IMG/VR virus record: IMGVR_UViG_3300008448_011250
Location: 22,600-86,599 of that record
Length of the DNA: 64,000 nt
Direction: 5' to 3' (one strand)
Source: a virus
Shown: piece after piece, positions 1 through 64,000 of the stretch
Layout: each line of letters opens with the position of its first letter
Position numbering within the stretch: position 1 is the stretch's first letter
Made by a program: the position numbers and the translations under genes
Notes under the pieces: generated by a model
The model's input: the letters and a program-made list of their open reading frames with translations, nothing else
The model's database searches: none
What the model was told of the DNA's origin: nothing

Positions 1-2
1 AT

Positions 3-980
3 CCTAATGCAATTCGTAGCGATTTTACATTAACAAGTCATGTTGCAACTACGTGGGATAAAACATTACCTCTTCCGCAGATATCAAATGGAAATATATC
101 AAAACGAGCGAACGGAGATTTTATACCAACACGTAATCCTATAGCATTAGCAACACCATTCCGCGGAGATAAAATTTCAGTAATTGATTTTGGTAAAAGA
201 AAATTAAAAAATGCATATGATTGGAAACGAAAATTTTTCACCGGAAAGCCAAAGTTAGATAACGTTGTACAAGCAATTGCATCCGTTACTGATTTAACGC
301 AAGATTTTATAAAATTTTATTTTACCGGGCCTGCACTTCAAAACGGATTAGAAGATGCCGAAGATGACATAATTGTATTTAGAGCAGTTATAACTTCATT
401 TTCAGAAAATTTTAATCCAGGTTGGACAGACGTAAAAATGATAGGTCGTGCAGATCCGAATTATACATATACTGGATATACTCGCGATGTATCAATTGAT
501 TTTGATATATATGCAACGGATCGGGATGAATTAAAACCAATTTATAGAAAACTTAATGCACTTGCCGGATATACTACTCCTATATATAGTGGCGAATCAA
601 TTGCAATGCAAGCTCCATGGATGCGTTTAACAATTGGCGACTTATATGTGCAAACACCAGTTGTTATGAATTCATTAGCATATACATATGCAATGGATGC
701 TCCATGGGAAATTAATATTGAAGATGATCCAACAATGATGCAAGTTCCGAAGAAAATTTCAGTATCATGTCAATTCAACGTAATTACAGACTACTTACCA
801 CAAAAGGGCGGTCGTTTCTGGACATTAGCTAAGAAATTTGATGTAGATGGAACACCGGCTGCTGGCGGCGATAATTGGTTAAGTGATACATTTGGAAATA
901 TTGATAGAACATTAATTGAAGAAAACAAACGAAAAACTCTAGCCGGCAAAGGAAGCAGGGGCGGAAATCAAACAAATTAA
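3..980 (+). CDS. Baseplate/tail-tube initiator-like protein (5' partial)
   Basis: The frame of the 438..980 ORF is open back to position 3. The motif IGRADPNYTYTGYTRDVSIDF...LTIGDLY...WEI resembles contractile-tail tube-initiator proteins; it precedes wedge- and hub-like genes. Confidence 0.6.
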   Translation, partial: PNAIRSDFTLTSHVATTWDKTLPLPQISNGNISKRANGDFIPTRNPIALATPFRGDKISVIDFGKRKLKNAYDWKRKFFTGKPKLDNVVQAIASVTDLTQDFIKFYFTGPALQNGLEDAEDDIIVFRAVITSFSENFNPGWTDVKMIGRADPNYTYTGYTRDVSIDFDIYATDRDELKPIYRKLNALAGYTTPIYSGESIAMQAPWMRLTIGDLYVQTPVVMNSLAYTYAMDAPWEINIEDDPTMMQVPKKISVSCQFNVITDYLPQKGGRFWTLAKKFDVDGTPAAGGDNWLSDTFGNIDRTLIEENKRKTLAGKGSRGGNQTN

Positions 981-983
981 ACG

Positions 984-1286
984 ATGAGCAGATATTTAAC
1001 AGCATTAACAGAACGAGATAAAGTAACAGAAAAAAGAAAATTATCAACTGTTATAATTCCCGCTGCCCCTATCCGGACAGATGATGTATATATAAAAACA
1101 ATTGGTGTAGAACGTTTAGATAAATTATCCTTATTGTTTTATCAAGATGCTGCATTTTGGTGGGTTATTGCTGCTGCAAATGGTTTAGGAAAAGGCACAT
1201 TGCTTGTTCCATCGGGTATCAACATAAGAATACCAAGTTTTACAAACATGCAAAGTTATATTAATGAAACAAACTCATCACGATGA
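984..1286 (+). CDS. Baseplate wedge subunit, LysM-like (gp53/tail protein X-like)
   Basis: RLDKLSLLFYQDAAFWWVIAAAN...GINIRIP LysM-like signature; baseplate context. Confidence 0.7.
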   Translation: MSRYLTALTERDKVTEKRKLSTVIIPAAPIRTDDVYIKTIGVERLDKLSLLFYQDAAFWWVIAAANGLGKGTLLVPSGINIRIPSFTNMQSYINETNSSR

Positions 1287-4021
1287 ATATATTTTATACA
1301 CAAGTAGATACAAACTTACAAGAAGAATTAAATGCCCGGGGTCGAACTGGATTTCAAAATCGCACTACTAAAGCTATTGATTTCATGGTTGGAAAAATTG
1401 CTAATGTTGAAATAGTAGCATATGAAACGAGTAGTAGTCTTTCAGCTAAAATTGCAGTATTAGGAGGTCGAAACGTACAAATTGGTAGATATTTACCTAG
1501 CGGACCTGAAGGGTATTTAACAGATTATTCTTATAAACAAGAGTCAATTGATTTTTATACGCAAGATGATGTATCAATTGCTCAAACAAATGCAGGACTT
1601 TCTGGAAAAACTACTAATGCAAGCGTCGGCGATGCATATCTTAAACAGACAGAATTAACCGATCGTAGTAGACGTACCGGACCTTATATTACAACCGTCG
1701 ATGTTACAATTGGCGATCATTCCATGGGTTTATTAAATAAAGCTACAGTTAGCATTGTTATTCCAAACGTAGCCCGGGATTTAGATAATATTGAAGATGC
1801 ATGGTTTCGTCCCGGTCGTTATGTATCAATACGAATTGAACACCCTGAAACTGCCGTTGTAACAAGAACAGTTAACAATGCAGGAACTGTCACCGGCGGA
1901 CTATTAGCACCTAAGACATTACCTAATCCAGAGCGAATTAAAGAATTATATCCGGCGTGGGACGTTGATAAATTTCTTAAACAGTATTCAAAAATGAATG
2001 CATTTATATTTGAAGGATTAATTACATCATTTGATTTCTCATATACAGCAGATGGAACTGTAGAAGCAACATTATCATTAACGGGTACTAGTAATGTATA
2101 TTCAGATGTGTCAATGTTTTTAACAGATCCTAAAAAAAATGAAAAAGATTCAACAAAAACTACTAATACTGAAAACTTTAAAGTAGCCCCGACAGGGTCA
2201 ACCATTCCTTCATTATCAGGAGTCGGGCCAGATCAAAATGTAGATCAATTAGTTGAATTGATATATAATCGTATTAATACAATTATAGATAAGTTTAAAT
2301 TAAATTGCGATGCTGCAAAATCATTTACAGATTTTATATTACCATTTTCACTTAATGATTCATTAACGGAACACAACGATTTATTTTTACTAGTAGGTAA
2401 CCAAACATTACCTAAAATACAATCAGTACAAATTCCAGATGCAAACAATGAATATAAATATGCGGGTAATATTAAAAATAAAATCATACAAGTAGCTAAA
2501 CTAGATAAAACGGAAAGAGCTAAAGCATTATCAATTCCAGCTTCTGGTTCTACACCTGCTATACCGCGAGATCCTGCATCTATACCAGATGCATCTACAT
2601 TAATTGATCCAGTTACTAGTGCAACCGGCTTACCGACATTAACTGCAGATAGTACTATTGACGATGTTAACAACGTTGTTCAAATTTTAAGCTTTAATGG
2701 GTTGATAACTGCAGAAGAAAATGATCGTTTTGAACGAGATTTAGAAAGAGCAAAAAATGAACAACAAGCAGCTATAGATCTTGCAATTAAACAAAATACG
2801 CAAAGAGATGAATTTATTAAAAAATTTAATACTAGTCCAGAAGCTACTTATAATTTTAATCGTTATATTACATTAGGTGCGTTAATCTATATAATTAATG
2901 AAGAAATTATTAAAAAAGCTGCAACGCCTGGTCAATTAGCTCAAATTATACATACAGATGAATTATGTTTTAGTAATTATTATCCTAGATTAGTATCAAC
3001 ACGTCCCGAAGATATATTATTTCTACCAGAAAAACCAGATGCATTTAATGATATGAATTCATATGGCACAGATGCGGCAGTTGGATTGGTATATTATAAA
3101 AACGTTGTTAAACAATTTAATGATACGGGCTTATCTCGCGAATCATTAAAAAACTCCGGATTTAAACCATGGCCCGGTGTTTATAAAAAAGCTGATTCGT
3201 CAACGGGCGTTATGTATCCTAGTAGAATTTTTATTAATATCGAATCAATTAATCGCATAATTAATGCAATAACTGCTCAAGGAAAAAATGCATTTACAAT
3301 AAAAACATTTATAGCAAACATATCAGATTTAGTTTCCAAATGTAGTGGAAATGCAATAGATTTAAAATTAGTATCATATCCTGACGATCAAAACAAATTG
3401 TTATTAGCAGATACGCGATATTTAAAATCTAAAAATGAAACAGTAATACCGTATTCAGTTCCAATGTTTGCAAATCACCCGAATGGAAGCGTAGTATTAG
3501 AATTTTCTTTCACAGCAAAATTACCAGAAAATGTTAAAAATTTATCTTATGTATTAAATCAGGGTGATACTGTAACAGAAGAACAAATTGCACCTTATAT
3601 GAATTTCATGTATAATTCAAAAAATCCAGAACAAATTAATAAAGCATTAAATTTATATCGAGAAAAATTTAATGAATCTATAAAACAATTGGAAGAAGCT
3701 AGAATTAATTATGGTGCATCCCCTGGAGTTCCGGAACGAGCACGAGCGTTATACAAAGCTATTACTAGTTATATCAAGTATCCAACAAATGATATTAAAA
3801 CATCTCAACAAATAACTGCTCCAATATTTCCTTTTGAAGTTAAATTTACAATTGATGGAATCAACGGATTACGTTATGGCGATGTATTAACATTTGACGC
3901 GTTGCCTAGTAAATATCGAGAAAATACGGTATTTAGTGTTATAGGACTAACGCATACGGTTTCAACCGAAGGGGATTGGCGAACTGAAGTTAGATGCATA
4001 ATGAGACCTAGTATAGATTAA
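1283..4021 (+). CDS. Large baseplate hub-like structural protein
   Basis: 912 aa. GLITSFDFSYTADG and the C-terminal FTIDGINGLRYGD...VIGLTHTVSTEGDWRTEV are typical of hub/late-control-D-like proteins; follows the LysM wedge gene. Confidence 0.55.
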   Translation: MNIFYTQVDTNLQEELNARGRTGFQNRTTKAIDFMVGKIANVEIVAYETSSSLSAKIAVLGGRNVQIGRYLPSGPEGYLTDYSYKQESIDFYTQDDVSIAQTNAGLSGKTTNASVGDAYLKQTELTDRSRRTGPYITTVDVTIGDHSMGLLNKATVSIVIPNVARDLDNIEDAWFRPGRYVSIRIEHPETAVVTRTVNNAGTVTGGLLAPKTLPNPERIKELYPAWDVDKFLKQYSKMNAFIFEGLITSFDFSYTADGTVEATLSLTGTSNVYSDVSMFLTDPKKNEKDSTKTTNTENFKVAPTGSTIPSLSGVGPDQNVDQLVELIYNRINTIIDKFKLNCDAAKSFTDFILPFSLNDSLTEHNDLFLLVGNQTLPKIQSVQIPDANNEYKYAGNIKNKIIQVAKLDKTERAKALSIPASGSTPAIPRDPASIPDASTLIDPVTSATGLPTLTADSTIDDVNNVVQILSFNGLITAEENDRFERDLERAKNEQQAAIDLAIKQNTQRDEFIKKFNTSPEATYNFNRYITLGALIYIINEEIIKKAATPGQLAQIIHTDELCFSNYYPRLVSTRPEDILFLPEKPDAFNDMNSYGTDAAVGLVYYKNVVKQFNDTGLSRESLKNSGFKPWPGVYKKADSSTGVMYPSRIFINIESINRIINAITAQGKNAFTIKTFIANISDLVSKCSGNAIDLKLVSYPDDQNKLLLADTRYLKSKNETVIPYSVPMFANHPNGSVVLEFSFTAKLPENVKNLSYVLNQGDTVTEEQIAPYMNFMYNSKNPEQINKALNLYREKFNESIKQLEEARINYGASPGVPERARALYKAITSYIKYPTNDIKTSQQITAPIFPFEVKFTIDGINGLRYGDVLTFDALPSKYRENTVFSVIGLTHTVSTEGDWRTEVRCIMRPSID

Positions 4022-4025
4022 AAAT

Positions 4026-4643
4026 ATGGCACGTTTAAAATTATATTATCCCGCAGAAGAAATTACTAATAATCTTTATACATTTGGTTCGGAATTAATG
4101 ACTGAAGATAATGTAGAATATGTAGGTCCGTTTCATCGTTATGTTACTGGTGAAGTATATACTGGTTCAACTTGGAACGCAAAAACATCAAAAAAATTAG
4201 TTGTATTTCAACAACAAAATAAAATAACAATTTACAATACACTAAAACCAGATATAAAAGTAAAGTATATAACGCCAAAACGCATACAGCCGCAAATAAC
4301 ATCAGCTGATATTTCGAGAGGTTCGATTCAACGTTATTTTATTTGCAAACAAAATGAACGCATTATTTTTGAAGTAGATGCCGCACAATACAATGACTGG
4401 ACTAGCAATGTTATTGATAATAAAATATACATTGCAACGCGTATTGAATGGACAATAACGGGGCCTATACAAGATTCACAAAAAGGAAACGTTTTAATAC
4501 CAGGCGCTACAACTAAAAATATACAACAAATAAAAGTTGCAACACGTACGATTCCAGCAATTGCTTCAATTTTAACAGACCCTTTAGAATTCTATACAGA
4601 TACGGATTACATTGCACCCGTCGACATTAACGGTTTGAAATAA
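4026..4643 (+). CDS. Hypothetical phage protein (likely baseplate-associated)
   Basis: 205-aa ORF 4 nt after the hub-like gene; YVGPFH and IQRYFICK motifs; no function recognised. Confidence 0.5.
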   Translation: MARLKLYYPAEEITNNLYTFGSELMTEDNVEYVGPFHRYVTGEVYTGSTWNAKTSKKLVVFQQQNKITIYNTLKPDIKVKYITPKRIQPQITSADISRGSIQRYFICKQNERIIFEVDAAQYNDWTSNVIDNKIYIATRIEWTITGPIQDSQKGNVLIPGATTKNIQQIKVATRTIPAIASILTDPLEFYTDTDYIAPVDINGLK

Positions 4644-4662
4644 GAAAATAATTTCATATATT
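4634..4662 (+). promoter_or_regulatory. Class I (early/middle) promoter TT(T/G)GA-N-TATA(A/T)T
   Basis: TTTGAA(4634)-17 nt-TATATT(4657); ATG 7 nt downstream. The same geometry recurs at 11 other sites. Confidence 0.65.
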
Positions 4663-4669
4663 ACCATTA

Positions 4670-5992
4670 ATGATAGTGGATTGTATAGAAGATGCCCAAA
4701 GTACATTACAAGCAGTTTTAAATCGACGTGCATTGTTAGTACCAATATTTTCTAGCCCTACCCATCATGTTACGCAAAATCCGTTATGTGCTATATACAT
4801 TTATACGGAAGATGATGTAGAACGACTAATACCGATACGACATACTGAACAGATAAGGGGCTTTTCAGAACTTGTCCCGGAGTTCTTAGCATTAGAGAAT
4901 ATCTTTGTTCATGACAAGAAGCAGTGGTTACAAACGGGAGGTAATGGTGCTGTATGGGATGTTAAAACATTGTGGTGGTATACATACGGTGAAGCATATG
5001 ATGAAAGTCATTATCCAACCACAGCACACAATTTTTATTGGAGACGTCACGCTGCAATGCCACAAGTAAATGCAATTGTTCCTTTACAGCAACATTTAGC
5101 AATGTGTCAAAAGATACGACACTATGCCTGGCCAATGTGTGTTAATGCAGAACGATCAGAATCCTATTTGCAATTTAATGCAACATATCCAGAAGTATTT
5201 GCAACGTTGGAATCTGCAGGATTAGCAGTTAATGAAACATTTCGAATGCCAGAATTGATACATAAAGGACAAGTATATTCACAATACAATTATCACACCA
5301 CAACGGGTCGTCCTAGCAATGCATTTCGAGGATTCAATTTTGCGGCAATGAATAAAGAAGATGGAACCAGAGCAGCATTTTGCAGTCGCTTCGATAATGG
5401 TGCACTAGTAGAAATGGACTTTGATTCATATCACGTTAGATTGATTGCTCGATTAGTAGGATATGCATTGCCCGCATCATCGATTCATGATTACTTAGGA
5501 CGATTTTATTTTGACACTGCAGAATTAACAGATACTCAACGTGAAGAAAGCAAAGCAATAACATTTCGTTTGCTATATGGAGGTATCGATCGAGAATTTT
5601 TAGCAATACCATTTTTTGAAAAAGTAAATGCATTTATATATGAGTTGTGGTCTAAATGGAAATCTAGAGGATACATTGAAACACCCGTACTTAAACGGCG
5701 ATTAACTGCAGACACATTAAAAAATATGACAGCAAACAAATTGTTTAACTACTTTTTGCAAGCTGTTGAAACGGAAGTATCCGTACAAAAGTTACGGCAA
5801 GTACAAAATGTATTAAACCCAATGAAAAGCAAAATGGTGTTATATACATATGACTCGGTACTTTTTGATATTGAATATACAGAAGCAAAAACATTATTAC
5901 CAACTATTAAGAATATGTTAGAACAAGGAAACTTTCCGGTTAAAACAAAAGTTGGCGATATTTATGATAAAATGAAAACTATATCTCTATGA
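4670..5992 (+). CDS. Short, divergent family A DNA polymerase-like protein
   Basis: TTTGRPS, motif A DFDSYHVR, motif B REESKAITFRLLYGG, motif C YTYDSVLFD; only 440 aa. Confidence 0.8.
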   Translation: MIVDCIEDAQSTLQAVLNRRALLVPIFSSPTHHVTQNPLCAIYIYTEDDVERLIPIRHTEQIRGFSELVPEFLALENIFVHDKKQWLQTGGNGAVWDVKTLWWYTYGEAYDESHYPTTAHNFYWRRHAAMPQVNAIVPLQQHLAMCQKIRHYAWPMCVNAERSESYLQFNATYPEVFATLESAGLAVNETFRMPELIHKGQVYSQYNYHTTTGRPSNAFRGFNFAAMNKEDGTRAAFCSRFDNGALVEMDFDSYHVRLIARLVGYALPASSIHDYLGRFYFDTAELTDTQREESKAITFRLLYGGIDREFLAIPFFEKVNAFIYELWSKWKSRGYIETPVLKRRLTADTLKNMTANKLFNYFLQAVETEVSVQKLRQVQNVLNPMKSKMVLYTYDSVLFDIEYTEAKTLLPTIKNMLEQGNFPVKTKVGDIYDKMKTISL

Positions 5993-7245
5993 CCATAGAT
6001 TCAATTTTAACAGAATGGAGTTACAGATTACCAAAAGGTTATCCTACTCGTTCTAAAGATTATGAATTGTTATATCATGTTATTCTAGAAATGACTGAAT
6101 TAACACCGTTAGAAGCTCGTGCCGTAGTTAATCGTGCACAAGGCGTAATAACAGAACAAGTAGAATTTTCACAATTAAATTTATCTGATGATTTAACTCA
6201 ACAGATACAAGATCGATATGAAGATTTATCTCCGCAAGAAAAACTAGAATTTGAAAAAAATTATCGACAACATACCGTTGATTCTTTTATGTCAAGCGGA
6301 TACAAATCATTTACTAAATTTTATGATATTTTACCAACCGGCAAATCTGCAGCAGGTATGGGTAAAGGTGAAATTGAAATTTTATTAGCAGTAAAAGATT
6401 CACAACCTGGAGGAACGGCATCTCATGATATTATTATGCCCGGTGGAGAATGGGAAGTTAAAGAAATCGGTAAATTACCCAGACCTACCAAATCTGGAGA
6501 AATGGGTAAAGCACCAGAAGGAAAAACATTTCGTCCTGCAAAATCAGGAATGCCAGTTGACGGTGACTTATTAACGCAGACAGTAAACTTTTTTAATGAT
6601 ATCATAAAGCCATTAGCTGAAATGGGTGATTCATTTGAAGAATTAAAAGATCTAGTAGATCCGCATTCTTGGAAACAATTAAATGATTTGATTCAAGTAT
6701 TAGAAAAAGTATTTGTTCCATTAATGGATAATGTAGCTAGTACAGAAATAAGTTACAAAAGCGGTTGGGCTCAAATGTATCGGGGTTGGCAATTAATCCA
6801 TGAAATTTTATGGAAATCTGAATTAGATGCAGATATACGAGATACTAGATTAACAATCAAAACTGGAAGTCAAACATTATCATATTGGATAACAGCAGAA
6901 GATTTTGAAAAGATACAACAAGGTTCCGGCGAGCAAAATGAAGTTTCTATTAAAATAGGACAACAAATTAGCAACGAAACAAATAATGCAGCAATTTGGT
7001 TTAATAAATTAAAACATAATGATTTAGTTCGTAATCCAAATTACATGATACAATTATTGAATACTACAAAAAATAAATTCTTTGAAGGAATTTTAGGACT
7101 GATTGCATACGATGTTAATAATCCAGGAATTCCGATTGTAACGGACGCAACGGATTGGGCTATTATAGGATTATCTCAAGGAATGTGGGTATTTGGATTG
7201 AAAGCAGTATACCCTAAATATGAATTTATACAACAACAATCGTAA
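5989..7245 (+). CDS. Hypothetical protein with possible PD-(D/E)xK nuclease-like core
   Basis: GKGEI...HDIIMPGGEWEVKE resembles E...D...ExK; N-terminal ILTE/VITE possible processing sites. Confidence 0.4.
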   Translation: MTIDSILTEWSYRLPKGYPTRSKDYELLYHVILEMTELTPLEARAVVNRAQGVITEQVEFSQLNLSDDLTQQIQDRYEDLSPQEKLEFEKNYRQHTVDSFMSSGYKSFTKFYDILPTGKSAAGMGKGEIEILLAVKDSQPGGTASHDIIMPGGEWEVKEIGKLPRPTKSGEMGKAPEGKTFRPAKSGMPVDGDLLTQTVNFFNDIIKPLAEMGDSFEELKDLVDPHSWKQLNDLIQVLEKVFVPLMDNVASTEISYKSGWAQMYRGWQLIHEILWKSELDADIRDTRLTIKTGSQTLSYWITAEDFEKIQQGSGEQNEVSIKIGQQISNETNNAAIWFNKLKHNDLVRNPNYMIQLLNTTKNKFFEGILGLIAYDVNNPGIPIVTDATDWAIIGLSQGMWVFGLKAVYPKYEFIQQQS

Positions 7246-7257
7246 GGATGAGGACGA

Positions 7258-7644
7258 GTGAAAACACAATTACTTTGCACATTTGCACATAGATCGGATT
7301 TAAACATAATAACCGAATACATACAACAAAGCTACACGATACCAGAAAGACGAATCTTTGTATTTTCAAATGCAGAAGCTACAGACAATTTGTATTGCAC
7401 ATACAATGCAGATGCTGGAACACAAAGAGGACAAAATACTATAAGCATACATCGAAAAAAAGAAACAAACACATTGTATACAGTAAATGCTTTGAATGAG
7501 ATAATTCGAATTGTAAACAACGGAGTGTTAGACAAAACTTACCAATTGGATTGGACGATGTATGAAAATTCTTTTATCCTTACTGATGAAGGAGGCTATC
7601 GCATAATTCCACTTGTTTTCTTTAAGAAAATTACCTGGAAGTAA
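7258..7644 (+). CDS. Hypothetical phage protein
   Basis: 128 aa, GTG start with AGGA upstream; HRKKETNTLYTVNALN motif. Confidence 0.6.
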   Translation: MKTQLLCTFAHRSDLNIITEYIQQSYTIPERRIFVFSNAEATDNLYCTYNADAGTQRGQNTISIHRKKETNTLYTVNALNEIIRIVNNGVLDKTYQLDWTMYENSFILTDEGGYRIIPLVFFKKITWK

Positions 7645-7652
7645 TATTTATA
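7644..7652 (+). promoter_or_regulatory. Class II (putative late) promoter ATATTTAT(A/T)
   Basis: ATATTTATA at the gene junction, 13 nt before ATG 7666; recurs at 11 other gene junctions. Confidence 0.65.
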
Positions 7653-7665
7653 TATAGGAACAGTC

Positions 7666-8292
7666 ATGAAAAAATTAGAAAATATACTTGCAGAAAATAT
7701 GCGCCGATTTGGTACCAAGAATCTAAATGAACAAGAAGAACAAGACTTTCTTAATGTATATCTAGAAGATTTTAAAAAACAAGGTTGGACATTGGAGTCT
7801 GGAGTTGCAAAAGGTGTTGGAGGTATGACTGACGGACGGAGTACAAATACATTAACAAAAAATGATATGCAAATTATTTTTACCAGCAATGCACTAACAG
7901 GGATTAAAGTTTCTGTTAAAATATTTCCATCTGATATGGGTAGTGATAATTTGCAAAATAAAGATTTAGCAAATGCATTTAAGGCATATAATCATAAGAC
8001 TCCTCCGGATATAATAAAACTTCCTCGACCACACGAATCTGGAGAATTCAAATTTTGGTATGCGACAGTAAATTATTCAACTGTTGGCAAAACAAAAGAA
8101 TCTACGCCATTTTACAAATATTATGCTGATATCATTAAACTTTCTCAAATTAGTGATAAATTTTCAGCAGTTAATAACATGAATGTAAAAGATCAATTAA
8201 AAACTGCCGGCAGCGCATTAAAAACAGGTTTTGGCCAATTGGCAGGAAAAGCAAAAGCTGCAATTGCCAAAACAAATGCAACGCCAGAATAA
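7666..8292 (+). CDS. Hypothetical protein with LAENMRRFGTKNLxE leader (putative virion internal protein)
   Basis: 13-aa leader identical to that of 27951..28385; class II promoter upstream. Confidence 0.55.
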   Translation: MKKLENILAENMRRFGTKNLNEQEEQDFLNVYLEDFKKQGWTLESGVAKGVGGMTDGRSTNTLTKNDMQIIFTSNALTGIKVSVKIFPSDMGSDNLQNKDLANAFKAYNHKTPPDIIKLPRPHESGEFKFWYATVNYSTVGKTKESTPFYKYYADIIKLSQISDKFSAVNNMNVKDQLKTAGSALKTGFGQLAGKAKAAIAKTNATPE

Positions 8293-8321
8293 TAATTTAT
8301 TCAAAAAAATTAACAATTAAC

Positions 8322-8350
8322 TTTGATTTATCCCATTAATTATCTATATT
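8322..8350 (+). promoter_or_regulatory. Class I promoter
   Basis: TTTGAT-17 nt-TATATT upstream of the SSB gene. Confidence 0.6.
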
Positions 8351-8396
8351 ATAATTAATATTTTATTTTATTAACCAATTAACAAAAGGAAGACTT

Positions 8397-9176
8397 ATGG
8401 CACTTAACTTAGATGCAATTAAGGCAAAACTTAATCAGTTAAACAAAGCTGATGACAAAAAACAAAATTTGTGGAAGCCCGAAGCTGGCAAAACAAGAAT
8501 TCGAATTGTACCTTACGTACACAGAAAAGACAATCCATTTCTAGAATTGTATTTCCATTACGACATTGGTAAAAGATCAATGTTATCACCAATCACATTT
8601 GGTAATGCAGATCCAATCGTTGAATTTGCAGAAAAGCTAAAAAAGACTGGCGATAAAGATGAATGGCTAATGGGCCGTAAAATTGAGCCGAAAATGAGAA
8701 CTTATGTTCCTGTAATCATTCGCGGTAAAGAATCTGAAGGAGTTAAATTTTGGGGATTTGGAAAACAAATCTATACAGAATTGTTATCAATCATTTCAGA
8801 TCCAGATTATGGTGACATTACAGATTTGATGAATGGACGCGATATTGATGTTGAATTCACACCAGCAGAAGGCGGAGCATATCCTAAGACAGCAATTCGA
8901 GTTAAGCCTAATACACAGGCAGCAACTGAAGACAAAGAAATTGCTCAAAAAATTATGAATCAACCGCAAATTACCGATTTATTTCCAGAACCAACTTATG
9001 ACGAACTAGAAAAAGCATTAGCTGAATGGATGAATCCAGAAAATGCAGATTCAGATGTTGAAGAATCAGATGAAGAAGAAGAAACAGTAGCAACAGCTCC
9101 TGCAAAAGCAGCAAAGCCAGCAGCAACTAAACAAACAGATGTAGCATCTGCATTTGATGATCTATTCAATTCTTAA
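8397..9176 (+). CDS. gp32-like single-stranded DNA-binding protein
   Basis: WKPEAGKTRIRIVP, ELYFHY, GVKFWGFGKQIY, DITDLMNGRD; acidic tail ending FDDLFNS; upstream of recA. Confidence 0.85.
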   Translation: MALNLDAIKAKLNQLNKADDKKQNLWKPEAGKTRIRIVPYVHRKDNPFLELYFHYDIGKRSMLSPITFGNADPIVEFAEKLKKTGDKDEWLMGRKIEPKMRTYVPVIIRGKESEGVKFWGFGKQIYTELLSIISDPDYGDITDLMNGRDIDVEFTPAEGGAYPKTAIRVKPNTQAATEDKEIAQKIMNQPQITDLFPEPTYDELEKALAEWMNPENADSDVEESDEEEETVATAPAKAAKPAATKQTDVASAFDDLFNS

Positions 9177-9189
9177 GAAGGAGTTATAA

Positions 9190-10350
9190 ATGGCAAAAAG
9201 TAAAAGTAAACTGGAAATCGAGGACAGCTTAGCAAACACCCTTGCAGAATCAATCAACAAACAATTCAAAGGGCAATCGTTAAAAACTGCTTTCTTTTTA
9301 GCCGGCGATGATGATTCTCCTAGCAATGTTAAAGAATGGATTTCATCTGGTTGTGATTCTTTAGATTTAGCAATATCTAATAGACCACACGGAGGTTTTC
9401 CGGTAGGAAGAATAACTGAGATAACTGGATTGGAAGCATCGGGTAAATCTTTATTAGCATCACATACCTTAGCAGAAACACAAAAGAAAGGTGGCTTAGC
9501 TGTTTATATTGATACAGAAGCTGCAACTAGTAGTGAGTTTTTAACGGCTATTGGGGTTGATTTAAAAACCATGTTGTATGTCCCATTAGAGACAGTTGAG
9601 GAAATATTCGAAACAATTGAAACTATAGTTGAACAAGTCCGAAAGTCAGACAAAGATCGTTTAGTTACAATCATTGTTGACTCAATAATGGGTGCTTCAA
9701 CTAAAATTGAAATGTCTGCCGAATATGACAAAGATGGTTATGCAACATCAAAATCAATCATTTTATCAAAGGCAATGCGTAAAGTTACCAATTGGATTGC
9801 ACGAGAAAGAATTTGTCTCATATTTACCAATCAGTTACGTACCAAAATGGGAGTGTCTTTTGGCGACCAATGGACAACTGCAGGTGGTAAGGCAATTCCA
9901 TTCCACGCATCAGTTAGACTTCGTTTGAAAAATACAGGTATGATCAAAGCTAAAATAAATGGCGTTGAACAAGTTGTAGGAAGTAAAACAGAAGTACAAG
10001 TTGTTAAGAATCGTATGGGTCCACCACACCGCAAAGTTAATTACGAAATCTATTATGATAGCGGAATTGACAATTACGGTGGTTGGTTAGAAACTATGAA
10101 AAAGTTTGATTTAGTTAAACAATCTGGAGCACATTATACATTGGAAGATGTTGATATTATAACAGGCGAAAGTTTTGGCGAAATCAAATTTCAATCAAAG
10201 AATTTTATTGATAAGGTAATTGCATTACCAGAAGTAAAAGAACGGTTATATCAAAGAATTTGCGATGCATATATCTTCAAATACCAAGCAGGTATCGATG
10301 GCGGAATTGATGATGTAATAATCACTGATGAAGTTTATGATGAAGAATAA
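9190..10350 (+). CDS. recA: RecA/UvsX recombinase
   Basis: GRITEITGLEASGKS Walker A, YIDTE, IIVDS, FTNQLR, TTAGGKAIPFHASVRL, KNRMGPP. Confidence 0.95.
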   Translation: MAKSKSKLEIEDSLANTLAESINKQFKGQSLKTAFFLAGDDDSPSNVKEWISSGCDSLDLAISNRPHGGFPVGRITEITGLEASGKSLLASHTLAETQKKGGLAVYIDTEAATSSEFLTAIGVDLKTMLYVPLETVEEIFETIETIVEQVRKSDKDRLVTIIVDSIMGASTKIEMSAEYDKDGYATSKSIILSKAMRKVTNWIARERICLIFTNQLRTKMGVSFGDQWTTAGGKAIPFHASVRLRLKNTGMIKAKINGVEQVVGSKTEVQVVKNRMGPPHRKVNYEIYYDSGIDNYGGWLETMKKFDLVKQSGAHYTLEDVDIITGESFGEIKFQSKNFIDKVIALPEVKERLYQRICDAYIFKYQAGIDGGIDDVIITDEVYDEE

Positions 10351-11395
10351 GTATCAAGAATTATTCAAACAGTTACAACAAGAAAAAGGTTCAAATCCGT
10401 CTGCTCCAAATGATCATATCATGGTGGTGGACGGGTTGAACACCTTTATTCGAAGTTTTGGTGCAACGCCTGCTTATAATGAAGATGGCGACCATATTGG
10501 TGGTATTACTGGTTTTTTGTATTCAATAGGCAAAATTGTTAGAGATTTCAAACCAAGCAGATTAGTAATTGTATTTGATGGAAAAGGTGGAAATGCCCGC
10601 CGCAGAAAGATTTATGGAGATTACAAAGGTAATCGAGCTAATAAAACTAAATTGCGACGTCATGATCATCATGATTCTTCAATTGAAGATGAACAAGAAT
10701 CAATGCGACATCAATTTAGCAGATTAGTTTCTTATTTGGATAATTTGCCTGTTACGTTCATAGCTATGGATGGAATTGAAGCAGATGATGCAATTGCATA
10801 TATTGCTCAAATGTATGAAACGGAATGCAAAAAAATAACCATAGTATCCACAGATAGAGACTTTTATCAGTTAGTAGACGAACGAATTCAAGTTTGGTCT
10901 CCTATCAAAAAGAAAATGTATGACATACAAGCAGTGCACGATGAATTTGGAGTGCACCCTGCAAACATGGTTATTTATCGTACATTTACAGGCGATGCTT
11001 CAGACAACATTCCTGGGGTAAATGGAATAGGACCTAAAACTGTTTTAAAATTGATTCCAGAATTAGCAGATGCTGCCGAGTTTACAGTTGATGCATTATT
11101 TCAAAAAAGCAAAGACGCTTTAAAAGAATCTAAATCATATCAAAAGATATTGGATAATTCCAGCATCATTGAACAAAATTATCAACTCATGAATATCAAA
11201 TTGTTAGACATACCTGCACAAACAGCTAGCAAGATACGAGGCATCATGGAACAACCTATTAGCGAATTAAATCGTGCAGAGTTTCAACGTCTTTTCTATG
11301 AAGATAAGATGTGGGCAATTATGAAGAATTTACCAGAATGGTTAAACAATACTTGGTTATCTTTAAATGCTTTCGCAAAACAAACACAAAAATAA
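10328..11395 (+). CDS. 5'-3' exonuclease / flap endonuclease (T4 RNase H-like)
   Basis: VDGLN, VFDG, YKGNR, EADD, STDRD, GDASDNIPGVNGIGPKT motifs. Confidence 0.92.
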   Translation: MKFMMKNKYQELFKQLQQEKGSNPSAPNDHIMVVDGLNTFIRSFGATPAYNEDGDHIGGITGFLYSIGKIVRDFKPSRLVIVFDGKGGNARRRKIYGDYKGNRANKTKLRRHDHHDSSIEDEQESMRHQFSRLVSYLDNLPVTFIAMDGIEADDAIAYIAQMYETECKKITIVSTDRDFYQLVDERIQVWSPIKKKMYDIQAVHDEFGVHPANMVIYRTFTGDASDNIPGVNGIGPKTVLKLIPELADAAEFTVDALFQKSKDALKESKSYQKILDNSSIIEQNYQLMNIKLLDIPAQTASKIRGIMEQPISELNRAEFQRLFYEDKMWAIMKNLPEWLNNTWLSLNAFAKQTQK

Positions 11396-11424
11396 TTTGA
11401 ATTTAACATTGTTTTTATTATAAT
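11396..11424 (+). promoter_or_regulatory. Class I promoter (leaderless)
   Basis: TTTGAA-17 nt-TATAAT; helicase ATG 6 nt downstream. Confidence 0.65.
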
Positions 11425-11430
11425 GGTTAT

Positions 11431-12786
11431 ATGACAGATAAATTATCGGAATACGGTTATGGATTTCAAATAAAAACTATTGCAGCATTATTTACGGATA
11501 GGTCGTTTTTGCAACAAATTGCAGATATATTACGTCCTGATTATTTTGAATCAGATGCAAATAGTTGGTTATTAGAAGTAACATTACAACATTTTCAAGA
11601 ATACAAAACACCACCGTCAAAAGATGTGCTTAAAGTAAAAATTACAGAAATTGAAAATGATATATTAAAAACTGCAGTATTAGAACAACTTAAAGAAGTT
11701 TTCCGATACATGGAGTCAGACGATTTGTCTTTTGTAAAAGATGAGATTCTTCGTTTTTGTAAGAATCAAGAAATTAAGCGTGCCATTATGGATTCAGTTG
11801 GTTTACTCAAAATGGGTAACTATGATGAAATAAAAACCAAAATTGACGGAGCAATGAAAGCTGGAGCTGATACCAATATTGGATTAGATTACAAAGCAAA
11901 TATTTCAGCTCGATATGCAGAATCATCCCGACACACAATTACAACGGGTTGGGATGTTATTGATGACTTAATGGACGGAGGATTAGCACCGGGAGAATTA
12001 GGGGTAGTAATGGCTCCTGCAGGTATTGGTAAATCTTGGATGCTTATTAATATAGGTGCAAATGCAGTAAAAGCTGGCAAAATGGTAATACATTATACAT
12101 TGGAGCTTAACGAAAACTACGTAGGGCAAAGGTATGACTCCGTTTTAACAGGTATCAATGCACAGACTCTTAAGAATCACCAAGACACTGTAGAAGAACG
12201 TATGCGCACTCTATCCGGCAATTTGATAGTAAAATATTATCCAACCAAGTCAGTTAGCGTGTTAGGATTAAAGGCACATTTAGAAAAAACCATAATGATG
12301 GGACAGAAGCCAGATCTAGTAATAGTAGATTATGGTGACTTATTAAAAATTAATACAAAAAAGGATCGACATGAAGCACTTGAAGAACTATATGAAGAAC
12401 TCCGGGGGATGGCTGGAGAATATGAAATACCTGTTTGGACTGCATCTCAAGCTGGCCGTTCGGCGTTGGAAGAAGATGTTATCGAAGCTGACAAAATAGC
12501 CGGAGCATACGGAAAAGTAATGGTTGCAGACTTTTTAATGTCGCTTTCTAGAAAAGTGGAAGATAAAATGTCAGGCACAGGTAGAGGACATGTTATTAAG
12601 AATCGTTTCGGCCCAGATGGTATTACTTTGCCAAGTAAAATTAATACTAATAACGGACAATTTCAATTCTTCGAACCACAGACATCGCAGGGTAAACAAA
12701 CAACTCAAGTAATGAAAACAGGTGAGAACATGTTGAAGAAAAATTTAGCACAAAAGTTCAAAGATTTGGGCGGACAATTAGGATAA
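11431..12786 (+). CDS. DnaB/gp41-like replicative helicase
   Basis: APAGIGKS Walker A, HYTLEL, IVDYGDL, WTASQ, KNRFG. Confidence 0.92.
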   Translation: MTDKLSEYGYGFQIKTIAALFTDRSFLQQIADILRPDYFESDANSWLLEVTLQHFQEYKTPPSKDVLKVKITEIENDILKTAVLEQLKEVFRYMESDDLSFVKDEILRFCKNQEIKRAIMDSVGLLKMGNYDEIKTKIDGAMKAGADTNIGLDYKANISARYAESSRHTITTGWDVIDDLMDGGLAPGELGVVMAPAGIGKSWMLINIGANAVKAGKMVIHYTLELNENYVGQRYDSVLTGINAQTLKNHQDTVEERMRTLSGNLIVKYYPTKSVSVLGLKAHLEKTIMMGQKPDLVIVDYGDLLKINTKKDRHEALEELYEELRGMAGEYEIPVWTASQAGRSALEEDVIEADKIAGAYGKVMVADFLMSLSRKVEDKMSGTGRGHVIKNRFGPDGITLPSKINTNNGQFQFFEPQTSQGKQTTQVMKTGENMLKKNLAQKFKDLGGQLG

Positions 12787-12790
12787 AAAC

Positions 12791-12799
12791 ATATTTATA
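12791..12799 (+). promoter_or_regulatory. Class II promoter motif
   Basis: ATATTTATA between the helicase and RNR genes. Confidence 0.5.
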
Positions 12800-12806
12800 T
12801 AAAATT

Positions 12807-12837
12807 AGGCACGGATGGAATACTCCGGCCTTTTTTT
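12807..12837 (+). terminator. Rho-independent terminator-like hairpin
   Basis: AGGC(A)CGGA...TCCGGCCT stem followed by a T run. Confidence 0.55.
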
Positions 12838-12880
12838 ATCTAAAAAAATTAAGTTAACAAACATTCAAAGGATTTATGCA

Positions 12881-14737
12881 ATGGAGATTTCAAATCAAAT
12901 TTTAAGTGAAATTACAGTGTACATGAAGTATGCTAAGTATGTTCCCGAACTCAATCGTCGAGAAACATGGGAAGAATTAGTTACAAGAAACAAAGAGATG
13001 CATCAGAAAAAATATCCCGCATTAGTGCAGGAAATTGAAACGGCGTATCAATATGTTTACAATAAGAAAATATTACCTTCAATGCGTAGTTTGCAATTTG
13101 GAGGAAAACCAATTGAAATTTCTCCGAACCGTATTTACAATTGTGCTTATTTGCCAATTGATGATTACAGAGCATTTGGTGAGGCAATGTTTCTACTTTT
13201 AGGCGGTACAGGTGTTGGATATTCAGTTCAAACACATCATGTAGAAAAATTACCAGAGATTCGCAAACCAAATCCTAAGAAAACACGAAGATTCTTGATT
13301 GCAGATTCAATTGAAGGTTGGGCAGATGCAGTTAAAGCTCTTGTTAAATCTTATTTCGAAGGTGGCTCAACGTTTAATTTTGATTTCTCTGATATTCGTC
13401 CAAAAGGAGCAAGATTAGTAACATCAGGAGGAAAAGCTCCAGGGCCACAACCACTTAAGGAATGTTTAATTAAATTAGCAGGAATATTAGATGCAAAAGA
13501 AGATGGCGACAAATTATCAGCGATTGAAGTGCACGATATGGTATGCCACGTTGCGGATGCGGTATTGGCAGGAGGTATTAGACGTGCGGCCCTTATTAGC
13601 TTGTTTAGTGCCGATGATGAAGAAATGATTGCATGTAAATCAGGCAATTGGTGGGAAACAAATCCACAAAGAGGTCGTGCTAACAATTCAGCAACATTGA
13701 TGCGTCACAAATTAACAAAAGAATTCTTTATGGATCTTTGGAAACGTGTTGAATTGTCAGGAGCAGGAGAACCAGGAATCTATTTAACTAACGATAAAGA
13801 TTGGGGAACTAACCCATGTTGCGAAATTGCACTACGTCCTTTCCAATTCTGTAATTTATGTGAAGTAAATGCATCAGATATTGAATCACAAGAAGATTTA
13901 GAAGCACGTGTTAAGGCAGCAGCATTTATCGGAACACTTCAAGCAGGTTACACTGATTTTCATTACCTTCGTCCAATTTGGAAACGCACAACTGAAAAAG
14001 ATGCTTTAATTGGAGTATCAATGACAGGAATCGGTTCTGGCACAGTATTGGGTTATGATATGAAAGCTGCGGCAAAAGCTGTTAAAGAAGAAAATGAAAG
14101 AGTTGCAAAACTTATTGGAATTAATAAATCAGCCCGAACTACAACGGTTAAGCCAGCTGGAACAACTTCATTAGCATTAGGAACATCATCAGGTATTCAC
14201 GCTTGGCACAATGATTACTATGTAAGAAGAATACGCGTTGGAAAGAATGAAGCAATTTATTCATACTTGGCAATTAATCACCCAGAGTTAGTTGAAGATG
14301 AATATTTCCGTCCACACGATACTGCAGTTATTTCTATTCCACAAAAGTCACCGGAAGGAGCTATTCTAAGAACAGAATCACCATTTGCTTTATTGGAACG
14401 AATTAAAAAAGTGCACTTAGAGTGGGTTAAACCGGGACATAGAAGCGGAAACAATACACACAATGTATCAGCAACAGTTTCGCTTAAAGCAGATGAATGG
14501 GAATTGGCAGGAGAATGGATGTGGACAAACAGAGATCATTATAATGGATTATCAGTTTTACCATATGATGGAGGAACTTACACTCAAGCACCATTTGAAG
14601 ATATTACTCAAGAACAATATGAATCAATGTTAAAATCATTAACGGATATTGATTTAAGTCAAGTTGTTGAATTAGATGATAACACTGACCTGTCAGGCGA
14701 ATTAGCTTGTGCAGGCGGAGCGTGCGAGATAAAGTAA
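12881..14737 (+). CDS. nrdJ: Class II (adenosylcobalamin-dependent) ribonucleotide reductase
   Basis: NCAY, GTGVG, GGIRRAA, GTNPCCEI, TTVKPAGT and C-terminal CAGGAC. No beta subunit nearby. Start moved to MEISNQ because the longer ORF start lies inside the hairpin. Confidence 0.88.
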   Translation: MEISNQILSEITVYMKYAKYVPELNRRETWEELVTRNKEMHQKKYPALVQEIETAYQYVYNKKILPSMRSLQFGGKPIEISPNRIYNCAYLPIDDYRAFGEAMFLLLGGTGVGYSVQTHHVEKLPEIRKPNPKKTRRFLIADSIEGWADAVKALVKSYFEGGSTFNFDFSDIRPKGARLVTSGGKAPGPQPLKECLIKLAGILDAKEDGDKLSAIEVHDMVCHVADAVLAGGIRRAALISLFSADDEEMIACKSGNWWETNPQRGRANNSATLMRHKLTKEFFMDLWKRVELSGAGEPGIYLTNDKDWGTNPCCEIALRPFQFCNLCEVNASDIESQEDLEARVKAAAFIGTLQAGYTDFHYLRPIWKRTTEKDALIGVSMTGIGSGTVLGYDMKAAAKAVKEENERVAKLIGINKSARTTTVKPAGTTSLALGTSSGIHAWHNDYYVRRIRVGKNEAIYSYLAINHPELVEDEYFRPHDTAVISIPQKSPEGAILRTESPFALLERIKKVHLEWVKPGHRSGNNTHNVSATVSLKADEWELAGEWMWTNRDHYNGLSVLPYDGGTYTQAPFEDITQEQYESMLKSLTDIDLSQVVELDDNTDLSGELACAGGACEIK

Positions 14738-14952
14738 TGATACATTCGGCATCAAAAGATTGGATACAACAACTGTATGTGAAGGAGTTTGGCAACAAGC
14801 TCCTTCCTACAGACTTTTACTATGAAAATGGGTATCGAGTAATGACTGAATCATATCACAAAAGAAGAGGGACATGTTGCGGAAATGGTTGTCGACATTG
14901 TCCGTATGAACCTGCACATAAAAAAGGCAATACGACTTTGAAATCCGAATAA
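14737..14952 (+). CDS. Small Cys-rich protein (DUF5522-like)
   Basis: HKRRGTCCGNGCRHCPY; TAATG coupling to RNR. Confidence 0.7.
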   Translation: MIHSASKDWIQQLYVKEFGNKLLPTDFYYENGYRVMTESYHKRRGTCCGNGCRHCPYEPAHKKGNTTLKSE

Positions 14953-14965
14953 ATTTTATTATATT
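14937..14965 (+). promoter_or_regulatory. Class I promoter
   Basis: TTTGAA-17 nt-TATATT upstream of folE. Confidence 0.6.
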
Positions 14966-14982
14966 AGAAATAAGATTAAGTT

Positions 14983-15684
14983 ATGACAAAAGAACAAAGA
15001 AAAAATTTAGAATTAGTTAAATCTGGTTTTGCTAACGGTATTTCAACGCAACTAGCAACTAAACAAGCAATGTTCGGCCCAGATGCTGAATTAACTCAAG
15101 AAGAAAAACAAGCAATTATTGATGATGCTGCATTTTATTATGGAGAATTTCTTCGTGCATTAGGTGTAGCTTGGGAACAAGATCCTAATTCAGACAATAC
15201 TCCACGCAGAGTTGCAAAGGCATACGTAAATGATTTATGGAAAGGTCGTTATGAGCCAATGTCTAATATTACTTCATTTCCAAGTGATGGTTATGATGGT
15301 ATTGTGTTTGAAGGCGGTATTCCATTAACATCAATGTGTAGTCATCACCACCAGACAATTGAAGGATTAGTTCATATTGCATATATTCCGGCAGAGAATG
15401 GTAATGTAGTAGGTTTAAGTAAATTGAATAGAGTTGTAGAACACTTTGGTAGAAGAGGTGCAATTCAAGAACAATTGACAGTAGCAATTCAACACGCAGT
15501 TGACGAACTAATTACTGACAATAAAGGAGTAGCAGTTATGATTGAAGCAACTCATAATTGTGTATCATGTAGAGGTGTTAAGCATCGTGGTGCTTCAATG
15601 AAGACAGCAAAATTATCTGGAGCATTCTTGGAAGATGGCAATGCGAGATCAGAATTTTATCAATTCGTAAAAGGTTATAATTAA
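14983..15684 (+). CDS. folE: GTP cyclohydrolase I
   Basis: TPRRVAK, SMCSHH, GLSKLNRVV, IQEQLT, HNCVSCRGV. Confidence 0.95.
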   Translation: MTKEQRKNLELVKSGFANGISTQLATKQAMFGPDAELTQEEKQAIIDDAAFYYGEFLRALGVAWEQDPNSDNTPRRVAKAYVNDLWKGRYEPMSNITSFPSDGYDGIVFEGGIPLTSMCSHHHQTIEGLVHIAYIPAENGNVVGLSKLNRVVEHFGRRGAIQEQLTVAIQHAVDELITDNKGVAVMIEATHNCVSCRGVKHRGASMKTAKLSGAFLEDGNARSEFYQFVKGYN

Positions 15685-16286
15685 TGGCTGATTGGGACGC
15701 ATTGAATGCAGAATTAGATACTGCATTAGATTCAATGACTCATGAAGATTGGTTACAATGGAAAAATATGTCTATTATAGATTGGGAATTACACCAAAAA
15801 CTTATGCAAAAGAAAAGTAAAATGAAAAAGTTTAAGTCAACAAAATTATTTGATGGTTATTCTGCTTGTTTTAGACAATGGCGAGCAGAAGATACGCATT
15901 GCAAATTCTTACATGGGTATGCAGTATCATTTCGAGTATGGTTCGAAGGTGATTTAGATCATCGCAATTGGGTATTTGATTTCGGAGGAATGAAACGTGC
16001 AAAAACGCAAATTGCAGGTATGTCTCCGAAAGATTACTTTGCGTGGCTATTAGATCACACTACGATTGTATCTGTCGATGATCCATACTTAAAGACATTC
16101 GAACAAATGCATGAAGATGGTATTATCCAATTGCGAATATTAGCAAACGTTGGTTGCGAAAAGTTTGCAGAACATTTATACAATGTAATCAATATATTCT
16201 TATTACAAGAAACCGAAGGTAGAGTTAAGGCAACAAAAGTAGAAGTATATGAACACGAAAGAAATTCGGCAAGTTATGGAGAATAA
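15684..16286 (+). CDS. queD: 6-carboxy-5,6,7,8-tetrahydropterin synthase
   Basis: HCKFLHGY, WVFDFGG, LDHT, GCEKFAE, YEHERNSA. Either a 46-aa N-terminal extension or an alternative start at 15822. Confidence 0.85.
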   Translation: MADWDALNAELDTALDSMTHEDWLQWKNMSIIDWELHQKLMQKKSKMKKFKSTKLFDGYSACFRQWRAEDTHCKFLHGYAVSFRVWFEGDLDHRNWVFDFGGMKRAKTQIAGMSPKDYFAWLLDHTTIVSVDDPYLKTFEQMHEDGIIQLRILANVGCEKFAEHLYNVINIFLLQETEGRVKATKVEVYEHERNSASYGE

Positions 16287-16395
16287 AAAGAGAAATATAA
16301 TAAATATTGATTTAAGTGGTTGTAAAAACATGAAGGAATGTGCTAAAGCAATTGATATGATCTTATCTGGTAAAATTAAAATTACAATACAATAG
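16276..16395 (+). CDS. Small hypothetical protein (39 aa, not in ORF track)
   Basis: MENKKRNIINIDLSGCKNMKECAKAIDMILSGKIKITIQ fills the gap between queD and 16401. Confidence 0.4.
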   Translation: MENKKRNIINIDLSGCKNMKECAKAIDMILSGKIKITIQ

Positions 16396-16400
16396 ACAAA

Positions 16401-16781
16401 ATGAAAAATAATGAAGAGATATATGTATCACTTTATGAGTATTTAGGTAAAGGTTCTGGTGGTACTAATATTGGTCGAGAAGTAACGGCAGAAGCTGTTA
16501 AACAAGGCGTTGATATCAAATGGAGAACTCTACCTAAAGAAGCACAACGTCCGGAATATACTCAAGTACAAATATATCCAATATCATTTTTGGATTCATA
16601 TTTTGCTAATGATCCGACTGTAGGTAATGTTGAAATAGATCGAACTCCATTAGTACGTCGTTCCGAATTGCTTAAATTGCAGCAACGACTACAAGAACTT
16701 GAGGCTAAATTTGACGCCGTAATTAAAAAATTAGATGTACCAACAACCAAATTAGAAGATGACTATGACCTCCCATTCTAA
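16401..16781 (+). CDS. Hypothetical protein with coiled coil and SSB-like DDYDLPF tail
   Basis: 126 aa; C-terminal heptads LLKLQQRLQELEAKF; ends EDDYDLPF. Confidence 0.55.
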   Translation: MKNNEEIYVSLYEYLGKGSGGTNIGREVTAEAVKQGVDIKWRTLPKEAQRPEYTQVQIYPISFLDSYFANDPTVGNVEIDRTPLVRRSELLKLQQRLQELEAKFDAVIKKLDVPTTKLEDDYDLPF

Positions 16782-17547
16782 AAGAATTACAGATTACAAC
16801 AAAACATTGCCCATAGTAGAATTGTATAGATGTGTACAATCAGAAGGCTCTCGCTTTGGCAGACCTACTATTGCAGTTAGAACTACGGGTTGCACTCATC
16901 GATGCTATTTTGGCGAAGGTGGTTGGTGCGATTCTTGGTATACTAGTATTCACCCGGAGAAAGGCACATTTACTTTCAATGACATCATAAAGATATATGA
17001 CGAAAATCCGCATATCAAAGAAATGATGTTAACTGGAGGTTCTCCAACAATGCATCCAGCATTGGTAAATGAATTGACACACTTTGCACATGAAAGAGAC
17101 ATTCTTATCACTATTGAAACTGAAGGCTCACATTTTATTGCTACTGATTATCCTATCGGCTTATTATCTATTAGCCCTAAGTTTAATAATAGTGTACCCG
17201 TTGTGGGCGTTGCTACGCCGCAGGGCACTATCACGGATTCAAAGATGGTATCCCAACATAACAAGTTTAGATTGAATTACACAGCAATCAATGAAATGAT
17301 ATCATATCATACAGATTATCATTATAAGCCAGTATGGGATGGTACAGAAGAAAATTTGCGAGAAATTGAAGAAGCTCGCATATTCCTAGATATTCCAAAG
17401 GAAAAAACATACATTATGCCAGCAGGAGATACCAGAGAAGAATTAATTAAAATGTATCCCGTAGTATTTGAAATGTGTGCCGAACATGGATATAACATGA
17501 CAGGTAGAGACCATATTATTGCATATGATACTAAAAGAGGCGTGTAA
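16759..17547 (+). CDS. queE: 7-carboxy-7-deazaguanine synthase (radical SAM)
   Basis: VQSEG, VRTTGCTHRC...WCDS, LTGGSP, TIETEG, SISPK; clustered with folE and queD. Confidence 0.88.
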   Translation: MTMTSHSKRITDYNKTLPIVELYRCVQSEGSRFGRPTIAVRTTGCTHRCYFGEGGWCDSWYTSIHPEKGTFTFNDIIKIYDENPHIKEMMLTGGSPTMHPALVNELTHFAHERDILITIETEGSHFIATDYPIGLLSISPKFNNSVPVVGVATPQGTITDSKMVSQHNKFRLNYTAINEMISYHTDYHYKPVWDGTEENLREIEEARIFLDIPKEKTYIMPAGDTREELIKMYPVVFEMCAEHGYNMTGRDHIIAYDTKRGV

Positions 17548-17573
17548 ACTAACAACTTAAAATAAAGGAAAAA

Positions 17574-17780
17574 ATGGAAGAACAAATAAAACCATTAGAA
17601 GAACAAAATCTTAAGATTAGAATTCAAATTTTAGATGTTGAAGATAATGTACTTATATCATCGGTAATAAGTCAAATGATGGTACATAATTTAAACGTTT
17701 ATCATGGCGTCAGTGGGGTAGATCAAGCATACAATTTATTATTAGATGAATTATCCAAAAAACAGTCTATAGAAAAATGA
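17574..17780 (+). CDS. Hypothetical protein
   Basis: 68 aa, AAGGA RBS. Confidence 0.5.
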   Translation: MEEQIKPLEEQNLKIRIQILDVEDNVLISSVISQMMVHNLNVYHGVSGVDQAYNLLLDELSKKQSIEK

Positions 17781-17836
17781 ATTGGACAATAACAACAACG
17801 TTTGGAGACGTTAAAATAATTTACGAGATAAAATGA
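17777..17836 (+). CDS. 19-aa translational-coupling mini-ORF
   Basis: MNWTITTTFGDVKIIYEIK overlaps both neighbours by ATGA. Confidence 0.45.
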   Translation: MNWTITTTFGDVKIIYEIK

Positions 17837-18084
17837 AAAAGATATTATACTTCACAGCAGAATGGTGCGGCCCATGTACATATGTAAAACCGCAGATGCA
17901 AGAAATTGCTAATCAAGTTCCTATTACATTTATTGATGTCGACACTAATTCAGCTACCGCATCGAAATACAATGTAAAAAATATACCATGTGTCATTTTA
18001 ATTGACCAATCCGGTACTGCTCTAGGTAAACTAGTAGGAACAAATGTAACAAAACAATCAGTTATTAATTTATATAATCGTTAA
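17833..18084 (+). CDS. trxA: Thioredoxin
   Basis: FTAEWCGPC active site; cis-Pro loop NIPC. Confidence 0.9.
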   Translation: MKKILYFTAEWCGPCTYVKPQMQEIANQVPITFIDVDTNSATASKYNVKNIPCVILIDQSGTALGKLVGTNVTKQSVINLYNR

Positions 18085-18095
18085 AAGGAAAAGTT

Positions 18096-18395
18096 ATGGA
18101 ATGGAAACCATTAGGTGATCAAGTATTGATCAAAGTAGAGAAAACTACCGAAAAAACAAAAAGTGGAATTATTTTGGTAGATAGAGACATGAACTTTAAA
18201 GCAGGAACAATTGTTGCTGTTGGAGACGGATTGTTTACGCAAACGGGAGATAGAATTCCAATGACAGTTAAACCCGGAGATACTGTATACGTATACAAAT
18301 CAAATTTAGGTGAAAACAAAAGTATAGTTTTAGATGATGAAGATTATATGTTGCTTCGAGAATCTGAAATTGGACTCGTAAACGCAGCACAATGA
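18096..18395 (+). CDS. groES: Co-chaperonin GroES
   Basis: KPLGDQVLI, KTKSGIIL, GTIVAVGDG, VKPGDTV, LRESEI. Confidence 0.93.
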   Translation: MEWKPLGDQVLIKVEKTTEKTKSGIILVDRDMNFKAGTIVAVGDGLFTQTGDRIPMTVKPGDTVYVYKSNLGENKSIVLDDEDYMLLRESEIGLVNAAQ

Positions 18396-18625
18396 TAGAA
18401 GCATTAGGGTGGGCTAGTACCGCATTGGTATTAGTAGGTTACATTTTAAATGCACGACAATTTACACGTTATGCAATGTATGCCTGGATCATTGGCGATA
18501 TTGGTTGGATTACATATGATTTTTTCATTGATAATTTCAGCCATTTGGTATTAAGCTTAGTTATTATTATTATAAATTTATACGGAATATGGAACTTATT
18601 ATCAGCAAAAAAGAAATCCAATTAA
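18392..18625 (+). CDS. Small membrane protein (about 3 TM)
   Basis: 77 aa, hydrophobic; IINLYGIWN resembles PnuC/YgjV-like half-transporters. Confidence 0.55.
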   Translation: MIEALGWASTALVLVGYILNARQFTRYAMYAWIIGDIGWITYDFFIDNFSHLVLSLVIIIINLYGIWNLLSAKKKSN

Positions 18626-19095
18626 GAGTAAAACAATTGGCATTAGACATTGCAAATGACCATATAAATACAGGTAATGCATTGCCACCAGTAATGATTT
18701 GCATTTTGAACGGTGCGTACATGTTTTATACGGATTTGCTCCGTAATATGCCGGTAGATGTACAATCTGATTTTGTTAGAATGAAATCATATCAAGGTCA
18801 AGATAATTCCGGCGGGATTGAAATCCTTAAGGGTTTAGAAGTAGATCTTAAAGGTCGCAATGTTTATATTGTAGATGATATTTGTGATACGGGTACAACT
18901 ATATTAGAAGCATTGTTTATGGTTAATAGTCACTTGCCCGCTCAAGTTAAAGTTGTTACATTAACAAGAAGAGGTGGCGGTGTTGATTTAACAAATTTTT
19001 GTGGTTTTGTTTTAGGCGATGAATGGATTGCTGGCTATGGGCTTGACAACAACGGGGTAGGAAGAAATTTAGAGGATTTATACAAGGTTAATTAA
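18589..19095 (+). CDS. hpt: Hypoxanthine-guanine phosphoribosyltransferase-like
   Basis: ICILNGA, KSY, IVDDICDTGTT PRPP motif, AGYGLD. Confidence 0.88.
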   Translation: MELIISKKEIQLRVKQLALDIANDHINTGNALPPVMICILNGAYMFYTDLLRNMPVDVQSDFVRMKSYQGQDNSGGIEILKGLEVDLKGRNVYIVDDICDTGTTILEALFMVNSHLPAQVKVVTLTRRGGGVDLTNFCGFVLGDEWIAGYGLDNNGVGRNLEDLYKVN

Positions 19096-21611
19096 TGTTT
19101 CAAGGAATAGGTTACGACAAAAAAAATAACATCATGCACGTATGGGATGATGAATTAGGACACCAAAAGTTTTCTTTTCAACCATATGCATATTTGCCAG
19201 ATGATAATGGTGCACACGTTTCATTAGATGGAACGCGACTATCACAAGTCCCAGGCAATCACAAAGACAATAGAACTGCATATGAATCAGATCTAAACGA
19301 AGAAATGCGCACATTGATTGATTTATATTATGAATCAGATGAGCCGTCCAAAGGACATAGAGATTTCTTTTTTGATATTGAGTCAGAACGTGATGAAAAT
19401 GGTTATTCAACACCGCAAGATGCACGTTTGCGAATTACATCCATTGCATATTATGATAAAGCAGCAAATGACCGCAAAGTATTGGTATTAGATGAAGAAC
19501 ATCGAGTTACAACAAAAGGTTTTAAAGAAGCTGAATATGAAGTAGAGATATTTCGCACAGAAGCGGATATGTTGACTAGATTCATAAATATTTTTGCTGC
19601 AGCTAAACCTACCGTAATTACAGGTTGGAACATTGACAATTATGACGTTCCATATCTTGTTAATCGTATTAAAAAAGTATTAGGTGCACAAGCAGTTAAA
19701 AAGCTTTCTCCTGCAGGTATTGTAGATTGGAATAAGAATCGAGAAAGATACAAAATCTTTGGAGTATCTAGTTTAGATTACCTGACACTATATAAAAAGT
19801 TTACGTATACAGAATTACCAAATTATCGATTAGACACTGTAGCAAAAACAGAATTAGGTAAGGGTAAAGTTGAATATGAAGGAGACTTGAATCAATTGTT
19901 TGCAACTGATATTCGCAAATTTGTTGAATATAACATGGTTGACGTTAATTTGGTTTATGAGTTAGATGAAAAGACACAGTTATTGAATCTTGCTCGAACC
20001 ATATGTCATAAAGGCCATGTTCCATATGAAGATGTATATTATGCATCTAAATACCTGGATGGTGCTGCAATAGTTGATTTGAAACGCAATGGATTAGTTG
20101 CACCTAACAAACAATTCCGATTTGTTGAAGAAGAAACGGAAGCTGATGCATTAGCAGGAGCATATGTAAAAGATCCGATACCCGGCTTATACAAATGGAT
20201 ATATGACTTAGATTTAACGTCATTATATCCTAGCATCATCATGAGTTTAAATATTTCTCCAGAAACTAAAGTAGGAGTAATACAAAATTGGAATGAAGAA
20301 TGTTTATTGAAACCAGAAGCACAACAAGTCACATTTACCAATGGCACGTATGCTCAAAATGTTAAAACATGGCTACAAGACAATGCATATACCGTTGCAA
20401 GTAATGGTGCCGTTTATAGAACAGATATCCGGGGATTCTTACCAACGATTCTAGAAAAATGGTTTGATGAACGTGTTGAATATAAAGACAAACGCGATGA
20501 ATATGCAGTCGGAACGGAAGAATATAAGTTTTATGATGCATTGCAGTTAACACAAAAAGTATTGCTCAATTCATTTTATGGAGTATTAGGACTTAAGACA
20601 TTTCGATTCCACGATTTAGATAATGCAGGTGCTATCACAGCAACAGGTCAAAGTGTAATTAAGTTTTCCGCAAAAGTTATTAATAATCACTATGCAAAAG
20701 AAGTAGGACAAGACCATTTCATTAATGCAACCAATGGCAAAGCAGAATTTGCATTCTATACGGATACAGATTCAACCTTTGTTAGTTCATTGCCTTTAAT
20801 TGCAAAACGATTTCCTGGATTTGATGAAACAGATGAAAAGTTTATGATTGAACAAACCAATGCAATTGCATCAGAAGTTCAACGTCTTGTAAATCAAATG
20901 TATGACCGATATTCGGAAGTATTTCACAATACCAAAACGCATCGATTCCAAATTAAACAAGAATATGTTGCAAAATCAGGTTTATGGATTGCTAAGAAGC
21001 GATATGCACAATGGGTTATATTCAAAGAGGGTAAACCTACGGATAAATTAGATATCAAAGGATTAGATGTTGTTAGATCTAGTTTCCCGGAAGATTTCAA
21101 AAAGATAATGAAAGAAACACTTTGGAATATTCTTAAGGAAAAGAATAAAACAGAAACAACCGATATGATTCACACGTTTAAATCTGGATTAAAGAATTCG
21201 CCAGTACTTAATGTGATGAAGAATTCCGGGGTAAAGGAAATATCAAAATATACCAAGAAAAGAAAACCATTTACAGGATATTTACTCGGAACACCAGCAC
21301 ACGTTAAGTCAGCAATTAATTTCAATGATTTGTTAACGTCTAATGACATTCGAGACATTGAACCTATAACAGATGGCGAAAAGGTTAAATGGGCATACTT
21401 ATCAGATAATCCTTTTGGTTTTGACACAATGGCACTTCGAGGTTACCAAGATCCAAAAGTTATCGTGGACTTTGTAGAGCAATACATAGATCGCAATAAA
21501 ATCTTTGAAAAGGAATTGAAAAATAAACTGGATGATTTCTATGCAGCAATGAATTGGGGTGCATTCCCGGAAAATAATTCAGTTGCCAAGTTCTTTTCAT
21601 TTGGAAAATAA
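19095..21611 (+). CDS. Family B DNA polymerase
   Basis: Exo FDIE, GWNIDNYD, YNMVD; Pol DLTSLYPS, KVLLNSFYG, YTDTDS, KKRY. Confidence 0.96.
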   Translation: MFQGIGYDKKNNIMHVWDDELGHQKFSFQPYAYLPDDNGAHVSLDGTRLSQVPGNHKDNRTAYESDLNEEMRTLIDLYYESDEPSKGHRDFFFDIESERDENGYSTPQDARLRITSIAYYDKAANDRKVLVLDEEHRVTTKGFKEAEYEVEIFRTEADMLTRFINIFAAAKPTVITGWNIDNYDVPYLVNRIKKVLGAQAVKKLSPAGIVDWNKNRERYKIFGVSSLDYLTLYKKFTYTELPNYRLDTVAKTELGKGKVEYEGDLNQLFATDIRKFVEYNMVDVNLVYELDEKTQLLNLARTICHKGHVPYEDVYYASKYLDGAAIVDLKRNGLVAPNKQFRFVEEETEADALAGAYVKDPIPGLYKWIYDLDLTSLYPSIIMSLNISPETKVGVIQNWNEECLLKPEAQQVTFTNGTYAQNVKTWLQDNAYTVASNGAVYRTDIRGFLPTILEKWFDERVEYKDKRDEYAVGTEEYKFYDALQLTQKVLLNSFYGVLGLKTFRFHDLDNAGAITATGQSVIKFSAKVINNHYAKEVGQDHFINATNGKAEFAFYTDTDSTFVSSLPLIAKRFPGFDETDEKFMIEQTNAIASEVQRLVNQMYDRYSEVFHNTKTHRFQIKQEYVAKSGLWIAKKRYAQWVIFKEGKPTDKLDIKGLDVVRSSFPEDFKKIMKETLWNILKEKNKTETTDMIHTFKSGLKNSPVLNVMKNSGVKEISKYTKKRKPFTGYLLGTPAHVKSAINFNDLLTSNDIRDIEPITDGEKVKWAYLSDNPFGFDTMALRGYQDPKVIVDFVEQYIDRNKIFEKELKNKLDDFYAAMNWGAFPENNSVAKFFSFGK

Positions 21612-21629
21612 GAATTAATTCATTATATT
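21601..21629 (+). promoter_or_regulatory. Class I promoter (leaderless) heading the modification/clamp operon
   Basis: TTGGAA-17 nt-TATATT; ATG 5 nt downstream. Confidence 0.65.
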
Positions 21630-21634
21630 ATAGT

Positions 21635-22087
21635 ATGATTGGTTATAAAAGTATATGGTATGGTAAAGAAGTTGAAGGACGCTTTACGGATATCGAAACA
21701 TGTTTCATTGCAGACTTTACGCCATTAGTTTATGGTACGCAACGAATGAAACCTATGCCGCACATTTATATTTGTTCTCCGGCTACTGAACAATTGGTTA
21801 ATGACAGCAAAAGCAAAGATTTCAATTGGCAGAATGTTTTTAACATGATATCAGACACGCAATTTGTTTCAATTGAAGCAACACCTGGTATGTTAGAACA
21901 TATTCCTCCGATGATTAGAATTCGAGCGCATATCTTATTAATGTTAGATTGCAAAGATGCTGGATTGTTAAAGCAAACGGATAGTATCAAAGTAGTTTAT
22001 GGAGATTATAAATTGTATTGCACAACCGTTCATAATATGCAATCAGTAAACCCAGATGATTATAAATTCGACCGCCATGAAGTATAG
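21635..22087 (+). CDS. Hypothetical protein, first gene of the modification operon
   Basis: 150 aa; WYGKEVEGRF...DDYKFD. Confidence 0.6.
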   Translation: MIGYKSIWYGKEVEGRFTDIETCFIADFTPLVYGTQRMKPMPHIYICSPATEQLVNDSKSKDFNWQNVFNMISDTQFVSIEATPGMLEHIPPMIRIRAHILLMLDCKDAGLLKQTDSIKVVYGDYKLYCTTVHNMQSVNPDDYKFDRHEV

Positions 22088-22418
22088 TGTAGTAGTAACA
22101 TTTAGCATCGAAGGATTTCATAATTGGCCTGATGCTAAAGATGTTTTTCCAGAAGTAGCATTCTTATCAGATAGACATCGTCATATGTTTGGATTTCGTT
22201 GTTATGCACACGTAACACACACTGATAGAGATGAAGAATTTATTCTAATGCAACGAAGATTGAAACAACAGTTGCGAACTAACTTCGGTGGTAACATATT
22301 AGAGTTTGGTTCAATGTCGTGTGAGATGATTGGAGAATGGATATTAGAAAACAATAAAAATCTTTACAAAGTAGAAGTTTGGGAAGATTGGGAAAATGGT
22401 GCAATCATTGAAAGATAG
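22077..22418 (+). CDS. Second QueD-like T-fold protein
   Basis: EGFHNW, HRH, EEF, SCEMI, VEVWEDWENGA: His triad and T-fold Glu motifs, but no QueD CxxLHGH. Start moved to MKYSVV. Confidence 0.6.
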   Translation: MKYSVVVTFSIEGFHNWPDAKDVFPEVAFLSDRHRHMFGFRCYAHVTHTDRDEEFILMQRRLKQQLRTNFGGNILEFGSMSCEMIGEWILENNKNLYKVEVWEDWENGAIIER

Positions 22419-22419
22419 T

Positions 22420-23454
22420 ATGAAAATATTTTTAGTAGATTTAGAATCTGTTCCAACTCGTTATACTTGTGAATGGAAATGGCACGTGCCGCAATTGCTT
22501 AGAGATAATGGCTTCGATGTAGAAGTTATCGAAGGTGACTTAGATATTCCAGAAGCAGTAACACCAGGTGCCTTTTTGAATTTCGGTGGCACTAATATGT
22601 ATAAGGCTACACAAACACATCGTTTAGCAGAATTATTTACACGAGGTGATATTAAAGCAGGAGATCATATCATATTCACTGATGCTTGGCATCCAGGTAT
22701 TATCAATGTTAAGTACATGAGTGAACTCCTAAATATTCCTGTTGTAACGCACGGACTTTGGCACGCGGGTTCATATGACCCAAATGACTTTTTAGGTCGT
22801 CTCGTTGGAGATAAACCATGGATTCGTCACGCTGAACAAGCCTTTATTGGAGCATTTGACCATAATTGGTTAGCAACTGCAGCACATTTTAATTTAATGT
22901 GTAAAACATATGACATATTTCATAATCCAACTTTTGATAGAACGGGTTGGCCTATGGAATATACAAAAACGATGATTGCTCCTAAAATGTGGGCAAAGAA
23001 AGAAAATATCATTGTATTTCCGCATCGCATTGCACCAGAAAAGCGTTTAGATTTATTTCAGCGCTTAGCAAAGCATCCGGATTTGAAACATTATCAATTT
23101 TGCGTTGCAATGGAAATGAATTTAAGCAAAACAGAATATCATGAATTGCTTCAACGTGCAAGATTTGCAGTGTCGTTTGCAGATCAAGAAACTTTAGGCA
23201 TTTCTATGTATGAATCAGCTTGTGCTGGAGCTTGTCCTATAGTTCCAAATCGTTTATCATATACGGAAATGTATGATCCGATGTTTAAACGTGCTGATTC
23301 GGTAGCAGAGGCAGCAAAAGCAATACTAGAATATGAACAGCAAGAAATGTCCGAAGCAATTGGGCAATTAGTTGCAAAATTACATAATAACTTTTTTTCA
23401 GCAAAACAATTAATCAATTATTTAAAAGGATACGAAAAAGATGAGCGAAAATAA
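22420..23454 (+). CDS. GT-B (family 4-like) glycosyltransferase
   Basis: VFPHRIAPEKR and QETLGISMYESACAGACPIVP (ExxGxxxxE); WHAG. Confidence 0.8.
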   Translation: MKIFLVDLESVPTRYTCEWKWHVPQLLRDNGFDVEVIEGDLDIPEAVTPGAFLNFGGTNMYKATQTHRLAELFTRGDIKAGDHIIFTDAWHPGIINVKYMSELLNIPVVTHGLWHAGSYDPNDFLGRLVGDKPWIRHAEQAFIGAFDHNWLATAAHFNLMCKTYDIFHNPTFDRTGWPMEYTKTMIAPKMWAKKENIIVFPHRIAPEKRLDLFQRLAKHPDLKHYQFCVAMEMNLSKTEYHELLQRARFAVSFADQETLGISMYESACAGACPIVPNRLSYTEMYDPMFKRADSVAEAAKAILEYEQQEMSEAIGQLVAKLHNNFFSAKQLINYLKGYEKDERK

Positions 23455-24700
23455 AAGATTCATATACTTTCCATCATTGTCCGCAGGTTCCATGGTATCT
23501 GCTTTCAAAAAGGATATGAAATTTGAAGATGGTAACCCTGTCAAATTTTTTGATTCGAGATATCCGGCAGATTGGAGACATCCATATTTCCTAGTCACTG
23601 CAGGACATCATTACAAAAAAATAGACTTTAGAAAGCAAATGGGCTTAGAAGATGATGTATTAGTATTTGGAGATTCAGGAGGTTATCAGATTGCAACTGG
23701 AGCTTTGCCATATAGCAATGAATTACGTGAAAAGATATTTCATTGGTTAGAAGCAAATAGTGATGTTGCAGCAAATTTAGATATTCCACCTAAGACAAAG
23801 TATAAGAATCAATTTGCTCTATGTGCTGATATTAGTTTTGATAACTTTGCTTGGTTTGAAAAACATCAATCAGGTAAGACAAAATTCTTGAACATGTTGC
23901 AAGGATCAAATTCCGAAGAGTATACATGGTGGTATCACAAATTTAAGCATTTTGATTTCCAAGGTTGGGCAATCGGAGGTCCGCAGAAGTTAGTAGACTT
24001 TATGTTTGCGGTTTCATTGATGCTTAAGAATAGAGAGTTTGAAAATAAACGATTAGAATATGTCCATTTATTAGGTATTTCTAAAATATCAGATTTCTTC
24101 ATATTAGCAACCTTGCAAAAGTTAATGAATCAACATACAGGTAATAGAATTTATATTACAACGGATTCATCTTCTCCAGGTCAATATCCGGTATTCGGAA
24201 CATACCTGCATTCAACGAATTACAAGTCACAATCATTTTCTGAATTGTATTTTCCTAAGAATGCAGAATACCGCAGAAAGACACATATTAAACAAGGTAA
24301 GACGGGTGAAGTTCCAATTGATTTAACTCAACACGTTCCTTGTTCATTAGGTTGTCCGGCTTGTAAAGATTTTACCTATGATTTGCTAGGAGGTAAGACT
24401 CCAGAAGGATTAGATAGATATTCTCAAGAAGCTATGCCTAGAATGGTTGTTCACAATACGCATTTGTATGTACAAGCAGCAAATGAAATAAATCAATTAG
24501 TTGATAGTCACGTTGAATTGCTAGAAACGTTGATACCAAGAGACTTATATGATGTAATCCTTTCATTACACGAAATGTTTGCAGATCCAGATGGCGCACC
24601 GCAAGTATATGAAAAATACATCAAAACATATAAAAAATTCGGCGGAAGTAGTATTTCCACAACCGATGCAGAAAACTTTAATAAATTCTTTAAATTTTAA
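23441..24700 (+). CDS. dpdA: DpdA-like guanine transglycosylase (TGT fold)
   Basis: GDSGGYQ, LDIPP, LQG, AIGG, VHLLG, TDSSS, CSLGCPAC...HN zinc site; linked to folE/queD/queE. Confidence 0.8.
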   Translation: MSENKRFIYFPSLSAGSMVSAFKKDMKFEDGNPVKFFDSRYPADWRHPYFLVTAGHHYKKIDFRKQMGLEDDVLVFGDSGGYQIATGALPYSNELREKIFHWLEANSDVAANLDIPPKTKYKNQFALCADISFDNFAWFEKHQSGKTKFLNMLQGSNSEEYTWWYHKFKHFDFQGWAIGGPQKLVDFMFAVSLMLKNREFENKRLEYVHLLGISKISDFFILATLQKLMNQHTGNRIYITTDSSSPGQYPVFGTYLHSTNYKSQSFSELYFPKNAEYRRKTHIKQGKTGEVPIDLTQHVPCSLGCPACKDFTYDLLGGKTPEGLDRYSQEAMPRMVVHNTHLYVQAANEINQLVDSHVELLETLIPRDLYDVILSLHEMFADPDGAPQVYEKYIKTYKKFGGSSISTTDAENFNKFFKF

Positions 24701-24712
24701 TCAGGATAAACA

Positions 24713-25423
24713 ATGGAAAAAAGCAAGTTACAATCATTTATTAATCGTTATTATTTAGCAGGAAATTGCGAAGCGGTTAAATTGAATCAAAACGAAGAAG
24801 GTGTTGGTTGTGAATTGATCGATATGGATCAAACAATTGTAGGTAAAATACAATGGAAAACAACACCATTCATGAAAGGCGAATTAGGTATCAATCATAC
24901 CGGTGCCTTAAACAAAATGCTCGGAGCATTGGGTGAAAATATCAATATCAATGTAAAAGATGCAGCAGGTAAGAATTATGCAATGGAAATTGCTGAAGGT
25001 AGCACTAAGGCAACATTTATGTTGGCAGACACGACAGTTATTCCAGCAGTTCCTTCAATCAATGCAGAACCTGATTATGTTATTGAAATTCCTGTCAATG
25101 AAGAATTTATTAGCAAGTTCATTAAAGCCAAGAATGCATTACCTGATGCCAAAAACTTTGCAGTGCAAGTAAAAGATGGTGTTATTAAATTTATTATCAA
25201 TTACACAACAGTTAATGCAGATAACATTACATTCGAGGTAGGAAATACAACTGCTGCCGATATGGATCCGGTTTGTTTCTCTGCGGATAAATTGAAAGAA
25301 GTACTTGTAGCAAATCGTGGAGACTCTGGTCAATTGAAAGTATCTCCAGATGGATTATCTAGAATTAATTTTACGGGTTCTGATTTTGAATCAACTTATT
25401 GGTTAGTAATGTTACAAAACTAA
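24713..25423 (+). CDS. DNA sliding clamp (gp45/PCNA-like)
   Basis: 236 aa, two-domain alpha/beta pattern ending STYWLV; adjacent to clamp-loader genes. Confidence 0.7.
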   Translation: MEKSKLQSFINRYYLAGNCEAVKLNQNEEGVGCELIDMDQTIVGKIQWKTTPFMKGELGINHTGALNKMLGALGENININVKDAAGKNYAMEIAEGSTKATFMLADTTVIPAVPSINAEPDYVIEIPVNEEFISKFIKAKNALPDAKNFAVQVKDGVIKFIINYTTVNADNITFEVGNTTAADMDPVCFSADKLKEVLVANRGDSGQLKVSPDGLSRINFTGSDFESTYWLVMLQN

Positions 25424-25431
25424 GGAGTCGA

Positions 25432-25860
25432 ATGCAAGTAAAAATAAAACGACTACATAAAGATGCAACGATCCCGGCATATTCAAAGCCGGGAGATGCA
25501 GGAATGGATTTAACGGCAACATCTGCAAGGAAAGATGATTATGGTAATGTTGTTTATGGAACAGGCCTGGCAATTGAAATACCGGAAGGTCACGTTGGAT
25601 TGATTTTTCCTAGATCATCAAATAGCAAAACAGATCTATATCTAACAAATCATGTAGGTGTTATTGATTCTGGGTATCGAGGAGAAATTATGTTTAAGTT
25701 TCGCCCAATTGATGGATTACTTAATGCTAAAGTATATCAAATTGGTGATAGAATAGGACAATTAATGATATTACCATATCCTGCTGTTGAATTAATAGAG
25801 GCAGCAGAATTATCTTCATCAGAACGTGGAGATGGCGGATTTGGATCAACGGGTAAATAA
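25432..25860 (+). CDS. dut: Trimeric dUTPase
   Basis: AGMDL, GTG, PRSS, GVIDSGYRGE, RIGQL, RGDGGFGSTG; AAGGAG RBS. Confidence 0.95.
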   Translation: MQVKIKRLHKDATIPAYSKPGDAGMDLTATSARKDDYGNVVYGTGLAIEIPEGHVGLIFPRSSNSKTDLYLTNHVGVIDSGYRGEIMFKFRPIDGLLNAKVYQIGDRIGQLMILPYPAVELIEAAELSSSERGDGGFGSTGK

Positions 25861-25865
25861 AAAAT

Positions 25866-26792
25866 ATGTTTGGACAACAAGAAAATACACTTTGGGTTGA
25901 ATCATTTCGACCTGACACATTAGAAGGATATATAGGCAATGAGCATATTATCGAGAAAGTTAAAATTTTTATTGATAATGGCGATGTTCCGCATCTCTTA
26001 TTTTATGGATCGGCTGGAACAGGCAAAACGACGTTGGCGAAAATAATTGCCGGATCGGTAGATGCAGATTTAATGTATATTAATGCATCAGATGAAAACT
26101 CAGTAGATGCGGTTAGAGATAAGATTAAGCGTTATGCATCAACAGTAGGATTTCGCAGATGGAAAATTATCATCTTAGATGAGGCAGATTATTTAACACC
26201 TAATGCTCAAGCTGCTCTTCGTAACTTAATGGAGACATATAGCAAAACAACACGCTTTATTTTAACATGTAACTATGTTGAAAAGATTATTGATCCGATT
26301 CAATCACGTTGTCAGACATTTGCTATTACACCACCAAATAAAAAAGAAGTAGCACAACGTTTAGTTACAGTACTTGATGAAAAAGGCGTAAGCTATGACA
26401 TCAAAGATATTGCTGCAATTATCAATGCATCATATCCAGATATTCGTCGAGCAATCAATGCAGCACAAGCATCAGTAGTTAATGGCAAATTGCAATTGGA
26501 TAAAGCTTCTGCAATTCAAGCTAATTATATGACTGAAATACTTGAAATGCTCAAAAATGCAAAAGACAAAAAAGCAACATTCACAAAAATTCGTCAATGT
26601 ATTGCAGATAGCAAAGTTAGAGACTTTACTCCTTTGTATACATTTTTATATGACAATTTAGATGAATTTGCACATGGACATATTGCACCTTGCATTTTGA
26701 TTATAGCAGAATCGCAATTTAAAGATGCTAGTGTAGTAGATAAAGAAATTAACATAATGGCAATGTTTGTCAATTTATTAGGAGAAATATGA
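25866..26792 (+). CDS. Clamp loader AAA+ subunit (RFC-small/gp44-like)
   Basis: WVESFRP, GSAGTGKTT, INASD, LDEAD, QAALR, SRC. Confidence 0.93.
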   Translation: MFGQQENTLWVESFRPDTLEGYIGNEHIIEKVKIFIDNGDVPHLLFYGSAGTGKTTLAKIIAGSVDADLMYINASDENSVDAVRDKIKRYASTVGFRRWKIIILDEADYLTPNAQAALRNLMETYSKTTRFILTCNYVEKIIDPIQSRCQTFAITPPNKKEVAQRLVTVLDEKGVSYDIKDIAAIINASYPDIRRAINAAQASVVNGKLQLDKASAIQANYMTEILEMLKNAKDKKATFTKIRQCIADSKVRDFTPLYTFLYDNLDEFAHGHIAPCILIIAESQFKDASVVDKEINIMAMFVNLLGEI

Positions 26793-27013
26793 GTAAATTA
26801 ACCGCACCAGGAATTAAGCCAACAGATATGCAACCAATTATCTGTAAAGAATGTGACGGAATGTATTTTCGTCAAGTAATGGCAATTAACAAAGTATCAA
26901 AACTATTAACGGGTTCTGATAAAGACACAATGGTTCCAATACCAGTATTTAGATGTGATGATTGCGGAGCTATTCCAGAAGAGTTTCAACCAATTAAAAC
27001 GAAACTTAAATAA
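26789..27013 (+). CDS. Zn-ribbon protein
   Basis: CKECDG...CDDCG. Confidence 0.65.
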   Translation: MSKLTAPGIKPTDMQPIICKECDGMYFRQVMAINKVSKLLTGSDKDTMVPIPVFRCDDCGAIPEEFQPIKTKLK

Positions 27014-27228
27014 TGTCAGTACAATATCACAAAAGCACGGTTAGCATTGTATTTAAAACATCGAATAGAAGCAATGCTAAAACTAAAATGAAAACATTTC
27101 GCAATAAAACAATAGATGACATTTTAGATGCAAAACGTATTATCGGAGTTCCAGATAATGCGGTGATAATTGAATTAGGAATAGGTAAACAATTGGAACA
27201 ACAATATCGTAACAAATATAAACTATAA
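27013..27228 (+). CDS. Hypothetical protein
   Basis: 71 aa, basic; TAATG coupling. Confidence 0.55.
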   Translation: MSVQYHKSTVSIVFKTSNRSNAKTKMKTFRNKTIDDILDAKRIIGVPDNAVIIELGIGKQLEQQYRNKYKL

Positions 27229-27231
27229 TAA

Positions 27232-27681
27232 ATGGCAGAAGAAAAAAAGGGTGCAACAATTTTTGATTTCATTAATGGCGTAACTGACAAGAAAAAAGAA
27301 TGGTCTAAATGGTCTGAAACGGATCAAAAGAAATTTACTCCATTTATTGTTAATCGTTGGTTGTCAATGCGTATGGAATTAACAGAAATTGTTAATGAGT
27401 TTCAAACCTATACAATTGGCTTATTGCGTCCACAAGAAACGTATAGATTATACTATGAATTTCTTCCTGCAACTAAAGGATTTGCAAAATACATAAAAGG
27501 CAAATCAGAAGATAAGTATGAAAAGGATTTAGTTGCACAAATTGCCGAACATTATCAAGTATCCAAATCAGAAGCTACTGACTATATCGATTTAATGGAT
27601 AAGACTCAATGTGATAGAATTTTATCAATGTATGGTTATAGTGAAGGAGAAAAAAAGAAATTATTGAAAGGAATAAAATGA
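27232..27681 (+). CDS. Clamp loader small subunit (gp62-like)
   Basis: FDFIN, PFIVNRWLS, HYQVSKSEATDY pattern; clamp-loader context. Confidence 0.7.
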   Translation: MAEEKKGATIFDFINGVTDKKKEWSKWSETDQKKFTPFIVNRWLSMRMELTEIVNEFQTYTIGLLRPQETYRLYYEFLPATKGFAKYIKGKSEDKYEKDLVAQIAEHYQVSKSEATDYIDLMDKTQCDRILSMYGYSEGEKKKLLKGIK

Positions 27682-27914
27682 CACAAACTGATGAAACTCG
27701 AATCATACCAGTACTGGATACAATTGTAGATTCAATTATAGATCGATTCATACAACGTTCCGTAATCGGAAAAGCAAAATATGGAACTGATATGGATCGC
27801 ACAGACCTTTCACTTAAAGAATGGTTACAACATAGCATTGAAGAAAAATTAGATGATATTCTTTATATGCAACGTGCATTAAAGGAGATAGAAAAGTTGG
27901 AATCTGATAAATAA
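27678..27914 (+). CDS. Small all-alpha protein, possible MazG-like NTP pyrophosphohydrolase
   Basis: GKAKYG...WLQHSIEEKLDDILY (EExxD acidic helix). Confidence 0.4.
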   Translation: MTQTDETRIIPVLDTIVDSIIDRFIQRSVIGKAKYGTDMDRTDLSLKEWLQHSIEEKLDDILYMQRALKEIEKLESDK

Positions 27915-27925
27915 TTTTTTTTCTG

Positions 27926-27934
27926 ATATTTATT
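27926..27934 (+). promoter_or_regulatory. Class II promoter
   Basis: ATATTTATT before the leader-bearing gene 27951. Confidence 0.6.
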
Positions 27935-27950
27935 TAAAAATAGGTAAAAT

Positions 27951-28385
27951 ATGAAAAAAAATACATTAGCAGAAAATATGCGTAGATTCGGCACTAAGAA
28001 TTTACATGAAACTAATTTCACTTTAACTGATCTGGAAAATAAATTAGGATTTGATTCAGGTGCTAACCGAGATCCAAAAACAGGCAATTTAAGAGATACT
28101 GATTCAAATAATAACGGATATCCAGATGATACCGAAGGATCTGCTAATAAGCAAATGATTTTATTTTCTGGTACTAATAAGTTCATGGATAGAGTTGCTA
28201 TTAATGTATTTAACAGATATGGCTTCGATAAAACTTCGATTAACCGATCATATGATCCAAACGAAGGTATTGTTGAATTTAAAGTAACTATTTCAGATGA
28301 AATTGCAGATAAAATTAGTGATGAATTAGAACGAGCAGATAGAGACCGCGGCGAATATGGTGGCTACATTGTAGTTGAACAATAA
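27951..28385 (+). CDS. Hypothetical protein with LAENMRRFGTKNLxE leader
   Basis: Leader shared with 7666..8292; has its own promoter and terminator. Confidence 0.55.
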   Translation: MKKNTLAENMRRFGTKNLHETNFTLTDLENKLGFDSGANRDPKTGNLRDTDSNNNGYPDDTEGSANKQMILFSGTNKFMDRVAINVFNRYGFDKTSINRSYDPNEGIVEFKVTISDEIADKISDELERADRDRGEYGGYIVVEQ

Positions 28386-28399
28386 AAAAATTAGTATAA

Positions 28400-28428
28400 G
28401 GTGCTAGCAGAAATGTTAGCACTTTTTT
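28400..28428 (+). terminator. Rho-independent terminator
   Basis: GTGCTAGCA-GAAA-TGTTAGCAC stem with a GNRA loop followed by T6. Confidence 0.85.
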
Positions 28429-28437
28429 ACTATCCGG

Positions 28438-28466
28438 TTGGTATATAGTGATATTTTTCATATATT
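28438..28466 (+). promoter_or_regulatory. Class I promoter (leaderless)
   Basis: TTGGTA-17 nt-TATATT; ATG 6 nt downstream. Confidence 0.6.
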
Positions 28467-28472
28467 AATAGT

Positions 28473-29429
28473 ATGAAATCCGGAAACTATCTTTCACCGA
28501 TATATCGTTTATCTCAACGAGATTCAACGACAGTTCCAAGAAAAATATCTTATTCGCAGTGGTCAATGTATGAACGTTGTCCACTTTCTTGGAAATTAGC
28601 TTACATTGATGGATTAGCTCCATTCACATCTTCAATTGATACATGTTTCGGAACAGCATTTCACGAAACATTTCAATATTTCTTAACGGTTATGTATACC
28701 GAATCAGTTAAGAAAGCAGAAGCAATAAATTTTAGAGACATATTAACGGCAAAGCTCAAAGAAGAATATTCACGATGTGTTGCTGAAAATAATGGTGAAC
28801 ATTTTTCAAATCCATTACAATTAGCAGAATACCTTGAAGATGGCGTTGCAATATTGAATTGGTTTATGAAACGACGCTCACAATACTTTTCATCTAAGAA
28901 TTGGGAATTGGCAGGCATCGAAATGGAATTGTGTGTACAAGCTTCAGACGAAAATCCTTCAGTATATTGGTATGGATTTATGGATGTTGTTATGCGACAT
29001 GTTCCTAGCGGTAAAATATACATATATGACATTAAAACAAGTCGTAATGGTTGGAATCAAAATGCAAAATCAGATTCACTTAAATTAGCTCAGCTTATTA
29101 CATATAAAAATTATTTTGCAAAACAATATGGTATTCCTAAAGAAAACATTGAAGTTGAATTCTTTGTGGTTAAACGCAAAATAATGGAAGAGTCAATGTT
29201 TCCTCAGAAACGCATACAAAACATCAAACCTGCTGCAGGTAGTGTAACACAAAAGCGTGTTCAACGTAGCATTGATTTGTTTATTGAACATTGCTTTGAT
29301 GCAGAAGGCAACAAATTAGCAGATAAAACATATTTAGCAGTAGCCGGCAAAGGTTCTGCAAATTGTAAGTATTGTCCATTTAAAACTGATTACGAACGAT
29401 GTCCGAAAGCGAACAGAATAAAAGAATAA
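28473..29429 (+). CDS. PD-(D/E)xK exonuclease, Cas4/AddB-like with Fe-S staple
   Basis: ISYSQ...CP, GTAFH, GFMD, YDIKTS, QLITY, CKYCPF...C. Confidence 0.85.
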   Translation: MKSGNYLSPIYRLSQRDSTTVPRKISYSQWSMYERCPLSWKLAYIDGLAPFTSSIDTCFGTAFHETFQYFLTVMYTESVKKAEAINFRDILTAKLKEEYSRCVAENNGEHFSNPLQLAEYLEDGVAILNWFMKRRSQYFSSKNWELAGIEMELCVQASDENPSVYWYGFMDVVMRHVPSGKIYIYDIKTSRNGWNQNAKSDSLKLAQLITYKNYFAKQYGIPKENIEVEFFVVKRKIMEESMFPQKRIQNIKPAAGSVTQKRVQRSIDLFIEHCFDAEGNKLADKTYLAVAGKGSANCKYCPFKTDYERCPKANRIKE

Positions 29430-29641
29430 AGTATTTGCATGAACATGTTTATGTTTATCAATTCGATATTGAAAATCACCCAACATGGGGTGGTAAGCGT
29501 TGGACTACAATGGAATATGCTCTTTGCACTAACATTGATGATCCAAACCACAAAGAAAATAAAAAGCTATTAGAATCCATGCTCAGACTAGTATATGGAT
29601 ATTATCCAAAAGGTGTTAAATTCATAAAGGAACGAGTATGA
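29399..29641 (+). CDS. Hypothetical protein
   Basis: 80 aa, overlaps both neighbours. Confidence 0.5.
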   Translation: MSESEQNKRIKYLHEHVYVYQFDIENHPTWGGKRWTTMEYALCTNIDDPNHKENKKLLESMLRLVYGYYPKGVKFIKERV

Positions 29642-30042
29642 CCCGAGTTGCAGTAGTAGGCAATACAAATTGGCAAAATAAACGCAAAGTACAGGATACA
29701 CTTCAAATGCTTAAACGTAAGTTTGGAGAAGAGTTAACAGTAGTTGGCGCCGGGGGAACTGAAGGTGCTAATAGTATGGTTAGAAAATATACATTAGAAT
29801 TTTCAATACGTTATGAAGAATACAATCCTAGTTTTTCCGGATACAACATGTACTCCGCTATGCCAGAATCTTATTATGGAAAACCTTATCATTTTAGTCA
29901 ACTTCATCATCGCATGAAATTGATTGCTGAACGTTGCGATTACATGATGATATTAACCAATGAAATGCAACTTGATCCGGTGTTGCAAACAGCTTGGTCT
30001 AAGACAAAAAAACTTAATAAACCGGTTGTTATTTTAGGATAG
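29638..30042 (+). CDS. SLOG-family (YspA/DUF2493-like) protein
   Basis: VAVVGN...VVGAGGTEGANS...IAERCD...KPVVI. Confidence 0.6.
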   Translation: MTRVAVVGNTNWQNKRKVQDTLQMLKRKFGEELTVVGAGGTEGANSMVRKYTLEFSIRYEEYNPSFSGYNMYSAMPESYYGKPYHFSQLHHRMKLIAERCDYMMILTNEMQLDPVLQTAWSKTKKLNKPVVILG

Positions 30043-30043
30043 T

Positions 30044-30052
30044 ATATTTATA
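30044..30052 (+). promoter_or_regulatory. Class II promoter heading the glycosylation cluster
   Basis: ATATTTATA, 21 nt before ATG 30074. Confidence 0.6.
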
Positions 30053-30073
30053 TTAAAGTTATAAAGGAATAGA

Positions 30074-31561
30074 ATGGAATTACCAAAGTTACAAAAGATT
30101 GATCCTAACAAACCTAAGAAAAAGAAAATCTTATTGTTAGCAGATGATTTTCGCTTACCATCAGGTATCGGAACAATCAGTAAAGAAATTATTTTTAATA
30201 CAATTCATCACTATGATTGGGTTCAATTAGGTGCTGCACTAAATCATCCTGATGCTGGTAAAGCATATGATTTGTCCGAAGATGTTCGCAGAGAAACAGG
30301 AGTTGAAGATGCTTCAGTTAAATTAATTCCATATAATGGTTATGGTGATAGAAACATTTTGTTTGCATTGCTAAATCAAGAAAAGCCAGATGCAATCTTT
30401 CACTTTACAGATCCTAGATATTGGACATGGTTGTATGCATTAGAACATGAAATTAAAACTACATATGCAACGCCAATTATTTATTATTCAATTTGGGATG
30501 ATTTACCATATCCAATGTGGAACGCCCCTTTTTATGCAAGTTGCGATTTAATCATAGGCATTAGTAAGCAATCCGATAATATCCATAGAGAAGTGCTTAA
30601 ACAGAACGGATTTAAGGTTGTAGATTATGATGAATCTGATGAACTTTGTGCCGAAGTTAGTTCAGATGAAATCATTACAGGTTTTGTTCCTCACGGATTA
30701 AATCATAATACGTTTAAACCTTTAGACGCCAAAGATCCGGTGTTGGTTGATATGCACAAAAAAATCAAAACGGATAATGGAGTAGATTTTGTAGTATTTT
30801 GGAATAATCGAAATATTCGAAGAAAACAACCAGGAGATGTAATTTTAGCATTCAAAACATTCGTTGATGGATTGCCAGAAGCCAAACGTCAAACAGTTGC
30901 ATTATTAATGCATACTCAGATAGTAGACGATAATGGAACAGATTTACGTGCAGTATGGAAAGCAGTATGTCCTGATTATAAAGTATTATTTTCGGAGGCA
31001 AAACTAAACACGCCGGAATTGAATGCAATGTATAACGTAGCAGATGTTGTAGTTAATATTGGATCAAATGAAGGTTGGGGACTAAGTTCAACTGAGGCAA
31101 TTTTATCCGGAACGCCTATCATTAATAATGTTACTGGTGGATTACAAGATCAATGTGGCTTTGTAGACGAAAATGATGAATGGATACGTTTTAATGGTGA
31201 ATTTGCAACTAATCATGCTGGTAAGTATAAATTACATGGAGTTTGGGCTAAACCAGTATTTCCTAGTAATAGAAGCTTACAAGGATCTCCGCAAACACCT
31301 TATATCTTTGATGATCGTGTTCGATTTGAAGATGTAGCCGATGCAATTGCATATTGGTATGACACACCAGAAACCCTTCGTTCAGAAATGGGACAATCAG
31401 GAAGAGAATGGGCGTTAAAAAATGGATTAACGGCACAACAAATGGGGCAGAAAATGATTTGGATGATTGATTATTTATTTGAATCAAAACAAGTAATTAG
31501 AAAGCGATACACATTAACACCAGTTACAGAAACAAAATACGAAAAAATAGGAATAGTATGA
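30074..31561 (+). CDS. GT-B (GT4) glycosyltransferase
   Basis: SGIG, VPHG, NRNIRRKQ, NEGWGLSSTEA, GGLQDQ. Confidence 0.88.
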   Translation: MELPKLQKIDPNKPKKKKILLLADDFRLPSGIGTISKEIIFNTIHHYDWVQLGAALNHPDAGKAYDLSEDVRRETGVEDASVKLIPYNGYGDRNILFALLNQEKPDAIFHFTDPRYWTWLYALEHEIKTTYATPIIYYSIWDDLPYPMWNAPFYASCDLIIGISKQSDNIHREVLKQNGFKVVDYDESDELCAEVSSDEIITGFVPHGLNHNTFKPLDAKDPVLVDMHKKIKTDNGVDFVVFWNNRNIRRKQPGDVILAFKTFVDGLPEAKRQTVALLMHTQIVDDNGTDLRAVWKAVCPDYKVLFSEAKLNTPELNAMYNVADVVVNIGSNEGWGLSSTEAILSGTPIINNVTGGLQDQCGFVDENDEWIRFNGEFATNHAGKYKLHGVWAKPVFPSNRSLQGSPQTPYIFDDRVRFEDVADAIAYWYDTPETLRSEMGQSGREWALKNGLTAQQMGQKMIWMIDYLFESKQVIRKRYTLTPVTETKYEKIGIV

Positions 31562-32817
31562 GAACAGCGGTTATATCATCACCAGTAGCAACACAATCAG
31601 GTTACGGACACCACGCACGAGAAGTAATTAAACAATTTATAGATAAACGAGGCGAAGAGTGGGACATTAAATTACTTTCAATGCCATGGGGACATACTCC
31701 ATTTACATATCCTATTCCGTTTGATTGGCAAAGCAGATTTGTTCCGCTTCCATTAACAGCACAGCCAGACATCTGGGTTCAAATTACAGTACCAAATGAA
31801 TTTCAACCTATAGGTAAATACAATATTGGTGTAACAGCAGGAACTGAAGGAGACGTTTGTCCTGCAGAATGGATTGATAAGATCAATCAAATGCAAGTTA
31901 CTATAGTTCCTAGCGAATTTACTAAATCAGTATTCGAAACAACAGCAAAGAATGCTGGAAAGTCGATTACAACTAGTTTACAAGTAGTTCCAGAATATTT
32001 TGATGACAAAATATATGACAATAAAAATGTAACCGTTAAAGTTGCTGGATTAGATGATATTAAAGAATCTGCAGCATTTTTAAGTGTCGGACATTGGTTG
32101 CAAGGTCAATTGGGGGAAGATCGTAAAAACATCGGGGGACTAGTGCATTGTTTCTTCAATACATATAAAAACAAGAAAGATGCTCCTGCGTTGATACTAA
32201 AAACAAGCGGAGCAACATATTCGGTAACAGATCGAAAAGAAATTGAAAATAGAATCAATCAAGTTCGAGATTTATTTCCAAATGTAAAACTTCCTAGTAT
32301 ATACTTATTACATGGTGATTTAACAAATGCAGAAATGAATGCATTATACAATCACACTAAAGTAAAAGCAATGATATCATTTACTAAATCTGAAGGATTC
32401 GGACGACCATTGTTAGAATTTGCTACAACAGGTAAGCCAATCATTGCCCCACATTACTCCGGGCCTGCAGACTTCTTAAAAAAAGATTTTATGTGTGCCC
32501 TGCCAGGAGCATTAACTCCAATTCATCCATCTGCGCAAAATGAATTTTTAATTGCAGACGCAAAATGGTTTACGATAGATTATGGGTATGCTGGGAAAAT
32601 GATGCAAGAAGTATTGAAAAATTATAAAACATTTAAAGATTTAGCAACTCGTCAAAGATACTTTGTAAATACTAATTTTACAGAAACTGCAGTAGCTAAA
32701 CGTTATGATGAAGTATTGCAAATCATTGATGATGGCGTAAATAAAATTCCGAAAGCAGTTGAATTAAAATTACCGCAGTTACAAAAAGTAGAATTACCTA
32801 AGCTTCAAAAGGTTTGA
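31558..32817 (+). CDS. GT-B (GT4) glycosyltransferase
   Basis: SGYG, DRKNIG, EGFGRPLLEF, YSGPADF. Confidence 0.88.
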   Translation: MRTAVISSPVATQSGYGHHAREVIKQFIDKRGEEWDIKLLSMPWGHTPFTYPIPFDWQSRFVPLPLTAQPDIWVQITVPNEFQPIGKYNIGVTAGTEGDVCPAEWIDKINQMQVTIVPSEFTKSVFETTAKNAGKSITTSLQVVPEYFDDKIYDNKNVTVKVAGLDDIKESAAFLSVGHWLQGQLGEDRKNIGGLVHCFFNTYKNKKDAPALILKTSGATYSVTDRKEIENRINQVRDLFPNVKLPSIYLLHGDLTNAEMNALYNHTKVKAMISFTKSEGFGRPLLEFATTGKPIIAPHYSGPADFLKKDFMCALPGALTPIHPSAQNEFLIADAKWFTIDYGYAGKMMQEVLKNYKTFKDLATRQRYFVNTNFTETAVAKRYDEVLQIIDDGVNKIPKAVELKLPQLQKVELPKLQKV

Positions 32818-32841
32818 TAATAATCTAAATTTTAATATAAT
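32813..32841 (+). promoter_or_regulatory. Class I promoter (leaderless)
   Basis: TTTGAT-17 nt-TATAAT; ATG 5 nt downstream. Confidence 0.6.
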
Positions 32842-32846
32842 ATAGT

Positions 32847-33467
32847 ATGACAATAACATATGCTATTACCGTTTGTAATGAATTTATAGAAATTCAACGA
32901 TTACTTGGTTTCTTGTTAAAACATAAACGTATACAAGATAATATTGTAGTTTTATATGATGAAGCAAATGGAGATCTAGAAATTGAAAATTTTTTGCGTT
33001 CGCATTCTGTTAATGCGGAATTTGCTTGGCATAAAGCAAAGTTTCAAGGACATTTTGCAGATTGGAAAAATCATTTAACTAAATTATGTACAGGAGATTA
33101 TATTTTTCAAATTGATGCCGATGAAATGATTGATGAGTATATATGCCGTCTCTTACCACAAGTATTAGAACACAATCAAGTAGATGTAATTCGTGTACCA
33201 AGAATCAATACGGTACAAGGTATGACACAAGATCATATGCAACAATGGGGCTGGAATGTTAATGAACATGGATGGATCAATTTTCCAGATTATCAATGGC
33301 GCGTTTATCGTAACGCACCACACATTAAATGGGAAAACAAAGTTCATGAAGTGTTAACTGGATATGAAACAATATCTCATTTACCAACTGATAAAGAATG
33401 GTGTCTATTGCATCCTAAAACAATTGAACGACAAGTAAAACAGAATTCATATTATGCAAATCTATAG
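32847..33467 (+). CDS. GT-A (GT2) glycosyltransferase
   Basis: ITVCNE, GDYIFQIDADE, PDYQWR, VHE. Confidence 0.85.
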   Translation: MTITYAITVCNEFIEIQRLLGFLLKHKRIQDNIVVLYDEANGDLEIENFLRSHSVNAEFAWHKAKFQGHFADWKNHLTKLCTGDYIFQIDADEMIDEYICRLLPQVLEHNQVDVIRVPRINTVQGMTQDHMQQWGWNVNEHGWINFPDYQWRVYRNAPHIKWENKVHEVLTGYETISHLPTDKEWCLLHPKTIERQVKQNSYYANL

Positions 33468-34311
33468 TCCATTAACATTTTGTATATCTACGTTCAATAA
33501 TTTGCCATATTTGAAGATTGCTATTGATTCTGTTAGAAAAAATAGTTATTACAAATCGGCTCCATTTCTTATTCATGCAGAAAATTGTACAGATGGTACT
33601 AATGAATGGTTACAGGAAAACAAAGACACATACAATTTAACATTACTTATTGAACCTGAGAATGATGATATAAAGGGCATTGGCGGCGGAATGAATATTT
33701 GCGCCGAACATGTTGAAACTGACTATATCATGTTTCTCCATTCTGATTTTTATGTCACAAAAAATTGGGATAAAGCTTTGTTAGATATACATGAAAAATA
33801 TCCTACGGAAAAGTTATGGGTTAATTCACATCGTGTAGAGCCGAATATGTTTAATAATCCAACTAGTAGACCAGGTACAGTAATAGTTCCGCCTACAATG
33901 TTTGGTGCTTACTTTCATGATTTTAATTCTGAGTACTTTGATGCATGGGCTGAAGATTTTATTCGAATAAATAATGAAATTGAAATTCCAAAAGGAGAAG
34001 GAGTCTCTGGATTAGTTAAAAAATCAGTTTGGATCGAAGTTGGAGGCAATGATCCGAGATTTGCTCCTGCAAGTTGGGACGATATGGATTTATTCTTAAG
34101 AATGTTACAACATGGTGTAAGATTCATATTACCAGCTTCATCATTAGTATGGCATTTTGGTGCTAGAGGTAGTCATCGATTAGAAGAAAATAATGGACAA
34201 AGTTCCGAAAGGCAACGCATTGCAGAACATGAAAATGCACACAAATGGTTACAAAAATGGGGAGCGATGCCAGCGTTTGATGAGTATGGAATGATAAAAG
34301 GAATACAATGA
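33454..34311 (+). CDS. GT-A (GT2) glycosyltransferase
   Basis: ISTFN, CTDGT, FLHSD, GGND, WDDMD. Confidence 0.85.
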   Translation: MQIYSPLTFCISTFNNLPYLKIAIDSVRKNSYYKSAPFLIHAENCTDGTNEWLQENKDTYNLTLLIEPENDDIKGIGGGMNICAEHVETDYIMFLHSDFYVTKNWDKALLDIHEKYPTEKLWVNSHRVEPNMFNNPTSRPGTVIVPPTMFGAYFHDFNSEYFDAWAEDFIRINNEIEIPKGEGVSGLVKKSVWIEVGGNDPRFAPASWDDMDLFLRMLQHGVRFILPASSLVWHFGARGSHRLEENNGQSSERQRIAEHENAHKWLQKWGAMPAFDEYGMIKGIQ

Positions 34312-34994
34312 AAAATATACCTATAGTAATTTTAAACAGAGATCGTTTATATCCTTTAATTGATCAAGTTAATGTTTTAAAGAAAAAAGGATATCATAAT
34401 ATAACTATCATCGATAATCAATCAACATATCAACCTTTATTGGATTGGTATAAAGAAACCGGAATTGATGTTTTTTATAATGATGTGACTGAAAATTCGT
34501 GCCATGCTTTTAGAGATTTAGTAATGATGAATCATCCTAAATTTAAAGCTATTACATCTGATTGGTATGTATTCAATGACAGTGACATTATCCCTTTAGA
34601 TACAGTTCCAGATAATTTTATTGAAGATTTAATTGATTATGCAATTCGACACAACAAAACGAAAGTTGGAATGTCAATTAAAATTGATGACATAGATCTG
34701 TCATATCCATTGAATGCTTGGGTACATAGTTACGAATCAACTTATTGGACTAATGCAATTGTAGATGAAGATGTTGAATTATATCCACATCCAATTGATA
34801 CAACATTTGCAGTACATGCCCCGCATATCATTCCAACTTGGAGTAATGATACATTGCGAGCTGGCGAACCGTATATTGTTAAACATGCTCCATTCTATTA
34901 TGATCCAAACAATTTACCAGAAGATGAAAAGTATTATCTGATGCATATGAATAAACAAAGTAGTAATTGGTCAAGTAAAGTAGAAGTAAAATGA
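34308..34994 (+). CDS. GT-A-like glycosyltransferase
   Basis: IIDNQST, NDSD, IDTTFA, HAPFY. Confidence 0.7.
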   Translation: MKNIPIVILNRDRLYPLIDQVNVLKKKGYHNITIIDNQSTYQPLLDWYKETGIDVFYNDVTENSCHAFRDLVMMNHPKFKAITSDWYVFNDSDIIPLDTVPDNFIEDLIDYAIRHNKTKVGMSIKIDDIDLSYPLNAWVHSYESTYWTNAIVDEDVELYPHPIDTTFAVHAPHIIPTWSNDTLRAGEPYIVKHAPFYYDPNNLPEDEKYYLMHMNKQSSNWSSKVEVK

Positions 34995-35656
34995 TTCCAA
35001 TACATAAATTTGGTGTTGATTTTGTTATCACACCTTCCACTCCAGCATTAGATGATTTTTGGCAAAATGCATATCAAAACAATTGGGAAAATGAAACGTT
35101 TAATGATATATTACCAGCTCTAGATAAAAATAAAACATTTATTGATATAGGTGCATGGCAAGGTCCAATATCATTGGTAGCACAACAATATTCAAAACAA
35201 TGTTTATGTTTCGAACCCGATCCAGATGCATATAAGTATTTAGCAAAAAACATACAAGCAAATAACTTTAAAAACATACTGCATGAAAATGTAGCTGTGT
35301 CAGCAGAAGCAGTATTAAATCTAGGCGCCGATGAATTAGGCGGCGGTGTAACTAGTTTTACTAAATCTAATAATAGTATACAATGTCCTACAATATCAAT
35401 ACAACAGATATTTGAAAAATATAAATTAACACAGGATGATGTATCTGTAATTAAAATTGATGTTGAAGGTTATGAATGTGAACTATTGAAAGATCCTTTT
35501 TGGAAAACTTTAAATGTAAATTTACATATAAGTTTACATGGTTTATTTTTTCAAGACAAACAAAAATATTTTAATGATTTACGAGAATTCTTTGGAAGTG
35601 ATTATCAATTTTTAGAACATGCAGATACACAAGAAATCTTTATAAGGAAACGATGA
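34991..35656 (+). CDS. FkbM-family methyltransferase
   Basis: IDIGAWQG, FEPDP, IKIDVEGYE. Confidence 0.9.
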   Translation: MIPIHKFGVDFVITPSTPALDDFWQNAYQNNWENETFNDILPALDKNKTFIDIGAWQGPISLVAQQYSKQCLCFEPDPDAYKYLAKNIQANNFKNILHENVAVSAEAVLNLGADELGGGVTSFTKSNNSIQCPTISIQQIFEKYKLTQDDVSVIKIDVEGYECELLKDPFWKTLNVNLHISLHGLFFQDKQKYFNDLREFFGSDYQFLEHADTQEIFIRKR

Positions 35657-36291
35657 AAACAATAGCACTATTTGGAGCAAGTGGAGGCTTAGGAAGCCAA
35701 TTATTGCCAGTATTACAAAAAAAGTACAACGTTATTGCAATTAGTTCAGCTGACGTTAATGTAACTAATTATGATGCAGTTAAAACATTATTTGATACAC
35801 ACAAAATTGACATTGTTATCAATTTAAGTGGTTATAATTCAGATGCATTTGCTCATAAAATTAATAACGAGCAATTGGATAAACAAATTGATATCAACAT
35901 AAAAGGAACTGTAAATATAGTTTCAAATTGTTTGCCATTTATGCGAGAACAACAATTTGGTCGTATTATTTTAGTTTCATCAGTTTTAGCAGATCATCCC
36001 GTTGTTAGTACTAGTATATATTCTGGCTGTAAAGGTTTTGTGGATAGTTTTACTAAAACAGTAGCATTAGAAAATGCAAATAAAAACATCAATTGTAATA
36101 GTTTGCAATTAGGATATTTCGACGGAGGTTTAACATATAAAATACCAGAAACCTTTAGAGATACAATTAAAAATAATATACCAGCAAAACGTTGGGGTAT
36201 GATTTCTGAATTATATAATACAATTGATTATTTAATCGAAACAGGTTATATCACGGGACAAAATATTAATATCAGCGGAGGAATCATATAA
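35653..36291 (+). CDS. Short-chain dehydrogenase/reductase
   Basis: GASGGLG, YSGCK, GYITGQNINISGG. Confidence 0.9.
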   Translation: MKTIALFGASGGLGSQLLPVLQKKYNVIAISSADVNVTNYDAVKTLFDTHKIDIVINLSGYNSDAFAHKINNEQLDKQIDINIKGTVNIVSNCLPFMREQQFGRIILVSSVLADHPVVSTSIYSGCKGFVDSFTKTVALENANKNINCNSLQLGYFDGGLTYKIPETFRDTIKNNIPAKRWGMISELYNTIDYLIETGYITGQNINISGGII

Positions 36292-37142
36292 TGGAAGTAT
36301 ATCAAGATTTTGCTAACAATGTACATATAACAGCTAAAGAAATAAATATCGGAAGCAATGTTCGTTTTGGTAAGGATATCAAAATAAATGTACGAGGAAC
36401 ATTTGAAGTTGGTAATAATAGTATCATAGGCGATCGTTTTACTGCAAATGCCGAAGAACTTATTATTGGAGAATATTTTTATAATGGGCCAACTGATTCT
36501 AGGGGTATGGTAATAGGCGGCGGAGGAGCTAACTTTCCATATGCAAAATTAAAAATAGGCGATCGGGTTGTTTGTCATACAGGACATATAAATCTTGCAA
36601 GTCCAGTTACAATTGGAAATGATGTAGGTTTATCTCATGACGTCGATTTGATTACGCACGGATTTTGGTATTCTATTTTAGAAGGATATCCTAGAGTATT
36701 TAAAGACATCAATATTGGAAATAATGTTATTGTAGGGTGGAAAACAGTTATTATGAGTGGCGTTACAATAGCCGATAATACAGTAATTGGTTCGAATTCA
36801 ACCGTAACAAAATCTTTGTTAGAATCTAAAGCCATTTACGCCGGCTCTCCTGCTAAGTTAATTAAACATATCACTGAACCTACGTTGCAAGAAAAACATC
36901 AAATGCTTGAATCTTTGATTGCAGATTTTAAAGATTTAATGTCATATTACGATGTGCCAGAATTTACCATTAATGCACAATATCCATATTTATATATAAA
37001 TCAACTAAAGGTTAATGTTGATGATTTTAGTTATGAAGGCGAACATGATGCAATAACAGATGCATTCAGAGATTTTGCTAGAAGATATGGAATACGAATT
37101 TATGTTCCACATGGTTTTAAATTTAATTTAACACGTAAATGA
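36291..37142 (+). CDS. Left-handed beta-helix acyltransferase
   Basis: Hexapeptide repeats; IGNNVIVG...GVTIADNTVIGSNSTV...AGSPAK. Confidence 0.88.
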   Translation: MEVYQDFANNVHITAKEINIGSNVRFGKDIKINVRGTFEVGNNSIIGDRFTANAEELIIGEYFYNGPTDSRGMVIGGGGANFPYAKLKIGDRVVCHTGHINLASPVTIGNDVGLSHDVDLITHGFWYSILEGYPRVFKDINIGNNVIVGWKTVIMSGVTIADNTVIGSNSTVTKSLLESKAIYAGSPAKLIKHITEPTLQEKHQMLESLIADFKDLMSYYDVPEFTINAQYPYLYINQLKVNVDDFSYEGEHDAITDAFRDFARRYGIRIYVPHGFKFNLTRK

Positions 37143-37771
37143 AATTTTTAAATTTTAATAGAGTATTATGTTTAAGTCCACATCCGGATGATACTGAATA
37201 TAGTATGGCGGGAGTTGTTTTAAAACATCAAGATACGCGCTTTGACATATTATGTATGACACAAGGAGGAGATTGCGATTTAACATCAGGAACAGGTCGT
37301 ATTCAAGAAGTACGTAATGCATGGTCTGCATCTAAAGCAAAAAATTATACATTGTTTTTCAGTGATGTTAAATATCTTAAAGAACGTGCAACTGACGAAT
37401 GGATAAATTACATAGAAACCAATTTCACTAAAAACTTCGAATATGATTGTATTATGACTACTTCACAATGTGACAGTCATTTTGAACATGTTATAGTTTC
37501 TTCATTAGCAGCACCATTGGCACGAGTTAAACCATACAGTATCATTCAATATAAGTCGCCATCGACACTAGATAAATGGACTCCAAATTTATTTGTTTCT
37601 TTGGGAGATTTTTATTATATTAAGAAAAAGATGCTACAAGAGTTTAAGTCACAAACACATCATGAGTATTTTGGAGATTTTGTACTCGATGGTTTTCATA
37701 GTAATTTTCAATGTATGAAAAAAGGACAAGGATTTGTAGAATCATATAAAATAGTTACCATATATGAATAA
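37139..37771 (+). CDS. PIG-L/LmbE-family deacetylase
   Basis: SPHPDD, DSHFEH, FKSQ. Confidence 0.88.
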   Translation: MKFLNFNRVLCLSPHPDDTEYSMAGVVLKHQDTRFDILCMTQGGDCDLTSGTGRIQEVRNAWSASKAKNYTLFFSDVKYLKERATDEWINYIETNFTKNFEYDCIMTTSQCDSHFEHVIVSSLAAPLARVKPYSIIQYKSPSTLDKWTPNLFVSLGDFYYIKKKMLQEFKSQTHHEYFGDFVLDGFHSNFQCMKKGQGFVESYKIVTIYE

Positions 37772-38543
37772 AATAGTATTGTATTGTAAATCATATGATA
37801 AAGATGTTCATCGTGCAAAAACGCTTTTGAATAGCATCATTCAATACAATACGGATAACATTCCTTTTTATATTTCCGTTCCAGAAAAAGATATTGAACT
37901 ATTTAAAACTGTTTTAGGAACTGAAAATTACGTATTGATAACAGATGAATCAATTGATGCTGATAATGAAGGATGGAAAGGTCAACAAATCGTAAAGAGT
38001 CAATTTTGGAAATTAGGCCTTTGTGAAAATTATGTATGTGTTGATTCTGATTGTTTTTTTATCAAGCCCTTTAGCATTAAAGATTTCATGTTTAATGATG
38101 AAACGCCATATACCATATGTCATGAATATAAATCATTCTTTGAATTTTTAGATAAGCATCCATTAGGTTTTGATCCATATGAATCATTTCTTAAAGAACG
38201 TTTGCATATCATGGAATTATTTGGTAGGGAAGGAGTTGTATATGATTTTGGCCCAGGTCCAACTATATGGTCTTCAACGGTATGGCAAAGTTTGGAAGAA
38301 AATTATATTCAACCAAACGGACTTAAGTTTAGCGATCTAATACAAGCAAATGGATCTGAATTTACATGGTATGGTGAATGGTTATTACGTAGCCAGGTAA
38401 TTAGATTAATACCGAAAGGTCCACTATTTAAAAACTATCATTATCCAAATCAATTTGAATATGACAAACATTATGGGTATGATCTAGAAAGAATATCAAA
38501 ACTATACTTAGGAATAGGTATGCAATCAATTTATGAATTTTAA
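37764..38543 (+). CDS. Nucleotide-diphospho-sugar transferase-like (DUF6492-like)
   Basis: GWKGQQIVK, VDSD, EFTWYG. Confidence 0.65.
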   Translation: MNKIVLYCKSYDKDVHRAKTLLNSIIQYNTDNIPFYISVPEKDIELFKTVLGTENYVLITDESIDADNEGWKGQQIVKSQFWKLGLCENYVCVDSDCFFIKPFSIKDFMFNDETPYTICHEYKSFFEFLDKHPLGFDPYESFLKERLHIMELFGREGVVYDFGPGPTIWSSTVWQSLEENYIQPNGLKFSDLIQANGSEFTWYGEWLLRSQVIRLIPKGPLFKNYHYPNQFEYDKHYGYDLERISKLYLGIGMQSIYEF

Positions 38544-39174
38544 TGAAAAGTATAATATGAAAAAAAGTTTAGAAGAAATTAGTAAAAATTATCGTTCAGA
38601 CAAAGGATCTGTATATCATAACTATCTAGAAATTTATGAAAAATATTTTTCTAAATATCAAAATAAATTGAAAACTTTCTTAGAAATTGGATTATGGGAA
38701 GGCGAAAGTATTCGAATGTGGAGAGAGTATTTTACAACAGGTAATTTAGTCGGTGCAGATATTTTAGATTTATCTCATATAAAATTACCAAATACTAGTT
38801 TTCATGTTTGCGATCAGTCTGACAGACAACAATTGGAAGAACTAGTTCAAAAAACATACAACCAGTTTGATATTATAATCGACGATGGAGGACATATGAT
38901 GCATCAACAACAAATTACACTAGGAACAATGTTTAAATATTTGAAACCAGGCGGCGTTTTTGTTATTGAAGATTTACACACATCAGGAAACCCAGCATAT
39001 ACACGCCCGGGCGACACAGATACGTTAGAAATGTTGCATCATTATAATAATACAAAACAATTTGTAAGTAATTGTATGTTACCGGAAGAAATACGTTATC
39101 TAAATGAAAATATCAAAGAATTAAATATTGAATCAGGAAACGTTTCGCCAATTGCCTTTATTATTAAAAAATGA
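38533..39174 (+). CDS. Class I SAM-dependent (sugar O-) methyltransferase
   Basis: SDK..HNY..Y, LEIG, DQSD, DIIIDDGGH, PGGVFVIEDL. Confidence 0.85.
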   Translation: MNFNEKYNMKKSLEEISKNYRSDKGSVYHNYLEIYEKYFSKYQNKLKTFLEIGLWEGESIRMWREYFTTGNLVGADILDLSHIKLPNTSFHVCDQSDRQQLEELVQKTYNQFDIIIDDGGHMMHQQQITLGTMFKYLKPGGVFVIEDLHTSGNPAYTRPGDTDTLEMLHHYNNTKQFVSNCMLPEEIRYLNENIKELNIESGNVSPIAFIIKK

Positions 39175-40016
39175 AAAGTTGTATAATCTTTGCATGTACA
39201 ATCATTTCAGAATCTAGATTAATAGTTTTACATAGATTTTTAGAAACATTTAAACTACATTTTTCTGATTGTGATATTTTTATTGGAATCAATCCAAATA
39301 GTTTACAACATGTTGAGGAAATTATCGATTCATATGATTTAAATGTATTATCAATGCAACGATGTTCAGAAGAATTGTATTCATTCAGTGATGCATCTGC
39401 ATACCAAATAGCATTAAAACAATTATATCAATCTAAAAATGAATATGAGAATTATTGGTTTGTTCATACCAAAAGCGGTGTTAATGAACATAGTAACTAT
39501 TTACGAGAATGGTATATTGGTAACTTTTTAGCAAAACGTAATTCAATAGAATCATTTATACAATCTTCACCGGGCGTCGGGTCGTATGGAATGTTAGGAT
39601 TAGAATTTGATAAATCTAGAAACTACTCCGAAACTGATTGTGAAATTGACTTGTTTAAAAACGTAATAACATCGGAATTACCTTGCACTCACGCAAACTT
39701 TTTTTATATACATACGCTTTATGTAATTAATAAAAAACCAATGCAAAATTTTCTAAAATTGATATCAAATACGTGGTTCGATATAAAATTAGATCGTTAT
39801 TATTTCGAAGGAGTGTTTCCATTCATCGTTTCCAGATCTGGATACTTTCCGTATTTAGAAAATCGCTACAGTTGTTCATTTATTGACTTACAACCATATA
39901 TTGAACAATGGATTTCAGAAAATAATTTGGAAATATTCAAAAATTATACTAATATATTTAAAACGGATTTTACATTCGAACAACTTTATCCACCATATGT
40001 TAATAGCAACACTTAA
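39171..40016 (+). CDS. Putative glycosyltransferase-like protein
   Basis: WFVHTKSG and RYYFE motifs as in RgpF/WcbX-like proteins; cluster context. Confidence 0.5.
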   Translation: MKSCIIFACTIISESRLIVLHRFLETFKLHFSDCDIFIGINPNSLQHVEEIIDSYDLNVLSMQRCSEELYSFSDASAYQIALKQLYQSKNEYENYWFVHTKSGVNEHSNYLREWYIGNFLAKRNSIESFIQSSPGVGSYGMLGLEFDKSRNYSETDCEIDLFKNVITSELPCTHANFFYIHTLYVINKKPMQNFLKLISNTWFDIKLDRYYFEGVFPFIVSRSGYFPYLENRYSCSFIDLQPYIEQWISENNLEIFKNYTNIFKTDFTFEQLYPPYVNSNT

Positions 40017-40719
40017 TCATAATCTTCCTGATTGGACAGATAATTTAGTTAATCAATTACAACGAGATCCACTATTTGCAGACTGCGAATTGATGGTATT
40101 AGATAACGGCTCATCAGAGCCTTTGGCAAATACAACAACACATCGCTTAGAAGAAAATGTATACTTCGGCGGAGGCTTCAATGTAGTACTTGATTATTTT
40201 TTACAAACAAAACATGAATACTTATATTTTCTAAACAATGATTTAGTATTCCACGGTCCTGCATTTTTAACTACATCATTACGAGAAGCACGAGAATCAG
40301 ATGCAGCAGTATATTCTGCAACTGTTATTAATGCATCAGTAGAACAATGTCATTGGCGACAAATGTGGAATTGGGGAACGGGTTTACGAGAAGTACGTTG
40401 GATAGATTTTCAAGCTCCATTGATACGTAGAGACATTTTAGAACATATACAGCAATTTCCTGCAGAATTGATACATGGGTGGGGTTTAGATTTTTATGCT
40501 GGATGTGTTGCAGAATCATTAGGATTAAAAACCATAGTTTCAGATACCAATACAATTACACATATGAATTCATTGACTTTCAAGGAAAATAAAATTAATA
40601 TAGGAGTATCTGAATTTTGTCAACGGGCAGAACTTGGAATGTACAATTATTTTTCTAATTCTATATATAAAGATTTATACTTTGAATTGAGAAGTTACGG
40701 AGAAAATTACACAATATGA
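39997..40719 (+). CDS. GT-A (GT2) glycosyltransferase
   Basis: LNHN, VLDNGS, FLNND, GWGLD; start moved to MLIATL. Confidence 0.8.
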   Translation: MLIATLNHNLPDWTDNLVNQLQRDPLFADCELMVLDNGSSEPLANTTTHRLEENVYFGGGFNVVLDYFLQTKHEYLYFLNNDLVFHGPAFLTTSLREARESDAAVYSATVINASVEQCHWRQMWNWGTGLREVRWIDFQAPLIRRDILEHIQQFPAELIHGWGLDFYAGCVAESLGLKTIVSDTNTITHMNSLTFKENKINIGVSEFCQRAELGMYNYFSNSIYKDLYFELRSYGENYTI

Positions 40720-41405
40720 TTCAACTAAAAGGAACAAAAATAGTAGAAGTTCCATACTTTGCAGATCAATTAACTGATAATACAAAATCAGTACTAATAA
40801 TTGGAGAATGTCAAGGGGGGCATGAAGGAGTTTCAGAAACTATTCATGAAAAGGGTTTTTTAAACGTAGCTACTACGGATATTATGCCATCACTACCAGA
40901 ATATTGGTTAAGACAAAATACAGAATGGGAACATATACAATGTGACTTTATTGAGTTTGATGAATCAAACAAATATGATTTTGTAATTTCAATATCAGTA
41001 TTTGAACACTTCGGATTTTGGTTTGCTGGTAATCGTATGGCAAACGGATTAGTAGAAGATGATACATGTAGGTGGAATCACGATATATTAGGAATCAATA
41101 AAGCATGTAAACTTCTTAAAGATGCAAATTCAAAACTTATAATTACATTGCCAGCTGGGCCATATATGAATTATGAAGAATCTGGAGAACCATTTTTACG
41201 GTATTATGATTATCGTAGGCAGAATTTAATTAAACAAGAATTGCAAAGAAATGGATATTATGTTTCAAATGAAAAGTTCTTTTATTCCGCAGATTTCAAT
41301 ACATGGGAAGAAATGTCTGCAGAAATAAATGATCCAAAATTTTATTCACATTATAATTTATATACACCTAATGTAATTTGGGGAGTAACAATTCAACAAA
41401 TATGA
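40716..41405 (+). CDS. SAM-dependent methyltransferase-like (DUF268-like)
   Basis: VEVPY, YDFVISISVFEHFG, LIITLPAG. Confidence 0.65.
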   Translation: MIQLKGTKIVEVPYFADQLTDNTKSVLIIGECQGGHEGVSETIHEKGFLNVATTDIMPSLPEYWLRQNTEWEHIQCDFIEFDESNKYDFVISISVFEHFGFWFAGNRMANGLVEDDTCRWNHDILGINKACKLLKDANSKLIITLPAGPYMNYEESGEPFLRYYDYRRQNLIKQELQRNGYYVSNEKFFYSADFNTWEEMSAEINDPKFYSHYNLYTPNVIWGVTIQQI

Positions 41406-42592
41406 TATCACTAATTATACCTAGTTACAATAATTTGCGCCACTTAAAAAATGCGTACGAAAGTATTAAAAAACATGCTCCGACTGCAGAAATAATTTTA
41501 TTAGATGATGGTTCGACTGATGGGACGTGGGATTGGATGAAAGAACGATATGCCGAAGATGAAAATCTAGTTATAATGCGGGTAGAGGAGAGAACGGGTC
41601 ATACTATTTTATATGATCAAGGTATAGAATATGCTACAAACGAAATAGTGGGCATATTACACGCCGATATGATTATTGGCCCAAGTTATATAGAAAACTT
41701 AGTAAAGCACTTACAACCAGGAAAAGTTGTCTGTGCGACCCGTATAGAACCACCTTTACACCCTCCGGGTAAAGAAAAAATCATAATGGATTTTGGACAA
41801 GACTTTGATACATTAAATATTGATGCATTTGAAGAATTTGCAATGCAACAGCAAGAAGAAAATGTAGATCGAGTAACATATGGAATGTTCGCACCATGGA
41901 TTTTATATAAATCAGATTTTCAAGCAATAGGAGGCCATGATCCATTATTTGCTCCATTTCCATATGAAGATTCAGATATATTTCAACGTTGGATATTAGC
42001 CGGATATGAATTAATACAAAGTCGCGATGCATTCGTTTATCATTTAACTTGTAGAGGACATAGATGGACAGAACAGGTTGGACAAGATGATGAATATTAT
42101 AAACAAGCTTGTACAAGAGCTAGTAGAAACTATTTACGTAAATGGGGTAGCTGGATTAAAAACAATGAATATCAGTATCCAATTATAATACCAAAATATA
42201 ATATTGCATTTGTAGTTCATAATTGCACATTACCTATATTAGAAGCATTAGAACCATGGTGCGATAGAATCTACATCGATGATGATATGCAAGTAATTAC
42301 AACTGCGTATATTGAAAAAGAACAACCAAATACTAAGTTTGATTTAACAAAACGCGTTTTGAATTTAGGCTTAAATTATCCAGAAGGAGAAAATGATATA
42401 GTTGTTGTAATACTTGATGCATCACAATTAGGAAATCACAATTTTCAATACATTCAGCAACTTCCAGAAATTATTGCAGATAATGGCGCTATAGGTGAAT
42501 TTAAACTAGATTGCTTTACTGTGATTATCAATCATCTAGAAACATATGAAAAAAATCTCATTAAACTTAACCAACAACATATTTATCTATGA
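41402..42592 (+). CDS. GT-A (GT2) glycosyltransferase with C-terminal extension
   Basis: IIPSYN, DDGSTDGT, HADM, GGHD, YEDSD. Confidence 0.88.
   Translation: MISLIIPSYNNLRHLKNAYESIKKHAPTAEIILLDDGSTDGTWDWMKERYAEDENLVIMRVEERTGHTILYDQGIEYATNEIVGILHADMIIGPSYIENLVKHLQPGKVVCATRIEPPLHPPGKEKIIMDFGQDFDTLNIDAFEEFAMQQQEENVDRVTYGMFAPWILYKSDFQAIGGHDPLFAPFPYEDSDIFQRWILAGYELIQSRDAFVYHLTCRGHRWTEQVGQDDEYYKQACTRASRNYLRKWGSWIKNNEYQYPIIIPKYNIAFVVHNCTLPILEALEPWCDRIYIDDDMQVITTAYIEKEQPNTKFDLTKRVLNLGLNYPEGENDIVVVILDASQLGNHNFQYIQQLPEIIADNGAIGEFKLDCFTVIINHLETYEKNLIKLNQQHIYL
42579..42587 (+). promoter_or_regulatory. Class II promoter heading the lysis cassette
   Basis: ATATTTATC at the end of the last GT gene. Confidence 0.5.
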
Positions 42593-42627
42593 AACGAAAA
42601 CGAATGTTATTAAGAATAAGGATTGCA

Positions 42628-42897
42628 ATGCGTCAAACCAAAAGTTTCCTGCAACGTTTATTGTCAGATTCTAGATCTGGCGATGTATCATCAAAGCGCG
42701 TTATCGGCGTTGTAGGATTTGTATCACTCATGGCCATGATGTTTATTAATTCATTGTATCCTAAATCAATAGCACCAGACGAACACCTAGTATCAGCAAT
42801 TGAATATATTGTTATAGCTGCCATGTTTAGCACAACGGCAGACAAGTTTTCGCCAACATCGAAGAAGAAGAATGATGACAATCAACCAGTAGTGTAA
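42628..42897 (+). CDS. Two-TM membrane protein (holin/antiholin-like)
   Basis: SSKRVIG + TM + TM ending ADKF; AAGGA before ATG 42628. Confidence 0.55.
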   Translation: MRQTKSFLQRLLSDSRSGDVSSKRVIGVVGFVSLMAMMFINSLYPKSIAPDEHLVSAIEYIVIAAMFSTTADKFSPTSKKKNDDNQPVV

Positions 42898-42901
42898 GGA
42901 T

Positions 42902-43327
42902 ATGAAACGGATGAAAACATTTCTATTAGTAAGTAGTACAACGACCCTATCATTTATTTGTACGTATTTTTTAAATTTAACAATGCATAATGCAGATCAA
43001 TATTTGGCTCTAGTTGCAGTAGTAATGTTAGATGGATTTTTTGGAGTAATTGCTGGTATGAAACGAGAAGGTTTCAAAACATATAAAGCTCTTAAAGTAT
43101 TACAAACCCTAGTAATTTGGATCATGTTTTTATCAACATTACTAATAGTAGAACAAGGATATCCGGGAACGAGTTGGTTAAGTGAAACTATATTATTTCC
43201 TTTCTTATTCTTTCAAATCATTAGTGCATTGAAAAATGCATCAATGTCAGGATTTATTGAAGCGACATTATTAACAAGCATATTAGATAAAATAGATCTT
43301 CATAAAGGAGACCGTAAAAAGGATTAA
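42902..43327 (+). CDS. Phage holin
   Basis: Multiple TMs, LDGFFG...SALKNA pattern; directly upstream of the amidase. Confidence 0.7.
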   Translation: MKRMKTFLLVSSTTTLSFICTYFLNLTMHNADQYLALVAVVMLDGFFGVIAGMKREGFKTYKALKVLQTLVIWIMFLSTLLIVEQGYPGTSWLSETILFPFLFFQIISALKNASMSGFIEATLLTSILDKIDLHKGDRKKD

Positions 43328-43329
43328 CA

Positions 43330-44007
43330 ATGAGTTTAGATGTTACAAAAATCAAACAAGTTCCATTGCGAGAGTCGCAATATGTAAAAGAAGAAATCAA
43401 AAAAACACAAATCGTATTGCATCACACAGCCGGCAATTCATCTGGCGTAGGCACAATTAAAATGTGGGATACGGATGATAGAGGACGCATTGCAACCTGC
43501 GTAACTATATCAGGCAAAGGTGCATCAAAAGATACATATGATGGAGAAATTTGCCAAGCATTTTCATCTCGCTTTTGGGCATATCATTTAGGTGTTAAAG
43601 GAGATGTATTTCGTGCAAATGGTCTTCCTGTTAAAAGCTTAGATAAATTATCAATTGGCATTGAAATTTGTAGTTGGGGGCCATTAGAGAAAAAAGGTGA
43701 CAAGTTTTATAACTATGTTGATAGAGAAGTTCCTGCAGATCAAGTTACTGAATTAGAAACTCCATATAAAGGATATAAGTATTATCATCGATACACTGAT
43801 GCACAAATTGAATCTACTAAAAATCTTTTATTGTATTGGCGCGATACATACGGAATTAATTTGACATACAACGAAAAGGATATGTGGTCAGTTTCTAAAC
43901 GAGCACTTAGCGGCGATAATGGCGTATATACTCACAATTCTTATCGTAAAGACAAAACAGATATTCACCCATGCCCTAGAATGATTGCAATGTTAAAATC
44001 TTTGTAA
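43330..44007 (+). CDS. N-acetylmuramoyl-L-alanine amidase (endolysin)
   Basis: IVLHHTAG, WAYHLG, SIGIEI, YTDAQ, THN...KTDIHP. Confidence 0.88.
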   Translation: MSLDVTKIKQVPLRESQYVKEEIKKTQIVLHHTAGNSSGVGTIKMWDTDDRGRIATCVTISGKGASKDTYDGEICQAFSSRFWAYHLGVKGDVFRANGLPVKSLDKLSIGIEICSWGPLEKKGDKFYNYVDREVPADQVTELETPYKGYKYYHRYTDAQIESTKNLLLYWRDTYGINLTYNEKDMWSVSKRALSGDNGVYTHNSYRKDKTDIHPCPRMIAMLKSL

Positions 44008-44022
44008 TTATGTCAAGTATCT

Positions 44023-44031
44023 ATATTTATA
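44023..44031 (+). promoter_or_regulatory. Class II promoter (leaderless)
   Basis: ATATTTATA; ATG 4 nt downstream. Confidence 0.6.
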
Positions 44032-44035
44032 TAAG

Positions 44036-45085
44036 ATGCTAAACGAATACGAAACACAGAAAACTCTTAATCCAAAACTTTGGGACGGCGATCGGCTTAA
44101 GCCAGGCCTACGTAAAAAGTTTCTTAAGATTGTAAAAGAATTTTACGCATTCTTAGAAATTGATGCAGAAGTTAAAGATATCATACTAATTGGCAGCAAT
44201 GCTAATTACAATTGGACAGAACATTCTGATATTGATCTTCACGTTGTTATTAATTATATGCAAGTAGGAGAAAACATTCATCTAGTTAAAAACTATTTAA
44301 TGGCAAAGAAATCCGTTTGGAATACAAATTATCCACTTTCGTTGCAAGGAACTCCAATTGAATTGTATGCACAAGATTCGAATGAAGAATTACATTCATC
44401 GGTGGGAGAATATTCGTTACTTAATAATAAATGGATTCGTAAACCTAGTGCTGATATGATATCGATTGATGATAGTATTATTGATCAAAAAGTAAAACCA
44501 TTAGCATATGAAATTGAACAACTTGATGCAAATGATCCTAAACTAAAAAAACGAATTAATGCGTTAATGCGTCGTATACGTTCTATGCGACAAGCAGGAT
44601 TAGATGCAGAAGGCGAATATTCAGTAGAAAATTTGGCTTACAAAAAACTTCGTAATGATGGACATCTAGACAAGTTAAAAAATCTGCTTCGCAAAGTAAC
44701 AGTAGCATATTTGCAAACAGAATCCGTTATACATGAAGATGCGGTAACTGCATTAGCAAAACATGTTAATGGCGAAAAAATGTTAGACGAATCTGGGTGG
44801 ATGCGCATAATGAAATTTACCGGTGCGGTAGAAGATGCAATGGGACAATGGAAACACCCGGGACGTTGCACAATGATACCTAGCAATAATATCACAATGC
44901 GCAATGTGTCACACGCAGTAATAGGCATCGATGACACGGGGCATATGAAAATGATGCGCCCCGGCGTTGAAACATATACATACCCGGGCGGACGAGTATT
45001 TGAAATACCTGTAACGCCTCAACAACGAACAATGATAATGCAATTGCGTAATGCAATACAAAATGGAGCGCGCTATGCAAAGTAG
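44036..45085 (+). CDS. Pol-beta-superfamily nucleotidyltransferase with separate C-terminal domain
   Basis: LIGSNANYNWTEHSDIDLH (GS...DxD), ELY, ENLAYKKLR; C-terminal GQWKHPG...FEIP domain. Confidence 0.75.
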   Translation: MLNEYETQKTLNPKLWDGDRLKPGLRKKFLKIVKEFYAFLEIDAEVKDIILIGSNANYNWTEHSDIDLHVVINYMQVGENIHLVKNYLMAKKSVWNTNYPLSLQGTPIELYAQDSNEELHSSVGEYSLLNNKWIRKPSADMISIDDSIIDQKVKPLAYEIEQLDANDPKLKKRINALMRRIRSMRQAGLDAEGEYSVENLAYKKLRNDGHLDKLKNLLRKVTVAYLQTESVIHEDAVTALAKHVNGEKMLDESGWMRIMKFTGAVEDAMGQWKHPGRCTMIPSNNITMRNVSHAVIGIDDTGHMKMMRPGVETYTYPGGRVFEIPVTPQQRTMIMQLRNAIQNGARYAK

Positions 45086-45266
45086 AGGTTTGGGTGATGA
45101 CATTAAAAAAATAACTGTAGCAACTGGTTTAGATCAACTTGCAAAACGAATTGCGCAAATACTTGATGAAGATTGTGGTTGCGATGATCGACAGGAATGG
45201 ATGAATGAAAAAACAAAGAATTGGCCTATATATAAGAAAAGGAACATAAATGGCAATAATAAATAA
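45075..45266 (+). CDS. Small phage protein
   Basis: SRGLGDDIKKIT...DCGCDDRQEWMN. Confidence 0.6.
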   Translation: MQSRGLGDDIKKITVATGLDQLAKRIAQILDEDCGCDDRQEWMNEKTKNWPIYKKRNINGNNK

Positions 45267-45816
45267 AACAGGTATCTCAAATGGGGGTACGATACAAGCT
45301 GAACATGTAACTCGAGCTATAGATGCATTAAGTGGTGGCTCTACAGATACTGTAATAGCAACGGGTTCATTTAGCGGATCTTTAGCAGGAATAGCAACAA
45401 GTGCATCATTTGCAACAACAGCTTCATTTGCATTAAATGCAGGAGGCGGATCTGGTGTCGGATTTCCATTTACGGGTAGTGCTAGAATAACCGGGTCTTT
45501 AGCTGTTACAGGTAGTTTAACGGTTGTAAGTAGTTTTGCAGCATCTGCTTCAAATATGAATATTTCGGCTACTAATTTTTTAGTAACATCTGGAGAAACT
45601 TATTTTACTGGATCAGCTGGAAAAGGATTTGGATCTGTTACATTCGGAAATAAAACGGCATTGGATTTACGATCTATCGATACAGGATCGGGATTTTCAA
45701 TACCATTACAAGCTCCAACCGCTCCAACAACGGGTTCTATGTATTTCGAAAAAGGCAATTTAATATTGTGGATTTATGATGGAGATCAGTGGACATATGT
45801 CGGTTTTCAACCATAA
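45250..45816 (+). CDS. Ser/Thr/Gly-rich structural (fibre/decoration-like) protein
   Basis: TGSFSGS, ASFA and ITGSL repeats; C-terminal GSMYF...IYDGDQW. Confidence 0.55.
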   Translation: MAIINKTGISNGGTIQAEHVTRAIDALSGGSTDTVIATGSFSGSLAGIATSASFATTASFALNAGGGSGVGFPFTGSARITGSLAVTGSLTVVSSFAASASNMNISATNFLVTSGETYFTGSAGKGFGSVTFGNKTALDLRSIDTGSGFSIPLQAPTAPTTGSMYFEKGNLILWIYDGDQWTYVGFQP

Positions 45817-45817
45817 T

Positions 45818-45826
45818 ATATTTATA
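45818..45826 (+). promoter_or_regulatory. Class II promoter
   Basis: ATATTTATA upstream of 45844. Confidence 0.6.
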
Positions 45827-45843
45827 TAAAAGAAAGGTTAATT

Positions 45844-46017
45844 ATGAAACTTACACAAGAACAAGTACTTGGAATCATACGACACACTTTGACTTTTGTC
45901 GGAGGTATTGTCGTTGCTCGAGGTTTAGCTGATGAAACTGTGGTTACTGAAATTATTGGTGGCGTTGTAACACTAGTTGGTGCCATATGGTCTATCGTAG
46001 CTAAAAACAAGGTTTAA
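45844..46017 (+). CDS. 57-aa two-TM holin-like protein (not in ORF track)
   Basis: MKLTQEQVLGIIRHTLTFVGGIVVARG...GGVVTLVGAIWSIVAKNKV; GAAAGG RBS. Confidence 0.7.
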   Translation: MKLTQEQVLGIIRHTLTFVGGIVVARGLADETVVTEIIGGVVTLVGAIWSIVAKNKV

Positions 46018-46019
46018 TT

Positions 46020-46490
46020 ATGAAACGACTTAACGAATGTGGTTGCGGTTGTGGTGGAATGTCTGGCGGATGTCAAGACACGGAAAGCAACAACTACATG
46101 TTCTTTCAGAATTTAAAAACGATTCATCATGCAGTTGGAGAATTGCTTGAAATGGATCCAATGCAAGTAGATAAACTATTAAGTGATGGCCATGCATGGG
46201 CTGTAGATCATATAACAACTTCTGCAGATGATGTAGAAGAAGTATATCATTTCATTACTAGTAATTTTGGTCATGATGATCATGATGCATACAATTCTCA
46301 ACAACCACAATTCGTTCCAGTCGATTTTAAAAATCATCTTAAACGCTCAATGAATGAAAAGATTCAAAAAGTTGAAGGCGGTTGGGCAGTATATCCTAGT
46401 AAAGGCGGAAAACGTTTAGGAACGCATCCAACTAAAAAAGCAGCACTTAAACAATTAGCAGCAATTGAAATTTCAAAACACAGAAAATAA
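46020..46490 (+). CDS. Hypothetical two-module protein (putative virion protein)
   Basis: MKRLNE leader, CGCGC; basic C-terminal module after SMNE. Confidence 0.55.
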   Translation: MKRLNECGCGCGGMSGGCQDTESNNYMFFQNLKTIHHAVGELLEMDPMQVDKLLSDGHAWAVDHITTSADDVEEVYHFITSNFGHDDHDAYNSQQPQFVPVDFKNHLKRSMNEKIQKVEGGWAVYPSKGGKRLGTHPTKKAALKQLAAIEISKHRK

Positions 46491-46491
46491 T

Positions 46492-46893
46492 ATGTTTGAA
46501 CAGATACTACATAGTATCAATCAATTTGGTAAAACCAAGTTAGCTCCGTCGCGCGTATGTGACGGAGTTGGTGTTTTTGCACTTACAAAAATCAACAACG
46601 GTTTTGTTTTATTTCATGACGTTGACCCGGATATAATTCATATTCCGTTTGATAAGATCGATGATGATGCAATACGAATACATTTAAACTCTACATGTAA
46701 TTCAGATAAATTTGGAATTTGGCTTTCTAGAACATATAATAATATTAATATGGCATACTATATTAATCATTCAGAAACGCCTAATGTATATCACGACTTA
46801 ACGTTAGATAAATACATTGCACTTCGAGATATTTGTGCTGGAGAAGAATTAACATGTTTATACACTAACGAGGAAATAGATTGGCTTACTTAA
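46492..46893 (+). CDS. SET-domain protein-lysine methyltransferase
   Basis: GVGVFA, YINHSETPN, RDICAGEELTCLY. Confidence 0.85.
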   Translation: MFEQILHSINQFGKTKLAPSRVCDGVGVFALTKINNGFVLFHDVDPDIIHIPFDKIDDDAIRIHLNSTCNSDKFGIWLSRTYNNINMAYYINHSETPNVYHDLTLDKYIALRDICAGEELTCLYTNEEIDWLT

Positions 46894-47519
46894 ACGCAAA
46901 CATACCAACCATTACATGTTTTATACGTAATGAATTTTTATTTAATTTTGAACGAGGACAAAGTGAATATACTGCTGCAGATGTACATTCTGTAGCATCG
47001 ATACAAAAAAGAACGCCATTATTTGAAGCATTTCTAGAAAATGGAGTAAATTGGACACGAAGACCAATTCATGCATTTTGTTGGAAGAAGAATGCTGAAA
47101 CGTTGCCATTAACGGAACATGTATATTGGGATTGTTTTTCTTCTTACATTGATGTTCAAGTACGAGAACGATTATCGGGGTTACGTGCAGATCTAATTAG
47201 CATTACAGGTGTCAAGCGCCAAGGGGTGTATATGTTTACATTAGATTGGAGTCATGAAAATCGCAACGTATTAGACACTAATTTTTCTGAAACTCCAGAA
47301 CATAAATGCGGACATGTATTCAAAATGGATAACGGAAACTATTTTATATATCCTAACAATAGAATCATATGGATGGATAATGCTTGGACATTTAATAGAA
47401 TAGATAAGAATCCGGGATATAAGATTGATATGACTGTTTATTCCGTTGAGGGAAAAGCTGGCTATGAAACAGACTATTCATATATGACGGAGTTTAAACA
47501 AGATAAAACAAACAAGTAA
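46881..47519 (+). CDS. Hypothetical phage protein
   Basis: TTG start; YLNANIP, WDCFS, YMFTLDW, EHKCGH, YPNNR. Confidence 0.65.
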   Translation: MAYLNANIPTITCFIRNEFLFNFERGQSEYTAADVHSVASIQKRTPLFEAFLENGVNWTRRPIHAFCWKKNAETLPLTEHVYWDCFSSYIDVQVRERLSGLRADLISITGVKRQGVYMFTLDWSHENRNVLDTNFSETPEHKCGHVFKMDNGNYFIYPNNRIIWMDNAWTFNRIDKNPGYKIDMTVYSVEGKAGYETDYSYMTEFKQDKTNK

Positions 47520-47527
47520 TATTTATT
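47519..47527 (+). promoter_or_regulatory. Class II promoter (leaderless)
   Basis: ATATTTATT; ATG 3 nt downstream. Confidence 0.55.
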
Positions 47528-47530
47528 AAT

Positions 47531-47863
47531 ATGAAACTAATAAATTTACTTTTTGAATCAAAAGATAAACCAGACACTTTCGAATCATTTGCAGATACTA
47601 GAGAAGCTGGAGCAGAGAAGATTGCTAATACCGCACATAAGAAGGGTGGATTAGCACTTTTAACGTGGCATCATTTCAAAGTTAAATTGCCTTACTATAA
47701 AAAAGCAGCTGCAGGACGTTTTGACTTAGATAAAGCAAAAAAGGAATTTGAAGAAACATATAAAAAGATATCTACTTCAATGTCACAAACCGAATTTCAA
47801 AGAGAAGTAGGTCGATTAGAAGTATTAGGTGAATTAATAATTAGAGAGGAACGAGGACGATGA
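47531..47863 (+). CDS. Hypothetical protein with MKLxxLLxE leader
   Basis: MKLINLLFE|S. Confidence 0.55.
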   Translation: MKLINLLFESKDKPDTFESFADTREAGAEKIANTAHKKGGLALLTWHHFKVKLPYYKKAAAGRFDLDKAKKEFEETYKKISTSMSQTEFQREVGRLEVLGELIIREERGR

Positions 47864-48555
47864 TACGCCTTACATCTTTATTAAACGAAGGAAACGGCCC
47901 ATTAACTGGTAAATGGTTAGATACTGGAGTTGGTTTAGCTAAATTATTAATTGCTCGTGGATTTTCAAAAGAAGCTGCAAGTGCTATCGTTGGAAATATG
48001 TGGGCAGAATCTACATTCAATCCTGCAGCAACAAATGCAATTGGAGCATTTGGTTTATTGCAATGGTTAGGCGATCGTAAAAAGGAATTGATTAAATTTG
48101 CAAATGGTCGCAAAATGAATCCAAACTCACTCAAAACTCAATTAGATTTTATCAAGTATGAATTGTTAGATGCGTATGATGGCGAGTATGCTTATGAAGC
48201 AAATCAATTTAAAAAAGCCATGGCGTCTGATACCGTTACGGGAAAAGCATACGCATTTGCTAAGTTTGTTGAACGTCCTAATAGTTCAGAATTAACTGCA
48301 TCAGCTAGTTCAAGAAAAATTGCAGCAAAAAATGTATATGATGTTTTAACTGGAATAAAACCTAAAAAAACTGCAGCTACAACACTTGGAAAAGCTTCTA
48401 CAAAAAAATCATCTAAAAAACAATATACAGTTAAACAAGGTGAAACGTTAGGTGGCATTGCAAATCGCAATAAAACAACGATAGATGCAATTCTTAAAAA
48501 GAATAAAGGACTTAAAGCTGATAAGATTGCTGTCGGGCAAAAACTATATATTTAA
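47860..48555 (+). CDS. Phage tail-type lysozyme with C-terminal LysM
   Basis: AIVGNMWAES, GLLQW, QLDF, ERP; YTVKQGETLGGIA...GQKL LysM. Confidence 0.85.
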   Translation: MIRLTSLLNEGNGPLTGKWLDTGVGLAKLLIARGFSKEAASAIVGNMWAESTFNPAATNAIGAFGLLQWLGDRKKELIKFANGRKMNPNSLKTQLDFIKYELLDAYDGEYAYEANQFKKAMASDTVTGKAYAFAKFVERPNSSELTASASSRKIAAKNVYDVLTGIKPKKTAATTLGKASTKKSSKKQYTVKQGETLGGIANRNKTTIDAILKKNKGLKADKIAVGQKLYI

Positions 48556-48584
48556 TTGGATATTGCAAAAATAATTCATATTAT
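48556..48584 (+). promoter_or_regulatory. Class I promoter (leaderless)
   Basis: TTGGAT-17 nt-TATTAT; ATG 5 nt downstream. Confidence 0.55.
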
Positions 48585-48589
48585 AAGTT

Positions 48590-48802
48590 ATGATCTTAGA
48601 AAATTTTATTAACCAGTTATTCGTTGATTCAATCAATATCATGAAAACAGATGAATGGGAATGGCCCGAGTCATGGAATATGCCCCGGAAAATCAAATTC
48701 CTAGATGAATCATTACAATATGCAGAAAAAAGAGAACTTTATGAGCAATGTGCAATCATTAGAGATGTCAAAAAAAGCATCACCGAAGACCAAACAAACT
48801 AA
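48590..48802 (+). CDS. Small protein with UVR (UvrB/C)-like motif
   Basis: AEKRELYEQCAIIRD matches AxxxExYExAAxxRD. Confidence 0.55.
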   Translation: MILENFINQLFVDSINIMKTDEWEWPESWNMPRKIKFLDESLQYAEKRELYEQCAIIRDVKKSITEDQTN

Positions 48803-49061
48803 AACGAAACGAGGGCTTTATGAAGTTATAATTCATAATGACTCTGTTAATACATTTGATCACGTTATTGATTGTTTGATTGATATTTGTGGACATAATA
48901 ACCTACAAGCTCAGCAATGTGCTTTAATTACGCATACGCGCGGCCGATGTTCAGTATTCGTCGATGGATTCGAAATGTGCACGGAAATAAGCAAACTATT
49001 AACACAACAACGTATTAAAACATCGGTAAATAAATTTGATAATCGTTATGAAATTGATTAA
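48765..49061 (+). CDS. clpS: ClpS N-degron adaptor
   Basis: VIIHNDSVNTFDHVIDCL...QAQQCALITHTRGRC. Confidence 0.85.
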   Translation: MSKKASPKTKQTKTKRGLYEVIIHNDSVNTFDHVIDCLIDICGHNNLQAQQCALITHTRGRCSVFVDGFEMCTEISKLLTQQRIKTSVNKFDNRYEID

Positions 49062-49251
49062 TAAAATATCAAAGCTATTAGCAAAGATCCGTGTTGGGTT
49101 TCTTCATGCAACGTTTCAACGCAATATGCGAAAAGCAAACGTAGCTAGAAACAAACATGATATTGTTACATTTAAAAAGCATATATACCAAGCCGAAGAT
49201 GCTTGGCGTAAAATAGTTATACTAACACAAAAAATAAAAGCAAATGGGTAA
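49048..49251 (+). CDS. Hypothetical basic protein
   Basis: Overlapping operon ORF. Confidence 0.45.
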   Translation: MKLINKISKLLAKIRVGFLHATFQRNMRKANVARNKHDIVTFKKHIYQAEDAWRKIVILTQKIKANG

Positions 49252-49630
49252 GAAATCAGCACACACGGGAATGTCCCCGAAGGATCGTTCTATCAACTTA
49301 ATGGACAAATTCATTTCAAAGAATGCACGTAACCAAAGTCAACAACCTAAACAACCTGCACTTAGAAAAGATCCTAACATTCCAATTCATATGTGGCCAT
49401 TGAAAGATCAAATTGAATATTGGGATACACGTTCAGCAGAAGATTGGTTTAAAGATAAGTATCCGGTATATTCATATTGGATCGATGAAGTAAAAACAGA
49501 AAGCAAAGTACATTCGACATTCTTCGCAGATCAGACTCTTAAATTAAAACCAATGTTAATGGAAATGTATGATGCTGCTACACCAGTAAAAGAAGCTGTT
49601 AGACAACTTCGTAAGCACGGAATATACTAA
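49244..49630 (+). CDS. Hypothetical protein
   Basis: 128 aa; TAATG-coupled to the HNH gene. Confidence 0.55.
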   Translation: MGKKSAHTGMSPKDRSINLMDKFISKNARNQSQQPKQPALRKDPNIPIHMWPLKDQIEYWDTRSAEDWFKDKYPVYSYWIDEVKTESKVHSTFFADQTLKLKPMLMEMYDAATPVKEAVRQLRKHGIY

Positions 49631-50184
49631 TGGAAGAAAAGCAGTACAAGTACGTATATGGTATAGGTAAAACAGCCTTAGACATACCTGAAAGTGAAAT
49701 TCGGTATGCCATGGAAAATACTAAATCAAATGCTGAAGCTGCTCGTTTTTTAAAAGTATCATTCACAACATATAAAAAGTATGCACGACTCTATACGGAT
49801 CGAGAAACTGGTAAGACACTTTATGAATTGCATAAGAATCAATTTGGAGTCGGCATACCAAAAGATGTTCAAAAAGCCAATAAAGGTATATACAGCATAA
49901 CAAATATACTTGAAGGTAAGCATCCTAACTATCCAACATGGAAACTTCGTAACAGATTATTAGCATTAGGTATATTTAAAGAAGAATGTGCAAGCTGCGG
50001 ATATTCAGAACGCAGAATAACAGATGATACAGTTCCATTGCTCTTAGATCATATAGACGGTGATGAAACTAATCATGTTGTAGAGAATTTGCAAATGCTT
50101 TGCTTCAATTGTTATTATCAACAAACCGGTAATCCTTTCAATCATGACAAAGAACGTTATTGGAATTATAATTTATTAGAATGA
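49630..50184 (+). CDS. HNH endonuclease-domain protein with N-terminal HTH
   Basis: SNAEAARFLKVSFTTY; CASCG...LDHIDGDETN...NLQMLCFNC. Confidence 0.8.
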   Translation: MEEKQYKYVYGIGKTALDIPESEIRYAMENTKSNAEAARFLKVSFTTYKKYARLYTDRETGKTLYELHKNQFGVGIPKDVQKANKGIYSITNILEGKHPNYPTWKLRNRLLALGIFKEECASCGYSERRITDDTVPLLLDHIDGDETNHVVENLQMLCFNCYYQQTGNPFNHDKERYWNYNLLE

Positions 50185-50192
50185 TATTTATT
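50184..50192 (+). promoter_or_regulatory. Class II promoter
   Basis: ATATTTATT upstream of the paralogous-leader trio. Confidence 0.6.
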
Positions 50193-50211
50193 ATAAAGTA
50201 TAAGGAATATC

Positions 50212-50562
50212 ATGCTTAAATTATTACAACGTTTAATTCAATTATTTATGAAGGGCGGCAAAACACCTGGTGGTCGAATGATAGCTCGAGATATATCCAA
50301 ATCGCAAAGATTAAAGCAATTTCAAACTATGCTAGAAACAAATTCTCAATATCGTAGAAAATATCAAGCATTAATGCAACAAGGCAAAGCTGGAAGACAA
50401 GAACAAATAAAATTTCTTAAAGATTATGTAGCTGGTCGCAAAAAAATGACAGATTATGTAAAACCATCTAAATACGATAAAAAATGGGGAATTAATCGAG
50501 ATTATACTACTAGCGCTAGAACAAAAAATATACACGGAGGCGAAGGCTCTGGGGGTTGGTAA
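50212..50562 (+). CDS. LIxLFxKGGK-leader protein 1
   Basis: MLKLLQRLIQLFMKGGKTPGGRMI; basic. Confidence 0.6.
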   Translation: MLKLLQRLIQLFMKGGKTPGGRMIARDISKSQRLKQFQTMLETNSQYRRKYQALMQQGKAGRQEQIKFLKDYVAGRKKMTDYVKPSKYDKKWGINRDYTTSARTKNIHGGEGSGGW

Positions 50563-51782
50563 TGCGACTATTACAAACATTAGTACGATCTTTAATTAAA
50601 TTGTTTTCCAAAGGTGGTAAAATCAAAGGTGGTAAATTTATTCCACCTAATCCAACAGCTATTAAAAATTTACAAAAGCTAGAAAGACTACAACAAACTA
50701 ATCCGGAAGTATGGAAGAAGTTATCAAAATTACCAAAACAAGAACAAATTGAAATTTTAAAAAAAACAAAACAAGGTAAGCTATCAATATCACAACTAAT
50801 TGATAAAGTAAAATCTGCAGGAAGAAAAATTAAAGCACGTGCAGTAACACCAATTGGATACAATTTATCAAAACCTTTTGGTATTCCATTAGAAATACTT
50901 TTACCTAAGATTGGACCTAAATATCAATCACTTCGAAATCGTTATGATGCGTGGTACGTATACAATAATGTTCCACAAAAATACAATTCATTAATAAAAA
51001 TAGGTACCCATACAGACGGATTACCAGCATATAGTATAAAAAATTTTACAATTGCAAAAAATGAAATTGATGCTATAATACGTAATCCAAAACAAAAAGA
51101 CATATTAACAACATTTAACTTTGGTGGGGTACATGGCAACGGCGGTGCATATAAAGGTGTTGATAAAAAAGGAAACTTTATTGTCTTTTATGACCATTGG
51201 GACTTACAACCTTTAAAGGGGTTAGTTAATCGATTAGGTAAAAAACTGAAATTGTCAAAAACACAAACAGATAAAATTGCCAATTGGGAAGTAGGCGGAA
51301 AACCTTTTTGGACTAAGAATAAATTGTATTATGATGATGCTGGAAATGTATTTAGAGCTGATGGCAAAACGCCATTATATCAAACTAAAGGTACAATGTA
51401 TAAAGATATAACAACGGCCCCGGACCAAGCAATGCTAAATGTTAAAAATGTTAATAAAAGAAAATCTGCATTACAGCGTTTAGGTAAAAAAGAAGTTACG
51501 GTATATTCAACGGAGCCAATAACACCAGAAACGTTGTCTGCTATGTTAGGCGAATGGGGAACGCATCTTAAATATAGTAAATTCAAATCAACAGCTATGA
51601 TAGCAACCGGTGCATTTGCAGGATTAGGTGCATTAGCATCATATATTCTTAGTAAAGATGATGACCAAAGACGTAAAGTTGGTGAGTACATGATAAAAAA
51701 TAAATTATCACAAAAAGATCTCAATGATAAACTTCAAGATAAACAATTTGCATCTAGACTAGATAAACAAATAGGGAAATGA
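50562..51782 (+). CDS. LIxLFxKGGK-leader protein 2 with C-terminal hydrophobic segment
   Basis: LVRSLIKLFSKGGKIKGGKFIPPNPT; central YDHWDLQP domain; MIATGAFAGLGALASYIL. Confidence 0.65.
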   Translation: MRLLQTLVRSLIKLFSKGGKIKGGKFIPPNPTAIKNLQKLERLQQTNPEVWKKLSKLPKQEQIEILKKTKQGKLSISQLIDKVKSAGRKIKARAVTPIGYNLSKPFGIPLEILLPKIGPKYQSLRNRYDAWYVYNNVPQKYNSLIKIGTHTDGLPAYSIKNFTIAKNEIDAIIRNPKQKDILTTFNFGGVHGNGGAYKGVDKKGNFIVFYDHWDLQPLKGLVNRLGKKLKLSKTQTDKIANWEVGGKPFWTKNKLYYDDAGNVFRADGKTPLYQTKGTMYKDITTAPDQAMLNVKNVNKRKSALQRLGKKEVTVYSTEPITPETLSAMLGEWGTHLKYSKFKSTAMIATGAFAGLGALASYILSKDDDQRRKVGEYMIKNKLSQKDLNDKLQDKQFASRLDKQIGK

Positions 51783-51830
51783 TGATATGAGACAATTATT
51801 ACGAGCTTTAATTAAATTGTTTTCCAAAGG
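50590..51830 (+). repeat. 25-bp direct repeat (50590-50614 and 51806-51830)
   Basis: CTTTAATTAAATTGTTTTCCAAAGG in both leader-coding regions. Confidence 0.9.
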
Positions 51831-52866
51831 AGGAAAAACAAAGGGTGGCAAATTCATTGCACCCAATCCTACTATCGTTAAGCGATTATCTAGTGTTCAA
51901 CGTTTAGAGCAAGAAGCTCCATTAGTTTGGAAATCATTATCTAATAAATCAACTGCCGATATTGTTAGTACACTTAAACAAATTAAAACAGGTAAGCTTA
52001 CTGCAAAAGATATTGTAGCCACAAAAAAATTATCACCAGTTGGGTCACATGTACAGACAAAGGCGCCAACCGGTTGGTCAAAATTCGAACCGCCGAAAGA
52101 TTTTAAATGGTCAATGCCAAATCCTCCAGTTACTGGAGCTACGCTGCATAAACCAATTGTTCCTAAGAATATACACCTATCTCATGTATTTCTAAATAAA
52201 CGTAATGAATTAATGTTAAATAAGGTATTCAATGATCTTGCAAAACAAATGGGAGAAAAAATTGAAGGTAAACTTATGGGTGGAGCCCAAGGAGCTGCAA
52301 TGCGTACGGAAAGAGGACGTATTTTAAAACTTACTAGCAATCCGCAGGAAGTTGCATCTGCATTGCGCGCCCGGCAAAGAACTACTGCAAAACACGTAAT
52401 AAAACCTTATAGCATAAGCAAAATAACAATAAATGGAGAATCGACTCAATATTACGTAATATTAATGGATGAGATAACAGTGCTATCCGATCGAGAGCAA
52501 AAATTATGGAATATTATTCAATCAGATTTTTTAAATCTTCGATCAGATTTCACAAATAAAGAAATAGCGAACCGCGTAATTGAAAGATTAAAAGCTGGAG
52601 TTTACTCGGGCTTTACGGTAAATGAAATTGACAATTTCATGAAAAAAATATTACCACAACGCCAATCGATTTTAAAAGATTTTGGAAAATTAAAAATACA
52701 TGGCGCAGAAGCACATGCCGGCAATGTAGGTTTTGATCGTAATGGTCGATTTAAACATTTTGATTCTTGGAATTTCTTAAAACAAGAACCCATGTTGAAA
52801 AAAATTAATCGCGGGTCAGCATATAACGTTAAAATAGATCCCAACATGATAAATCAGATACAATAA
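51787..52866 (+). CDS. LIxLFxKGGK-leader protein 3 with kinase-like domain
   Basis: LMGGAQGAAM (Gly loop), ILKLT, ILMDEI, EAHAGNVGF...KHFD. Confidence 0.6.
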   Translation: MRQLLRALIKLFSKGGKTKGGKFIAPNPTIVKRLSSVQRLEQEAPLVWKSLSNKSTADIVSTLKQIKTGKLTAKDIVATKKLSPVGSHVQTKAPTGWSKFEPPKDFKWSMPNPPVTGATLHKPIVPKNIHLSHVFLNKRNELMLNKVFNDLAKQMGEKIEGKLMGGAQGAAMRTERGRILKLTSNPQEVASALRARQRTTAKHVIKPYSISKITINGESTQYYVILMDEITVLSDREQKLWNIIQSDFLNLRSDFTNKEIANRVIERLKAGVYSGFTVNEIDNFMKKILPQRQSILKDFGKLKIHGAEAHAGNVGFDRNGRFKHFDSWNFLKQEPMLKKINRGSAYNVKIDPNMINQIQ

Positions 52867-52867
52867 T

Positions 52868-53617
52868 ATGATATCACTTAAAACATTGATTGTAGAAGGA
52901 CGTTATGATAGTTTGGTAACTAAGCTATCTAATACATTATTAAAAATCATCAAAGACAGTTATGCTGCAACAAAAGATCCGGAAGGACGTTTTGCAGGAG
53001 AAAAGATTTACTTCAAACAAGATGAAGAAGTTCCATTGATTGATGATGACAAGAAGCAACGTCACATATATTTTGAAGAAGTAGAAAACATGGATATTCC
53101 TGTTGAGTTTTACTTACAACTCAAAGTACAATGGATTGACGGGTTCAATGATTTCAAAGCTGGAGGAGATGCATATAACTCCGATAAACGAGACTCAGAT
53201 GAATTGCCATTAATAGAAGTACGATTTCAATTTGATTCGGCAGAGTATCCGCGCATATTGAGTGAAGTTGCAATGGAACTAAGAGACATACTTCGACATG
53301 AAATTGAACATGTAACACAAAGTGGTTGGAACTTAATTGCTAGCAAATATCTACGTTCAGATATGGGACTTCGTGCTAAGATTGAATCAGGAGAATTACC
53401 ACCAGTTCGATACTTTTTATTGCCCAAAGAAATTCCAGCAATGATACATGGATTATATTCAAAAGCTAAAAAATCAAAACAACCATTTCAGCAAGTTGTC
53501 AATAATTATTTAAGTATATGGGTTGATAACAACACCATAACTGATAAAGAAAAAGAACAAATATTAGCAACATGGAGGACATATCTTCCTAAGTTAGCAA
53601 TACGTCAGGAGTTGTAA
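52868..53617 (+). CDS. HExxH zinc-metallopeptidase-like protein with MISLKTLIVE leader
   Basis: LRHEIEHVTQ...YFLLPKEIPA. Confidence 0.6.
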   Translation: MISLKTLIVEGRYDSLVTKLSNTLLKIIKDSYAATKDPEGRFAGEKIYFKQDEEVPLIDDDKKQRHIYFEEVENMDIPVEFYLQLKVQWIDGFNDFKAGGDAYNSDKRDSDELPLIEVRFQFDSAEYPRILSEVAMELRDILRHEIEHVTQSGWNLIASKYLRSDMGLRAKIESGELPPVRYFLLPKEIPAMIHGLYSKAKKSKQPFQQVVNNYLSIWVDNNTITDKEKEQILATWRTYLPKLAIRQEL

Positions 53618-54054
53618 TGCAATATATTGATGAATCAGATCCGTGTTGGTCTGGATATGAAATGATCGGAATGAAGAAAAAAGGTGGACGCAAAGTTCCT
53701 AACTGCGTTCCAATCAATGAAGCAGATGGATATTGTCCAAGCTGTTTAATTGAATACATTAAAAAACATGCAGATCTAGATGAATATATTGATATTGCAT
53801 ATCCAGGAGTAAATGAATCAGAATATCAAGGACGCAAAGTTAAACTTGGCAAACCAATGCAAGGCGATGTTAAGAAATTCAAAGTCTACGTTAAGAACGC
53901 TAAAGGTAACGTTGTAAAGGTCAACTTTGGAGACCCTAATATGAGAATACGTAAGAACAATCCTGCACGTAGGCGTTCATTTAGAGCAAGACACCGTTGT
54001 CATACAGCAAATGATAGAACCTCAGCACGTTATTGGTCTTGTCGTAAATGGTAA
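53617..54054 (+). CDS. Modular basic phage protein
   Basis: CWSGY...VPNCVP module and KVNFGDPNM...SFRARHRC...YWSC module, separated by xxE sites. Confidence 0.65.
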   Translation: MQYIDESDPCWSGYEMIGMKKKGGRKVPNCVPINEADGYCPSCLIEYIKKHADLDEYIDIAYPGVNESEYQGRKVKLGKPMQGDVKKFKVYVKNAKGNVVKVNFGDPNMRIRKNNPARRRSFRARHRCHTANDRTSARYWSCRKW

Positions 54055-54087
54055 TTTGAATTTTAAATTATTTTCTGTATATTTATT
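54055..54087 (+). promoter_or_regulatory. Overlapping class I and class II promoters
   Basis: TTTGAA-17 nt-TATATT(54078) overlapping ATATTTATT(54079). Confidence 0.55.
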
Positions 54088-54090
54088 TAT

Positions 54091-54204
54091 ATGGAGAAGA
54101 TTCAAGTTACGATGCAAGAAGTTTGGCAGGCAACCCGTCCTGTAATTCAACGCAATCGCAAAAAATATACTAGGAAATCAAAACATAAAAAGCAGGAATC
54201 GTGA
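54091..54204 (+). CDS. 37-aa basic peptide (not in ORF track)
   Basis: MEKIQVTMQEVWQATRPVIQRNRKKYTRKSKHKKQES; GTGA overlap with the next gene. Confidence 0.6.
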   Translation: MEKIQVTMQEVWQATRPVIQRNRKKYTRKSKHKKQES

Positions 54205-55487
54205 AACAGTTATTATTTTTATTCTTATTGGTTTCATCTTTTGCATACACCCAATGCAATCAATATCAAATATATGAAAGCTTTACTAGCACAGTTACAA
54301 CACAAGGCGGAACGTGGGCTGTAAACTCAATGATTGCAGTTACATCGCCAGTACGTACTGGAACTCATGCAATTGGATTTAATGGAACGGGTGATTGGAT
54401 ACGCACTCCGCAAATTGCAAATCCAGGCGTATTAACTTTTTGGTATCGTAGAAGTTCAAACACAACTGCTTGGACCTTAAACATACAGACATCGCCAGAT
54501 GGAACAACTTGGACGACTCGAGGATCAATCACAACGGTTACTAATGCATATGCTCAATACACGCTTAACATTGGTGCTTTGGGTTTAACTAATGTATTCA
54601 TACGTTTATTAGACGCGCGAGCATCTGGAGCACATGAAAGATATATAGATGATTTCGGATTGACGTCTACATCAGCTAGTTCGAACACACTTATTCCTAT
54701 TTTATCAGCTTGTAGCCAAACTCTTAATTCTGCATTAACATATAGAATTACAGATGATGGCGGCCCGGCAGGCCCTACATCCGTTGGGTATACAAATAGT
54801 GTCGATAGAATACTAACCTTAACACCATCTGATGTTACACAAAAATTAAATCTTTCTTTCACACAATTAGATTTAGAAACCACTTATGATTTCTTATACG
54901 TATATGATGGTGCAAATACATCGGCGCCATTGTTAGCTACACTTAATGGTTCAACGCTTCCCGCAGACATCATGGCAACTAATTCTGCAGGACAATTAAC
55001 ATTGAGGTGGACAACTGATATTTCGAATGTAGGAACATGGGGCGGGTTTTTTGCAAATGCAACTTCAGTTACTGCATTGCCTGTAGAACTTTTATATTTC
55101 GAAGGAGTTCCATATCCTGCATTCAACATGTTGAAATGGGCTACCGCATCTGAGAAAGATGCATCGCATTTTGTAGTTGAACGATCTGCAGATGGAGAAC
55201 AATGGATTGCAGTAGGAGAACGAGCAGCTGCTGGCAATTCTACGCAAACACAAAACTATTCATACTTAGATGTCTTTAATGAATTTAACATACATTATTA
55301 TAGATTAATGCAATATGATATAGATGGTGCACTAGATATATATGGCCCGATTGCAATTGACAATACACGTAAAACAAAACAAGTTGTTAAATGGGTAAAT
55401 TCATTAGGACAAAAAGTTGGGACTGAATATAAAGGTTTAGTATTTGAAATATACGAAGACGGAACCAGTAAAAAAATAATCAGATAA
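54201..55487 (+). CDS. Secreted Bacteroidota-type protein with CUB-like domain and T9SS-CTD-like tail
   Basis: Signal peptide ending ...AYT|QCN; DLETTYDFLYVYDG...GQLTLRWTTD; LPVELLYFEG; NSLGQ...YEDGTSKKI. Confidence 0.75.
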   Translation: MKQLLFLFLLVSSFAYTQCNQYQIYESFTSTVTTQGGTWAVNSMIAVTSPVRTGTHAIGFNGTGDWIRTPQIANPGVLTFWYRRSSNTTAWTLNIQTSPDGTTWTTRGSITTVTNAYAQYTLNIGALGLTNVFIRLLDARASGAHERYIDDFGLTSTSASSNTLIPILSACSQTLNSALTYRITDDGGPAGPTSVGYTNSVDRILTLTPSDVTQKLNLSFTQLDLETTYDFLYVYDGANTSAPLLATLNGSTLPADIMATNSAGQLTLRWTTDISNVGTWGGFFANATSVTALPVELLYFEGVPYPAFNMLKWATASEKDASHFVVERSADGEQWIAVGERAAAGNSTQTQNYSYLDVFNEFNIHYYRLMQYDIDGALDIYGPIAIDNTRKTKQVVKWVNSLGQKVGTEYKGLVFEIYEDGTSKKIIR

Positions 55488-55489
55488 GG

Positions 55490-55518
55490 TTGGATATTAG
55501 CTTTTTATTTTATATAAT
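55490..55518 (+). promoter_or_regulatory. Class I promoter
   Basis: TTGGAT-17 nt-TATAAT. Confidence 0.65.
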
Positions 55519-55537
55519 ATAGAAAAATAAAAGAGCT

Positions 55538-56710
55538 ATGAAAAAAACAAAATCAATTGGCGTAGTAAAGTATACGCAAGATGGAAATCCTTACATTTCC
55601 GAATTAGGTACTGGTAATGACATTACTTCATTATTCCGATCCATTATGGTGCAACATGCAATAGATAATGATGAAGCATTGATATTTGATCATGAATCGG
55701 GTCGAGCAAAACGCGTCGCATTAGATCAGATTAATCAAGAAGAAATAAAAGCAACATATCCACCAGAACCACAACCTATGCCTAAACAAGAGTTAGATCC
55801 AGTATTAGCATTAATTCACAATGCACATAAGATTAAACCAGCAAACTTAGAAATGTCTGACATCAAATGGAAGTATCTGGTTCGCTCAGCAGTTCGTGGT
55901 AAAAATATCATGATGGTCGGTCCTGCAGGTTGTGGTAAGACACAAGCAGCAAAGGAATTGCCTAAAGCAACCAATCGTCCTTTTTTCTATTTCAACTTAG
56001 GTGCAACTCAAGATCCAAGAGCAACTCTTATTGGTAACACGCATTTCAAAGATGGTCAGACAACTTTTGATGAGTCTGCATTTGTTAAAGCAATTCAAAC
56101 TGAGAATGCCGTTATCTTGTTAGATGAGTTATCCAGAGCTCACCCTGAAGCGTGGAACATCTTAATGACAGTACTTGATGAAGGTCAAAGATATTTGCGA
56201 TTAGATGAAGATGTTAATTCTCCAACTATTAGAGTTGCTGCAAATGTATCCTTTATTGCTACAGCAAACATTGGTACGGAGTATACATCAACCAGAGTAT
56301 TGGACCGAGCATTGATGGATCGTTTTGAAATTATTGAAGTTGACATTTTGTCTTTATCTCAAGAAGAAGATTTATTGACGAAGCGTTTTGGTGACAAGGT
56401 ATCTGGCAATCTTATTCATTCAGTAGCAGATATTGCAGATGCAACTCGTAAAGAATGGAGATCAGATGAAGGCAAATTATCCACAATGATATCAACCCGT
56501 ATGACGGTTAGGATATGTGAGTTGTTAGCAGATGGATTTTCTTTGTCAGAAGCCGCTGAGGTTGCAGTTCTTCCATTCTTTGATGCATCAGGCGGAACAG
56601 ATTCTGAAAGAACCTTTGTTAAGCAAATTATCCAAAAGCATATGGCAACCGAAATGAAAGACATTTTCAATACCGGTAAAGACGAAGACAGCACCGGAAT
56701 ACCATTTTAA
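55538..56710 (+). CDS. MoxR-type AAA+ ATPase (CobS/CbbQ-like)
   Basis: GPAGCGKT, LLDELSR, ATAN, DRALMDRF, ISTR. Confidence 0.9.
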   Translation: MKKTKSIGVVKYTQDGNPYISELGTGNDITSLFRSIMVQHAIDNDEALIFDHESGRAKRVALDQINQEEIKATYPPEPQPMPKQELDPVLALIHNAHKIKPANLEMSDIKWKYLVRSAVRGKNIMMVGPAGCGKTQAAKELPKATNRPFFYFNLGATQDPRATLIGNTHFKDGQTTFDESAFVKAIQTENAVILLDELSRAHPEAWNILMTVLDEGQRYLRLDEDVNSPTIRVAANVSFIATANIGTEYTSTRVLDRALMDRFEIIEVDILSLSQEEDLLTKRFGDKVSGNLIHSVADIADATRKEWRSDEGKLSTMISTRMTVRICELLADGFSLSEAAEVAVLPFFDASGGTDSERTFVKQIIQKHMATEMKDIFNTGKDEDSTGIPF

Positions 56711-56786
56711 TTTTTCATAGCTCGAAAAGGAGACAGTTACGGCAAAAATCACCATTCGTTAATCAGCGTGATCTGTCTCTTTTTTT
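56711..56786 (+). terminator. Structured 3'-UTR: anti-start segment plus long hairpin terminator
   Basis: GAGACAGTTACG...CGTGATCTGTCTC stem, 25-nt loop, T7; 56711-56723 is complementary to 55533-55545. Confidence 0.65.
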
Positions 56787-56797
56787 ATGCAACTAGG

Positions 56798-56826
56798 TTG
56801 GATAATACTGAATTTTTTCTTATATT
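56798..56826 (+). promoter_or_regulatory. Class I promoter
   Basis: TTGGAT-17 nt-TATATT. Confidence 0.65.
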
Positions 56827-56846
56827 ATTTATATAAAAATAAAGAT

Positions 56847-58934
56847 ATGAAACAGGGAGATAACAAGACACAATGGGGCGCATCTAGCTTTTGGTTGGAT
56901 CGAGATTTTGATGTTGATTTTAAAAGAGAAGAAGGCGGCGTTGACTTAGCTAAATTAGCGGCAGCACAAAGAGCAATTGCTAACTTTGTTAATATTGTTA
57001 CGGGCAAACAAATTCCTGTAGTATTTCAAAGCTCTGACAATAGTTACACAGATGGCGAACAAGTTGTTATTGGTTCTAAATTAGAAGATAAACATTTTGA
57101 CCCAGCTGTTGGATTAGCCTTACATGAAGGCTCACATATCTTATTGACAGACTTTACCATGTTTCAAACAGTTCAAGGCGGCTTCACTAGCTTAATTGAA
57201 AATACAAAGTTTGCGAATGCAGTTCGTATGCGCGGATTAGACCCGGAGATGAAAATGACATCTCGAGAATTTACAATCATCAAAGACCTATTGAATTGGA
57301 TCGAAGATCGTCGTATTGACTATTACATATACACCACAGCTCCAGGATACCGTATGTATTATGAAGCAATGTATGATAAATATTTCAATGACAAAATTGT
57401 TGATAAGGCTTTGAAGACCAATGAGAAGTGTGATGAATCTTGGGATGATTACTTTTTTCATATCATCAATTTCACTAATCCAAATCGCAACCTAGATGCA
57501 CTTAAACAATTAAGAAGTATATGGTCAATGATTGATTTGCGAAACATTAGCAGATTGAAATCTACCGATGATGCATTAAGTGTAGCAATTGAAGTATACA
57601 AAGCAATCAAAGATGCAGTCACTGAAATAGATATGCCAGGTAATAATGGACAAGGACAAGGAGAAGGACAGCCTGGAGAAGGACCTATAGGAGGCGGAAG
57701 CGGTGATGGATCGGGAGAGCCTACGGATATTAATGAAGATGATGATGAAAGTGATAGCGATAGTGAAGGAGATGAAGAAGGAGAAGGTAATGGTGGCGGT
57801 TCCGAATTGACACAAAGAGAACTAGAAAAATTGCAAAAAGCAATTGATAAGCAACGAGAATTTTTAAATGGCGATTCTAAAAAATCTGGAAAGATTACTA
57901 AGAAGAATGCATCAATTATCAATGCCTTAAGAGATTCAGATACAAATATCAAACAAGTAGATACAAGCGCAGAAGGTGCTGGCTCAGCAAACTTTGTTGA
58001 TACCGTTGTTATTAAAAAGTTGACGCCAGGTATTATTTGTTCATTGTCTAATTTATTTGCAACTAATTCCGAAGATTATGTCACCGGAAAGCGAGATTAT
58101 GACACAGATGTTAAAAAAGGTAGTTACTATGCTAGATGCTTGAAAGAAACTGATGATGCAGTTACGAAAGGTATCATCTTAGGCAAACAATTGGGTCGCA
58201 AGCTCCAGGTAAGAGACACGGAACGCAGTTTGAAATCAACTCGTTTGCAATCCGGTAAAATTGATAGACGTTTAATTTCGCAGTTGGGTTATGACAATGT
58301 AAATGTATTTCACCGAATAGTAACAGACCGTTATAAGAATTATTTTATTCATATTTCAATTGATGCTTCAGGATCAATGTCAGGCACTAAGTTTTACAAT
58401 GCAATTACATCTGCAGTAGCAGTAGCACAAGCAGCATCAATGACAACGGGTATTAGAGTCCAAATTTCATTCCGAGGAACAAATTCAATTGGCTCTGGCG
58501 ATAAATGTATAACATTGTATGCATATGACTCACAACATGATAAAATGAGTAAAATCAAATCATTGTTTAAGTATTTGCGTACCTTTGGTGTTACTCCGGA
58601 GGGAATTGCATTTAAAAGTATTGAAAAGGAAATTCGTGCAGCAGCAAAAGGAGATGAGTGTATCTTTATTAACTATTCCGATGGCGAGCCAACTGACATC
58701 TCCGGAGTGCAAAGTTCATATGATGGTGTAGAATATACAAGACGCGTTATTAATTCATTTAAAGAAGCAGGCATCAATGTAATTTCATATTTTATCTATC
58801 AAGGTTATATGGGTTCAAACACGAAATATAATTTTACTAGAATGTATGGCCCAGATGCACAATTCATTGATCCAATGAACATGACACAAGTTTCCAAAAC
58901 TGTCAATCAAAAGTTCTTGGAAATGGCTGAATAA
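56847..58934 (+). CDS. VWA-domain partner of MoxR (CobT-like) with HExxH domain
   Basis: LHEGSH...NWIEDRRID; acidic Gly-rich linker; IDASGSM MIDAS, TPE, SDGEP. Start moved downstream of the promoter. Confidence 0.85.
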   Translation: MKQGDNKTQWGASSFWLDRDFDVDFKREEGGVDLAKLAAAQRAIANFVNIVTGKQIPVVFQSSDNSYTDGEQVVIGSKLEDKHFDPAVGLALHEGSHILLTDFTMFQTVQGGFTSLIENTKFANAVRMRGLDPEMKMTSREFTIIKDLLNWIEDRRIDYYIYTTAPGYRMYYEAMYDKYFNDKIVDKALKTNEKCDESWDDYFFHIINFTNPNRNLDALKQLRSIWSMIDLRNISRLKSTDDALSVAIEVYKAIKDAVTEIDMPGNNGQGQGEGQPGEGPIGGGSGDGSGEPTDINEDDDESDSDSEGDEEGEGNGGGSELTQRELEKLQKAIDKQREFLNGDSKKSGKITKKNASIINALRDSDTNIKQVDTSAEGAGSANFVDTVVIKKLTPGIICSLSNLFATNSEDYVTGKRDYDTDVKKGSYYARCLKETDDAVTKGIILGKQLGRKLQVRDTERSLKSTRLQSGKIDRRLISQLGYDNVNVFHRIVTDRYKNYFIHISIDASGSMSGTKFYNAITSAVAVAQAASMTTGIRVQISFRGTNSIGSGDKCITLYAYDSQHDKMSKIKSLFKYLRTFGVTPEGIAFKSIEKEIRAAAKGDECIFINYSDGEPTDISGVQSSYDGVEYTRRVINSFKEAGINVISYFIYQGYMGSNTKYNFTRMYGPDAQFIDPMNMTQVSKTVNQKFLEMAE

Positions 58935-58943
58935 GTTATTAAT

Positions 58944-58952
58944 ATATTTATA
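58944..58952 (+). promoter_or_regulatory. Class II promoter
   Basis: ATATTTATA upstream of groEL. Confidence 0.6.
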
Positions 58953-58964
58953 TAAAAGTTATAA

Positions 58965-60587
<1,623 letters not shown>

Positions 60588-60588
60588 A

Positions 60589-60798
60589 ATGCAAATACAA
60601 GTACATAACGGAATCGCATACAAAGTATTACGAGCAAAATTTATTTCACACTTTGCTCCTAAATTAGACGAACACCCAAACATGGAGTATGTACAATTAT
60701 TTAGAGACTGGGTTGGAGCAGATCATGTATTGAGAACTCCAACTCACTTTCTTTTTTGTGAAACAATTCAAGAAGCAGACTTTGAAATGTGTGAATGA
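60589..60798 (+). CDS. Hypothetical protein
   Basis: 69 aa, immediately after groEL. Confidence 0.55.
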   Translation: MQIQVHNGIAYKVLRAKFISHFAPKLDEHPNMEYVQLFRDWVGADHVLRTPTHFLFCETIQEADFEMCE

Positions 60799-60809
60799 TT
60801 CAATATAAT
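60781..60809 (+). promoter_or_regulatory. Class I promoter (leaderless)
   Basis: TTTGAA-17 nt-TATAAT; ATG 5 nt downstream. Confidence 0.6.
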
Positions 60810-60814
60810 ATGTT

Positions 60815-61072
60815 ATGACAGAAAAAGAAATACAATTGTTAGGATTTGAACGAGAAGATTATTCAGATTTTGACGGAGATCATTATTATTATTCATATCA
60901 GGTAGCTCAAGGCTTTGGATTTATTTCATCTGCCAATACCGAAAGCGATGCAGAATGGTTTGTTGACTTTTTTGATTCATATCCAACAATTCGATTTACG
61001 GATTTTGAAGAAGTACAATCATTAATTAAATTAATCGAAAAACGAGTAGTACGCGATGAATCAGCTGGATAG
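60815..61072 (+). CDS. Hypothetical acidic protein
   Basis: 85 aa. Confidence 0.55.
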   Translation: MTEKEIQLLGFEREDYSDFDGDHYYYSYQVAQGFGFISSANTESDAEWFVDFFDSYPTIRFTDFEEVQSLIKLIEKRVVRDESAG

Positions 61073-62183
61073 ACACTATCAAGATCTTTTATTTAACCTT
61101 ATAGCAGATGGACGCGTGAAAGAAACGCGAAATGGTAAAACTATATCAATATTCGGACATCAAATACGTCACAAGATGTCAGAAGGTTTTCCATTACTTA
61201 CCACAAAGAAAATGTATTGGAAAGGAATTGTAACCGAGTTGTTATGGTTTTTAAGGGGTGATACAAACATCAAATACCTTGTTGATAATGATTGTCATAT
61301 TTGGGATGGTGATGCTTATAAGAATTTTGAGAAAACCTGTCAGTTTGAAAGGGATGCAAACCACATACTACCTGATGAATGGATGAGTATTAGTGATGAC
61401 TATATGTCCGTAGATGTTTTAACACAAGAAGAATTCATCAACAAAATCAAAACAGATGATGAGTTTGCAAAGACGTGGGGTGAGTTAGGTCCAATTTATG
61501 GTAAGCAGTGGAGAAGTTGGAAAACTAGCGATACTAAAAGTTTAGGCGGAACATTTTGGGGTCCAACTACCGAAATAACAGAAAATTCAATTGACCAAAT
61601 CGCAAACCTAATCAACGACCTTAAAACAAACCCAGACTCAAGACGATTGATGGTTAATGCGTGGAATGTTGGTGAATTGGACCAAATGACACTTCCACCT
61701 TGTCATTATGGATTTCAAGTTTATACAAGAGAGTTGAATATGGAAGAACGAAGTACAATCCAAATTCAAACAAACGATTACGCATCATTTTACACCAAAG
61801 AAGAGATGGACAATAATAACATCCCTAAACGAGCAATCTCTTTAATGTGGAATCAACGTTCAGTGGATACATTCTTAGGTTTGCCATTCAATATTGCTTC
61901 TTATGGTTTACTACTTGAAATCATTGCAAAAGAAGTTAATATGGTTCCTGATGAATTGATTGGTAATTTAGGTGACGTTCATTTATATCAAGATCATTTA
62001 GAACAAGCGCGTCAACAGATTGTAAGAGAACCTTATGCGTTGCCTAAACTTATTATAGATCAATTCGACGAATCAAATCATTACATCGGAGATATGGATG
62101 ATGTTTCGGAATACAACATTGAACAGTTTAAATTACAAGGTTATCAATCACATCCGGCAATTAAAGCACCTTTAATCAATTAA
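61056..62183 (+). CDS. thyA: Thymidylate synthase
   Basis: FPLLTTK, ELLWFL, GPIYGKQWR, DSRR, LPPCH, QRSVDTFLGLPFN, HLY; several insertions. Confidence 0.95.
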   Translation: MNQLDRHYQDLLFNLIADGRVKETRNGKTISIFGHQIRHKMSEGFPLLTTKKMYWKGIVTELLWFLRGDTNIKYLVDNDCHIWDGDAYKNFEKTCQFERDANHILPDEWMSISDDYMSVDVLTQEEFINKIKTDDEFAKTWGELGPIYGKQWRSWKTSDTKSLGGTFWGPTTEITENSIDQIANLINDLKTNPDSRRLMVNAWNVGELDQMTLPPCHYGFQVYTRELNMEERSTIQIQTNDYASFYTKEEMDNNNIPKRAISLMWNQRSVDTFLGLPFNIASYGLLLEIIAKEVNMVPDELIGNLGDVHLYQDHLEQARQQIVREPYALPKLIIDQFDESNHYIGDMDDVSEYNIEQFKLQGYQSHPAIKAPLIN

Positions 62184-62184
62184 T

Positions 62185-63009
62185 ATGAATAAAATAGTTG
62201 AGATCTTTAAACAATTCAAATTTGAGTTGATTTGGATTTATTCATTCATGTTATTAACAGAACTTGCTAATTTAGCAACTCCATTCTTGCTAGGTAAAAG
62301 TATCGATGGATTGATTGTTGGCAGTTGGGGTTGGTTGGTATTATTAGGAGGCTCATATTTTTTATCTACATTCTTTAACTACAAGAGAATGGTTTATGAT
62401 ACTAAAGTATATACAAAAATTTACAATAGCATTGTCTTTAGATTCTTAAAAAATGATCAACTTGATACATCAACAAAGATTGCTCGAACTGATATGGCCC
62501 ATGAAATAGTGCACGTATTGGAAGGTTATGTTCATTATTATATTGCAACTATAGTAACAATAATTGGATCTATTGGATTTATATTTTCAGAAAATTGGCA
62601 GGTAGGGTTACTAGTTATAATTGCTATGATTTTGATTGTACTAGCCGGTTCGGTATATTACAAAAAAGTACAACAAGCAATTTGTGTTAGGAATAATCAT
62701 AATGAGAATAAAGCAAATTCTATTGAATTAGGGTATGACCAGTCCGTATCATTTTTTAAACGAATGCGAAGAATAAACATATATGATTCAACTGTACAGG
62801 GAAAGAATTGGTTTCTAATCGGAATGATTAAAAACATATTTCTGTTCATTGCAGTAATATTACTTGTATTAACAACTCGCAACATTACAATTGGTAGCAT
62901 AATTACAGTATATTCATATGTTAATAACTTCTTAATTGCATTGCTATCTGTACCCGTTGCTCTTGAAATGTATTCTAGACTAGGAGATATATTAAAAAGA
63001 TTACATTAA
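62185..63009 (+). CDS. ABC-transporter transmembrane-domain-only protein
   Basis: TPFLLGKSIDG, multiple TMs, ITIGSIITVYSYV; no NBD. Confidence 0.65.
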   Translation: MNKIVEIFKQFKFELIWIYSFMLLTELANLATPFLLGKSIDGLIVGSWGWLVLLGGSYFLSTFFNYKRMVYDTKVYTKIYNSIVFRFLKNDQLDTSTKIARTDMAHEIVHVLEGYVHYYIATIVTIIGSIGFIFSENWQVGLLVIIAMILIVLAGSVYYKKVQQAICVRNNHNENKANSIELGYDQSVSFFKRMRRINIYDSTVQGKNWFLIGMIKNIFLFIAVILLVLTTRNITIGSIITVYSYVNNFLIALLSVPVALEMYSRLGDILKRLH

Positions 63010-63016
63010 TAAAATT

Positions 63017-63343
63017 ATGGATGACATCAAAATAGTACATTTAAAAAGCAATGCTCAGCAATTAGAAACTTGGATTGCTATGGTTAGTGGAGACATTGTA
63101 GGACATATCTACATGGAGCGTGAACGAGACCAAAAGATTAAATTCTTAGATGCTTGGGTTCATGAAGAACATCGAAGGAAAGGCATCTTCAGAATGTTAT
63201 GGGATGCACGTTGGGACTATGTACAAAGCAAATATCCAGGATGGTTAGCGTATGCTTGGTGCAAACCGGCATCATTGCCATTGCTATTAGAAAAAGGATT
63301 CGATGCTGGAGAACAATGCACATACGTTGAAAAAATTATCTAG
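63017..63343 (+). CDS. GNAT acetyltransferase
   Basis: WVHEEHRRKGIFRML...SLPLLLEKGF. Confidence 0.8.
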   Translation: MDDIKIVHLKSNAQQLETWIAMVSGDIVGHIYMERERDQKIKFLDAWVHEEHRRKGIFRMLWDARWDYVQSKYPGWLAYAWCKPASLPLLLEKGFDAGEQCTYVEKII

Positions 63344-63344
63344 T

Positions 63345-63353
63345 ATATTTATT
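63345..63353 (+). promoter_or_regulatory. Class II promoter (leaderless)
   Basis: ATATTTATT; ATG 5 nt downstream. Confidence 0.55.
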
Positions 63354-63358
63354 AGTAT

Positions 63359-63946
63359 ATGCGTTTCATTTTATTCATATCGTTACTTTGGAGTTATGCA
63401 TTCTCACAATGCAATGGAACGCAATCTTTTACATTAACTCCACCACCTTCAGCTGGTACATATCTTCCAGGACAAACGGTAACTGCATGTTACACGATGA
63501 ATGGATACACTCAAGCGGGAACAAATTGGATAGATGGCTTTGATTTGACATTGGGTCCAGGTTGGTCATCAGTTACTCCACAAACGGCACCAGCAAATTG
63601 CGGTGGTAATGCAACCGGAGGACAATGGACATGGATGACGACAGTAACATCAACAACAACTCCTATTACAACGGTTGGCCCGGGATACTTTTTTGATTTG
63701 AATGTAGATGGAAATCCGGGAAATGATTTTGGAGATGCTGGCTCATGTGCATGGACGTTTTGTGTTACACTTACAGTAGCTAACGTATGTACTCCACAAA
63801 ATTTATTATTACAAGTAACACCTGGATCGGATGGCGTTTGGGGAAGTTATACAAGTAGCACATGTGACGTGTTAACACCATTTACTTTATTCAATGGAAC
63901 TATTAACATAACGCTACCTAGTCTAGGCGCTATACAACACAATTAA
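63359..63946 (+). CDS. Secreted Thr/Gly/Cys-rich protein
   Basis: Signal peptide ...AFS|QCN; DGNPGNDFGD Ca-binding-like loop; six Cys after the first. Confidence 0.7.
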   Translation: MRFILFISLLWSYAFSQCNGTQSFTLTPPPSAGTYLPGQTVTACYTMNGYTQAGTNWIDGFDLTLGPGWSSVTPQTAPANCGGNATGGQWTWMTTVTSTTTPITTVGPGYFFDLNVDGNPGNDFGDAGSCAWTFCVTLTVANVCTPQNLLLQVTPGSDGVWGSYTSSTCDVLTPFTLFNGTINITLPSLGAIQHN

Positions 63947-63957
63947 AAGGATAAAAT

Positions 63958-64000
63958 ATGAAAAAGCTATTATTTATTGCCGCAATGTTGATTTCAAGTA
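63958..64000 (+). CDS. Signal-peptide protein (3' partial)
   Basis: AAGGA RBS then MKKLLFIAAMLISS. Confidence 0.5.
   Translation, partial: MKKLLFIAAMLISS

Follow-up and report, generated by a model that had tools for sequence, protein, structure and literature searches.

In the DNA of Cellulophaga phage phiST all G is replaced by dDG, which is produced by a system of FolE, QueD, QueE, DpdL and DpdA that lacks QueC; DpdL was proposed there to act as a decarboxylase of 7-carboxy-7-deazaguanine (CDG) (Cui, Hutinet et al., NAR 2023, PMC10516641). When dpdL and dpdA of another phage, ACP17, were expressed in E. coli without the glycosyltransferase of that phage, no dDG was obtained, and the authors considered that further enzymes may be needed (PMC10516641). 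However, the phiST dpdL and dpdA pair likewise failed in E. coli (PMC10516641), and the ACP17 failure is therefore not a specific pointer to the glycosyltransferase.

We analysed a window of 64,000 nucleotides from an uncultured phage (IMG/VR record IMGVR_UViG_3300008448_011250, positions 22,600 to 86,599). We give an even chance to the view that it encodes a DpdL-type, QueC-less 7-deazaguanine DNA-modification module with an added sugar-transfer step.

Gene content and organization of the locus

The folE, queD and queE genes, the hypothetical gene, the second T-fold protein, the GT-B glycosyltransferase, the TGT-like protein and the clamp and clamp-loader genes described in an earlier note on this DNA were all found, on the plus strand (Table 1). 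Successive overlaps of 11-32, 0-23 and 14 nt join the four genes between 21635 and 24700, which fits a single transcription and translation unit; the glycosyltransferase, previously called 'fused', is in fact a separate gene overlapping its neighbours. The suggestion that this block is a separately promoted operon found no support, since its promoter at 21601 is a 9-of-12 match to the sigma-70 consensus, and such matches are no more frequent in the region than by chance (65 found, 71 expected).

Thioredoxin, GroES, HGPRT-like and family-B DNA polymerase genes lie between queE and the second block. The polymerase is inside the module and outside the pathway, and the clamp, dUTPase and clamp-loader genes (24713..27681) are replication context only. 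Of 18 near relatives with sufficient flanking sequence, 16 encode the 126-aa protein, which has no family match and was not found beyond this phage clade. Because the thymidylate synthase of the window (ThyA) is of the ordinary kind, no hydroxymethyl-pyrimidine is expected as an alternative sugar acceptor.

Table 1. Genes of the deazaguanine locus and its replication flank (window coordinates)
Feature	Coordinates	Strand	Evidence
folE, GTP cyclohydrolase I	14983..15684	+	PF01227, 151.6 bits
queD, CPH4 synthase	15684..16286	+	PF01242, 51.5 bits; phrog_2389, 1.5e-35
126-aa protein, function unassigned, between queD and queE	16401..16781	+	
queE, radical-SAM CDG synthase	16759..17547	+	phrog_2076, 1.9e-48; TIGR03365, 54.5 bits (under cut-off)
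HGPRT-like purine phosphoribosyltransferase	18589..19095	+	PF00156, 70 bits; TIGR01203, 126 bits (cut-off 150)
Family-B DNA polymerase	19095..21611	+	phrog_262, 3.9e-184
150-aa protein (hyp150), function unassigned	21635..22087	+	
DpdL, second T-fold protein	22056..22418, likely start 22077	+	phrog_17812, 9e-25
Predicted GT4-type retaining GT-B glycosyltransferase	22396..23454, likely start 22420	+	PF00534, AF2 model
Long DpdA-like protein, TGT superfamily, 419 aa	23441..24700	+	AF2 model, motifs
Sliding clamp	24713-25423	+	Clamp to clamp-loader block: NF002222 4e-5, AAA/Gp44_lid, PF16790 34 bits
dUTPase	25399-25860	+	PF00692, 73 bits
Clamp-loader subunits	25866-26792 and 27232-27681	+	

Predicted base synthesis and insertion

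The proteins for base synthesis are close to those of phiST (identity of 66% for FolE, 63% for QueE, 53% for QueD and 39% for DpdL), and alignment showed that the two QueD proteins share a CxxxHGY variant of the motif. The second QueD-like protein, suspected earlier to be DpdL, carries LSDRHRHMF, which fits the published LxxxHRHxF signature (PMC10516641); it is also 43% identical to a protein of Vibrio phage D479. The reported lack of QueC (PF06508) and QueF (PF14489) was borne out by profile search across the whole 86.6 kb contig. Two relatives, complete at 159 kb, carry direct terminal repeats and have a DpdA 93-94% identical to that of the window; they likewise lack both. Judged by its predicted proteins, the window has the known gene set for swapping DNA guanine for 7-deazaguanine.

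The DpdA-like protein proved, as anticipated, to have a TGT fold: its AF2 model (pLDDT 79) aligns with human QTRT1 (7nq4_A) at Z 22.3, TGT or ArcTGT proteins make up all of the top 50 Foldseek matches listed, and relatives at 73% identity carry PF01702. Its Asp motifs of catalytic type, one of them DSGGxQ and the other a second Asp, do not vary, the invariant positions across 91 sequences being D78-S-G-G-x-Q83, D114, H209-x-L-G212 and D242-S243, while C301, C305, C308 and H338 are invariant inside the clade. The earlier note had called for its placement among the DpdA types. It has no BLASTP similarity to DpdA3 (hhalign probability just 7.5%) and falls in a long, DSGG-type group and not in DpdA3; DpdA2 is reached only via ACP17, whose DpdA is DpdA2-like (36% to nt-1 DpdA2 over 250 aa).

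The phiST cluster resembles that of the window in its QueC-less FolE, QueD, QueE and DpdL set, its DpdL and QueD signatures and its location beside replication genes. Its DpdA differs, being the short DpdA3, 259 aa long and without a DSGG motif; phiST also has MazG and a small ATPase, and the phiST stretch examined has no glycosyltransferase, hyp150 family member or phosphoribosyltransferase. That a deazaguanine is inserted into DNA by the window module is very probable. DNA is the target in PA5oct, a phage carrying the glycosyltransferase, whose DNA resists restriction at G-containing sites.

A glycosyltransferase linked to the module

The glycosyltransferase model (pLDDT 94.6) matches SPS (Z 26.8), BshA (Z 25.9), MshA (Z 24.3) and a tetrahydrobiopterin glucosyltransferase (Z 21.6-21.8). 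Its PF00534 score (25.7 bits) is just below the cut-off, which relatives pass, and the family in which it falls is distinct and comprises 1140 clusters. H123, R211, K216, E265 and E273 (EX7E motif) are invariant or near-invariant among 120 family members. The donor-binding residues are intact and the enzyme looks catalytic. Its pI is mildly acidic (6.1; family median 5.7) and gives no hint of DNA binding, yet proteins of the DpdA family are not more basic either.

Co-occurrence of the block across phages was confirmed. The order hyp150-DpdL-glycosyltransferase-DpdA is kept in 50/50 near relatives. When 80 diverse IMG/VR loci were collected with the glycosyltransferase as seed, 77 had DpdL near it (median gap 241 nt); in the other three the glycosyltransferase is <=1.3 kb from a contig end. 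DpdA was found in 66 of these loci, FolE in 66 and QueE in 53. Among 50,697 records of cultured phages the glycosyltransferase occurs in seven lineages, with DpdL within 4 kb in six (ACP17, the PA5oct group, Phosso, BUDD/X1, BCSR5 and BUCT-ZZ01). The DpdA paired with it is always a long one, never DpdA3. DpdA or DpdL adjoins it in 17/19 bacterial loci, in seven of which a Vut_1/YhhQ-like transporter is directly upstream; some bacterial islands have the YhhQ-like transporter and lack DpdL. Because this linkage is conserved over hundreds of loci, several cultured phages and bacterial islands, the glycosyltransferase is almost certainly a true part of the deazaguanine module. Its presence there is the new part, for which no published description was found; the QueC-less DpdL pathway had already been published (PMC10516641), which the earlier note did not recognise. 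A glycosylated deazaguanine as a DNA base is likewise not described in the literature that could be searched.

Two further genes recur. The hyp150 protein belongs, as a divergent sequence, to a family of ~175-aa proteins encoded directly upstream of dpdL; with an iterated HMM, members of this family were located immediately before dpdL in 57 diverse loci, but not in those of the six cultured lineages, and hyp150 had no Pfam, PDB or Atlas assignment. The HGPRT-like gene is present in 24/28 near relatives with enough flank, and an unrelated XGPRT-like gene occurs in the module in 49/80 diverse loci. The window enzyme retains the PRPP motif DDICDTG, the Asp of which acts on purine N7 in HGPRTs.

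Proposed pathway and alternative explanations

We propose that FolE, QueD and QueE would convert GTP to CDG, which would lose its carboxyl via DpdL, as proposed for phiST, to give 7-deazaguanine (DG). The TGT-fold DpdA would then swap guanine in replicated DNA for DG, and the HGPRT-like enzyme may capture the released guanine, driving the reversible exchange forward and feeding guanine back to the GTP pool. Finally, the GT4 enzyme with its 150-aa partner would glycosylate the deazaguanine from an NDP-sugar, most likely after insertion into DNA but possibly as the free base beforehand. The product would be a sugar-bearing 7-deazaguanine, restriction-resistant and not exchangeable back. For this last step the chances are at best evenly balanced that the final DNA base bears a sugar from the predicted glycosyltransferase. 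DG carries neither a hydroxyl nor an amine in a side chain. The sugar would need to be attached at N2, at O6 or at a ring carbon, positions that no retaining GT4 enzyme is known to glycosylate.

This lack of an obvious acceptor group on DG would be accommodated if the DNA contained dDG without a sugar, like that of phiST, or dCDG, and the glycosyltransferase acted on a small molecule of the pathway, for example a pterin intermediate whose side chain carries a diol or a precursor that is glycosylated transiently, or else served as a partner of the long DpdA. We regard this as unlikely, though several observations are in its favour. The closest solved structures (SPS, BshA, MshA, LmbT and the pterin glucosyltransferase) are all small-molecule enzymes, pterins are intermediates of FolE and QueD chemistry, and full dDG replacement in phiST without a glycosyltransferase indicates that the latter is not required for insertion. 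However, in Rhizobiales and Rhodobacterales islands the glycosyltransferase is accompanied by DpdA and a YhhQ-like base transporter, with FolE, QueD, QueE and DpdL absent within 10 kb, and so appears independent of cluster-made pterins; full conservation of the donor-binding residues argues against a purely structural role.

It is improbable that the base enters as a nucleotide. In that case the phosphoribosyltransferase would use PRPP to turn CDG or DG into a nucleotide, which would be reduced by the neighbouring class II ribonucleotide reductase and incorporated by the phage polymerase, leaving DpdA and the glycosyltransferase secondary. The QueC-less tubercidin pathway does use CDG, a phosphoribosyltransferase and a decarboxylase (bioRxiv 10.64898/2026.04.15.718813), PF00156 enzymes recur in the module as two unrelated types, and ribonucleotide reductase, thioredoxin and polymerase genes adjoin it. 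Nevertheless, every lineage keeps a DpdA, superfluous for a pre-replicative route; the motif Asp retained in the window HGPRT fits a guanine substrate; the ACP17 locus has no phosphoribosyltransferase; and in bacterial islands a transporter occupies that position.

A tRNA target, with the TGT-like enzyme inserting the base and the glycosyltransferase making a sugar-bearing, queuosine-like nucleoside analogous to animal manQ or galQ, is very improbable. The DpdA-like fold is indeed closest to tRNA-guanine transglycosylases and glycosylated 7-deazaguanosines do occur in tRNA (PMC12518689), but phiST, with the same base-synthesis genes, has dDG in DNA, the restriction resistance of PA5oct concerns DNA, the window contains no tRNA genes, and the module lies among replication genes or, in bacteria, among restriction genes. 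Finally, a glycosyltransferase placed here by chance and serving, for example, virion or host envelope glycosylation is highly unlikely: the window does have a separate glycan gene cluster (32.8-42.6 kb), and in Xanthomonas phage PhiXhv-12 a distant homologue has GlmS and a BshB-like deacetylase as neighbours and is not near any deazaguanine genes, but the DpdL/DpdA linkage given above spans unrelated genome backbones.

Comparison with known systems

Glucosylation of hydroxymethylcytosine in T4 resembles the proposed pathway in that a GT-B enzyme adds a sugar to a modified DNA base after replication, with escape from restriction. The T4 alpha- and beta-glucosyltransferases belong to other families (GT72 and GT63) and were not among the top 50 structural matches of our model; they target a pyrimidine hydroxymethyl, whereas the window enzyme is of GT4 type and would act on a purine analogue without a hydroxyl. 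In animal tRNA, QTMAN and QTGAL add a sugar to a 7-deazaguanine after TGT exchange (PMC12518689), but the substrate is RNA and the sugar is placed on the queuosine cyclopentenediol, which is beyond the window pathway; the searches made showed no link in sequence or structure between QTMAN and the window enzyme. In the huimycin and dapiramicin pathways the acceptor of a glycosyltransferase is a free base of 7-deazaguanine type (HuiG of the former using UDP-GlcNAc), so such a base can accept a sugar; these are, however, actinomycete antibiotics made from preQ0 without a DNA insertion enzyme (PMC7439116, bioRxiv 10.64898/2026.04.15.718813). The bacterial Dpd system (DpdA, DpdB, DpdC and others; PMC10164549) also inserts a 7-deazaguanine into DNA by a TGT-family enzyme and, bacterial copies of the window module lie, too, in defence-island contexts, but the Dpd system involves preQ0 and ADG, requires the DpdB ATPase and has no glycosyltransferase; PADLOC gave no match to any window module protein.

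Also close to the window are the six cultured lineages, which have a glycosyltransferase of the same family (25-41% identity; TM 0.91 for the ACP17 protein) together with DpdL and a long DpdA of DSGG type, while FolE and QueE are encoded close by; BUCT-ZZ01 and PA5oct have in addition an XGPRT-like purine phosphoribosyltransferase. The six lineages differ in gene order and in having DpdA from other branches. If the proposed pathway is correct, a sugar-bearing purine would occur in DNA, and is predicted also for these glycosyltransferase-carrying phages already in culture.

Organization of the locus

The source contig (IMG/VR; 86.6 kb, linear) has a CheckV completeness of 46%. GC content of the window is ~34% and every long ORF lies on the + strand. 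All four genes between 21635 and 24700 are joined by mutual overlaps, and a megablast search with the module region against phages returned no match. A separate promoter for these genes had been proposed at 21601. The match there is 9/12, and 65 such matches occur in the stretch vs 71 expected by chance; being no better than chance, it provides no evidence of a separate operon. Apart from this promoter, the observation made in the earlier note proved sound overall.

Genes of the deazaguanine module and its surroundings (window positions)
Feature	Position	Strand
Class II ribonucleotide reductase	12815-14737	+
FolE	14983-15684	+
QueD	15684-16286	+
126-aa protein, no family named	16401-16781	+
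QueE	16759-17547	+
Thioredoxin	17833-18084	+
GroES (Cpn10, 72.7 bits)	18096-18395	+
HGPRT-like phosphoribosyltransferase	18589-19095	+
Family-B DNA polymerase	19095-21611	+
hyp150, 150 aa	21635-22087	+
T-fold protein (DpdL), 120 aa	22056-22418	+
Glycosyltransferase (GT), 352 aa	22396-23454	+
DpdA-like TGT-fold protein, 419 aa	23441-24700	+
Sliding clamp, dUTPase, clamp-loader subunits	downstream of the DpdA-like gene	

GroES is joined by a full-length GroEL at 58977-60587 (TIGR02348, 782 bits), so that the phage encodes both. A run of about 12 + strand genes of glycan chemistry (32847-42592) includes three GT2 glycosyltransferases, an FkbM methyltransferase, an SDR, a hexapeptide acetyltransferase, a PIG-L/LmbE-type deacetylase (weak BshB1 match) and a DUF6492 protein.

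Synthesis of the base

QueC (PF06508) was matchless in the entire contig, in two complete relatives (159.6 and 158.3 kb, with terminal repeats and DpdA proteins 94 and 93% identical to that of the window) and in three further large relatives, as expected from the earlier note; the gene order of the window is kept in the relatives searched. Neither QueF nor the canonical Pfam TGT was found. FolE, QueE and QueD are 66, 63 and 53% identical, respectively, to the proteins of phiST, a Cellulophaga phage with a published DpdL/DpdA3 system. The PTPS domain of QueD passes PF01242 (51.5 bits), and its motif reads C-K-F-L-H-G-Y vs the canonical CxxxHGH, a variant that is also present in QueD of phiST and of the cultured phages ACP17 and BUCT-ZZ01.

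DpdL is defined as having LxxxHRHxF where QueD has CxxxHGH (Cui, Hutinet et al., PMC10516641). The second T-fold protein, described earlier as QueD-like and possibly a DpdL, reads LSDRHRHMF, which matches this signature and places it as DpdL, not QueD. The signature is kept in 7 of 8 aligned DpdL proteins, that of phage PA5oct having HFHYF. Identity is 39% over 115 aa to phiST DpdL (CGPG_00067; E 1.6e-22) and 43% to DpdL of Vibrio phage D479; the window gene is encoded together with FolE, QueD, QueE and a DpdA, and without QueC. In phiST DNA, all G is replaced by 2'-deoxy-7-deazaguanosine (dDG; PMC10516641). Given these phiST-like proteins and the all-dDG DNA of phiST, the base-synthesis half is a known system, and 7-deazaguanine (DG) is most likely the base made. 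The decarboxylation of 7-carboxy-7-deazaguanine (CDG) by DpdL is a proposal, and heterologous expression failed (PMC10516641). The QueC-less pathway noted earlier is thus real but already published; what is new is the built-in GT, the linkage of which also held up, the sugar on the base being a prediction.

FolE, QueD and QueE are closest to those of Bacteroidota phages (phiST, MA9V-3), and a 3 kb contig in a Crocinitomicaceae MAG bin (L184) holds a hyp150-DpdL-GT-DpdA block belonging to the same clade as that of the window. Together these hint at a freshwater Flavobacteriales host, a mis-binned viral contig being equally possible.

The DpdA-like transglycosylase

The window DpdA has no match of its own in Pfam, NCBIfam, PADLOC or PDB sequences, and the clade profile likewise gave none. 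Its placement as a TGT therefore comes only from the precomputed Pfam matches of its relatives (PF01702 is carried at ~73% identity) and from a fold search. In the latter, the best 50 Foldseek matches listed for the AlphaFold model (pLDDT 79) comprise TGT and ArcTGT structures exclusively, with a top Z of 22.3 to human QTRT1 (7nq4_A; rmsd 4.0 over 310 residues). D78-S-G-G-x-Q83, D114, H209-x-L-G212 and D242-S243 are invariant in an alignment of 91 sequences that includes the ACP17 gp123 family, and we infer that the D78, D114 and D242 sites are the counterparts of TGT Asp102, Asp156 and Asp280. C301, C305, C308 and H338, invariant within the window clade, may form a zinc site (that of TGT has three Cys and one His); this region has a pLDDT of 55–70 and is unaligned across the wider family.

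Where the protein falls among the DpdA groups had been left to profile placement in the earlier note. DpdA3 is excluded, with no significant BLASTP match to phiST CGPG_00065 (best E 0.22) and an hhalign probability of 7.5%. DpdA2 is reached only through an intermediate: the direct comparison of the window clade with DpdA2 of Vibrio phage nt-1 is low (hhalign probability 7.2%, confined to the DSGG stretch), but ACP17 gp123 matches the window protein weakly (24% over 178 aa, E 5e-8) and the founding DpdA2 of nt-1 more strongly (36% over 250 aa, E 8e-38). Weak likeness extends to proteins of phages Phosso and PA5oct. On the strength of these sequence comparisons, we assign the window DpdA, provisionally, to a group of long proteins of the DSGG type that is related to DpdA2.

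The glycosyltransferase is linked to the module in phages

hyp150-DpdL-GT-DpdA is kept in 50/50 near relatives with enough sequence. More distant loci were sought in IMG/VR with a 7-sequence alignment of the ACP17 branch of the GT family as seed; a 39-sequence GT alignment had no stretch conserved enough for scanning. GT relatives were found in at least 568 loci, of which 80, at 37–44% identity, were kept. DpdL is present in 77 of them (median gap from GT, 241 nt), DpdA and FolE in 66 each and QueE in 53. The three remaining loci, which lack DpdL, have GT within 1.3 kb of a contig end. Five large contigs of this set contain no QueC. In cultured phages (50,697 records), the GT family is found in seven lineages, six of which have DpdL within 4 kb of GT (ACP17, the PA5oct group, Phosso, BUDD/X1, BCSR5 and the cyanophage BUCT-ZZ01). 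The association of GT with DpdL, noted earlier in a single phage, is thus borne out in diverse loci and cultured lineages alike, and the built-in GT is a real, widespread feature of the module. We found it described as such in no paper. Since the three GT-less DpdL loci examined (phiST group, D479, MA9V-3) carry a short DpdA3 instead, GT pairs with the long DpdA, not with DpdL as such.

Two of the cultured loci have features of their own. In Xanthomonas phage BUDD (L088), a 164-aa 'PAPS reductase family protein' (6374-6868) lies between FolE and GT-DpdA-DpdL-QueE; we take it to belong to the broad ATP-pyrophosphatase superfamily, as does QueC. In PA5oct (L081), a homing-endonuclease gene splits the DNA polymerase gene beside the module (4000-5682; annotation of the record).

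The GT model (pLDDT 94.6) has a two-domain GT-B fold, with structural matches to 6kih (sucrose-phosphate synthase, Z 26.8), 6n1x (BshA, 25.9) and 3c4q (MshA, 24.3); its nearest viral model is an ACP17 protein (TM 0.91). PF00534 (Glycos_transf_1) scores 25.7 bits vs a cut-off of 26.4 on the window protein, and many relatives at 80–94% identity carry it. The family comprises 1140 clusters at 50% identity (245 at E ≤ 1e-30). Q73, H123, E147, R211, G268 and E273 are invariant in 120 members, with K216 and E265 at least 90% conserved; R211/K216 and EX7E (E265, E273) are presumably the donor-binding Arg/Lys and EX7E set of GT4. From the model, GT is classed as a retaining GT-B enzyme of the GT4 type. 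Conservation is strong in the N-terminal (acceptor) domain as well and takes in many aromatic and acidic residues, a pattern that suggests one defined acceptor. T4 alpha- and beta-glucosyltransferases are not among the best 50 Foldseek or VIA matches listed, and isoelectric points gave no separation of DNA-binding from small-molecule enzymes.

A distant homologue (26% identity) in Xanthomonas phage PhiXhv-12 (L089, 4753-7987) adjoins GlmS and a GlcNAc deacetylase resembling BshB, and deazaguanine genes are absent from its surroundings. This hints at a UDP-GlcNAc user in that branch, which may serve a different modification.

Phosphoribosyltransferase and hyp150

The purine phosphoribosyltransferase of the module is of two unrelated types. 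The window clade has an HGPRT (24 of the 28 relatives whose flanks are long enough); an XGPRT-like gene occurs in 49 of the 80 diverse loci, in BUCT-ZZ01 and, as a weak match, in PA5oct (gp163). The window protein scores 126.4 bits with TIGR01203 (cut-off 150) and contains the PRPP-binding motif VYIVDDICDTGTT. The Asp of DDICDTG, presumably catalytic in HGPRT, is retained, which fits a true purine substrate. hyp150 belongs, as a divergent member, to a family of ~175-aa proteins whose genes directly precede that of DpdL in 57 diverse loci; no assignment of this family came from Pfam, from a profile search of the PDB or from the protein Atlas.

Bacterial islands

When prokaryotes were scanned at one genome per species, 19 bacterial GT loci were found. 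The Magnetospirillum order is GT-DpdL-DpdA-PTPS plus two proteins without assigned function. In M. aberrantis (L179, 4244-15365), this block is preceded by HEPN_LA2681, a histidine kinase with response regulator and a CoiA_nuc-like 519-aa protein, and looks like a defence-island modification system; L173, L175, L177, L178, L181 and L183 are similar chromosomal blocks.

The islands of Rhizobiales and Rhodobacterales read DpdA, Vut_1-family transporter, GT, and have no DpdL, FolE or QueE within 10 kb. We take Vut_1 to be the family of the preQ0 transporter YhhQ. These islands without synthesis genes indicate that GT remains tied to DpdA and to a source of free deazapurine base. The block of Ochrobactrum sp. 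(L187, 1370-15820) is flanked by Mrr_cat, GmrSD, two integrases and an 853-aa protein, the family of which recurs in the Magnetospirillum loci; similar islands are L174, L176, L182, L185, L186 and L188.

A possible sugar-bearing base

By homology, FolE, QueD and QueE would convert GTP to CDG, DpdL would most likely convert CDG to DG, and the TGT-fold enzyme would swap DG into DNA. The phosphoribosyltransferase may consume the guanine released at each exchange; with guanine removed, the exchange, which is reversible and involves two near-isosteric bases, would be drawn forward, and GTP would be returned to FolE. GT would then put a sugar on the deazaguanine, either in DNA or on the base. We consider a sugar-bearing base plausible, at close to even chances, and provable only by chemistry. 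Against it are the structure of DG, which has neither a hydroxyl nor a side-chain amine, the small-molecule acceptors of all the closest solved enzymes, and phiST, which manages without a glycosyltransferase. Expression of ACP17 dpdL and dpdA without GT gave no dDG in E. coli (PMC10516641). A requirement for GT may account for this failure, but the evidence is weak since the phiST pair failed in E. coli too (PMC10516641).

As to the molecule modified, PA5oct DNA withstands five restriction enzymes having G in their sites, which points to a DNA target in GT phages. Together with the replication-gene context and the dDG of phiST, this makes DNA rather than tRNA the predicted target of DpdA. Modification of tRNA is judged unlikely; the window contains no tRNA genes. 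We also rejected a hydroxymethyl-pyrimidine as acceptor, the only thymidylate-synthase homologue being an ordinary ThyA. That protein (61056-62183, 375 aa) is longer than usual, and ThyA models match it in two or three stretches, so that it has an insertion.

Extended to many phage lineages and some alphaproteobacterial islands, our reading is that a GT4 enzyme glycosylates the deazaguanine swapped into DNA by a long DpdA and so locks the reversible exchange, and that phages manage the pool of free base through a purine phosphoribosyltransferase, bacteria through a YhhQ-like transporter; we advance this tentatively, as somewhat less probable than its converse. If true, no genome before would have been seen to contain a purine analogue bearing a sugar, and such a deazapurine would form a DNA-base class of its own. 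It would require new enzyme chemistry, DG having no ordinary acceptor group, and restriction, CRISPR and type IV defence would all be affected; END nucleases are already known to sense PA5oct. The module being widespread and present in cultured phages, including the therapeutic candidate PA5oct, the prediction is directly testable.

To our knowledge, the eight known 7-deazaguanine DNA bases have small C7 substituents or none, and no sugar on any, and DNA glycosylation concerns hydroxymethyl-pyrimidines only. As the earlier note had supposed, our literature searches found no description of a glycosylated deazaguanine as a DNA base, and the words 'glycosyl' and 'phosphoribosyl' are absent from the 2023 paper on DpdL (PMC10516641). 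Two known cases of glycosylation lie outside DNA: in huimycin, a free 7-deazaguanine-type base has been shown to be glycosylated (PMC7439116, bioRxiv 10.64898/2026.04.15.718813), and manQ and galQ are sugar-bearing deazaguanosines of tRNA (PMC12518689).

Follow-up and report, generated by a model that had tools for sequence, protein, structure and literature searches.

A DpdA-like enzyme encoded by an uncultured virus most likely docks on the sliding clamp of replication through a short C-terminal tail that it shares with the DNA polymerase of the same genome. The sequence analyzed (hereafter, the window) is a stretch of 64,000 nucleotides with a GC content of ~34% (positions 22,600 to 86,599 of the IMG/VR record IMGVR_UViG_3300008448_011250), the source of which reads as an uncultured T4-like myovirus. 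The family B DNA polymerase (PolB) of the window ends in ...ENNSVAKFFSFGK, that is, VAKFFSFGK, while the DpdA-like protein, an ORF of 419 aa at positions 23441-24700, ends in ...DAENFNKFFKF. Both termini and their coordinates agree with the original prediction, which described a common hydrophobic-x-K-F-F-x-F ending. Clamp docking of DpdA is well supported by the conservation of the tail, its covariation with the tail of PolB and a structural model of the complex. The whole explanation—a QueC-independent base made by the products of a gene cassette and exchanged into DNA by DpdA docked to the clamp through its tail—we regard as quite probable.

Replication and modification genes in the window

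The polymerase gene (19095-21611, plus strand) encodes a T4 gp43-like protein of 838 aa with Pfam DNA_pol_B and exonuclease domains. It matches PHROG 262 (E 4e-184) and displays 45% identity to the PolB of Microcystis phage Mel-JY01 and about 31-34% identity to cyanophage gp43. The PolB tail, a presumed clamp-binding peptide conserved in relatives, is encoded at 21582-21608 (plus strand). Between polB and the clamp gene lies a cassette of four plus-strand genes, the last of which is dpdA. The first (21635-22087) encodes a 150-aa protein without matches in Pfam or PHROG. It is followed by a DpdL-like T-fold protein (22056-22418), where LSDRHRHMF fits the DpdL signature LxxxHRHxF, and by a glycosyltransferase-like protein of the GT1/GT-B type (22396-23454) with weak matches to Pfam Glycos_transf_1 and PHROG 4356. 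The DpdL-like protein has 39% identity to phiST CGPG_00067 and 31% to gp125 of Acidovorax phage ACP17; we propose that it is a 7-carboxy-7-deazaguanine decarboxylase. The glycosyltransferase-like protein shares 40% identity with ACP17 gp124, located between dpdA and dpdL of that phage. Genes for FolE (14983-15684), QueD (15684-16286) and QueE (16759-17547), covered by PHROGs 2197, 2389 and 2076, are found on the plus strand as well, and no QueC was seen in the ORF list of the 86.6-kb contig. This gene set—FolE, QueD, QueE and DpdL, with QueC unseen—predicts QueC-independent 7-deazaguanine modification of DNA.

The dpdA gene is followed by a 12-nt spacer with an AGGA ribosome-binding site (TCAGGATAAACA; 24701-24712, plus strand) and an ORF of 236 aa (24713-25423, plus strand). 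Sequence searches with this ORF and with the DpdA-like ORF in Pfam, PHROGs and, by phmmer, the PDB gave nothing useful. The AF2 model of the 236-aa ORF (pLDDT 94.1, pTM 0.90) is matched by Foldseek to PCNA, T4 gp45 (1czd, 3u61, 6drt) and RB69 gp45 (1b77) over its whole length, with E about 1e-11 and TM 0.7-0.78; among these matches are structures with the T4 ligase loop (6drt) and an RB69 peptide (1b77). The model is built of two similar beta-alpha-beta-beta-beta domains with an interdomain loop, and its length falls within the 230-260 aa size class of clamps. Besides the family B polymerase, the same genome encodes an AAA+ clamp loader with a gp44-like large subunit (25866-26792; PHROG 168, E 5e-85; Pfam AAA and DNA_pol3_delta2) and a gp62-like small subunit (27232-27681; Pfam Phage_clamp_A, PHROG 225), both on the plus strand, as is a dUTPase gene at 25399-25860 (Pfam PF00692, E 2e-20). 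Judged by its modelled fold, the ORF is a sliding clamp of the PCNA/T4 gp45 type, as originally predicted.

The position of dpdA immediately upstream of the clamp gene was also a part of the original prediction. The distance is correct, with the clamp gene starting at 24713 after the dpdA stop ending at 24700, and nearly all relatives have a spacer of 10-20 nt. No terminator-like site was found on the plus strand of the spacer, and a scan for promoters and terminators returned nothing exceeding the shuffled expectation. The adjacency nevertheless carries less weight than initially estimated, because the order of polB followed by the clamp gene is ancestral (Mel-JY01 and LR756508), the DpdA cassette being an insertion between the two. 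The polB-clamp-loader gene order is present in Mel-JY01 too. Moreover, dpdA lies away from the clamp gene in ACP17 and in the cyanophage BUCT-ZZ01, yet still keeps a polymerase-like tail.

Conservation and covariation of the shared tail

Only PolB and DpdA end in KFFxF among window ORFs of at least 50 aa, consistent with the initial observation that no other ORF shares this ending. The same two proteins account for the 2 of 226 non-nested ORFs with the ending in a complete close relative of 159.6 kb (G001). In ACP17, an ...L(L)FE ending is limited to PolB, DpdA and one DUF2493 protein out of 233 ORFs. The DpdA tail is kept across 120 close homologues and 80 loci, and the PolB tail, xxKFFxF(GK), is conserved in 80 related loci; at 40-45% identity, PolB ends in SKFFNFK in Mel-JY01 and in QKFFSM in LR756508. 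Of 63 aligned sequences, 58 retain Phe417 of DpdA and 60 have F, L, Y or I at position 416. Conservation of the tail in orthologues was expected, but it reaches far beyond them: 91 of the 120 distant representatives of the DpdA family (24-47% identity) have a hydrophobic-Phe tail, compared with 18 of 226 background ORFs. An apparent loss of the tail in four lineages (L097, L099, L102 and L128) was rejected, the motif EFFDF being internal there, ahead of a Lys/Glu-rich extension.

We searched for further proteins with such tails. A full ORF scan of G001 gave only PolB and DpdA, and pattern matching in two complete relatives gave a noisy result. G001 also contains a 34-codon frame ending in NFFAF, nested out of frame within a 220-aa gene. 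Homologues of gp33 and gp55 were not identified in this search, and no PHROG match was obtained for two small ORFs ending in KLFS and DYLF, for ORF388 of phage nt-1 or for gp122 of ACP17.

The tails of the two proteins covary in related phages, a check suggested by the original prediction. KFFxF is common to PolB and DpdA in the window clade, while the pair reads KKINSLFKF and KKINNLFKF in lineage L142, IESFFEF and IETFFDFN in L132, SLDDLFE and TLDELFE in the cultured phage ACP17, and TLDDFFS and SLDSFFD in BUCT-ZZ01 (PolB and DpdA, respectively). Permutation of tail pairs among 12 incompletely independent lineages (DpdA identity <70%) yielded an observed sum of 257 against 205 ± 15 (p about 0.003), with the signal carried largely by a few lineages (L142 and ACP17). 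Recent gene conversion involving the 3' ends of the two genes was rejected as a source of the likeness, given synonymous differences in the codons and unrelated DNA downstream, which indicate that the tails do not result from recent copying of DNA. Sequence comparisons thus point to a tail shared beyond chance.

Predicted docking of the tail to the clamp

In the AF2 model of DpdA the fold ends at about residue 398, closing a catalytic domain with the TIM-barrel fold of TGT enzymes (residues 1-398, 23441-24634; AF2 and Foldseek). A disordered linker follows (residues 399-409, 24635-24667; low pLDDT, <50 at 403-409), which varies in length and sequence among distant relatives, and then the tail AENFNKFFKF (residues 410-419, 24668-24697) with a short helix at 410-416; all three segments are on the plus strand. 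DpdA therefore carries a terminal hydrophobic/aromatic motif set off from the fold by a disordered segment, as clamp clients do. Conservation, covariation and the model described below mark the tail as a candidate clamp-docking motif. It would be PIP-like in working but is outside the PIP consensus: AENFNKFFKF has no Gln to match the canonical Q-x-x-[LIM]-x-x-[FY]-[FY], and its hydrophobic residue stands at -3 from the FF pair, versus -4 in the consensus.

The original prediction also proposed modelling the clamp with the tail. We modelled the clamp monomer with DpdA residues 388-419 using custom alignments, and the tail was placed in the canonical pocket with an ipSAE of 0.66, whereas the best of three controls scored 0.02. 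Solved complexes attain the mark used in 58 of 80 cases, mismatched pairs in 2 of 110. Agreement of contacts between runs was at least 78%; the pLDDT of the partner was at least 49 and, at about 50-55, low. The modelled contacts connect F413, F416, F417 and F419 of DpdA with clamp residues 39-43, 112-120, 213-215 and 230-235, which correspond to the elements forming the PIP-box pocket of PCNA. The DpdA tail is accordingly placed in contact with the pocket under the interdomain loop as a prediction of the model, and the score may echo the solved structures of PCNA and gp45 with peptides. Binding of the PolB tail to the window clamp is assumed by analogy with T4 and RB69.

Covariation shows that the two tails have a common partner without naming which, and the partner might be another replisome protein—the gp32-like SSB, the clamp loader or the helicase—and not the clamp pocket. 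The SSB-like protein of the window (8397-9176) itself carries a tail, SAFDDLFNS, suggesting several tail-mediated contacts in the replisome. We consider a different partner improbable, given that the equivalent polymerase tail of T4/RB69 binds gp45 (PDB 1b77), that the model sets the tail in the canonical clamp pocket at a score far from the controls, and that dpdA is directly upstream of the clamp gene in most lineages. Alternatively, the tail could serve DpdA itself in dimerization, autoinhibition, folding or stability, its likeness to PolB being convergent. TGT enzymes are dimers (Hutinet 2019, PMC6884629), and the AF2 monomer is compatible with a contact between tail and domain in a dimer. 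This role would leave unexplained why the DpdA tail switches to LFKF, LDELFE and LDSFFD in step with PolB of the same genome, and the tail itself is modelled at low confidence, detached from the fold behind its linker; we give this explanation little credence.

Identity of the DpdA-like enzyme

The AF2 model of the 419-aa ORF has a pLDDT of 92, and all top 50 Foldseek matches to it are TGT enzymes. Alignment with human TGT (7nq4) gives a Z of 24.1 and an rmsd of 4.2 Å over 317 aligned residues. Pfam PF01702 is recorded on relatives with ~73% identity to the ORF but gave no match in nt-1 or ACP17. Three aspartates, D78 (in GDSGG), D114 and D242, are invariant in an alignment of 63 sequences and, judging from motif and order, would be equivalent to TGT Asp102, Asp156 and Asp280. 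The window protein has the residues of the zinc site (C301-x3-C305-x2-C308 and H338); across the 63 sequences, the cysteines are found in 41-46 and the histidine in 59. The nearest cultured relative is the ACP17 dpdA product (gp123), with a BLAST identity of 24% over a 178-residue segment and a profile match at E 1e-11. The enzyme is co-encoded with FolE, QueD, QueE and DpdL for 7-deazaguanine synthesis, and every examined phage with 7-deazaguanine DNA encodes a TGT-like DpdA (PMC10516641). The DpdA-like enzyme of the original prediction is thus a protein with the TGT fold that probably replaces DNA guanine by a 7-deazaguanine base; DNA as the substrate and the identity of the inserted base are what we infer.

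The protein could instead act on tRNA as a TGT-like modifying enzyme, or be an inactive paralogue, recruited by its tail for some other purpose. The nearest solved structures are indeed tRNA enzymes, and Cui et al. obtained no dDG from ACP17 dpdA and dpdL in E. coli (PMC10516641). The invariance of the catalytic-type aspartates, the linkage of the gene to a DNA clamp and DpdL, and the presence of TGT-like DpdA in all examined phages with 7-deazaguanine DNA (PMC10516641) speak for a DNA-modifying enzyme, and a clamp-docking tail would be sensible only for an enzyme directed to DNA. A tRNA-directed or inactive protein appears correspondingly unlikely.

The likeness of the tails as a product of chance or composition, with the codons AAA, TTT and AAT favoring K/F/N-rich ends in a window of about 34% GC where tail codons are all AT-rich, is already effectively refuted by the scarcity of the tail in the complete relative (2/226 ORFs), by its frequency of 76% in distant DpdA representatives versus 8% in background ORFs, and by ACP17, where a different yet matching pair is encoded with GC-rich codons, so that composition is not the sole cause.

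Proposed mechanism

Under the clamp-docking explanation, the cassette together with FolE, QueD and QueE would make a 7-deazaguanine base to be exchanged for guanine in phage DNA. The exchange would be carried out by DpdA, consisting of the TGT-fold catalytic domain, a disordered linker of ~10 residues and the motif F-N-K-F-F-K-F, the latter docking into the hydrophobic pocket below the interdomain connector loop of the clamp. The PolB tail V-A-K-F-F-S-F-G-K is expected in the same pocket. Since a trimeric clamp would offer three such pockets, DpdA could share the ring with PolB; it could also sit on clamps left behind on freshly made duplex. Either arrangement would focus base exchange on DNA that has just been replicated. 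From such docking we infer co-replicative timing, any gain in processivity or modification density, and the stoichiometry of PolB and DpdA on one trimer. The original picture of DpdA riding the clamp and processively modifying nascent DNA at the fork would belong to the same set of consequences.

A further suggestion, which we hold to be possible but doubtful, is that clamp docking lets this DpdA subfamily modify the whole genome, with dense, co-replicative replacement of G by deazaG and sparse modification by a tail-less enzyme. If true, it would explain the missing dDG from ACP17 dpdA and dpdL in E. coli: there the clamp of the phage and its loader were lacking, perhaps along with the conserved glycosyltransferase-like partner.

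Comparison with known systems

Eukaryotic DNMT1 and UNG2 dock to PCNA through PIP boxes, and UNG2 is a glycosylase, flipping a base out and removing it. Like these, DpdA would be an enzyme visiting every new stretch of duplex, recruited to the clamp by a short peptide; the differences are a tail outside the PIP consensus, the phage system and a base exchange installing 7-deazaguanine. Further parallels are found in T4, where the gp43 tail SLDFLFG and an internal loop of DNA ligase, GLDFLFD, bind gp45, gp33 being a further client (PMC6212786). The window PolB tail corresponds in position to the gp43 tail of T4, ...SLDFLFG. What the T4/RB69 clients have in common with the proteins discussed here is a short hydrophobic/aromatic peptide, borne on a flexible part of the chain and found in several proteins of one phage. 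The clamps are alike in their two-domain fold, in their size of about 230 aa and in having a loader of the gp44/gp62 type. Of the tails, those of ACP17 (SLDDLFE, TLDELFE) come close to the T4 motif, whereas the window clade has Phi-x-K-F-F-x-F in place of LDFLF, with its binding predicted here. Unlike the published gp45 clients, the putative client in the window modifies DNA by base exchange.

Only once before has a phage enzyme that modifies DNA been claimed to work on gp45. It is T4 alpha-glucosyltransferase, for which the interaction was hypothesized in 2004 from in vitro work; a 2025 preprint did not find co-purification of the two proteins in vitro or in vivo (10.64898/2025.12.06.692756). 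Both proposals place the enzyme on the clamp during replication, but the case for the glucosyltransferase draws on no shared tail motif, in contrast to the conserved and covarying tail of DpdA.

Among 7-deazaguanine phages, the window resembles phiST and ACP17 in the TGT-superfamily fold and in FolE, QueD, QueE and DpdL with no QueC seen (Hutinet 2019; Cui 2023). The literature on DpdA1-DpdA4 and the DpdL pathway (Hutinet 2019, PMC6884629; Cui 2023, PMC10516641) terms the insertion post-replicative and contains no recruitment mechanism; the clamp or replisome is mentioned zero times in these two papers, and our literature search turned up no report of a link between DpdA and a clamp. The phiST DpdA3 (CGPG_00065), a protein of 259 aa for which complete replacement is reported, lacks the tail, and BLASTP between it and the window DpdA gave no match at E <1. 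We did not adopt the DpdA3 label for the window protein, as pairwise BLASTP similarity was undetected, although the DpdL partner is common to both. Of five other cultured phages with DpdL that were probed, four had no match to the DpdA profile at E 0.01. The DpdA2 of nt-1 ends in EYPDFKS and its gp43 in LESFFG; this difference suggests that the tail is a trait of the window subfamily, not of all T4-like DpdA proteins. Clamp docking does not extend to all DNA transglycosylases, phiST DpdA3 and nt-1 DpdA2 having no tail match.

Published work explains neither why modification density spans from <0.1% to 100% between DpdA subfamilies nor how the enzyme reaches all of its targets. The polymerase-like clamp-docking tail offers a testable recruitment mechanism. 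If correct, sliding clamps would gain a base-exchange enzyme among their clients, as a phage counterpart to PCNA-coupled DNMT1 and UNG2, and heterologous reconstitution of 7-deazaguanine pathways may need the phage clamp and loader. The matching PolB and DpdA tails in cultured Acidovorax phage ACP17 and Synechococcus phage BUCT-ZZ01 make these phages candidate test systems.

Replication module and gene order

The window is part of an 86.6-kb contig from an uncultured phage, with approximately 34% GC and all large ORFs on the plus strand. Its replication module is T4-like: a gp32-like SSB, UvsX, a DnaB-like helicase and ribonucleotide reductase are encoded upstream of the module core, which comprises the family B polymerase PolB (19095-21611, plus strand; Pfam DNA_pol_B; PHROG 262, E 4e-184), a gp44-like AAA+ clamp loader (25866-26792, plus strand) and a gp62-like clamp loader subunit (27232-27681, plus strand). 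The best cultured relative of PolB is that of Microcystis phage Mel-JY01 (45%), followed by cyanophage gp43. Downstream of the module, positions 30074-42592 hold a long series of overlapping ORFs.

The clamp gene directly follows polB in Mel-JY01 and in the uncultured phage LR756508 (loci L081, 3435-6744, and L082, 5952-8723), which indicates that the four-gene DpdA cassette of the window is an insertion. Since the cassette entered between polB and the clamp gene, the position of dpdA beside the clamp gene is in part fortuitous, a matter of where the insertion took place. The adjacency is kept in nearly all relatives of the clade, with spacers of 10-20 nt. The PolB of LR756508 appears as two ORFs several kb apart, possibly owing to an intein or mobile element.

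Identity of the clamp and DpdA

Neither the 236-aa ORF (24713-25423) nor the 419-aa ORF (23441-24700) has a Pfam match, a useful PHROG match or a match in PDB by phmmer. An AlphaFold2 model of the shorter ORF, built from an alignment with 22 diverse homologues from related loci, reached a pLDDT of 94.1, and its top structural matches are PCNA, T4 gp45 (1czd, 3u61, 6drt) and RB69 gp45 (1b77), with E ~1e-11 and TM 0.7-0.78. By this resemblance, the ORF following dpdA is a sliding clamp, as had been assumed. The assumption that the longer ORF is DpdA-like also holds: the top structural matches of its model (pLDDT 92, 63-sequence alignment) are all tRNA-guanine transglycosylases (Foldseek E ~1e-9; VIA Z 24.1, rmsd 4.2 Å over 317 residues), and PF01702 is present on relatives of ~73% identity, labeled in some sources as queuine/archaeosine tRNA-ribosyltransferase. 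The GDSGG motif (D78), D114 and D242 are invariant in 63/63 aligned sequences, and the zinc site C-x3-C-x2-C...H is present.

A C-terminal tail shared by PolB and DpdA

The match between the PolB and DpdA tails is real and well beyond chance. PolB ends in ...NSVAKFFSFGK and DpdA in ...ENFNKFFKF, while the clamp gene starts at 24713, 12 nt past the dpdA stop codon and with an AGGA site in front; both tails and the gap are as previously described. The claim that no other ORF in the window ends this way was borne out among ORFs of at least 50 aa, where no KFFxF end was found beyond these two. The tail is likewise found only in PolB and DpdA among 226 non-nested ORFs of a close relative, a complete 159.6-kb genome with direct terminal repeats; a 34-codon frame ending in NFFAF in that genome was rejected, as it is nested out of frame within a real gene. 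Among the 233 ORFs of the cultured T4-like Acidovorax phage ACP17, ...L(L)FE ends occur only in PolB, DpdA and one DUF2493 protein. The latter, gp197 (locus L179, 2519-2908), ends in ...ELLFE; a small ORF of the window (29638-30042), possibly similar to gp197, does not carry this tail.

Conservation of the DpdA tail in orthologues, on which the original prediction depended, is extensive. The pattern FN[KQE][FY]F, in which the final F is optional, is kept in all of the 120 closest homologues and in 80 IMG/VR loci. Searching 1.84 billion representatives in full with HMMER yielded 773 relatives with E up to 0.001. Among 120 full-length representatives from the best 150 of these 773 (24-47% identity), 91 have [FLMIYW]F in the last 7 residues, versus 18/226 background ORFs, and 52 have FF within the tail. 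F417 is among the most conserved DpdA positions outside the active site. Apparent tail loss in four lineages (L097, L099, L102 and L128) was rejected: EFFDF or EYFDF is internal there, followed by a Lys/Glu-rich extension of ~20 residues, and an internal loop of T4 ligase can likewise bind gp45 (PMC6212786). Locus L128 (9962-13598) also has a 534-aa ORF between dpdA and the clamp gene, which, judging by its N-terminus, may encode a GroEL-like chaperonin.

The strongest evidence for a putative shared function of the tails is their covariation in sequence. PolB xxKFFxF(GK) is paired with DpdA FNKFFKF in the window clade, KKINSLFKF with KKINNLFKF in lineage L142, IESFFEF with IETFFDFN in lineage L132, SLDDLFE with TLDELFE (gp123) in ACP17, and TLDDFFS with SLDSFFD in the cultured cyanophage Synechococcus phage BUCT-ZZ01. 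We permuted PolB tails among genomes of 12 lineages with DpdA identity <70%: the summed within-genome tail similarity was 257 versus 205 ± 15 after permutation (p ~0.003, with lineages not fully independent), so that the covariation looked for is present, most of its signal coming from L142 and ACP17. Recent copying between the two genes does not explain the match, because the matching peptides are encoded by synonymous but different codons and the sequences past the stop codons are unrelated.

Predicted docking of DpdA on the clamp

In the AlphaFold2 model, the transglycosylase fold of DpdA stops at approximately residue 398, residues 403-409 have pLDDT <50, and a brief helix of low confidence covers residues 410-416; the C-terminus is thus laid out as a flexible tether carrying a short linear motif. 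A complex was modeled between a single clamp subunit and residues 388-419 of DpdA, each with an alignment of its own. The complex scored 0.66 versus 0.02 for the best of three controls, with at least 78% contact agreement between runs and a partner pLDDT of at least 49. In the model, clamp residues 39-43, 112-120 (interdomain loop), 213-215 and 230-235 make confident contacts with F413, F416, F417 and F419 of the tail; in PCNA, these clamp elements make up the PIP-box pocket. The score mark is passed by 58/80 solved complexes and 2/110 mismatched pairs. The model thus places the tail in the pocket as proposed, but since similar complexes have already been solved, the pass shows likeness to them rather than binding of this pair. 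The T4 clamp-binding motif and its structural basis have been described (PMC6212786).

The DpdA tail is thus likely to be a clamp-docking peptide, through which the 7-deazaguanine DNA transglycosylase would be recruited to the gp45-like clamp. From such recruitment we reasonably infer that DpdA may act processively and in step with the fork. If docked, DpdA would represent a new kind of client for an already known docking mechanism. A full-text literature search found no paper tying DpdA to a sliding clamp or replisome, or 7-deazaguanine to PCNA, and the central DpdA papers make no mention of a clamp (PMC10516641; PMC6884629).

Several cases bear on the reach of this proposal. DpdA3 of phage phiST (259 aa), for which complete genome modification is reported (PMC10516641), has no such tail and no BLAST match to the window DpdA; a clamp tether is therefore not a general need for dense modification. 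In Vibrio phage nt-1, DpdA2 ends in EYPDFKS and gp43 in LESFFG. With no polymerase-like tail on either phiST DpdA3 or nt-1 DpdA2, the tail is a property of the window DpdA subfamily. A 2025 preprint (10.64898/2025.12.06.692756) did not reproduce the binding of T4 alpha-glucosyltransferase to gp45 that had been proposed earlier, which calls for caution about the predicted docking.

Modification pathway and other candidate tails

FolE, QueD and QueE are encoded at 14983-17547. The 120-aa ORF at 22056-22418 (plus strand) contains LSDRHRHMF, which fits the LxxxHRHxF signature defining DpdL, a proposed 7-carboxy-7-deazaguanine decarboxylase (Cui et al., PMC10516641); it shares 39% identity with phiST DpdL and 31% with ACP17 DpdL. 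No QueC was noticed in the ORF listing of the 86.6-kb contig, and from this gene set the predicted product is a QueC-independent 7-deazaguanine DNA modification, dDG or a derivative. ACP17 gp124, positioned between dpdA and dpdL of that phage, shares 40% identity with the glycosyltransferase-like gene of the window (22396-23454), and hence the three genes travel together; DpdL-like and glycosyltransferase-like genes are kept beside dpdA in the window, ACP17 and locus L128. Expression of ACP17 dpdA and dpdL in E. coli gave no dDG, and the involvement of a further enzyme was suspected (Cui et al., PMC10516641). The glycosyltransferase could be this further enzyme, or could modify the base in an additional step. 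A purine phosphoribosyltransferase (18589-19095; Pfam Pribosyltran), whose gene shares its last base with the A of the polB ATG, could salvage guanine freed by base exchange.

Similar tails occur in other proteins. In BUCT-ZZ01, a 419-aa protein encoded directly upstream of dpdA (ON615601, 68503-69762; locus L185, 2672-3931, minus strand) ends in GSLEDFFND, the same tail type as in its PolB and DpdA, making it a possible third client of the clamp at this modification locus. The hypothetical protein VPFG_00169 of nt-1 (locus L160, 4416-5096), located between a QueD-like gene and FolE and lacking a PHROG match, ends in NSLANFF, resembling the gp43 end. The gp32-like SSB of the window (8397-9176) ends in SAFDDLFNS, a Phi-x-x-Phi-F arrangement resembling clamp tails, and an unannotated 126-aa ORF between QueD and QueE (16401-16781) ends in EDDYDLPF, similar to the E. 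coli SSB tip.

Follow-up and report, generated by a model that had tools for sequence, protein, structure and literature searches.

Three adjacent genes of an uncultured freshwater T4-type myophage group, g1, g2 and g3, each encode a basic N-terminal domain of ~90 amino acids, here called the N-module, to which proteins of the g2 and g3 types add a flexible linker and an exchangeable payload. The cassettes formed by these genes are gained, lost, and re-headed through recombination. Comparison of the family members indicates that the N-module is probably a common address tag for swappable accessory proteins. The reading we favor, to which we assign a probability of about 0.35, is that the trio proteins are loaded into the virion in the manner of the T4 internal proteins. 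The window analyzed is a stretch of 64,000 nucleotides (positions 22,600 to 86,599 of IMG/VR record IMGVR_UViG_3300008448_011250), and coordinates are given within it. The host of the phage group probably belongs to the Bacteroidota.

The three genes lie next to one another on the + strand and, as the sequence-only reading had reported, each opens with a copy of the leader. The first, g1 (50212-50562), encodes 116 residues with a pI of 10.5; g2 (50562-51782) encodes 406 residues with a net charge of +42; and g3 (51787-52866) encodes 359 residues with a net charge of +32. The start of g2 is most likely the ATG at 50562, which overlaps the stop codon of g1 as TAATG, rather than the TTG at 50556, and with this start all three proteins begin M-x-x-L-L. 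On the left the cassette is bordered by a conserved HNH-endonuclease-like gene (49630-50184, + strand) and on the right by a conserved gene for an acidic protein of 249 residues with an HEIEH motif (52868-53617, + strand), which belongs to the core genes of the phage group and stands outside the cassette family. A lysozyme-like LysM gene lies 1.7 kb upstream of the locus, which is in the replication/auxiliary region, away from the head genes.

The shared element proved to be larger than a leader of 20 residues, as the common part spans ~85-95 residues. It occupies residues 1-96 of g2 (50562-50849, + strand), where the AlphaFold2 (AF2) model and the family alignment give a leader helix, a short basic hairpin, and four more helices, and residues 1-98 of g3 (51787-52080, + strand). 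For the module, the g2 model predicts a bundle of helices with pLDDT values of 80-89 over residues 1-86. The LIxLFxKGGK-x-x-GG consensus derived from the three genes is not retained in full across the family, in which conservation is limited to the first GG and one G of the second pair. Similarly, g1 had been viewed as a short basic protein with a body of its own, yet it is little more than the N-module followed by a short tail that ends in GGW; its orthologues are found at loci L004, L016, and L017 and in protein P0024. The N-module gave no match in Pfam, PHROG, or the PDB (nothing below an E value of 0.4 in the latter) and none in the Atlas. OmdA was rejected, as it appeared below threshold and with 2 of 11 members only.

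A HMMER profile search of 1.84 billion proteins returned 13 true relatives, counted as clusters at 50% identity, with E values from 5e-23 to 9e-5. Two further candidates, P0028 and P0029, were discarded as false positives, since they are repeat proteins whose scores add up from many matches of 0-6 bits each. The relatives carry eight C-terminal types that are unconnected by BLASTP. These include the TPIGY/WDLQP domain of g2, the APH-like kinase fold of g3, and an HExxH domain (type 4) whose match to M48 is sub-threshold. Two small basic members, P0031 and P0026, have low-complexity K/T/P tails, while g1-type proteins consist of the N-module alone and are conserved in that form. When the g2 and g3 family profiles were compared with hhalign, they aligned in the N-module only, with nothing in the C-terminal domains. 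The proteins are thus not full-length paralogues, and the earlier view of unrelated C-terminal domains behind a common leader is upheld; the catalogue of eight types, all mapped copies of which share one genomic site, likewise supports swappable payloads. Cultured-phage records contained no match by DNA or by tblastn with g2, and in IMG/VR we found no relative of g3 and one other contig with the N-module. A metagenome scan used one narrow alignment and reached close relatives only.

In the g2 protein the N-module and a disordered linker are followed by a core with TPIGY, NRYDAW, WDLQP, and GGKPFW motifs (~residues 90-320). Residues 345-363 form a hydrophobic Gly/Ala-rich helix, after which a helical tail completes the protein. 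The domain has no match in Pfam, PHROG, or the PDB. Searches with the core by Foldseek gave no match, VIA aligned helical ends only with Z scores below 5, and the BFVD returned one unnamed protein at an E value of 0.012. A Colicin M cluster was also rejected for the core, since its Atlas score is at chance level and all scores fall below 0.9. The same payload domain occurs elsewhere behind other N-termini. In other phages it is embedded in multi-domain proteins of 738 to 1567 residues that contain a tail-protein segment or are encoded beside a virion structural protein or near a large terminase gene. A third set of proteins has the domain behind N-termini such as M..IIITE, which resemble the T4 capsid-targeting sequence (CTS).

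The g3 payload, which has no match in Pfam, was described from the sequence as kinase-like, and here two aligners agree, albeit weakly. The top Foldseek matches of g3 are nearly all APH(2'') enzymes, with E values of ~1e-3 and probabilities of 0.8-0.9, from a low-confidence model (pLDDT 58). VIA placed the N-lobes of APH, ChoK, or protein kinases on residues 137-231 in 37 of the 50 matches listed (Z 4.4-6.7); a few of its matches span both lobes, and no Z score reaches 8. The putative kinase-like domain of the APH/ChoK/ePK type covers approximately residues 137-359 and follows a disordered linker. As in APH/ChoK-type phosphotransferases, a Gly-rich loop, a Lys, a Glu, H-x-G-N, and two Asp residues are invariant in the g3 family. 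The catalytic-loop Asp of the kinase/APH fold (HxDxxxxN or DxHxxN), however, is replaced by Glu, such that g3 has EAHxGN at the site of the kinase DxHxxN motif. This residue, E308, is invariant in all five family members, as are H310, G312, N313, D317, and D326. Enzymes of the APH/ChoK-like kinase class often phosphorylate small or lipid-linked molecules.

Several of these features are compatible with a membrane address, a reading we consider somewhat unlikely, in which the first helix and the basic hairpin would attach the proteins to the host cytoplasmic membrane during infection and the payloads would act on envelope or lipid-linked substrates, in superinfection exclusion or in lysis control. 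The first helix is amphipathic and cationic (hydrophobic moment 0.71-0.79, mean hydrophobicity near 0) and is followed by the Lys-rich KGGK-type hairpin, and the substrate preferences of APH/ChoK-like kinases and the proximity of the LysM lysozyme-like gene point the same way. The C-terminal hydrophobic helix noted in g2 would add to the anchoring, but it is borderline as a membrane span (Kyte-Doolittle mean 1.68 over 19 residues), and several TPIGY homologues have a marginal one or none. Against this anchoring role, the first helix of the g2 model is not free and packs into the confident helix bundle. A membrane address would also leave the strong basicity of every payload fold without a reason.

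This basicity sets the trio apart from the rest of the genome, in which the median pI is 5.8. Among the 88 open reading frames g1, g3, and g2 rank first, third, and fourth in pI, while g2, g3, and g1 rank first, second, and fourth in net charge. Relatives with the N-module have a pI of 9.9-10.6 throughout, payloads included, and the 88 residues of the module have a net charge between +8 and +16 in all members. Such a charge could reflect a tether to nucleic acid, by which the module would bind phage or host DNA or RNA and recruit enzymes for takeover or counter-defense, with no packaging involved. The small basic members with K/T/P tails agree with such a role, and the genes are accessory and hypervariable, as many counter-defense genes are. 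We nevertheless regard this as improbable, as the N-module has no detectable similarity to DNA- or RNA-binding families and a tether fits poorly with the membrane-like helix of g2 and with the presence of its domain in giant proteins near virion genes. The basic charge and amphipathic first helix of the module fit membrane or nucleic-acid binding as well as they fit virion loading, which counts against the latter.

Every N-module copy that could be located resides at one hot spot, between the conserved HNH gene and the 249-residue gene. This site contains g1, g2, and g3 in the window, g1 and g2 in L004, a gene for a 179-residue protein with g1 and g2 in L016, and one HExxH-type gene in each of L015 and L033. 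Of the 37 related IMG/VR loci, 34 have no cassette there, the HNH gene and the 249-residue gene being 11 nt apart. Cassettes are packed tightly against the downstream core genes or overlap them. Relative to the L004 phage, whose flanking DNA is 94% identical, g3 is a clean gene-sized indel; the segment missing there (51776-52847, + strand) corresponds to the removal or addition of exactly g3, with 7 nt of ATGATAT microhomology at the gene borders. In the contig layout of one lake run, a joint skips 50193-53572; this layout was left out of the evidence. Among the public runs listed with the locus, which include lake metagenomes, none is an RNA data set.

Over the first 30 codons, g2 and g3 are 81% identical in amino acids and 83% in nucleotides, whereas g2 and its L016 orthologue are 44% and 57% identical over the same codons, with ~69% identity between the whole proteins. 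Since the first 30 codons of g2 are closer to those of g3 than to those of its own orthologue, leaders have been exchanged. A family of 78-nt direct repeats is present at 50220, 50579, and 51795 (62, 100, and 85% identity), and the exact 25-nt repeat reported earlier, CTTTAATTAAATTGTTTTCCAAAGG, is common to g2 and g3, with 0 such repeats expected from 100 shuffles. Its only copies are inside the g2 leader (50590-50614, + strand) and inside the g3 leader (51806-51830, + strand), and the 86.6-kb record holds no further leader copies elsewhere. This repeat had been suggested as a possible support for recombinational shuffling. The g3 indel and the mosaic leaders support the shuffling, but the g3 junction lies in the ATGATAT microhomology and not in the 25-nt repeat.

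These observations bear on whether the module has any address function. It might instead be an ancestral structural, regulatory, or oligomerization domain that acquired its C-termini via ordinary accretion at a permissive site. This would suit a folded domain of ~90 residues rather than a short peptide, the conservation of g1-type proteins as N-module alone, and a family as small as 13 clusters. We think it unlikely, given that eight unconnected C-termini in a small, young family at one site, together with leader exchange, argue for a reusable module, and that the TPIGY payload is found elsewhere with other N-termini.

Each gene that flanks the cassette is also present in relatives without cassettes. 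The 249-residue gene was rejected as a dedicated partner, as it belongs to a family of more than 471 clusters and occurs in the 34 of 37 IMG/VR loci without an adjacent cassette; nor is it a leaderless HExxH payload, for the motif region alone aligns (E 0.1). Since no module-specific partner gene travels along, a module with an address function would have to recognize something group-wide in the phage or something from the host. The same arrangement limits the analogy with polymorphic toxins. A conserved N-terminal region is indeed joined to variable C-terminal domains, but no variable immunity-like gene follows each cassette. Cognate immunity genes were not found; the cassette genes abut, and the sole downstream neighbor is the 249-residue core gene seen in the cassette-less loci. 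As in polymorphic toxins and in the polyvalent proteins of phages and conjugative elements, where it serves delivery, a conserved N-terminal part is combined with swappable C-terminal heads reassorted by recombination (Iyer et al. 2017, PMC5512222). Polyvalent proteins, however, hold 2-15 effector domains per polypeptide (Iyer et al. 2017, PMC5512222), whereas each trio protein has at most one payload, and we detected no known polyvalent marker domain. A further parallel is the occurrence of the g2 payload domain inside giant multi-domain proteins of other phages.

The favored reading, loading into the virion, draws on several lines. The contig starts at the capsid gene; the major capsid protein (L012:312-1988) is a homologue of T4 gp23 (E 5e-27 to 2e-26), and a PHROG major head protein and a tail sheath gene are present. 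This T4-type capsid, the basicity of the trio, and the g2 domain in giant proteins near virion genes all suggest a virion destination, as do the CTS-like N-termini of the third set of g2-domain proteins and a promoter-like motif that the cassette shares with tail sheath and tube genes. The location outside the head genes, the same motif before the RNR and GroEL genes, and TPIGY-domain proteins elsewhere that are not always basic were counted against this reading. The T4 internal proteins are themselves described as diverse, with only the CTS in common (PMC3012670; Repoila et al. 1994 cited there). Like IPI, IPII, and IPIII (and Alt), the trio belongs to a phage with a T4-type capsid and comprises highly variable, basic, non-essential proteins that have nothing but an N-terminal element in common; their genes are located away from the head-gene block and differ between close relatives. 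In T4, ipII and ipIII lie near the lysozyme gene. The two sets have no sequence similarity.

The tag itself differs from that of T4. The T4 CTS is a peptide of ~10 residues that the prohead protease removes at (L/I)xE, whereas the trio element is a folded domain of ~90 residues. In an alignment of 20 module-bearing proteins, neither an (L/I)xE site nor any Glu is conserved, whether within the first 30 residues or where module and payload meet. Without a conserved (L/I)xE site the N-module does not fit the T4 route of CTS and prohead protease. Neighboring genes do have CTS-like starts, for example MISLKTLIVE-G. The N-module would act as a plug-and-play address domain; under virion loading, a folded basic domain would take the place of a short cleaved CTS. 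Its destination would be the DNA-filled T4-type head. There a kinase-like enzyme, an HExxH enzyme, and a membrane-active TPIGY/WDLQP domain would be packaged as payloads, to enter the next infected cell together with the DNA, as is the case for the T4 internal proteins and Alt. A more specific and rather doubtful proposal is that the N-module is an undescribed cargo-loading domain that docks exchangeable kinase-like, zincin-like, and membrane-active enzymes onto packaged DNA or the inner T4-type head without a cleavable CTS. If true, this would constitute a second, protease-independent loading route for injected effectors in T4-type phages, and one that could be read from sequence alone.

Phages deliver proteins with their DNA and, to our knowledge, the cargo is unpredictable outside a few model phages. 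The N-module offers a sequence-defined marker of a hypervariable accessory set in a widespread uncultured freshwater phage group. If it is an address tag, for virion or membrane, it would provide a handle for listing the exchangeable effectors of the group and a portable tag for targeting foreign proteins. In that case two uncharacterized payload families, the TPIGY/WDLQP domain and the Glu-variant kinase-like domain, would gain functional context.

The promoter-like motif that precedes the cassette, ATATTTATTATAAA (50184-50197, + strand), lies 14 nt upstream of the g1 ATG and is a copy of ATATTTATWTWAAA with one mismatch. The latter occurs 9 times against 2.5 expected, on the + strand only, and is also found upstream of the tail sheath and tube genes and the RNR, glycosyltransferase, and GroEL genes. 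The motif read as a promoter ahead of the trio is thus real and recurrent; the g1 copy is a one-mismatch variant whose 5' part is the conserved sequence of the junction between the HNH and 249-residue genes. Since the motif also precedes the RNR and GroEL genes, late timing is not proven.

Function aside, the locus is a clean natural case of cassette gain, loss, and leader exchange among near-identical phages. Comparable elements in T4-like phages are the hyperplastic regions and the PeSL cassettes (Arbiol et al. 2010, PMC2839356; PMC4122927), which are gene-sized orphan indels at fixed intergenic sites flanked by core genes, and like PeSL cassettes the trio brings along its own promoter-like motif. 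In contrast to PeSL, there is no stem-loop or terminator at the cassette borders, and the patch of homology with clear signs of exchange is located within the coding leader.

Genes g1 (50212-50562), g2 (ATG at 50562, the start overlapping the g1 stop as TAATG) and g3 (51787-52866) are adjacent on the + strand and form a single tightly packed unit with the next two genes. They encode proteins of 116, 406 and 359 aa, the first of which is essentially the shared N-terminal module (N-module) alone. The trio with a common leader and an exact 25-nt repeat, described in the sequence-only reading, was borne out. The leaders make up a 78-nt repeat family, the exact 25-mer is present in two copies in the window and nowhere else in it, and no fourth leader copy was found in the whole 86.6-kb record. 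The leader is indeed present in all three proteins, but its extent had been underestimated, as alignment of 20 proteins gave a conserved module of 85-95 aa. The module opens with an amphipathic helix (M..LL..LI.LF.KGG), continues with a short basic hairpin (K.G[KR].[IV]..N) and closes with more helices, which end in GK[LI][TS]. The AF2 model of g2 presents the module as a helix bundle (pLDDT 80-89) with a disordered linker after it, and searches of Pfam, PHROG, PDB and Atlas returned no match to it. The accessory family is real, modular and well delimited, and its N-terminal domain is new.

When the g2 and g3 families were compared profile to profile, only the N-module aligned, which upholds for this pair the earlier claim of unrelated C-terminal domains. 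The g2 core has 33 invariant positions among 20 sequences, with landmarks TPIGY, NRxDAW, NFGG.HGNG, F.D.WDLQP and GGKPFW, and is followed by a Gly/Ala-rich hydrophobic helix and a helical tail. No known fold was matched to this core in structure searches that were dominated by the helical ends and barely probed it. For the g3 payload, the best Foldseek rows were nearly all APH(2'') enzymes, and a second, independent aligner matched residues 137-231 to the N-lobes of APH, choline kinase or protein kinase in 37 of 50 rows by our count. The g3 family retains an invariant Gly-rich loop, Lys, Glu, H-x-G-N and two Asp, with Glu at the expected catalytic Asp position. With a low-confidence model (pLDDT 58) and every Z below 8, a kinase-like fold is probable but falls short of proof.

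Searching 1.84 billion representative proteins with a HMMER profile returned 15 matches, two of which were rejected as repeat-protein artefacts. The 13 true relatives carry eight C-terminal types unlinked by BLASTP: the g1, g2 and g3 types, a ~330-aa domain with an HE[IT]AH motif (P0025, P0027 and P0030) and four shorter types (P0026, P0031, P0034 and P0036). P0026 and P0036 have a short RRGE motif in common and may be distantly related. The g2 core also occurs without the N-module, both in proteins of 360 to 474 aa, some with a start, M..IIITE.Q, similar to the capsid targeting sequence (CTS) of T4, and within multi-domain proteins of 738 to 1567 aa. These giant proteins adjoin a virion structural protein, hold a tail-protein segment or lie near a large terminase gene. 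Another phage, L007, encodes four adjacent large proteins (2261-10722; 578-837 aa) beside its large terminase gene with a different common leader (MALLKKYQDGG, MLYNKVKKFQPGKG, MMLYNKIGKYQKGKT and MALLKKYQKGN), one of which ends in a g2-type TPIGY/WDLQP domain. The 94-aa metagenome protein P0032 joins an N-module to a match to the C-terminus of an upstream 212-aa protein of the related locus L004; the join is due either to natural recombination or to misassembly.

All placeable module copies lie between an HNH-type gene and an acidic 249-aa gene. This junction holds g1, g2 and g3 in the window, g1 and g2 in L004, a 179-aa gene with g1 and g2 in L016, and one gene of another payload type (HExxH) in each of L015 and L033. 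In 34 of 37 IMG/VR loci found via the 249-aa gene, only 11 nt (TATTTATTAAT; window counterpart 50185-50211) lie between the HNH stop and the ATG of the 249-aa gene. L052 has a different insert here, a gene related to the downstream 145-aa gene. The junction is the insertion hot spot. Since 34 of 37 sites are empty, and the 249-aa family comprises more than 471 clusters vs 13 for the N-module, the module genes are rare accessories inserted at one constant position in a widespread phage group, unaccompanied by any partner gene specific to the module. Independent contigs from two lake-type runs confirm the g1-g2-g3 order, and read recruitment gave flanking core genes ~10x the summed depth of the cassette.

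Window positions 51776-52847 are absent from L004, where flanking DNA is 94% identical; the gap is exactly g3 and its junctions have ATGATAT in common. Over the first 30 codons, g2 and g3 are 81% identical in amino acids and 83% in nucleotides, compared with 44% and 57% for g2 and its L016 orthologue (~69% over the whole proteins). Because the start of g2 is nearer to g3 than to its own orthologue, the leader has been exchanged between cassettes with different payload types. Repeat-aided shuffling, as earlier proposed, is supported by this exchange but not by the g3 indel itself.

The window spans bases 22600-86599 of an IMG/VR virus record, which CheckV estimates to be 46% complete. Every gene of the window is on the + strand and GC is ~33%. 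The record encodes a T4 gp23 homologue (E 5e-27), a tail sheath, T4-like replication genes (UvsX, a DnaB-type helicase and a family-B polymerase), RNR, GroEL and ThyX; most public runs with the locus are metagenomes from lakes or other fresh waters. On our reading the source is an uncultured T4-type myophage of fresh water, large in size, with Bacteroidota probably the host group.

Since cassettes are gained and lost without an accompanying gene, the N-module must presumably recognise something already provided by all these phages or their hosts. Our leading, tentative reading, at a probability of about one in three, is that it loads proteins into the DNA-filled head of the virion. A T4-type capsid is present, and T4 internal proteins, which are diverse and basic with an N-terminal tag as the sole common part, are a textbook precedent (PMC3012670). 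Among 88 ORFs, g1, g3 and g2 rank 1, 3 and 4 in pI (genome median 5.8), g2, g3 and g1 rank 1, 2 and 4 in net charge (+42, +32 and +18), and all module relatives, payloads included, have a pI of 9.9-10.6. The g2 payload is linked to virion genes in other phages. However, an (L/I)xE cleavage site is not conserved in the N-module, although neighbouring genes do have T4 CTS-like starts; g1-g3 lie outside the head block, their promoter-like motif is also found upstream of RNR and GroEL, and their packaging is something we infer. Two other roles agree with the charge and with the amphipathic cationic helix about as well as head loading does: a membrane address, which we find rather unlikely, and an intracellular nucleic-acid tether, which seems improbable. 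That the module has no address function is also doubtful.

By analogy, the working mode would be most like that of the T4 internal-protein/CTS system and the polymorphic or polyvalent effector families. However, the cassette proteins are without the CTS feature, each has one payload, unlike polyvalent proteins, and the cassettes are without immunity genes, so the suggested likeness to polymorphic toxins does not extend to membership. Turnover is similar to that of the hyperplastic-region cassettes of T4-like phages (PMC2839356), but no flanking stem-loop element was found here. The locus is a member of none of these systems.

The 249-aa gene (52868-53617), a core gene under strong conservation, has no family assignment; it carries an invariant HEIEH motif and a T4 CTS-like start, MISLKTLIVE-G, and the 120 clusters listed are 67-96% identical. 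Starts of the T4 CTS-like form M..L..L[LI].E occur in 5 of 102 predicted proteins (47531, 47860, 52868, 5989 and 7666), including a lysozyme-like LysM protein, and the proteins at 7666 and 27951 have the start motif LAENMRRFGTKNL in common. In the part of the record that precedes the window (L012, 9932-15607), four consecutive tail-region paralogues of 439-502 aa, probably fibres, all start MPNRW[PA][IV]A[SN]GNWS and have variable bodies. A second variable spot lies 1.4 kb downstream of the cassette, where a T9SS-tailed protein (54229-55080) has its N-terminal domain replaced relative to L004, with identity remaining at 90-94% across its C-terminal sorting domain and the genes on either side. 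The basic 145-aa protein (53617-54054) has the motifs CW.GY...G.KKKGGRKVPNCVP and C-terminal RRRSFRARHRC and matches several PHROGs of unknown function; in L015 its counterpart forms the C-terminal portion of a 293-aa protein.

Follow-up and report, generated by a model that had tools for sequence, protein, structure and literature searches.

A start-codon-complementary element directly after the stop codon of a MoxR-like ATPase gene may close the mRNA end to end in an uncultured family of freshwater phages

Introduction

Very few bacterial-type mRNAs are known in which the 5′ and 3′ ends pair with a functional effect (RNAIII, icaR, hbs and the type I toxin mRNAs). Binding of the 30S subunit is inhibited when the initiation codon lies within a stable structure. 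In MS2 and Qbeta the start of the replicase gene is masked by long-distance pairing and is opened by the ribosomes that translate the coat gene. In lambda, the sib element is responsible for the retroregulation of int by means of an RNase III hairpin and decay from the 3′ end.

The two systems closest in mechanism to the one described here are icaR and the hok/aapA mRNAs. In the icaR mRNA of Staphylococcus aureus (Ruiz de los Mozos et al., 2013; PMC3868564) a segment of the ca. 390-nt 3′-UTR base-pairs with the ribosome-binding region on its own molecule, through a UCCCC anti-Shine-Dalgarno motif that matches the Shine-Dalgarno sequence, blocking initiation on the full-length transcript and creating an RNase III site. 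The type I toxin mRNAs hok and aapA have an end-to-end closing helix that is backed by compensatory changes and leaves the completed mRNA translationally inert; these mRNAs are short and code for toxic peptides, an antisense antitoxin RNA accompanies them, 3′ trimming activates them and metastable hairpins prevent their co-transcriptional translation (PMC6733600). Together with a screen of 8-mers in Bacillus subtilis (Gill et al., preprint, PMC12697547), these are examples in which distant pairing to the ribosome-binding site represses translation in vivo. The hbs mRNA of B. subtilis, monocistronic, has a short pairing of 13–14 nt between its ends; in the account of Braun et al. (2017) given in a review (PMC7821165), a 14-nt pairing between 5′- and 3′-UTR guards a site in the 5′-UTR from RNase Y and is stabilizing, and masking of the start codon does not figure in that account. 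According to the same review, functional 3′-UTRs of this kind are not conserved even in close relatives, which holds both for the hbs pairing and for the icaR element, absent already from S. epidermidis. In the massively parallel study in B. subtilis, expression was repressed by anti-RBS sequences acting over long distances, and selection was found to act generally against such sequences, which are normally depleted (PMC12697547).

Here we describe a phage gene for an AAA+ ATPase in which the first 13 nt of the 3′-UTR, that we will refer to as the anti-start, are complementary to the start codon region of the same gene. The comparison of orthologous loci shows that compensatory evolution has maintained this complementarity throughout an uncultured family of freshwater phages. 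The best-supported reading, to which we would give a probability of roughly 60%, is that the two ends of the completed mRNA pair in cis and that this closure occludes initiation, as modeled below. Searches of the openly accessible literature turned up no comparable element in a gene of a dsDNA phage.

The ATPase gene and its predicted transcript

The window, i.e., the whole stretch of DNA that was analyzed (64,000 nt, 34% GC), makes up the 3′ part (64 kb) of an IMG/VR virus record of 86.6 kb with an estimated completeness of 46%, and its + strand carries essentially all the genes. No near-identical phage genomes were found by megablast. The ATPase is encoded on the + strand at 55538–56710 (ATG at 55538–55540, TAA stop at 56708–56710) and has 390 amino acids that are MoxR/CbbQ/CobS-like by Pfam and PHROG. 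The profile search detected both an AAA_5 core (PF07728, E = 1.7e-22) and a CbbQ-type C-terminal region, with matches to bpMoxR (PF20030, 6.7e-07) and CbbQ_C (PF08406, 5.9e-05), all above the cut-offs, and the protein falls in PHROG 249 (CobS-like, 8.8e-33). As many as 247 relatives in IMG/VR were confirmed by tblastn. On its 3′ side there is a gene coding for a protein of 695 amino acids (ATG at 56847), followed by a GroEL gene. The 695-aa product, a suspected VWA/CobT-like partner of the ATPase, had no Pfam or PDB sequence match, and its sole match was PHROG 1576, of unknown function.

The preliminary description of this DNA had assigned to the ATPase gene a promoter of its own at 55490 and a terminator hairpin just behind the 3′ arm, and both held up. 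The promoter (55488–55518, + strand) consists of the −35-like GGTTGGATA, a spacer and TATAAT at 55513–55518. Read as TTGGAT/TGGATA at 55490 with a 17-nt spacer, it agrees with the sigma-70 consensus in 10 of 12 positions, and the motif GGTTGGA...TTATTTCATATAATATAG is kept upstream of the ATG in nearly all the orthologous loci. From the position of the −10 box we predict an A-rich leader of ca. 12 nt (55525–55537, + strand) that is devoid of a well-spaced Shine-Dalgarno. A 4-mer Shine-Dalgarno core was present in only 18 of 69 window genes, the leaders being A-rich, so that the use of this signal is weak in this genome and the accessibility of the start site should therefore matter.

The intrinsic terminator (56724–56786, + strand) is predicted by folding to contain an A-tract, the GGAGACAG stem, an inner stem, CUGUCUC and a U-run. 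The stem GGAGACAG...CTGTCTC with its T-run folds at −21.9 kcal/mol (z = −3.9), and it was missed by a simple terminator scanner because the loop is longer than the scanner allows. A terminator is kept in the orthologues, where a different hairpin sequence is found at the same place. Promoter sequence of this type recurs, as identified by motif match, at 56796–56826 (+ strand), where it would serve the 695-aa gene and marks where the ATPase transcription unit ends. The promoter and the terminator of the ATPase gene, which would place both arms on one transcript, are conserved. There was no terminator of the upstream gene ahead of the ATPase promoter, so that longer read-through transcripts may exist. 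Contigs from three metatranscriptome runs (two studies), 90–97% identical to the ORF, cover approximately 55544–56720 with differing ends, and none of them reaches the flanks covered by the DNA run. These contigs, which define no ends and might include DNA carry-over, are a weak hint compatible with a monocistronic transcript with short UTRs.

Two complementary arms

The 5′ arm is the start-codon region from −5 to +8 (55533–55545, + strand), GAGCTATGAAAAA (= GAGCUAUGAAAAA), and the 3′ arm or anti-start is TTTTTCATAGCTC (= UUUUUCAUAGCUC) at 56711–56723 (+ strand). As had been noticed before from the letters of the sequence, they are exact reverse complements, with 13 out of 13 positions paired and 1165 nt separating them. 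The first base of the 3′ arm is the one right after the TAA and the last one adjoins the terminator hairpin. The 13-mer is present only at these two sites, both in the window and in the whole 86.6-kb record, and the search for other targets in the window gave only near matches at chance level. On the minus strand the 3′ arm reads ATG AAA AAT TAA, hence no gene is present there.

One explanation would be a chance match in an AT-rich genome, in which starts coding for Met-Lys-Lys and T-rich 3′ ends are common. We compared the start region (40 nt) of each gene with the 63 nt that follow the stop codons of all the other window genes. A Watson-Crick run of 13 nt was found in three of the 4970 cross-gene pairs, which amounts to a probability of about 0.04 of at least one such case among the roughly 70 (71) genes. 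After this correction for multiple testing the evidence from the window is marginal and only suggestive, and on it chance would still have a case. No other gene of the window has a complement between start and post-stop regions longer than 9 nt; therefore this pairing of start and tail is not a genome-wide habit.

Predicted folding of the mRNA

The closing helix of 13 bp was found in both the minimum free energy (MFE) and the centroid structures of the 1266-nt predicted mRNA, with pair probabilities of 0.70–1.00 in the ensemble of the full-length molecule and −16 kcal/mol for the isolated duplex. In both structures the helix abuts the terminator stem with zero unpaired bases in between, and about 8 bases of the leader are single-stranded outside the helix at the predicted 5′ end. 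The same helix was present in the MFE structure of all eight diverse orthologue mRNAs folded, with a mean pair probability of 0.93–0.97 in seven of them. We also folded 5′-nested fragments as a proxy of the growing transcript. The probability of being unpaired for the −5 to +8 region was 0.55–0.97 at nascent lengths from 60 to 1186 nt and fell to 0.03 at 1199 nt, i.e., when the 13 nt after the stop were included, so that the start region is predicted to be about 97% paired once the tail has been transcribed. No co-transcriptional hairpins masking the start were predicted in these fragments. The end-to-end closure of the completed mRNA that had been proposed is thus what thermodynamic folding predicts, as a switch from an open nascent to a closed complete molecule.

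Closure in cis would work as follows. The ATPase mRNA would be essentially monocistronic, with a short leader. While the RNA is nascent its start region would be single-stranded and ribosomes could load, approximately for the time required to transcribe 1.2 kb. Once transcribed, the anti-start would pair around its own AUG and the resulting helix would stack on the terminator hairpin; in the completed transcript the AUG would be buried and new initiation inhibited. The amount of protein per mRNA would then be set mainly by the co-transcriptional window, limiting or timing the dose of this chaperone-like ATPase. Repression of translation by the closed form in vivo, its action in cis and a role in limiting the dose are what we infer from these predictions and from the comparisons below. 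On a busy mRNA closure may be transient, because ribosomes at the last codons would repeatedly melt the helix.

The same geometry bears on another possible role, protection of the mRNA, in which the helix would keep RNases away from the 5′ region or the 3′ end and make stability depend on translation, without limiting translation itself. The hbs mRNA as reviewed (Braun et al., 2017, via PMC7821165) offers a precedent, and a helix stacked on a terminator could hinder 3′ exonucleases. However, the phage helix covers the AUG from −5 to +8 and leaves the outermost leader bases free, a geometry of occlusion rather than of 5′-end protection, and in B. subtilis long-range pairing to the RBS promoted decay instead of preventing it (PMC12697547). 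We therefore regard protection as an improbable main function.

Conservation in orthologous loci

Two scans of IMG/VR provided about 90 distinct loci with orthologues of 67–94% protein identity. Far from being absent from them, the complementarity is retained in ca. 80% of the unique loci, with at least 10 contiguous pairs (G-U allowed) in 60 out of 76, compared with 5 out of 76 in a composition-matched control in which the same 3′-UTRs were reversed. In most loci a near-invariant TTTT(T)CATAGCTC is found a few bases from the stop codon. In an alignment of 74 sequences the 3′ arm is nearly invariant in spite of being non-coding, whereas the adjacent terminator varies and has been replaced repeatedly between lineages. 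The helix is extended to 14–16 bp in three loci (L043, L046 and L162). This conservation, the composition-matched control and the compensatory changes described in the next section effectively refute the chance match, for which we see practically no room left.

Outside this group the picture is different. Microcystis phage Mel-JY01 (52% identity) and the uncultured 484-kb phage LR756508 (48% identity) have other gene architectures, and their complementarity between start and 3′ region is at background level (6–7 nt), so that the feature is confined to a clade of about 67% identity or more. Inside the clade there have been losses as well. Both the anti-start and the terminator have been lost in L039/44, L057/59 and L061, where the ATPase gene abuts the next promoter or gene; the arm is partly deleted and the terminator kept in L025; and L126/127/132 are also among the lineages lacking the element or the whole module of anti-start plus terminator. 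The element is thus not essential, given that several lineages have dispensed with it.

Compensatory changes between the arms

The two arms change together. The window clade has GAGCU in the 5′ arm and AGCUC in the 3′ arm. Many loci have GAGUU facing AGCUC, with a U-G pair, and L022/23 have GAGUU facing AACUC. Other combinations are (C)GGUUAUGAAAA with UUUUCAUAACC(G) in L063–L071, CAGUU with AGCUG in L120/L131, UAAGAUAUGAAAGA(U) with (A)UCUUUCAUAUCUUA in L073–L079 and GAUAUAUGAA with UUCAUAUAUU in L042. The orthologues thus contain compensatory changes on both sides, in the start region and in the 3′-UTR, as well as intermediates with G-U pairs, which is the signature to be expected if the pairing suggested in the preliminary description is real.

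A formal covariation test was carried out for a helix of 14 pairs over a MAFFT alignment of 74 complete mRNAs. Paired cells amounted to 85.4%, against 34–49% when the partner was slid by 1–3 columns (a slid control favored by the derivation of the structure). The covariation score was 0.152 (0.098 ± 0.007 in shuffles that ignore phylogeny) and there were 27 double-sided changes (8.0 ± 2.5 in the same shuffles); neither value was reached in any of 500 shuffles. The pair types were UG 34, CG 17, UA 9 and AU 4 at position −2; AU 54 and GC 8 at −4; GC 44, AU 5 and CG 2 at −5, to which the CAGUU/AGCUG combination of L120 and L131 is to be added; and AU 60 and GC 5 at +6. In the protein tree, the helix is found on both sides of the midpoint split and the compensatory states appear in at least six separately supported clades, indicating repeated events and not a single inherited change. 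Conservation and covariation in the orthologues thus place the complementarity far beyond chance.

Covariation by itself does not specify the molecule that pairs. Inverted repeats flanking a whole gene could act at the level of DNA, either as sites for a recombinase moving an invertible or excisable cassette or as two sites for one DNA-binding protein, and the arms would be kept alike by gene conversion, that could also change both in concert, or by co-evolution with the binding protein. One DNA contig (run X1) does join 55541 to 56880 without the gene, with only 21 matching letters on one of the sides. Against this, in 34 of the 74 aligned mRNAs the arms differ in DNA at position −2 (T in the 5′ arm, where C is expected), a difference tolerated as U-G in RNA. 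Overall, among the positions that are not Watson-Crick there were 24 G-U and 9 A-C (2.7x), an excess that fits sense RNA as the pairing molecule because it is expected for sense RNA and not for DNA or antisense RNA. The junction predicted for an inverted cassette had no matches in IMG/VR, and all of the ca. 90 loci have the same orientation. Finally, the arms are only 9–16 bp long, and the length and register of the helix drift as expected for RNA. All this makes a role at the DNA level very improbable.

Comparison with known systems

The phage element belongs neither to the icaR nor to the hok/aapA family. Like in icaR, a segment of the 3′-UTR is complementary to the region where ribosomes bind on the same mRNA. 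However, the phage arm UUUUUCAUAGCUC pairs with the AUG and its flanks, there is no pair of UCCCC anti-Shine-Dalgarno and Shine-Dalgarno, and the element abuts the stop codon and the terminator and is conserved with covariation across a phage family. The likeness to hok-type mRNAs that had been suggested is only partial. The end-to-end closure stands, supported in both cases by compensatory changes, but the phage ORF codes for a large AAA_5/MoxR-like ATPase, without a small toxin ORF, and its nascent start region is predicted to be open, without the metastable masking hairpins. Such an open start suggests co-transcriptional translation as the productive phase. No antisense gene is evident at the locus and promoter-like matches on the minus strand are at background level, as judged by a scan of the sequence. 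The likeness to hbs lies in the short pairing of the ends of a monocistronic mRNA, and the difference in that the phage helix covers the AUG.

The proposed mechanism shares with MS2 and Qbeta a start hidden by a complementary segment far away on the RNA and a helix that translating ribosomes can open. The masking segment of MS2 is located inside another cistron and couples two genes, whereas here it is found just past the stop codon of the gene itself and in a dsDNA phage. With lambda sib it has in common being a phage element in cis, located 3′ of a gene and exerting negative post-transcriptional control over it, although sib works without pairing to the start codon.

The unusual trait compared to the cellular examples is deep conservation with covariation, and in an ordinary enzyme gene of a dsDNA phage. 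In contrast to the depletion of long-range anti-RBS sequences reported for B. subtilis (PMC12697547), here compensatory evolution has kept a long-range anti-start in place throughout a wide family of large phages from freshwater. It provides a natural and phylogenetically validated model for how end-to-end closure of an mRNA shapes translation, and a simple part of 13 nt that could limit the protein yield per transcript. It is also a reason to seek stop-adjacent anti-start elements systematically in the genomes of phages and bacteria.

Position of the element and its possible action in cis or in trans

The anti-start begins within 4 nt after the stop codon in 55 of the 67 helix-bearing loci. 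This proximity makes conceivable a coupling to termination, by which the terminating ribosome would unwind most of the helix beside the AUG, freeing the start site and being itself placed next to it. If this were true, translation would sustain itself under continued ribosome traffic, and once that traffic lapses the mRNA would close permanently, resulting in a bistable or geometric-burst control of the yield per transcript, a prokaryotic “closed loop.” We know of no description of such a mechanism in bacterial or phage mRNAs, and we consider it a rather unlikely reading. Proximity to the stop is in any case not obligatory, since in the clade of L073 the arm is located 26–34 nt past the stop, behind a small extra hairpin.

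The covariation fits pairing in cis and in trans equally, and the main competitor of closure in cis is the action of the 3′-UTR in trans. A fragment of approximately 76 nt with the anti-start and the terminator, either released by processing or resistant to decay, would mask the AUG on further molecules of the ATPase mRNA, acting as a delayed negative feedback and a shut-off timer during infection. The layout is that of small RNAs derived from 3′-UTRs, with a single-stranded seed immediately preceding an intrinsic terminator (review PMC7821165), here the anti-start followed by a hairpin and U-run, and the A/U-rich junction at the stop codon could be an endonuclease site. On the other hand, folding strongly predicts pairing within the molecule, no further target of the exact 13-mer is present in the record, and the Rfam search, without matches in the region of the window, gave no more than a sub-threshold match to a plant snoRNA on eight orthologous loci. 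On balance we find action in trans unlikely, if well worth keeping in mind, and favor closure in cis.

One rearrangement speaks for the trans alternative. In L064/L066 the ATPase stop and the anti-start are separated by the precise insertion, at their boundary, of a gene for a GIY-YIG homing endonuclease, assigned by a Pfam match slightly under the cut-off (E = 1.5e-4). Unchanged copies of anti-start and terminator come after the stop codon of the endonuclease gene, so that the element has stayed at the 3′ end of the unit, now 1.9 kb from the ATPase start.

Variation after the ATPase stop codon

A rearrangement near the anti-start element, i.e., the 13 nt after the stop codon of the MoxR-like ATPase gene (56711–56723) that are complementary to the gene's own start region, was found in two orthologous loci, L064 and L066. 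In both, a gene for a GIY-YIG homing-endonuclease-like protein of 214 aa (L064:3629–4340) has been inserted at an exact point, with the ATPase stop codon on one side and the anti-start element on the other. The element and its terminator are unchanged and now lie downstream of the endonuclease's own stop, and the sister contigs L063 and L065 do not carry the insertion. In the clade of L073, L075, L078, L079 and L080, stop codon and anti-start element are separated by an extra small hairpin (ACGCAGCTATGCGT). Its loop and stem include AGCTATG, which repeats, in sense orientation, the start motif seen in other clades. The lineages of L113, L120, L131 and L162 have a longer terminator hairpin, located ca. 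15–75 nt past the ATPase stop; it is structured and conserved, and follows the pattern GGGG-YGAAAG-(inner hairpin)-GGAAG-NNGAGUAG-YCCC. This long hairpin had no match in Rfam; it could contain a loop-E/sarcin-ricin-like internal loop, with GAAA opposite GAGUAG.

Promoters and gene boundaries

The ATPase gene and the gene that follows it share a conserved phage promoter motif, GGTTGGA(T/A)-N13-TTATTTC(A/T)TAT(A/T)ATATAG, found at 55488–55520 and 56796–56828, respectively. Upstream of the ATPase ATG it is kept in nearly all orthologous loci (L001–L080). The motif resembles the −35/−10 boxes of sigma-70, with conservation that extends further, and does not resemble the −33/−7 consensus of Bacteroidota. 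The stop codon of the upstream gene (55485–55487) directly adjoins the ATPase promoter and no terminator separates the two (55485–55496), so that the ATPase gene may also be carried on read-through transcripts, behind a long 5′ extension.

In one DNA contig from a metagenomic run (X1), 55541 is joined to 56880: the beginnings of the ATPase gene and of the gene after it are fused, and the 1338 bp between them are missing. It possibly derives from a relative in which the two promoter/start regions, being similar, recombined and the ATPase gene was lost, or it may be an artefact, because one side was matched by only 21 letters.

Neighboring genes and translation starts

The next gene (56847–58934) codes for a 695-aa protein that matched only PHROG 1576, of unknown function, with no match in Pfam and no sequence match in PDB. 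It is followed by a full-length GroEL-type chaperonin gene (58977–60587), and the three products could form a phage-encoded chaperone/remodelling module.

Among the 69 ORF starts of the window, Shine-Dalgarno use was weak (a 4-mer core in 18 genes), the leaders were A-rich with A favored at position −3, and A was the first base of codon 2 in 61% of genes. These start-region features are compatible with initiation that does not depend on a Shine-Dalgarno sequence, as known from Bacteroidota.
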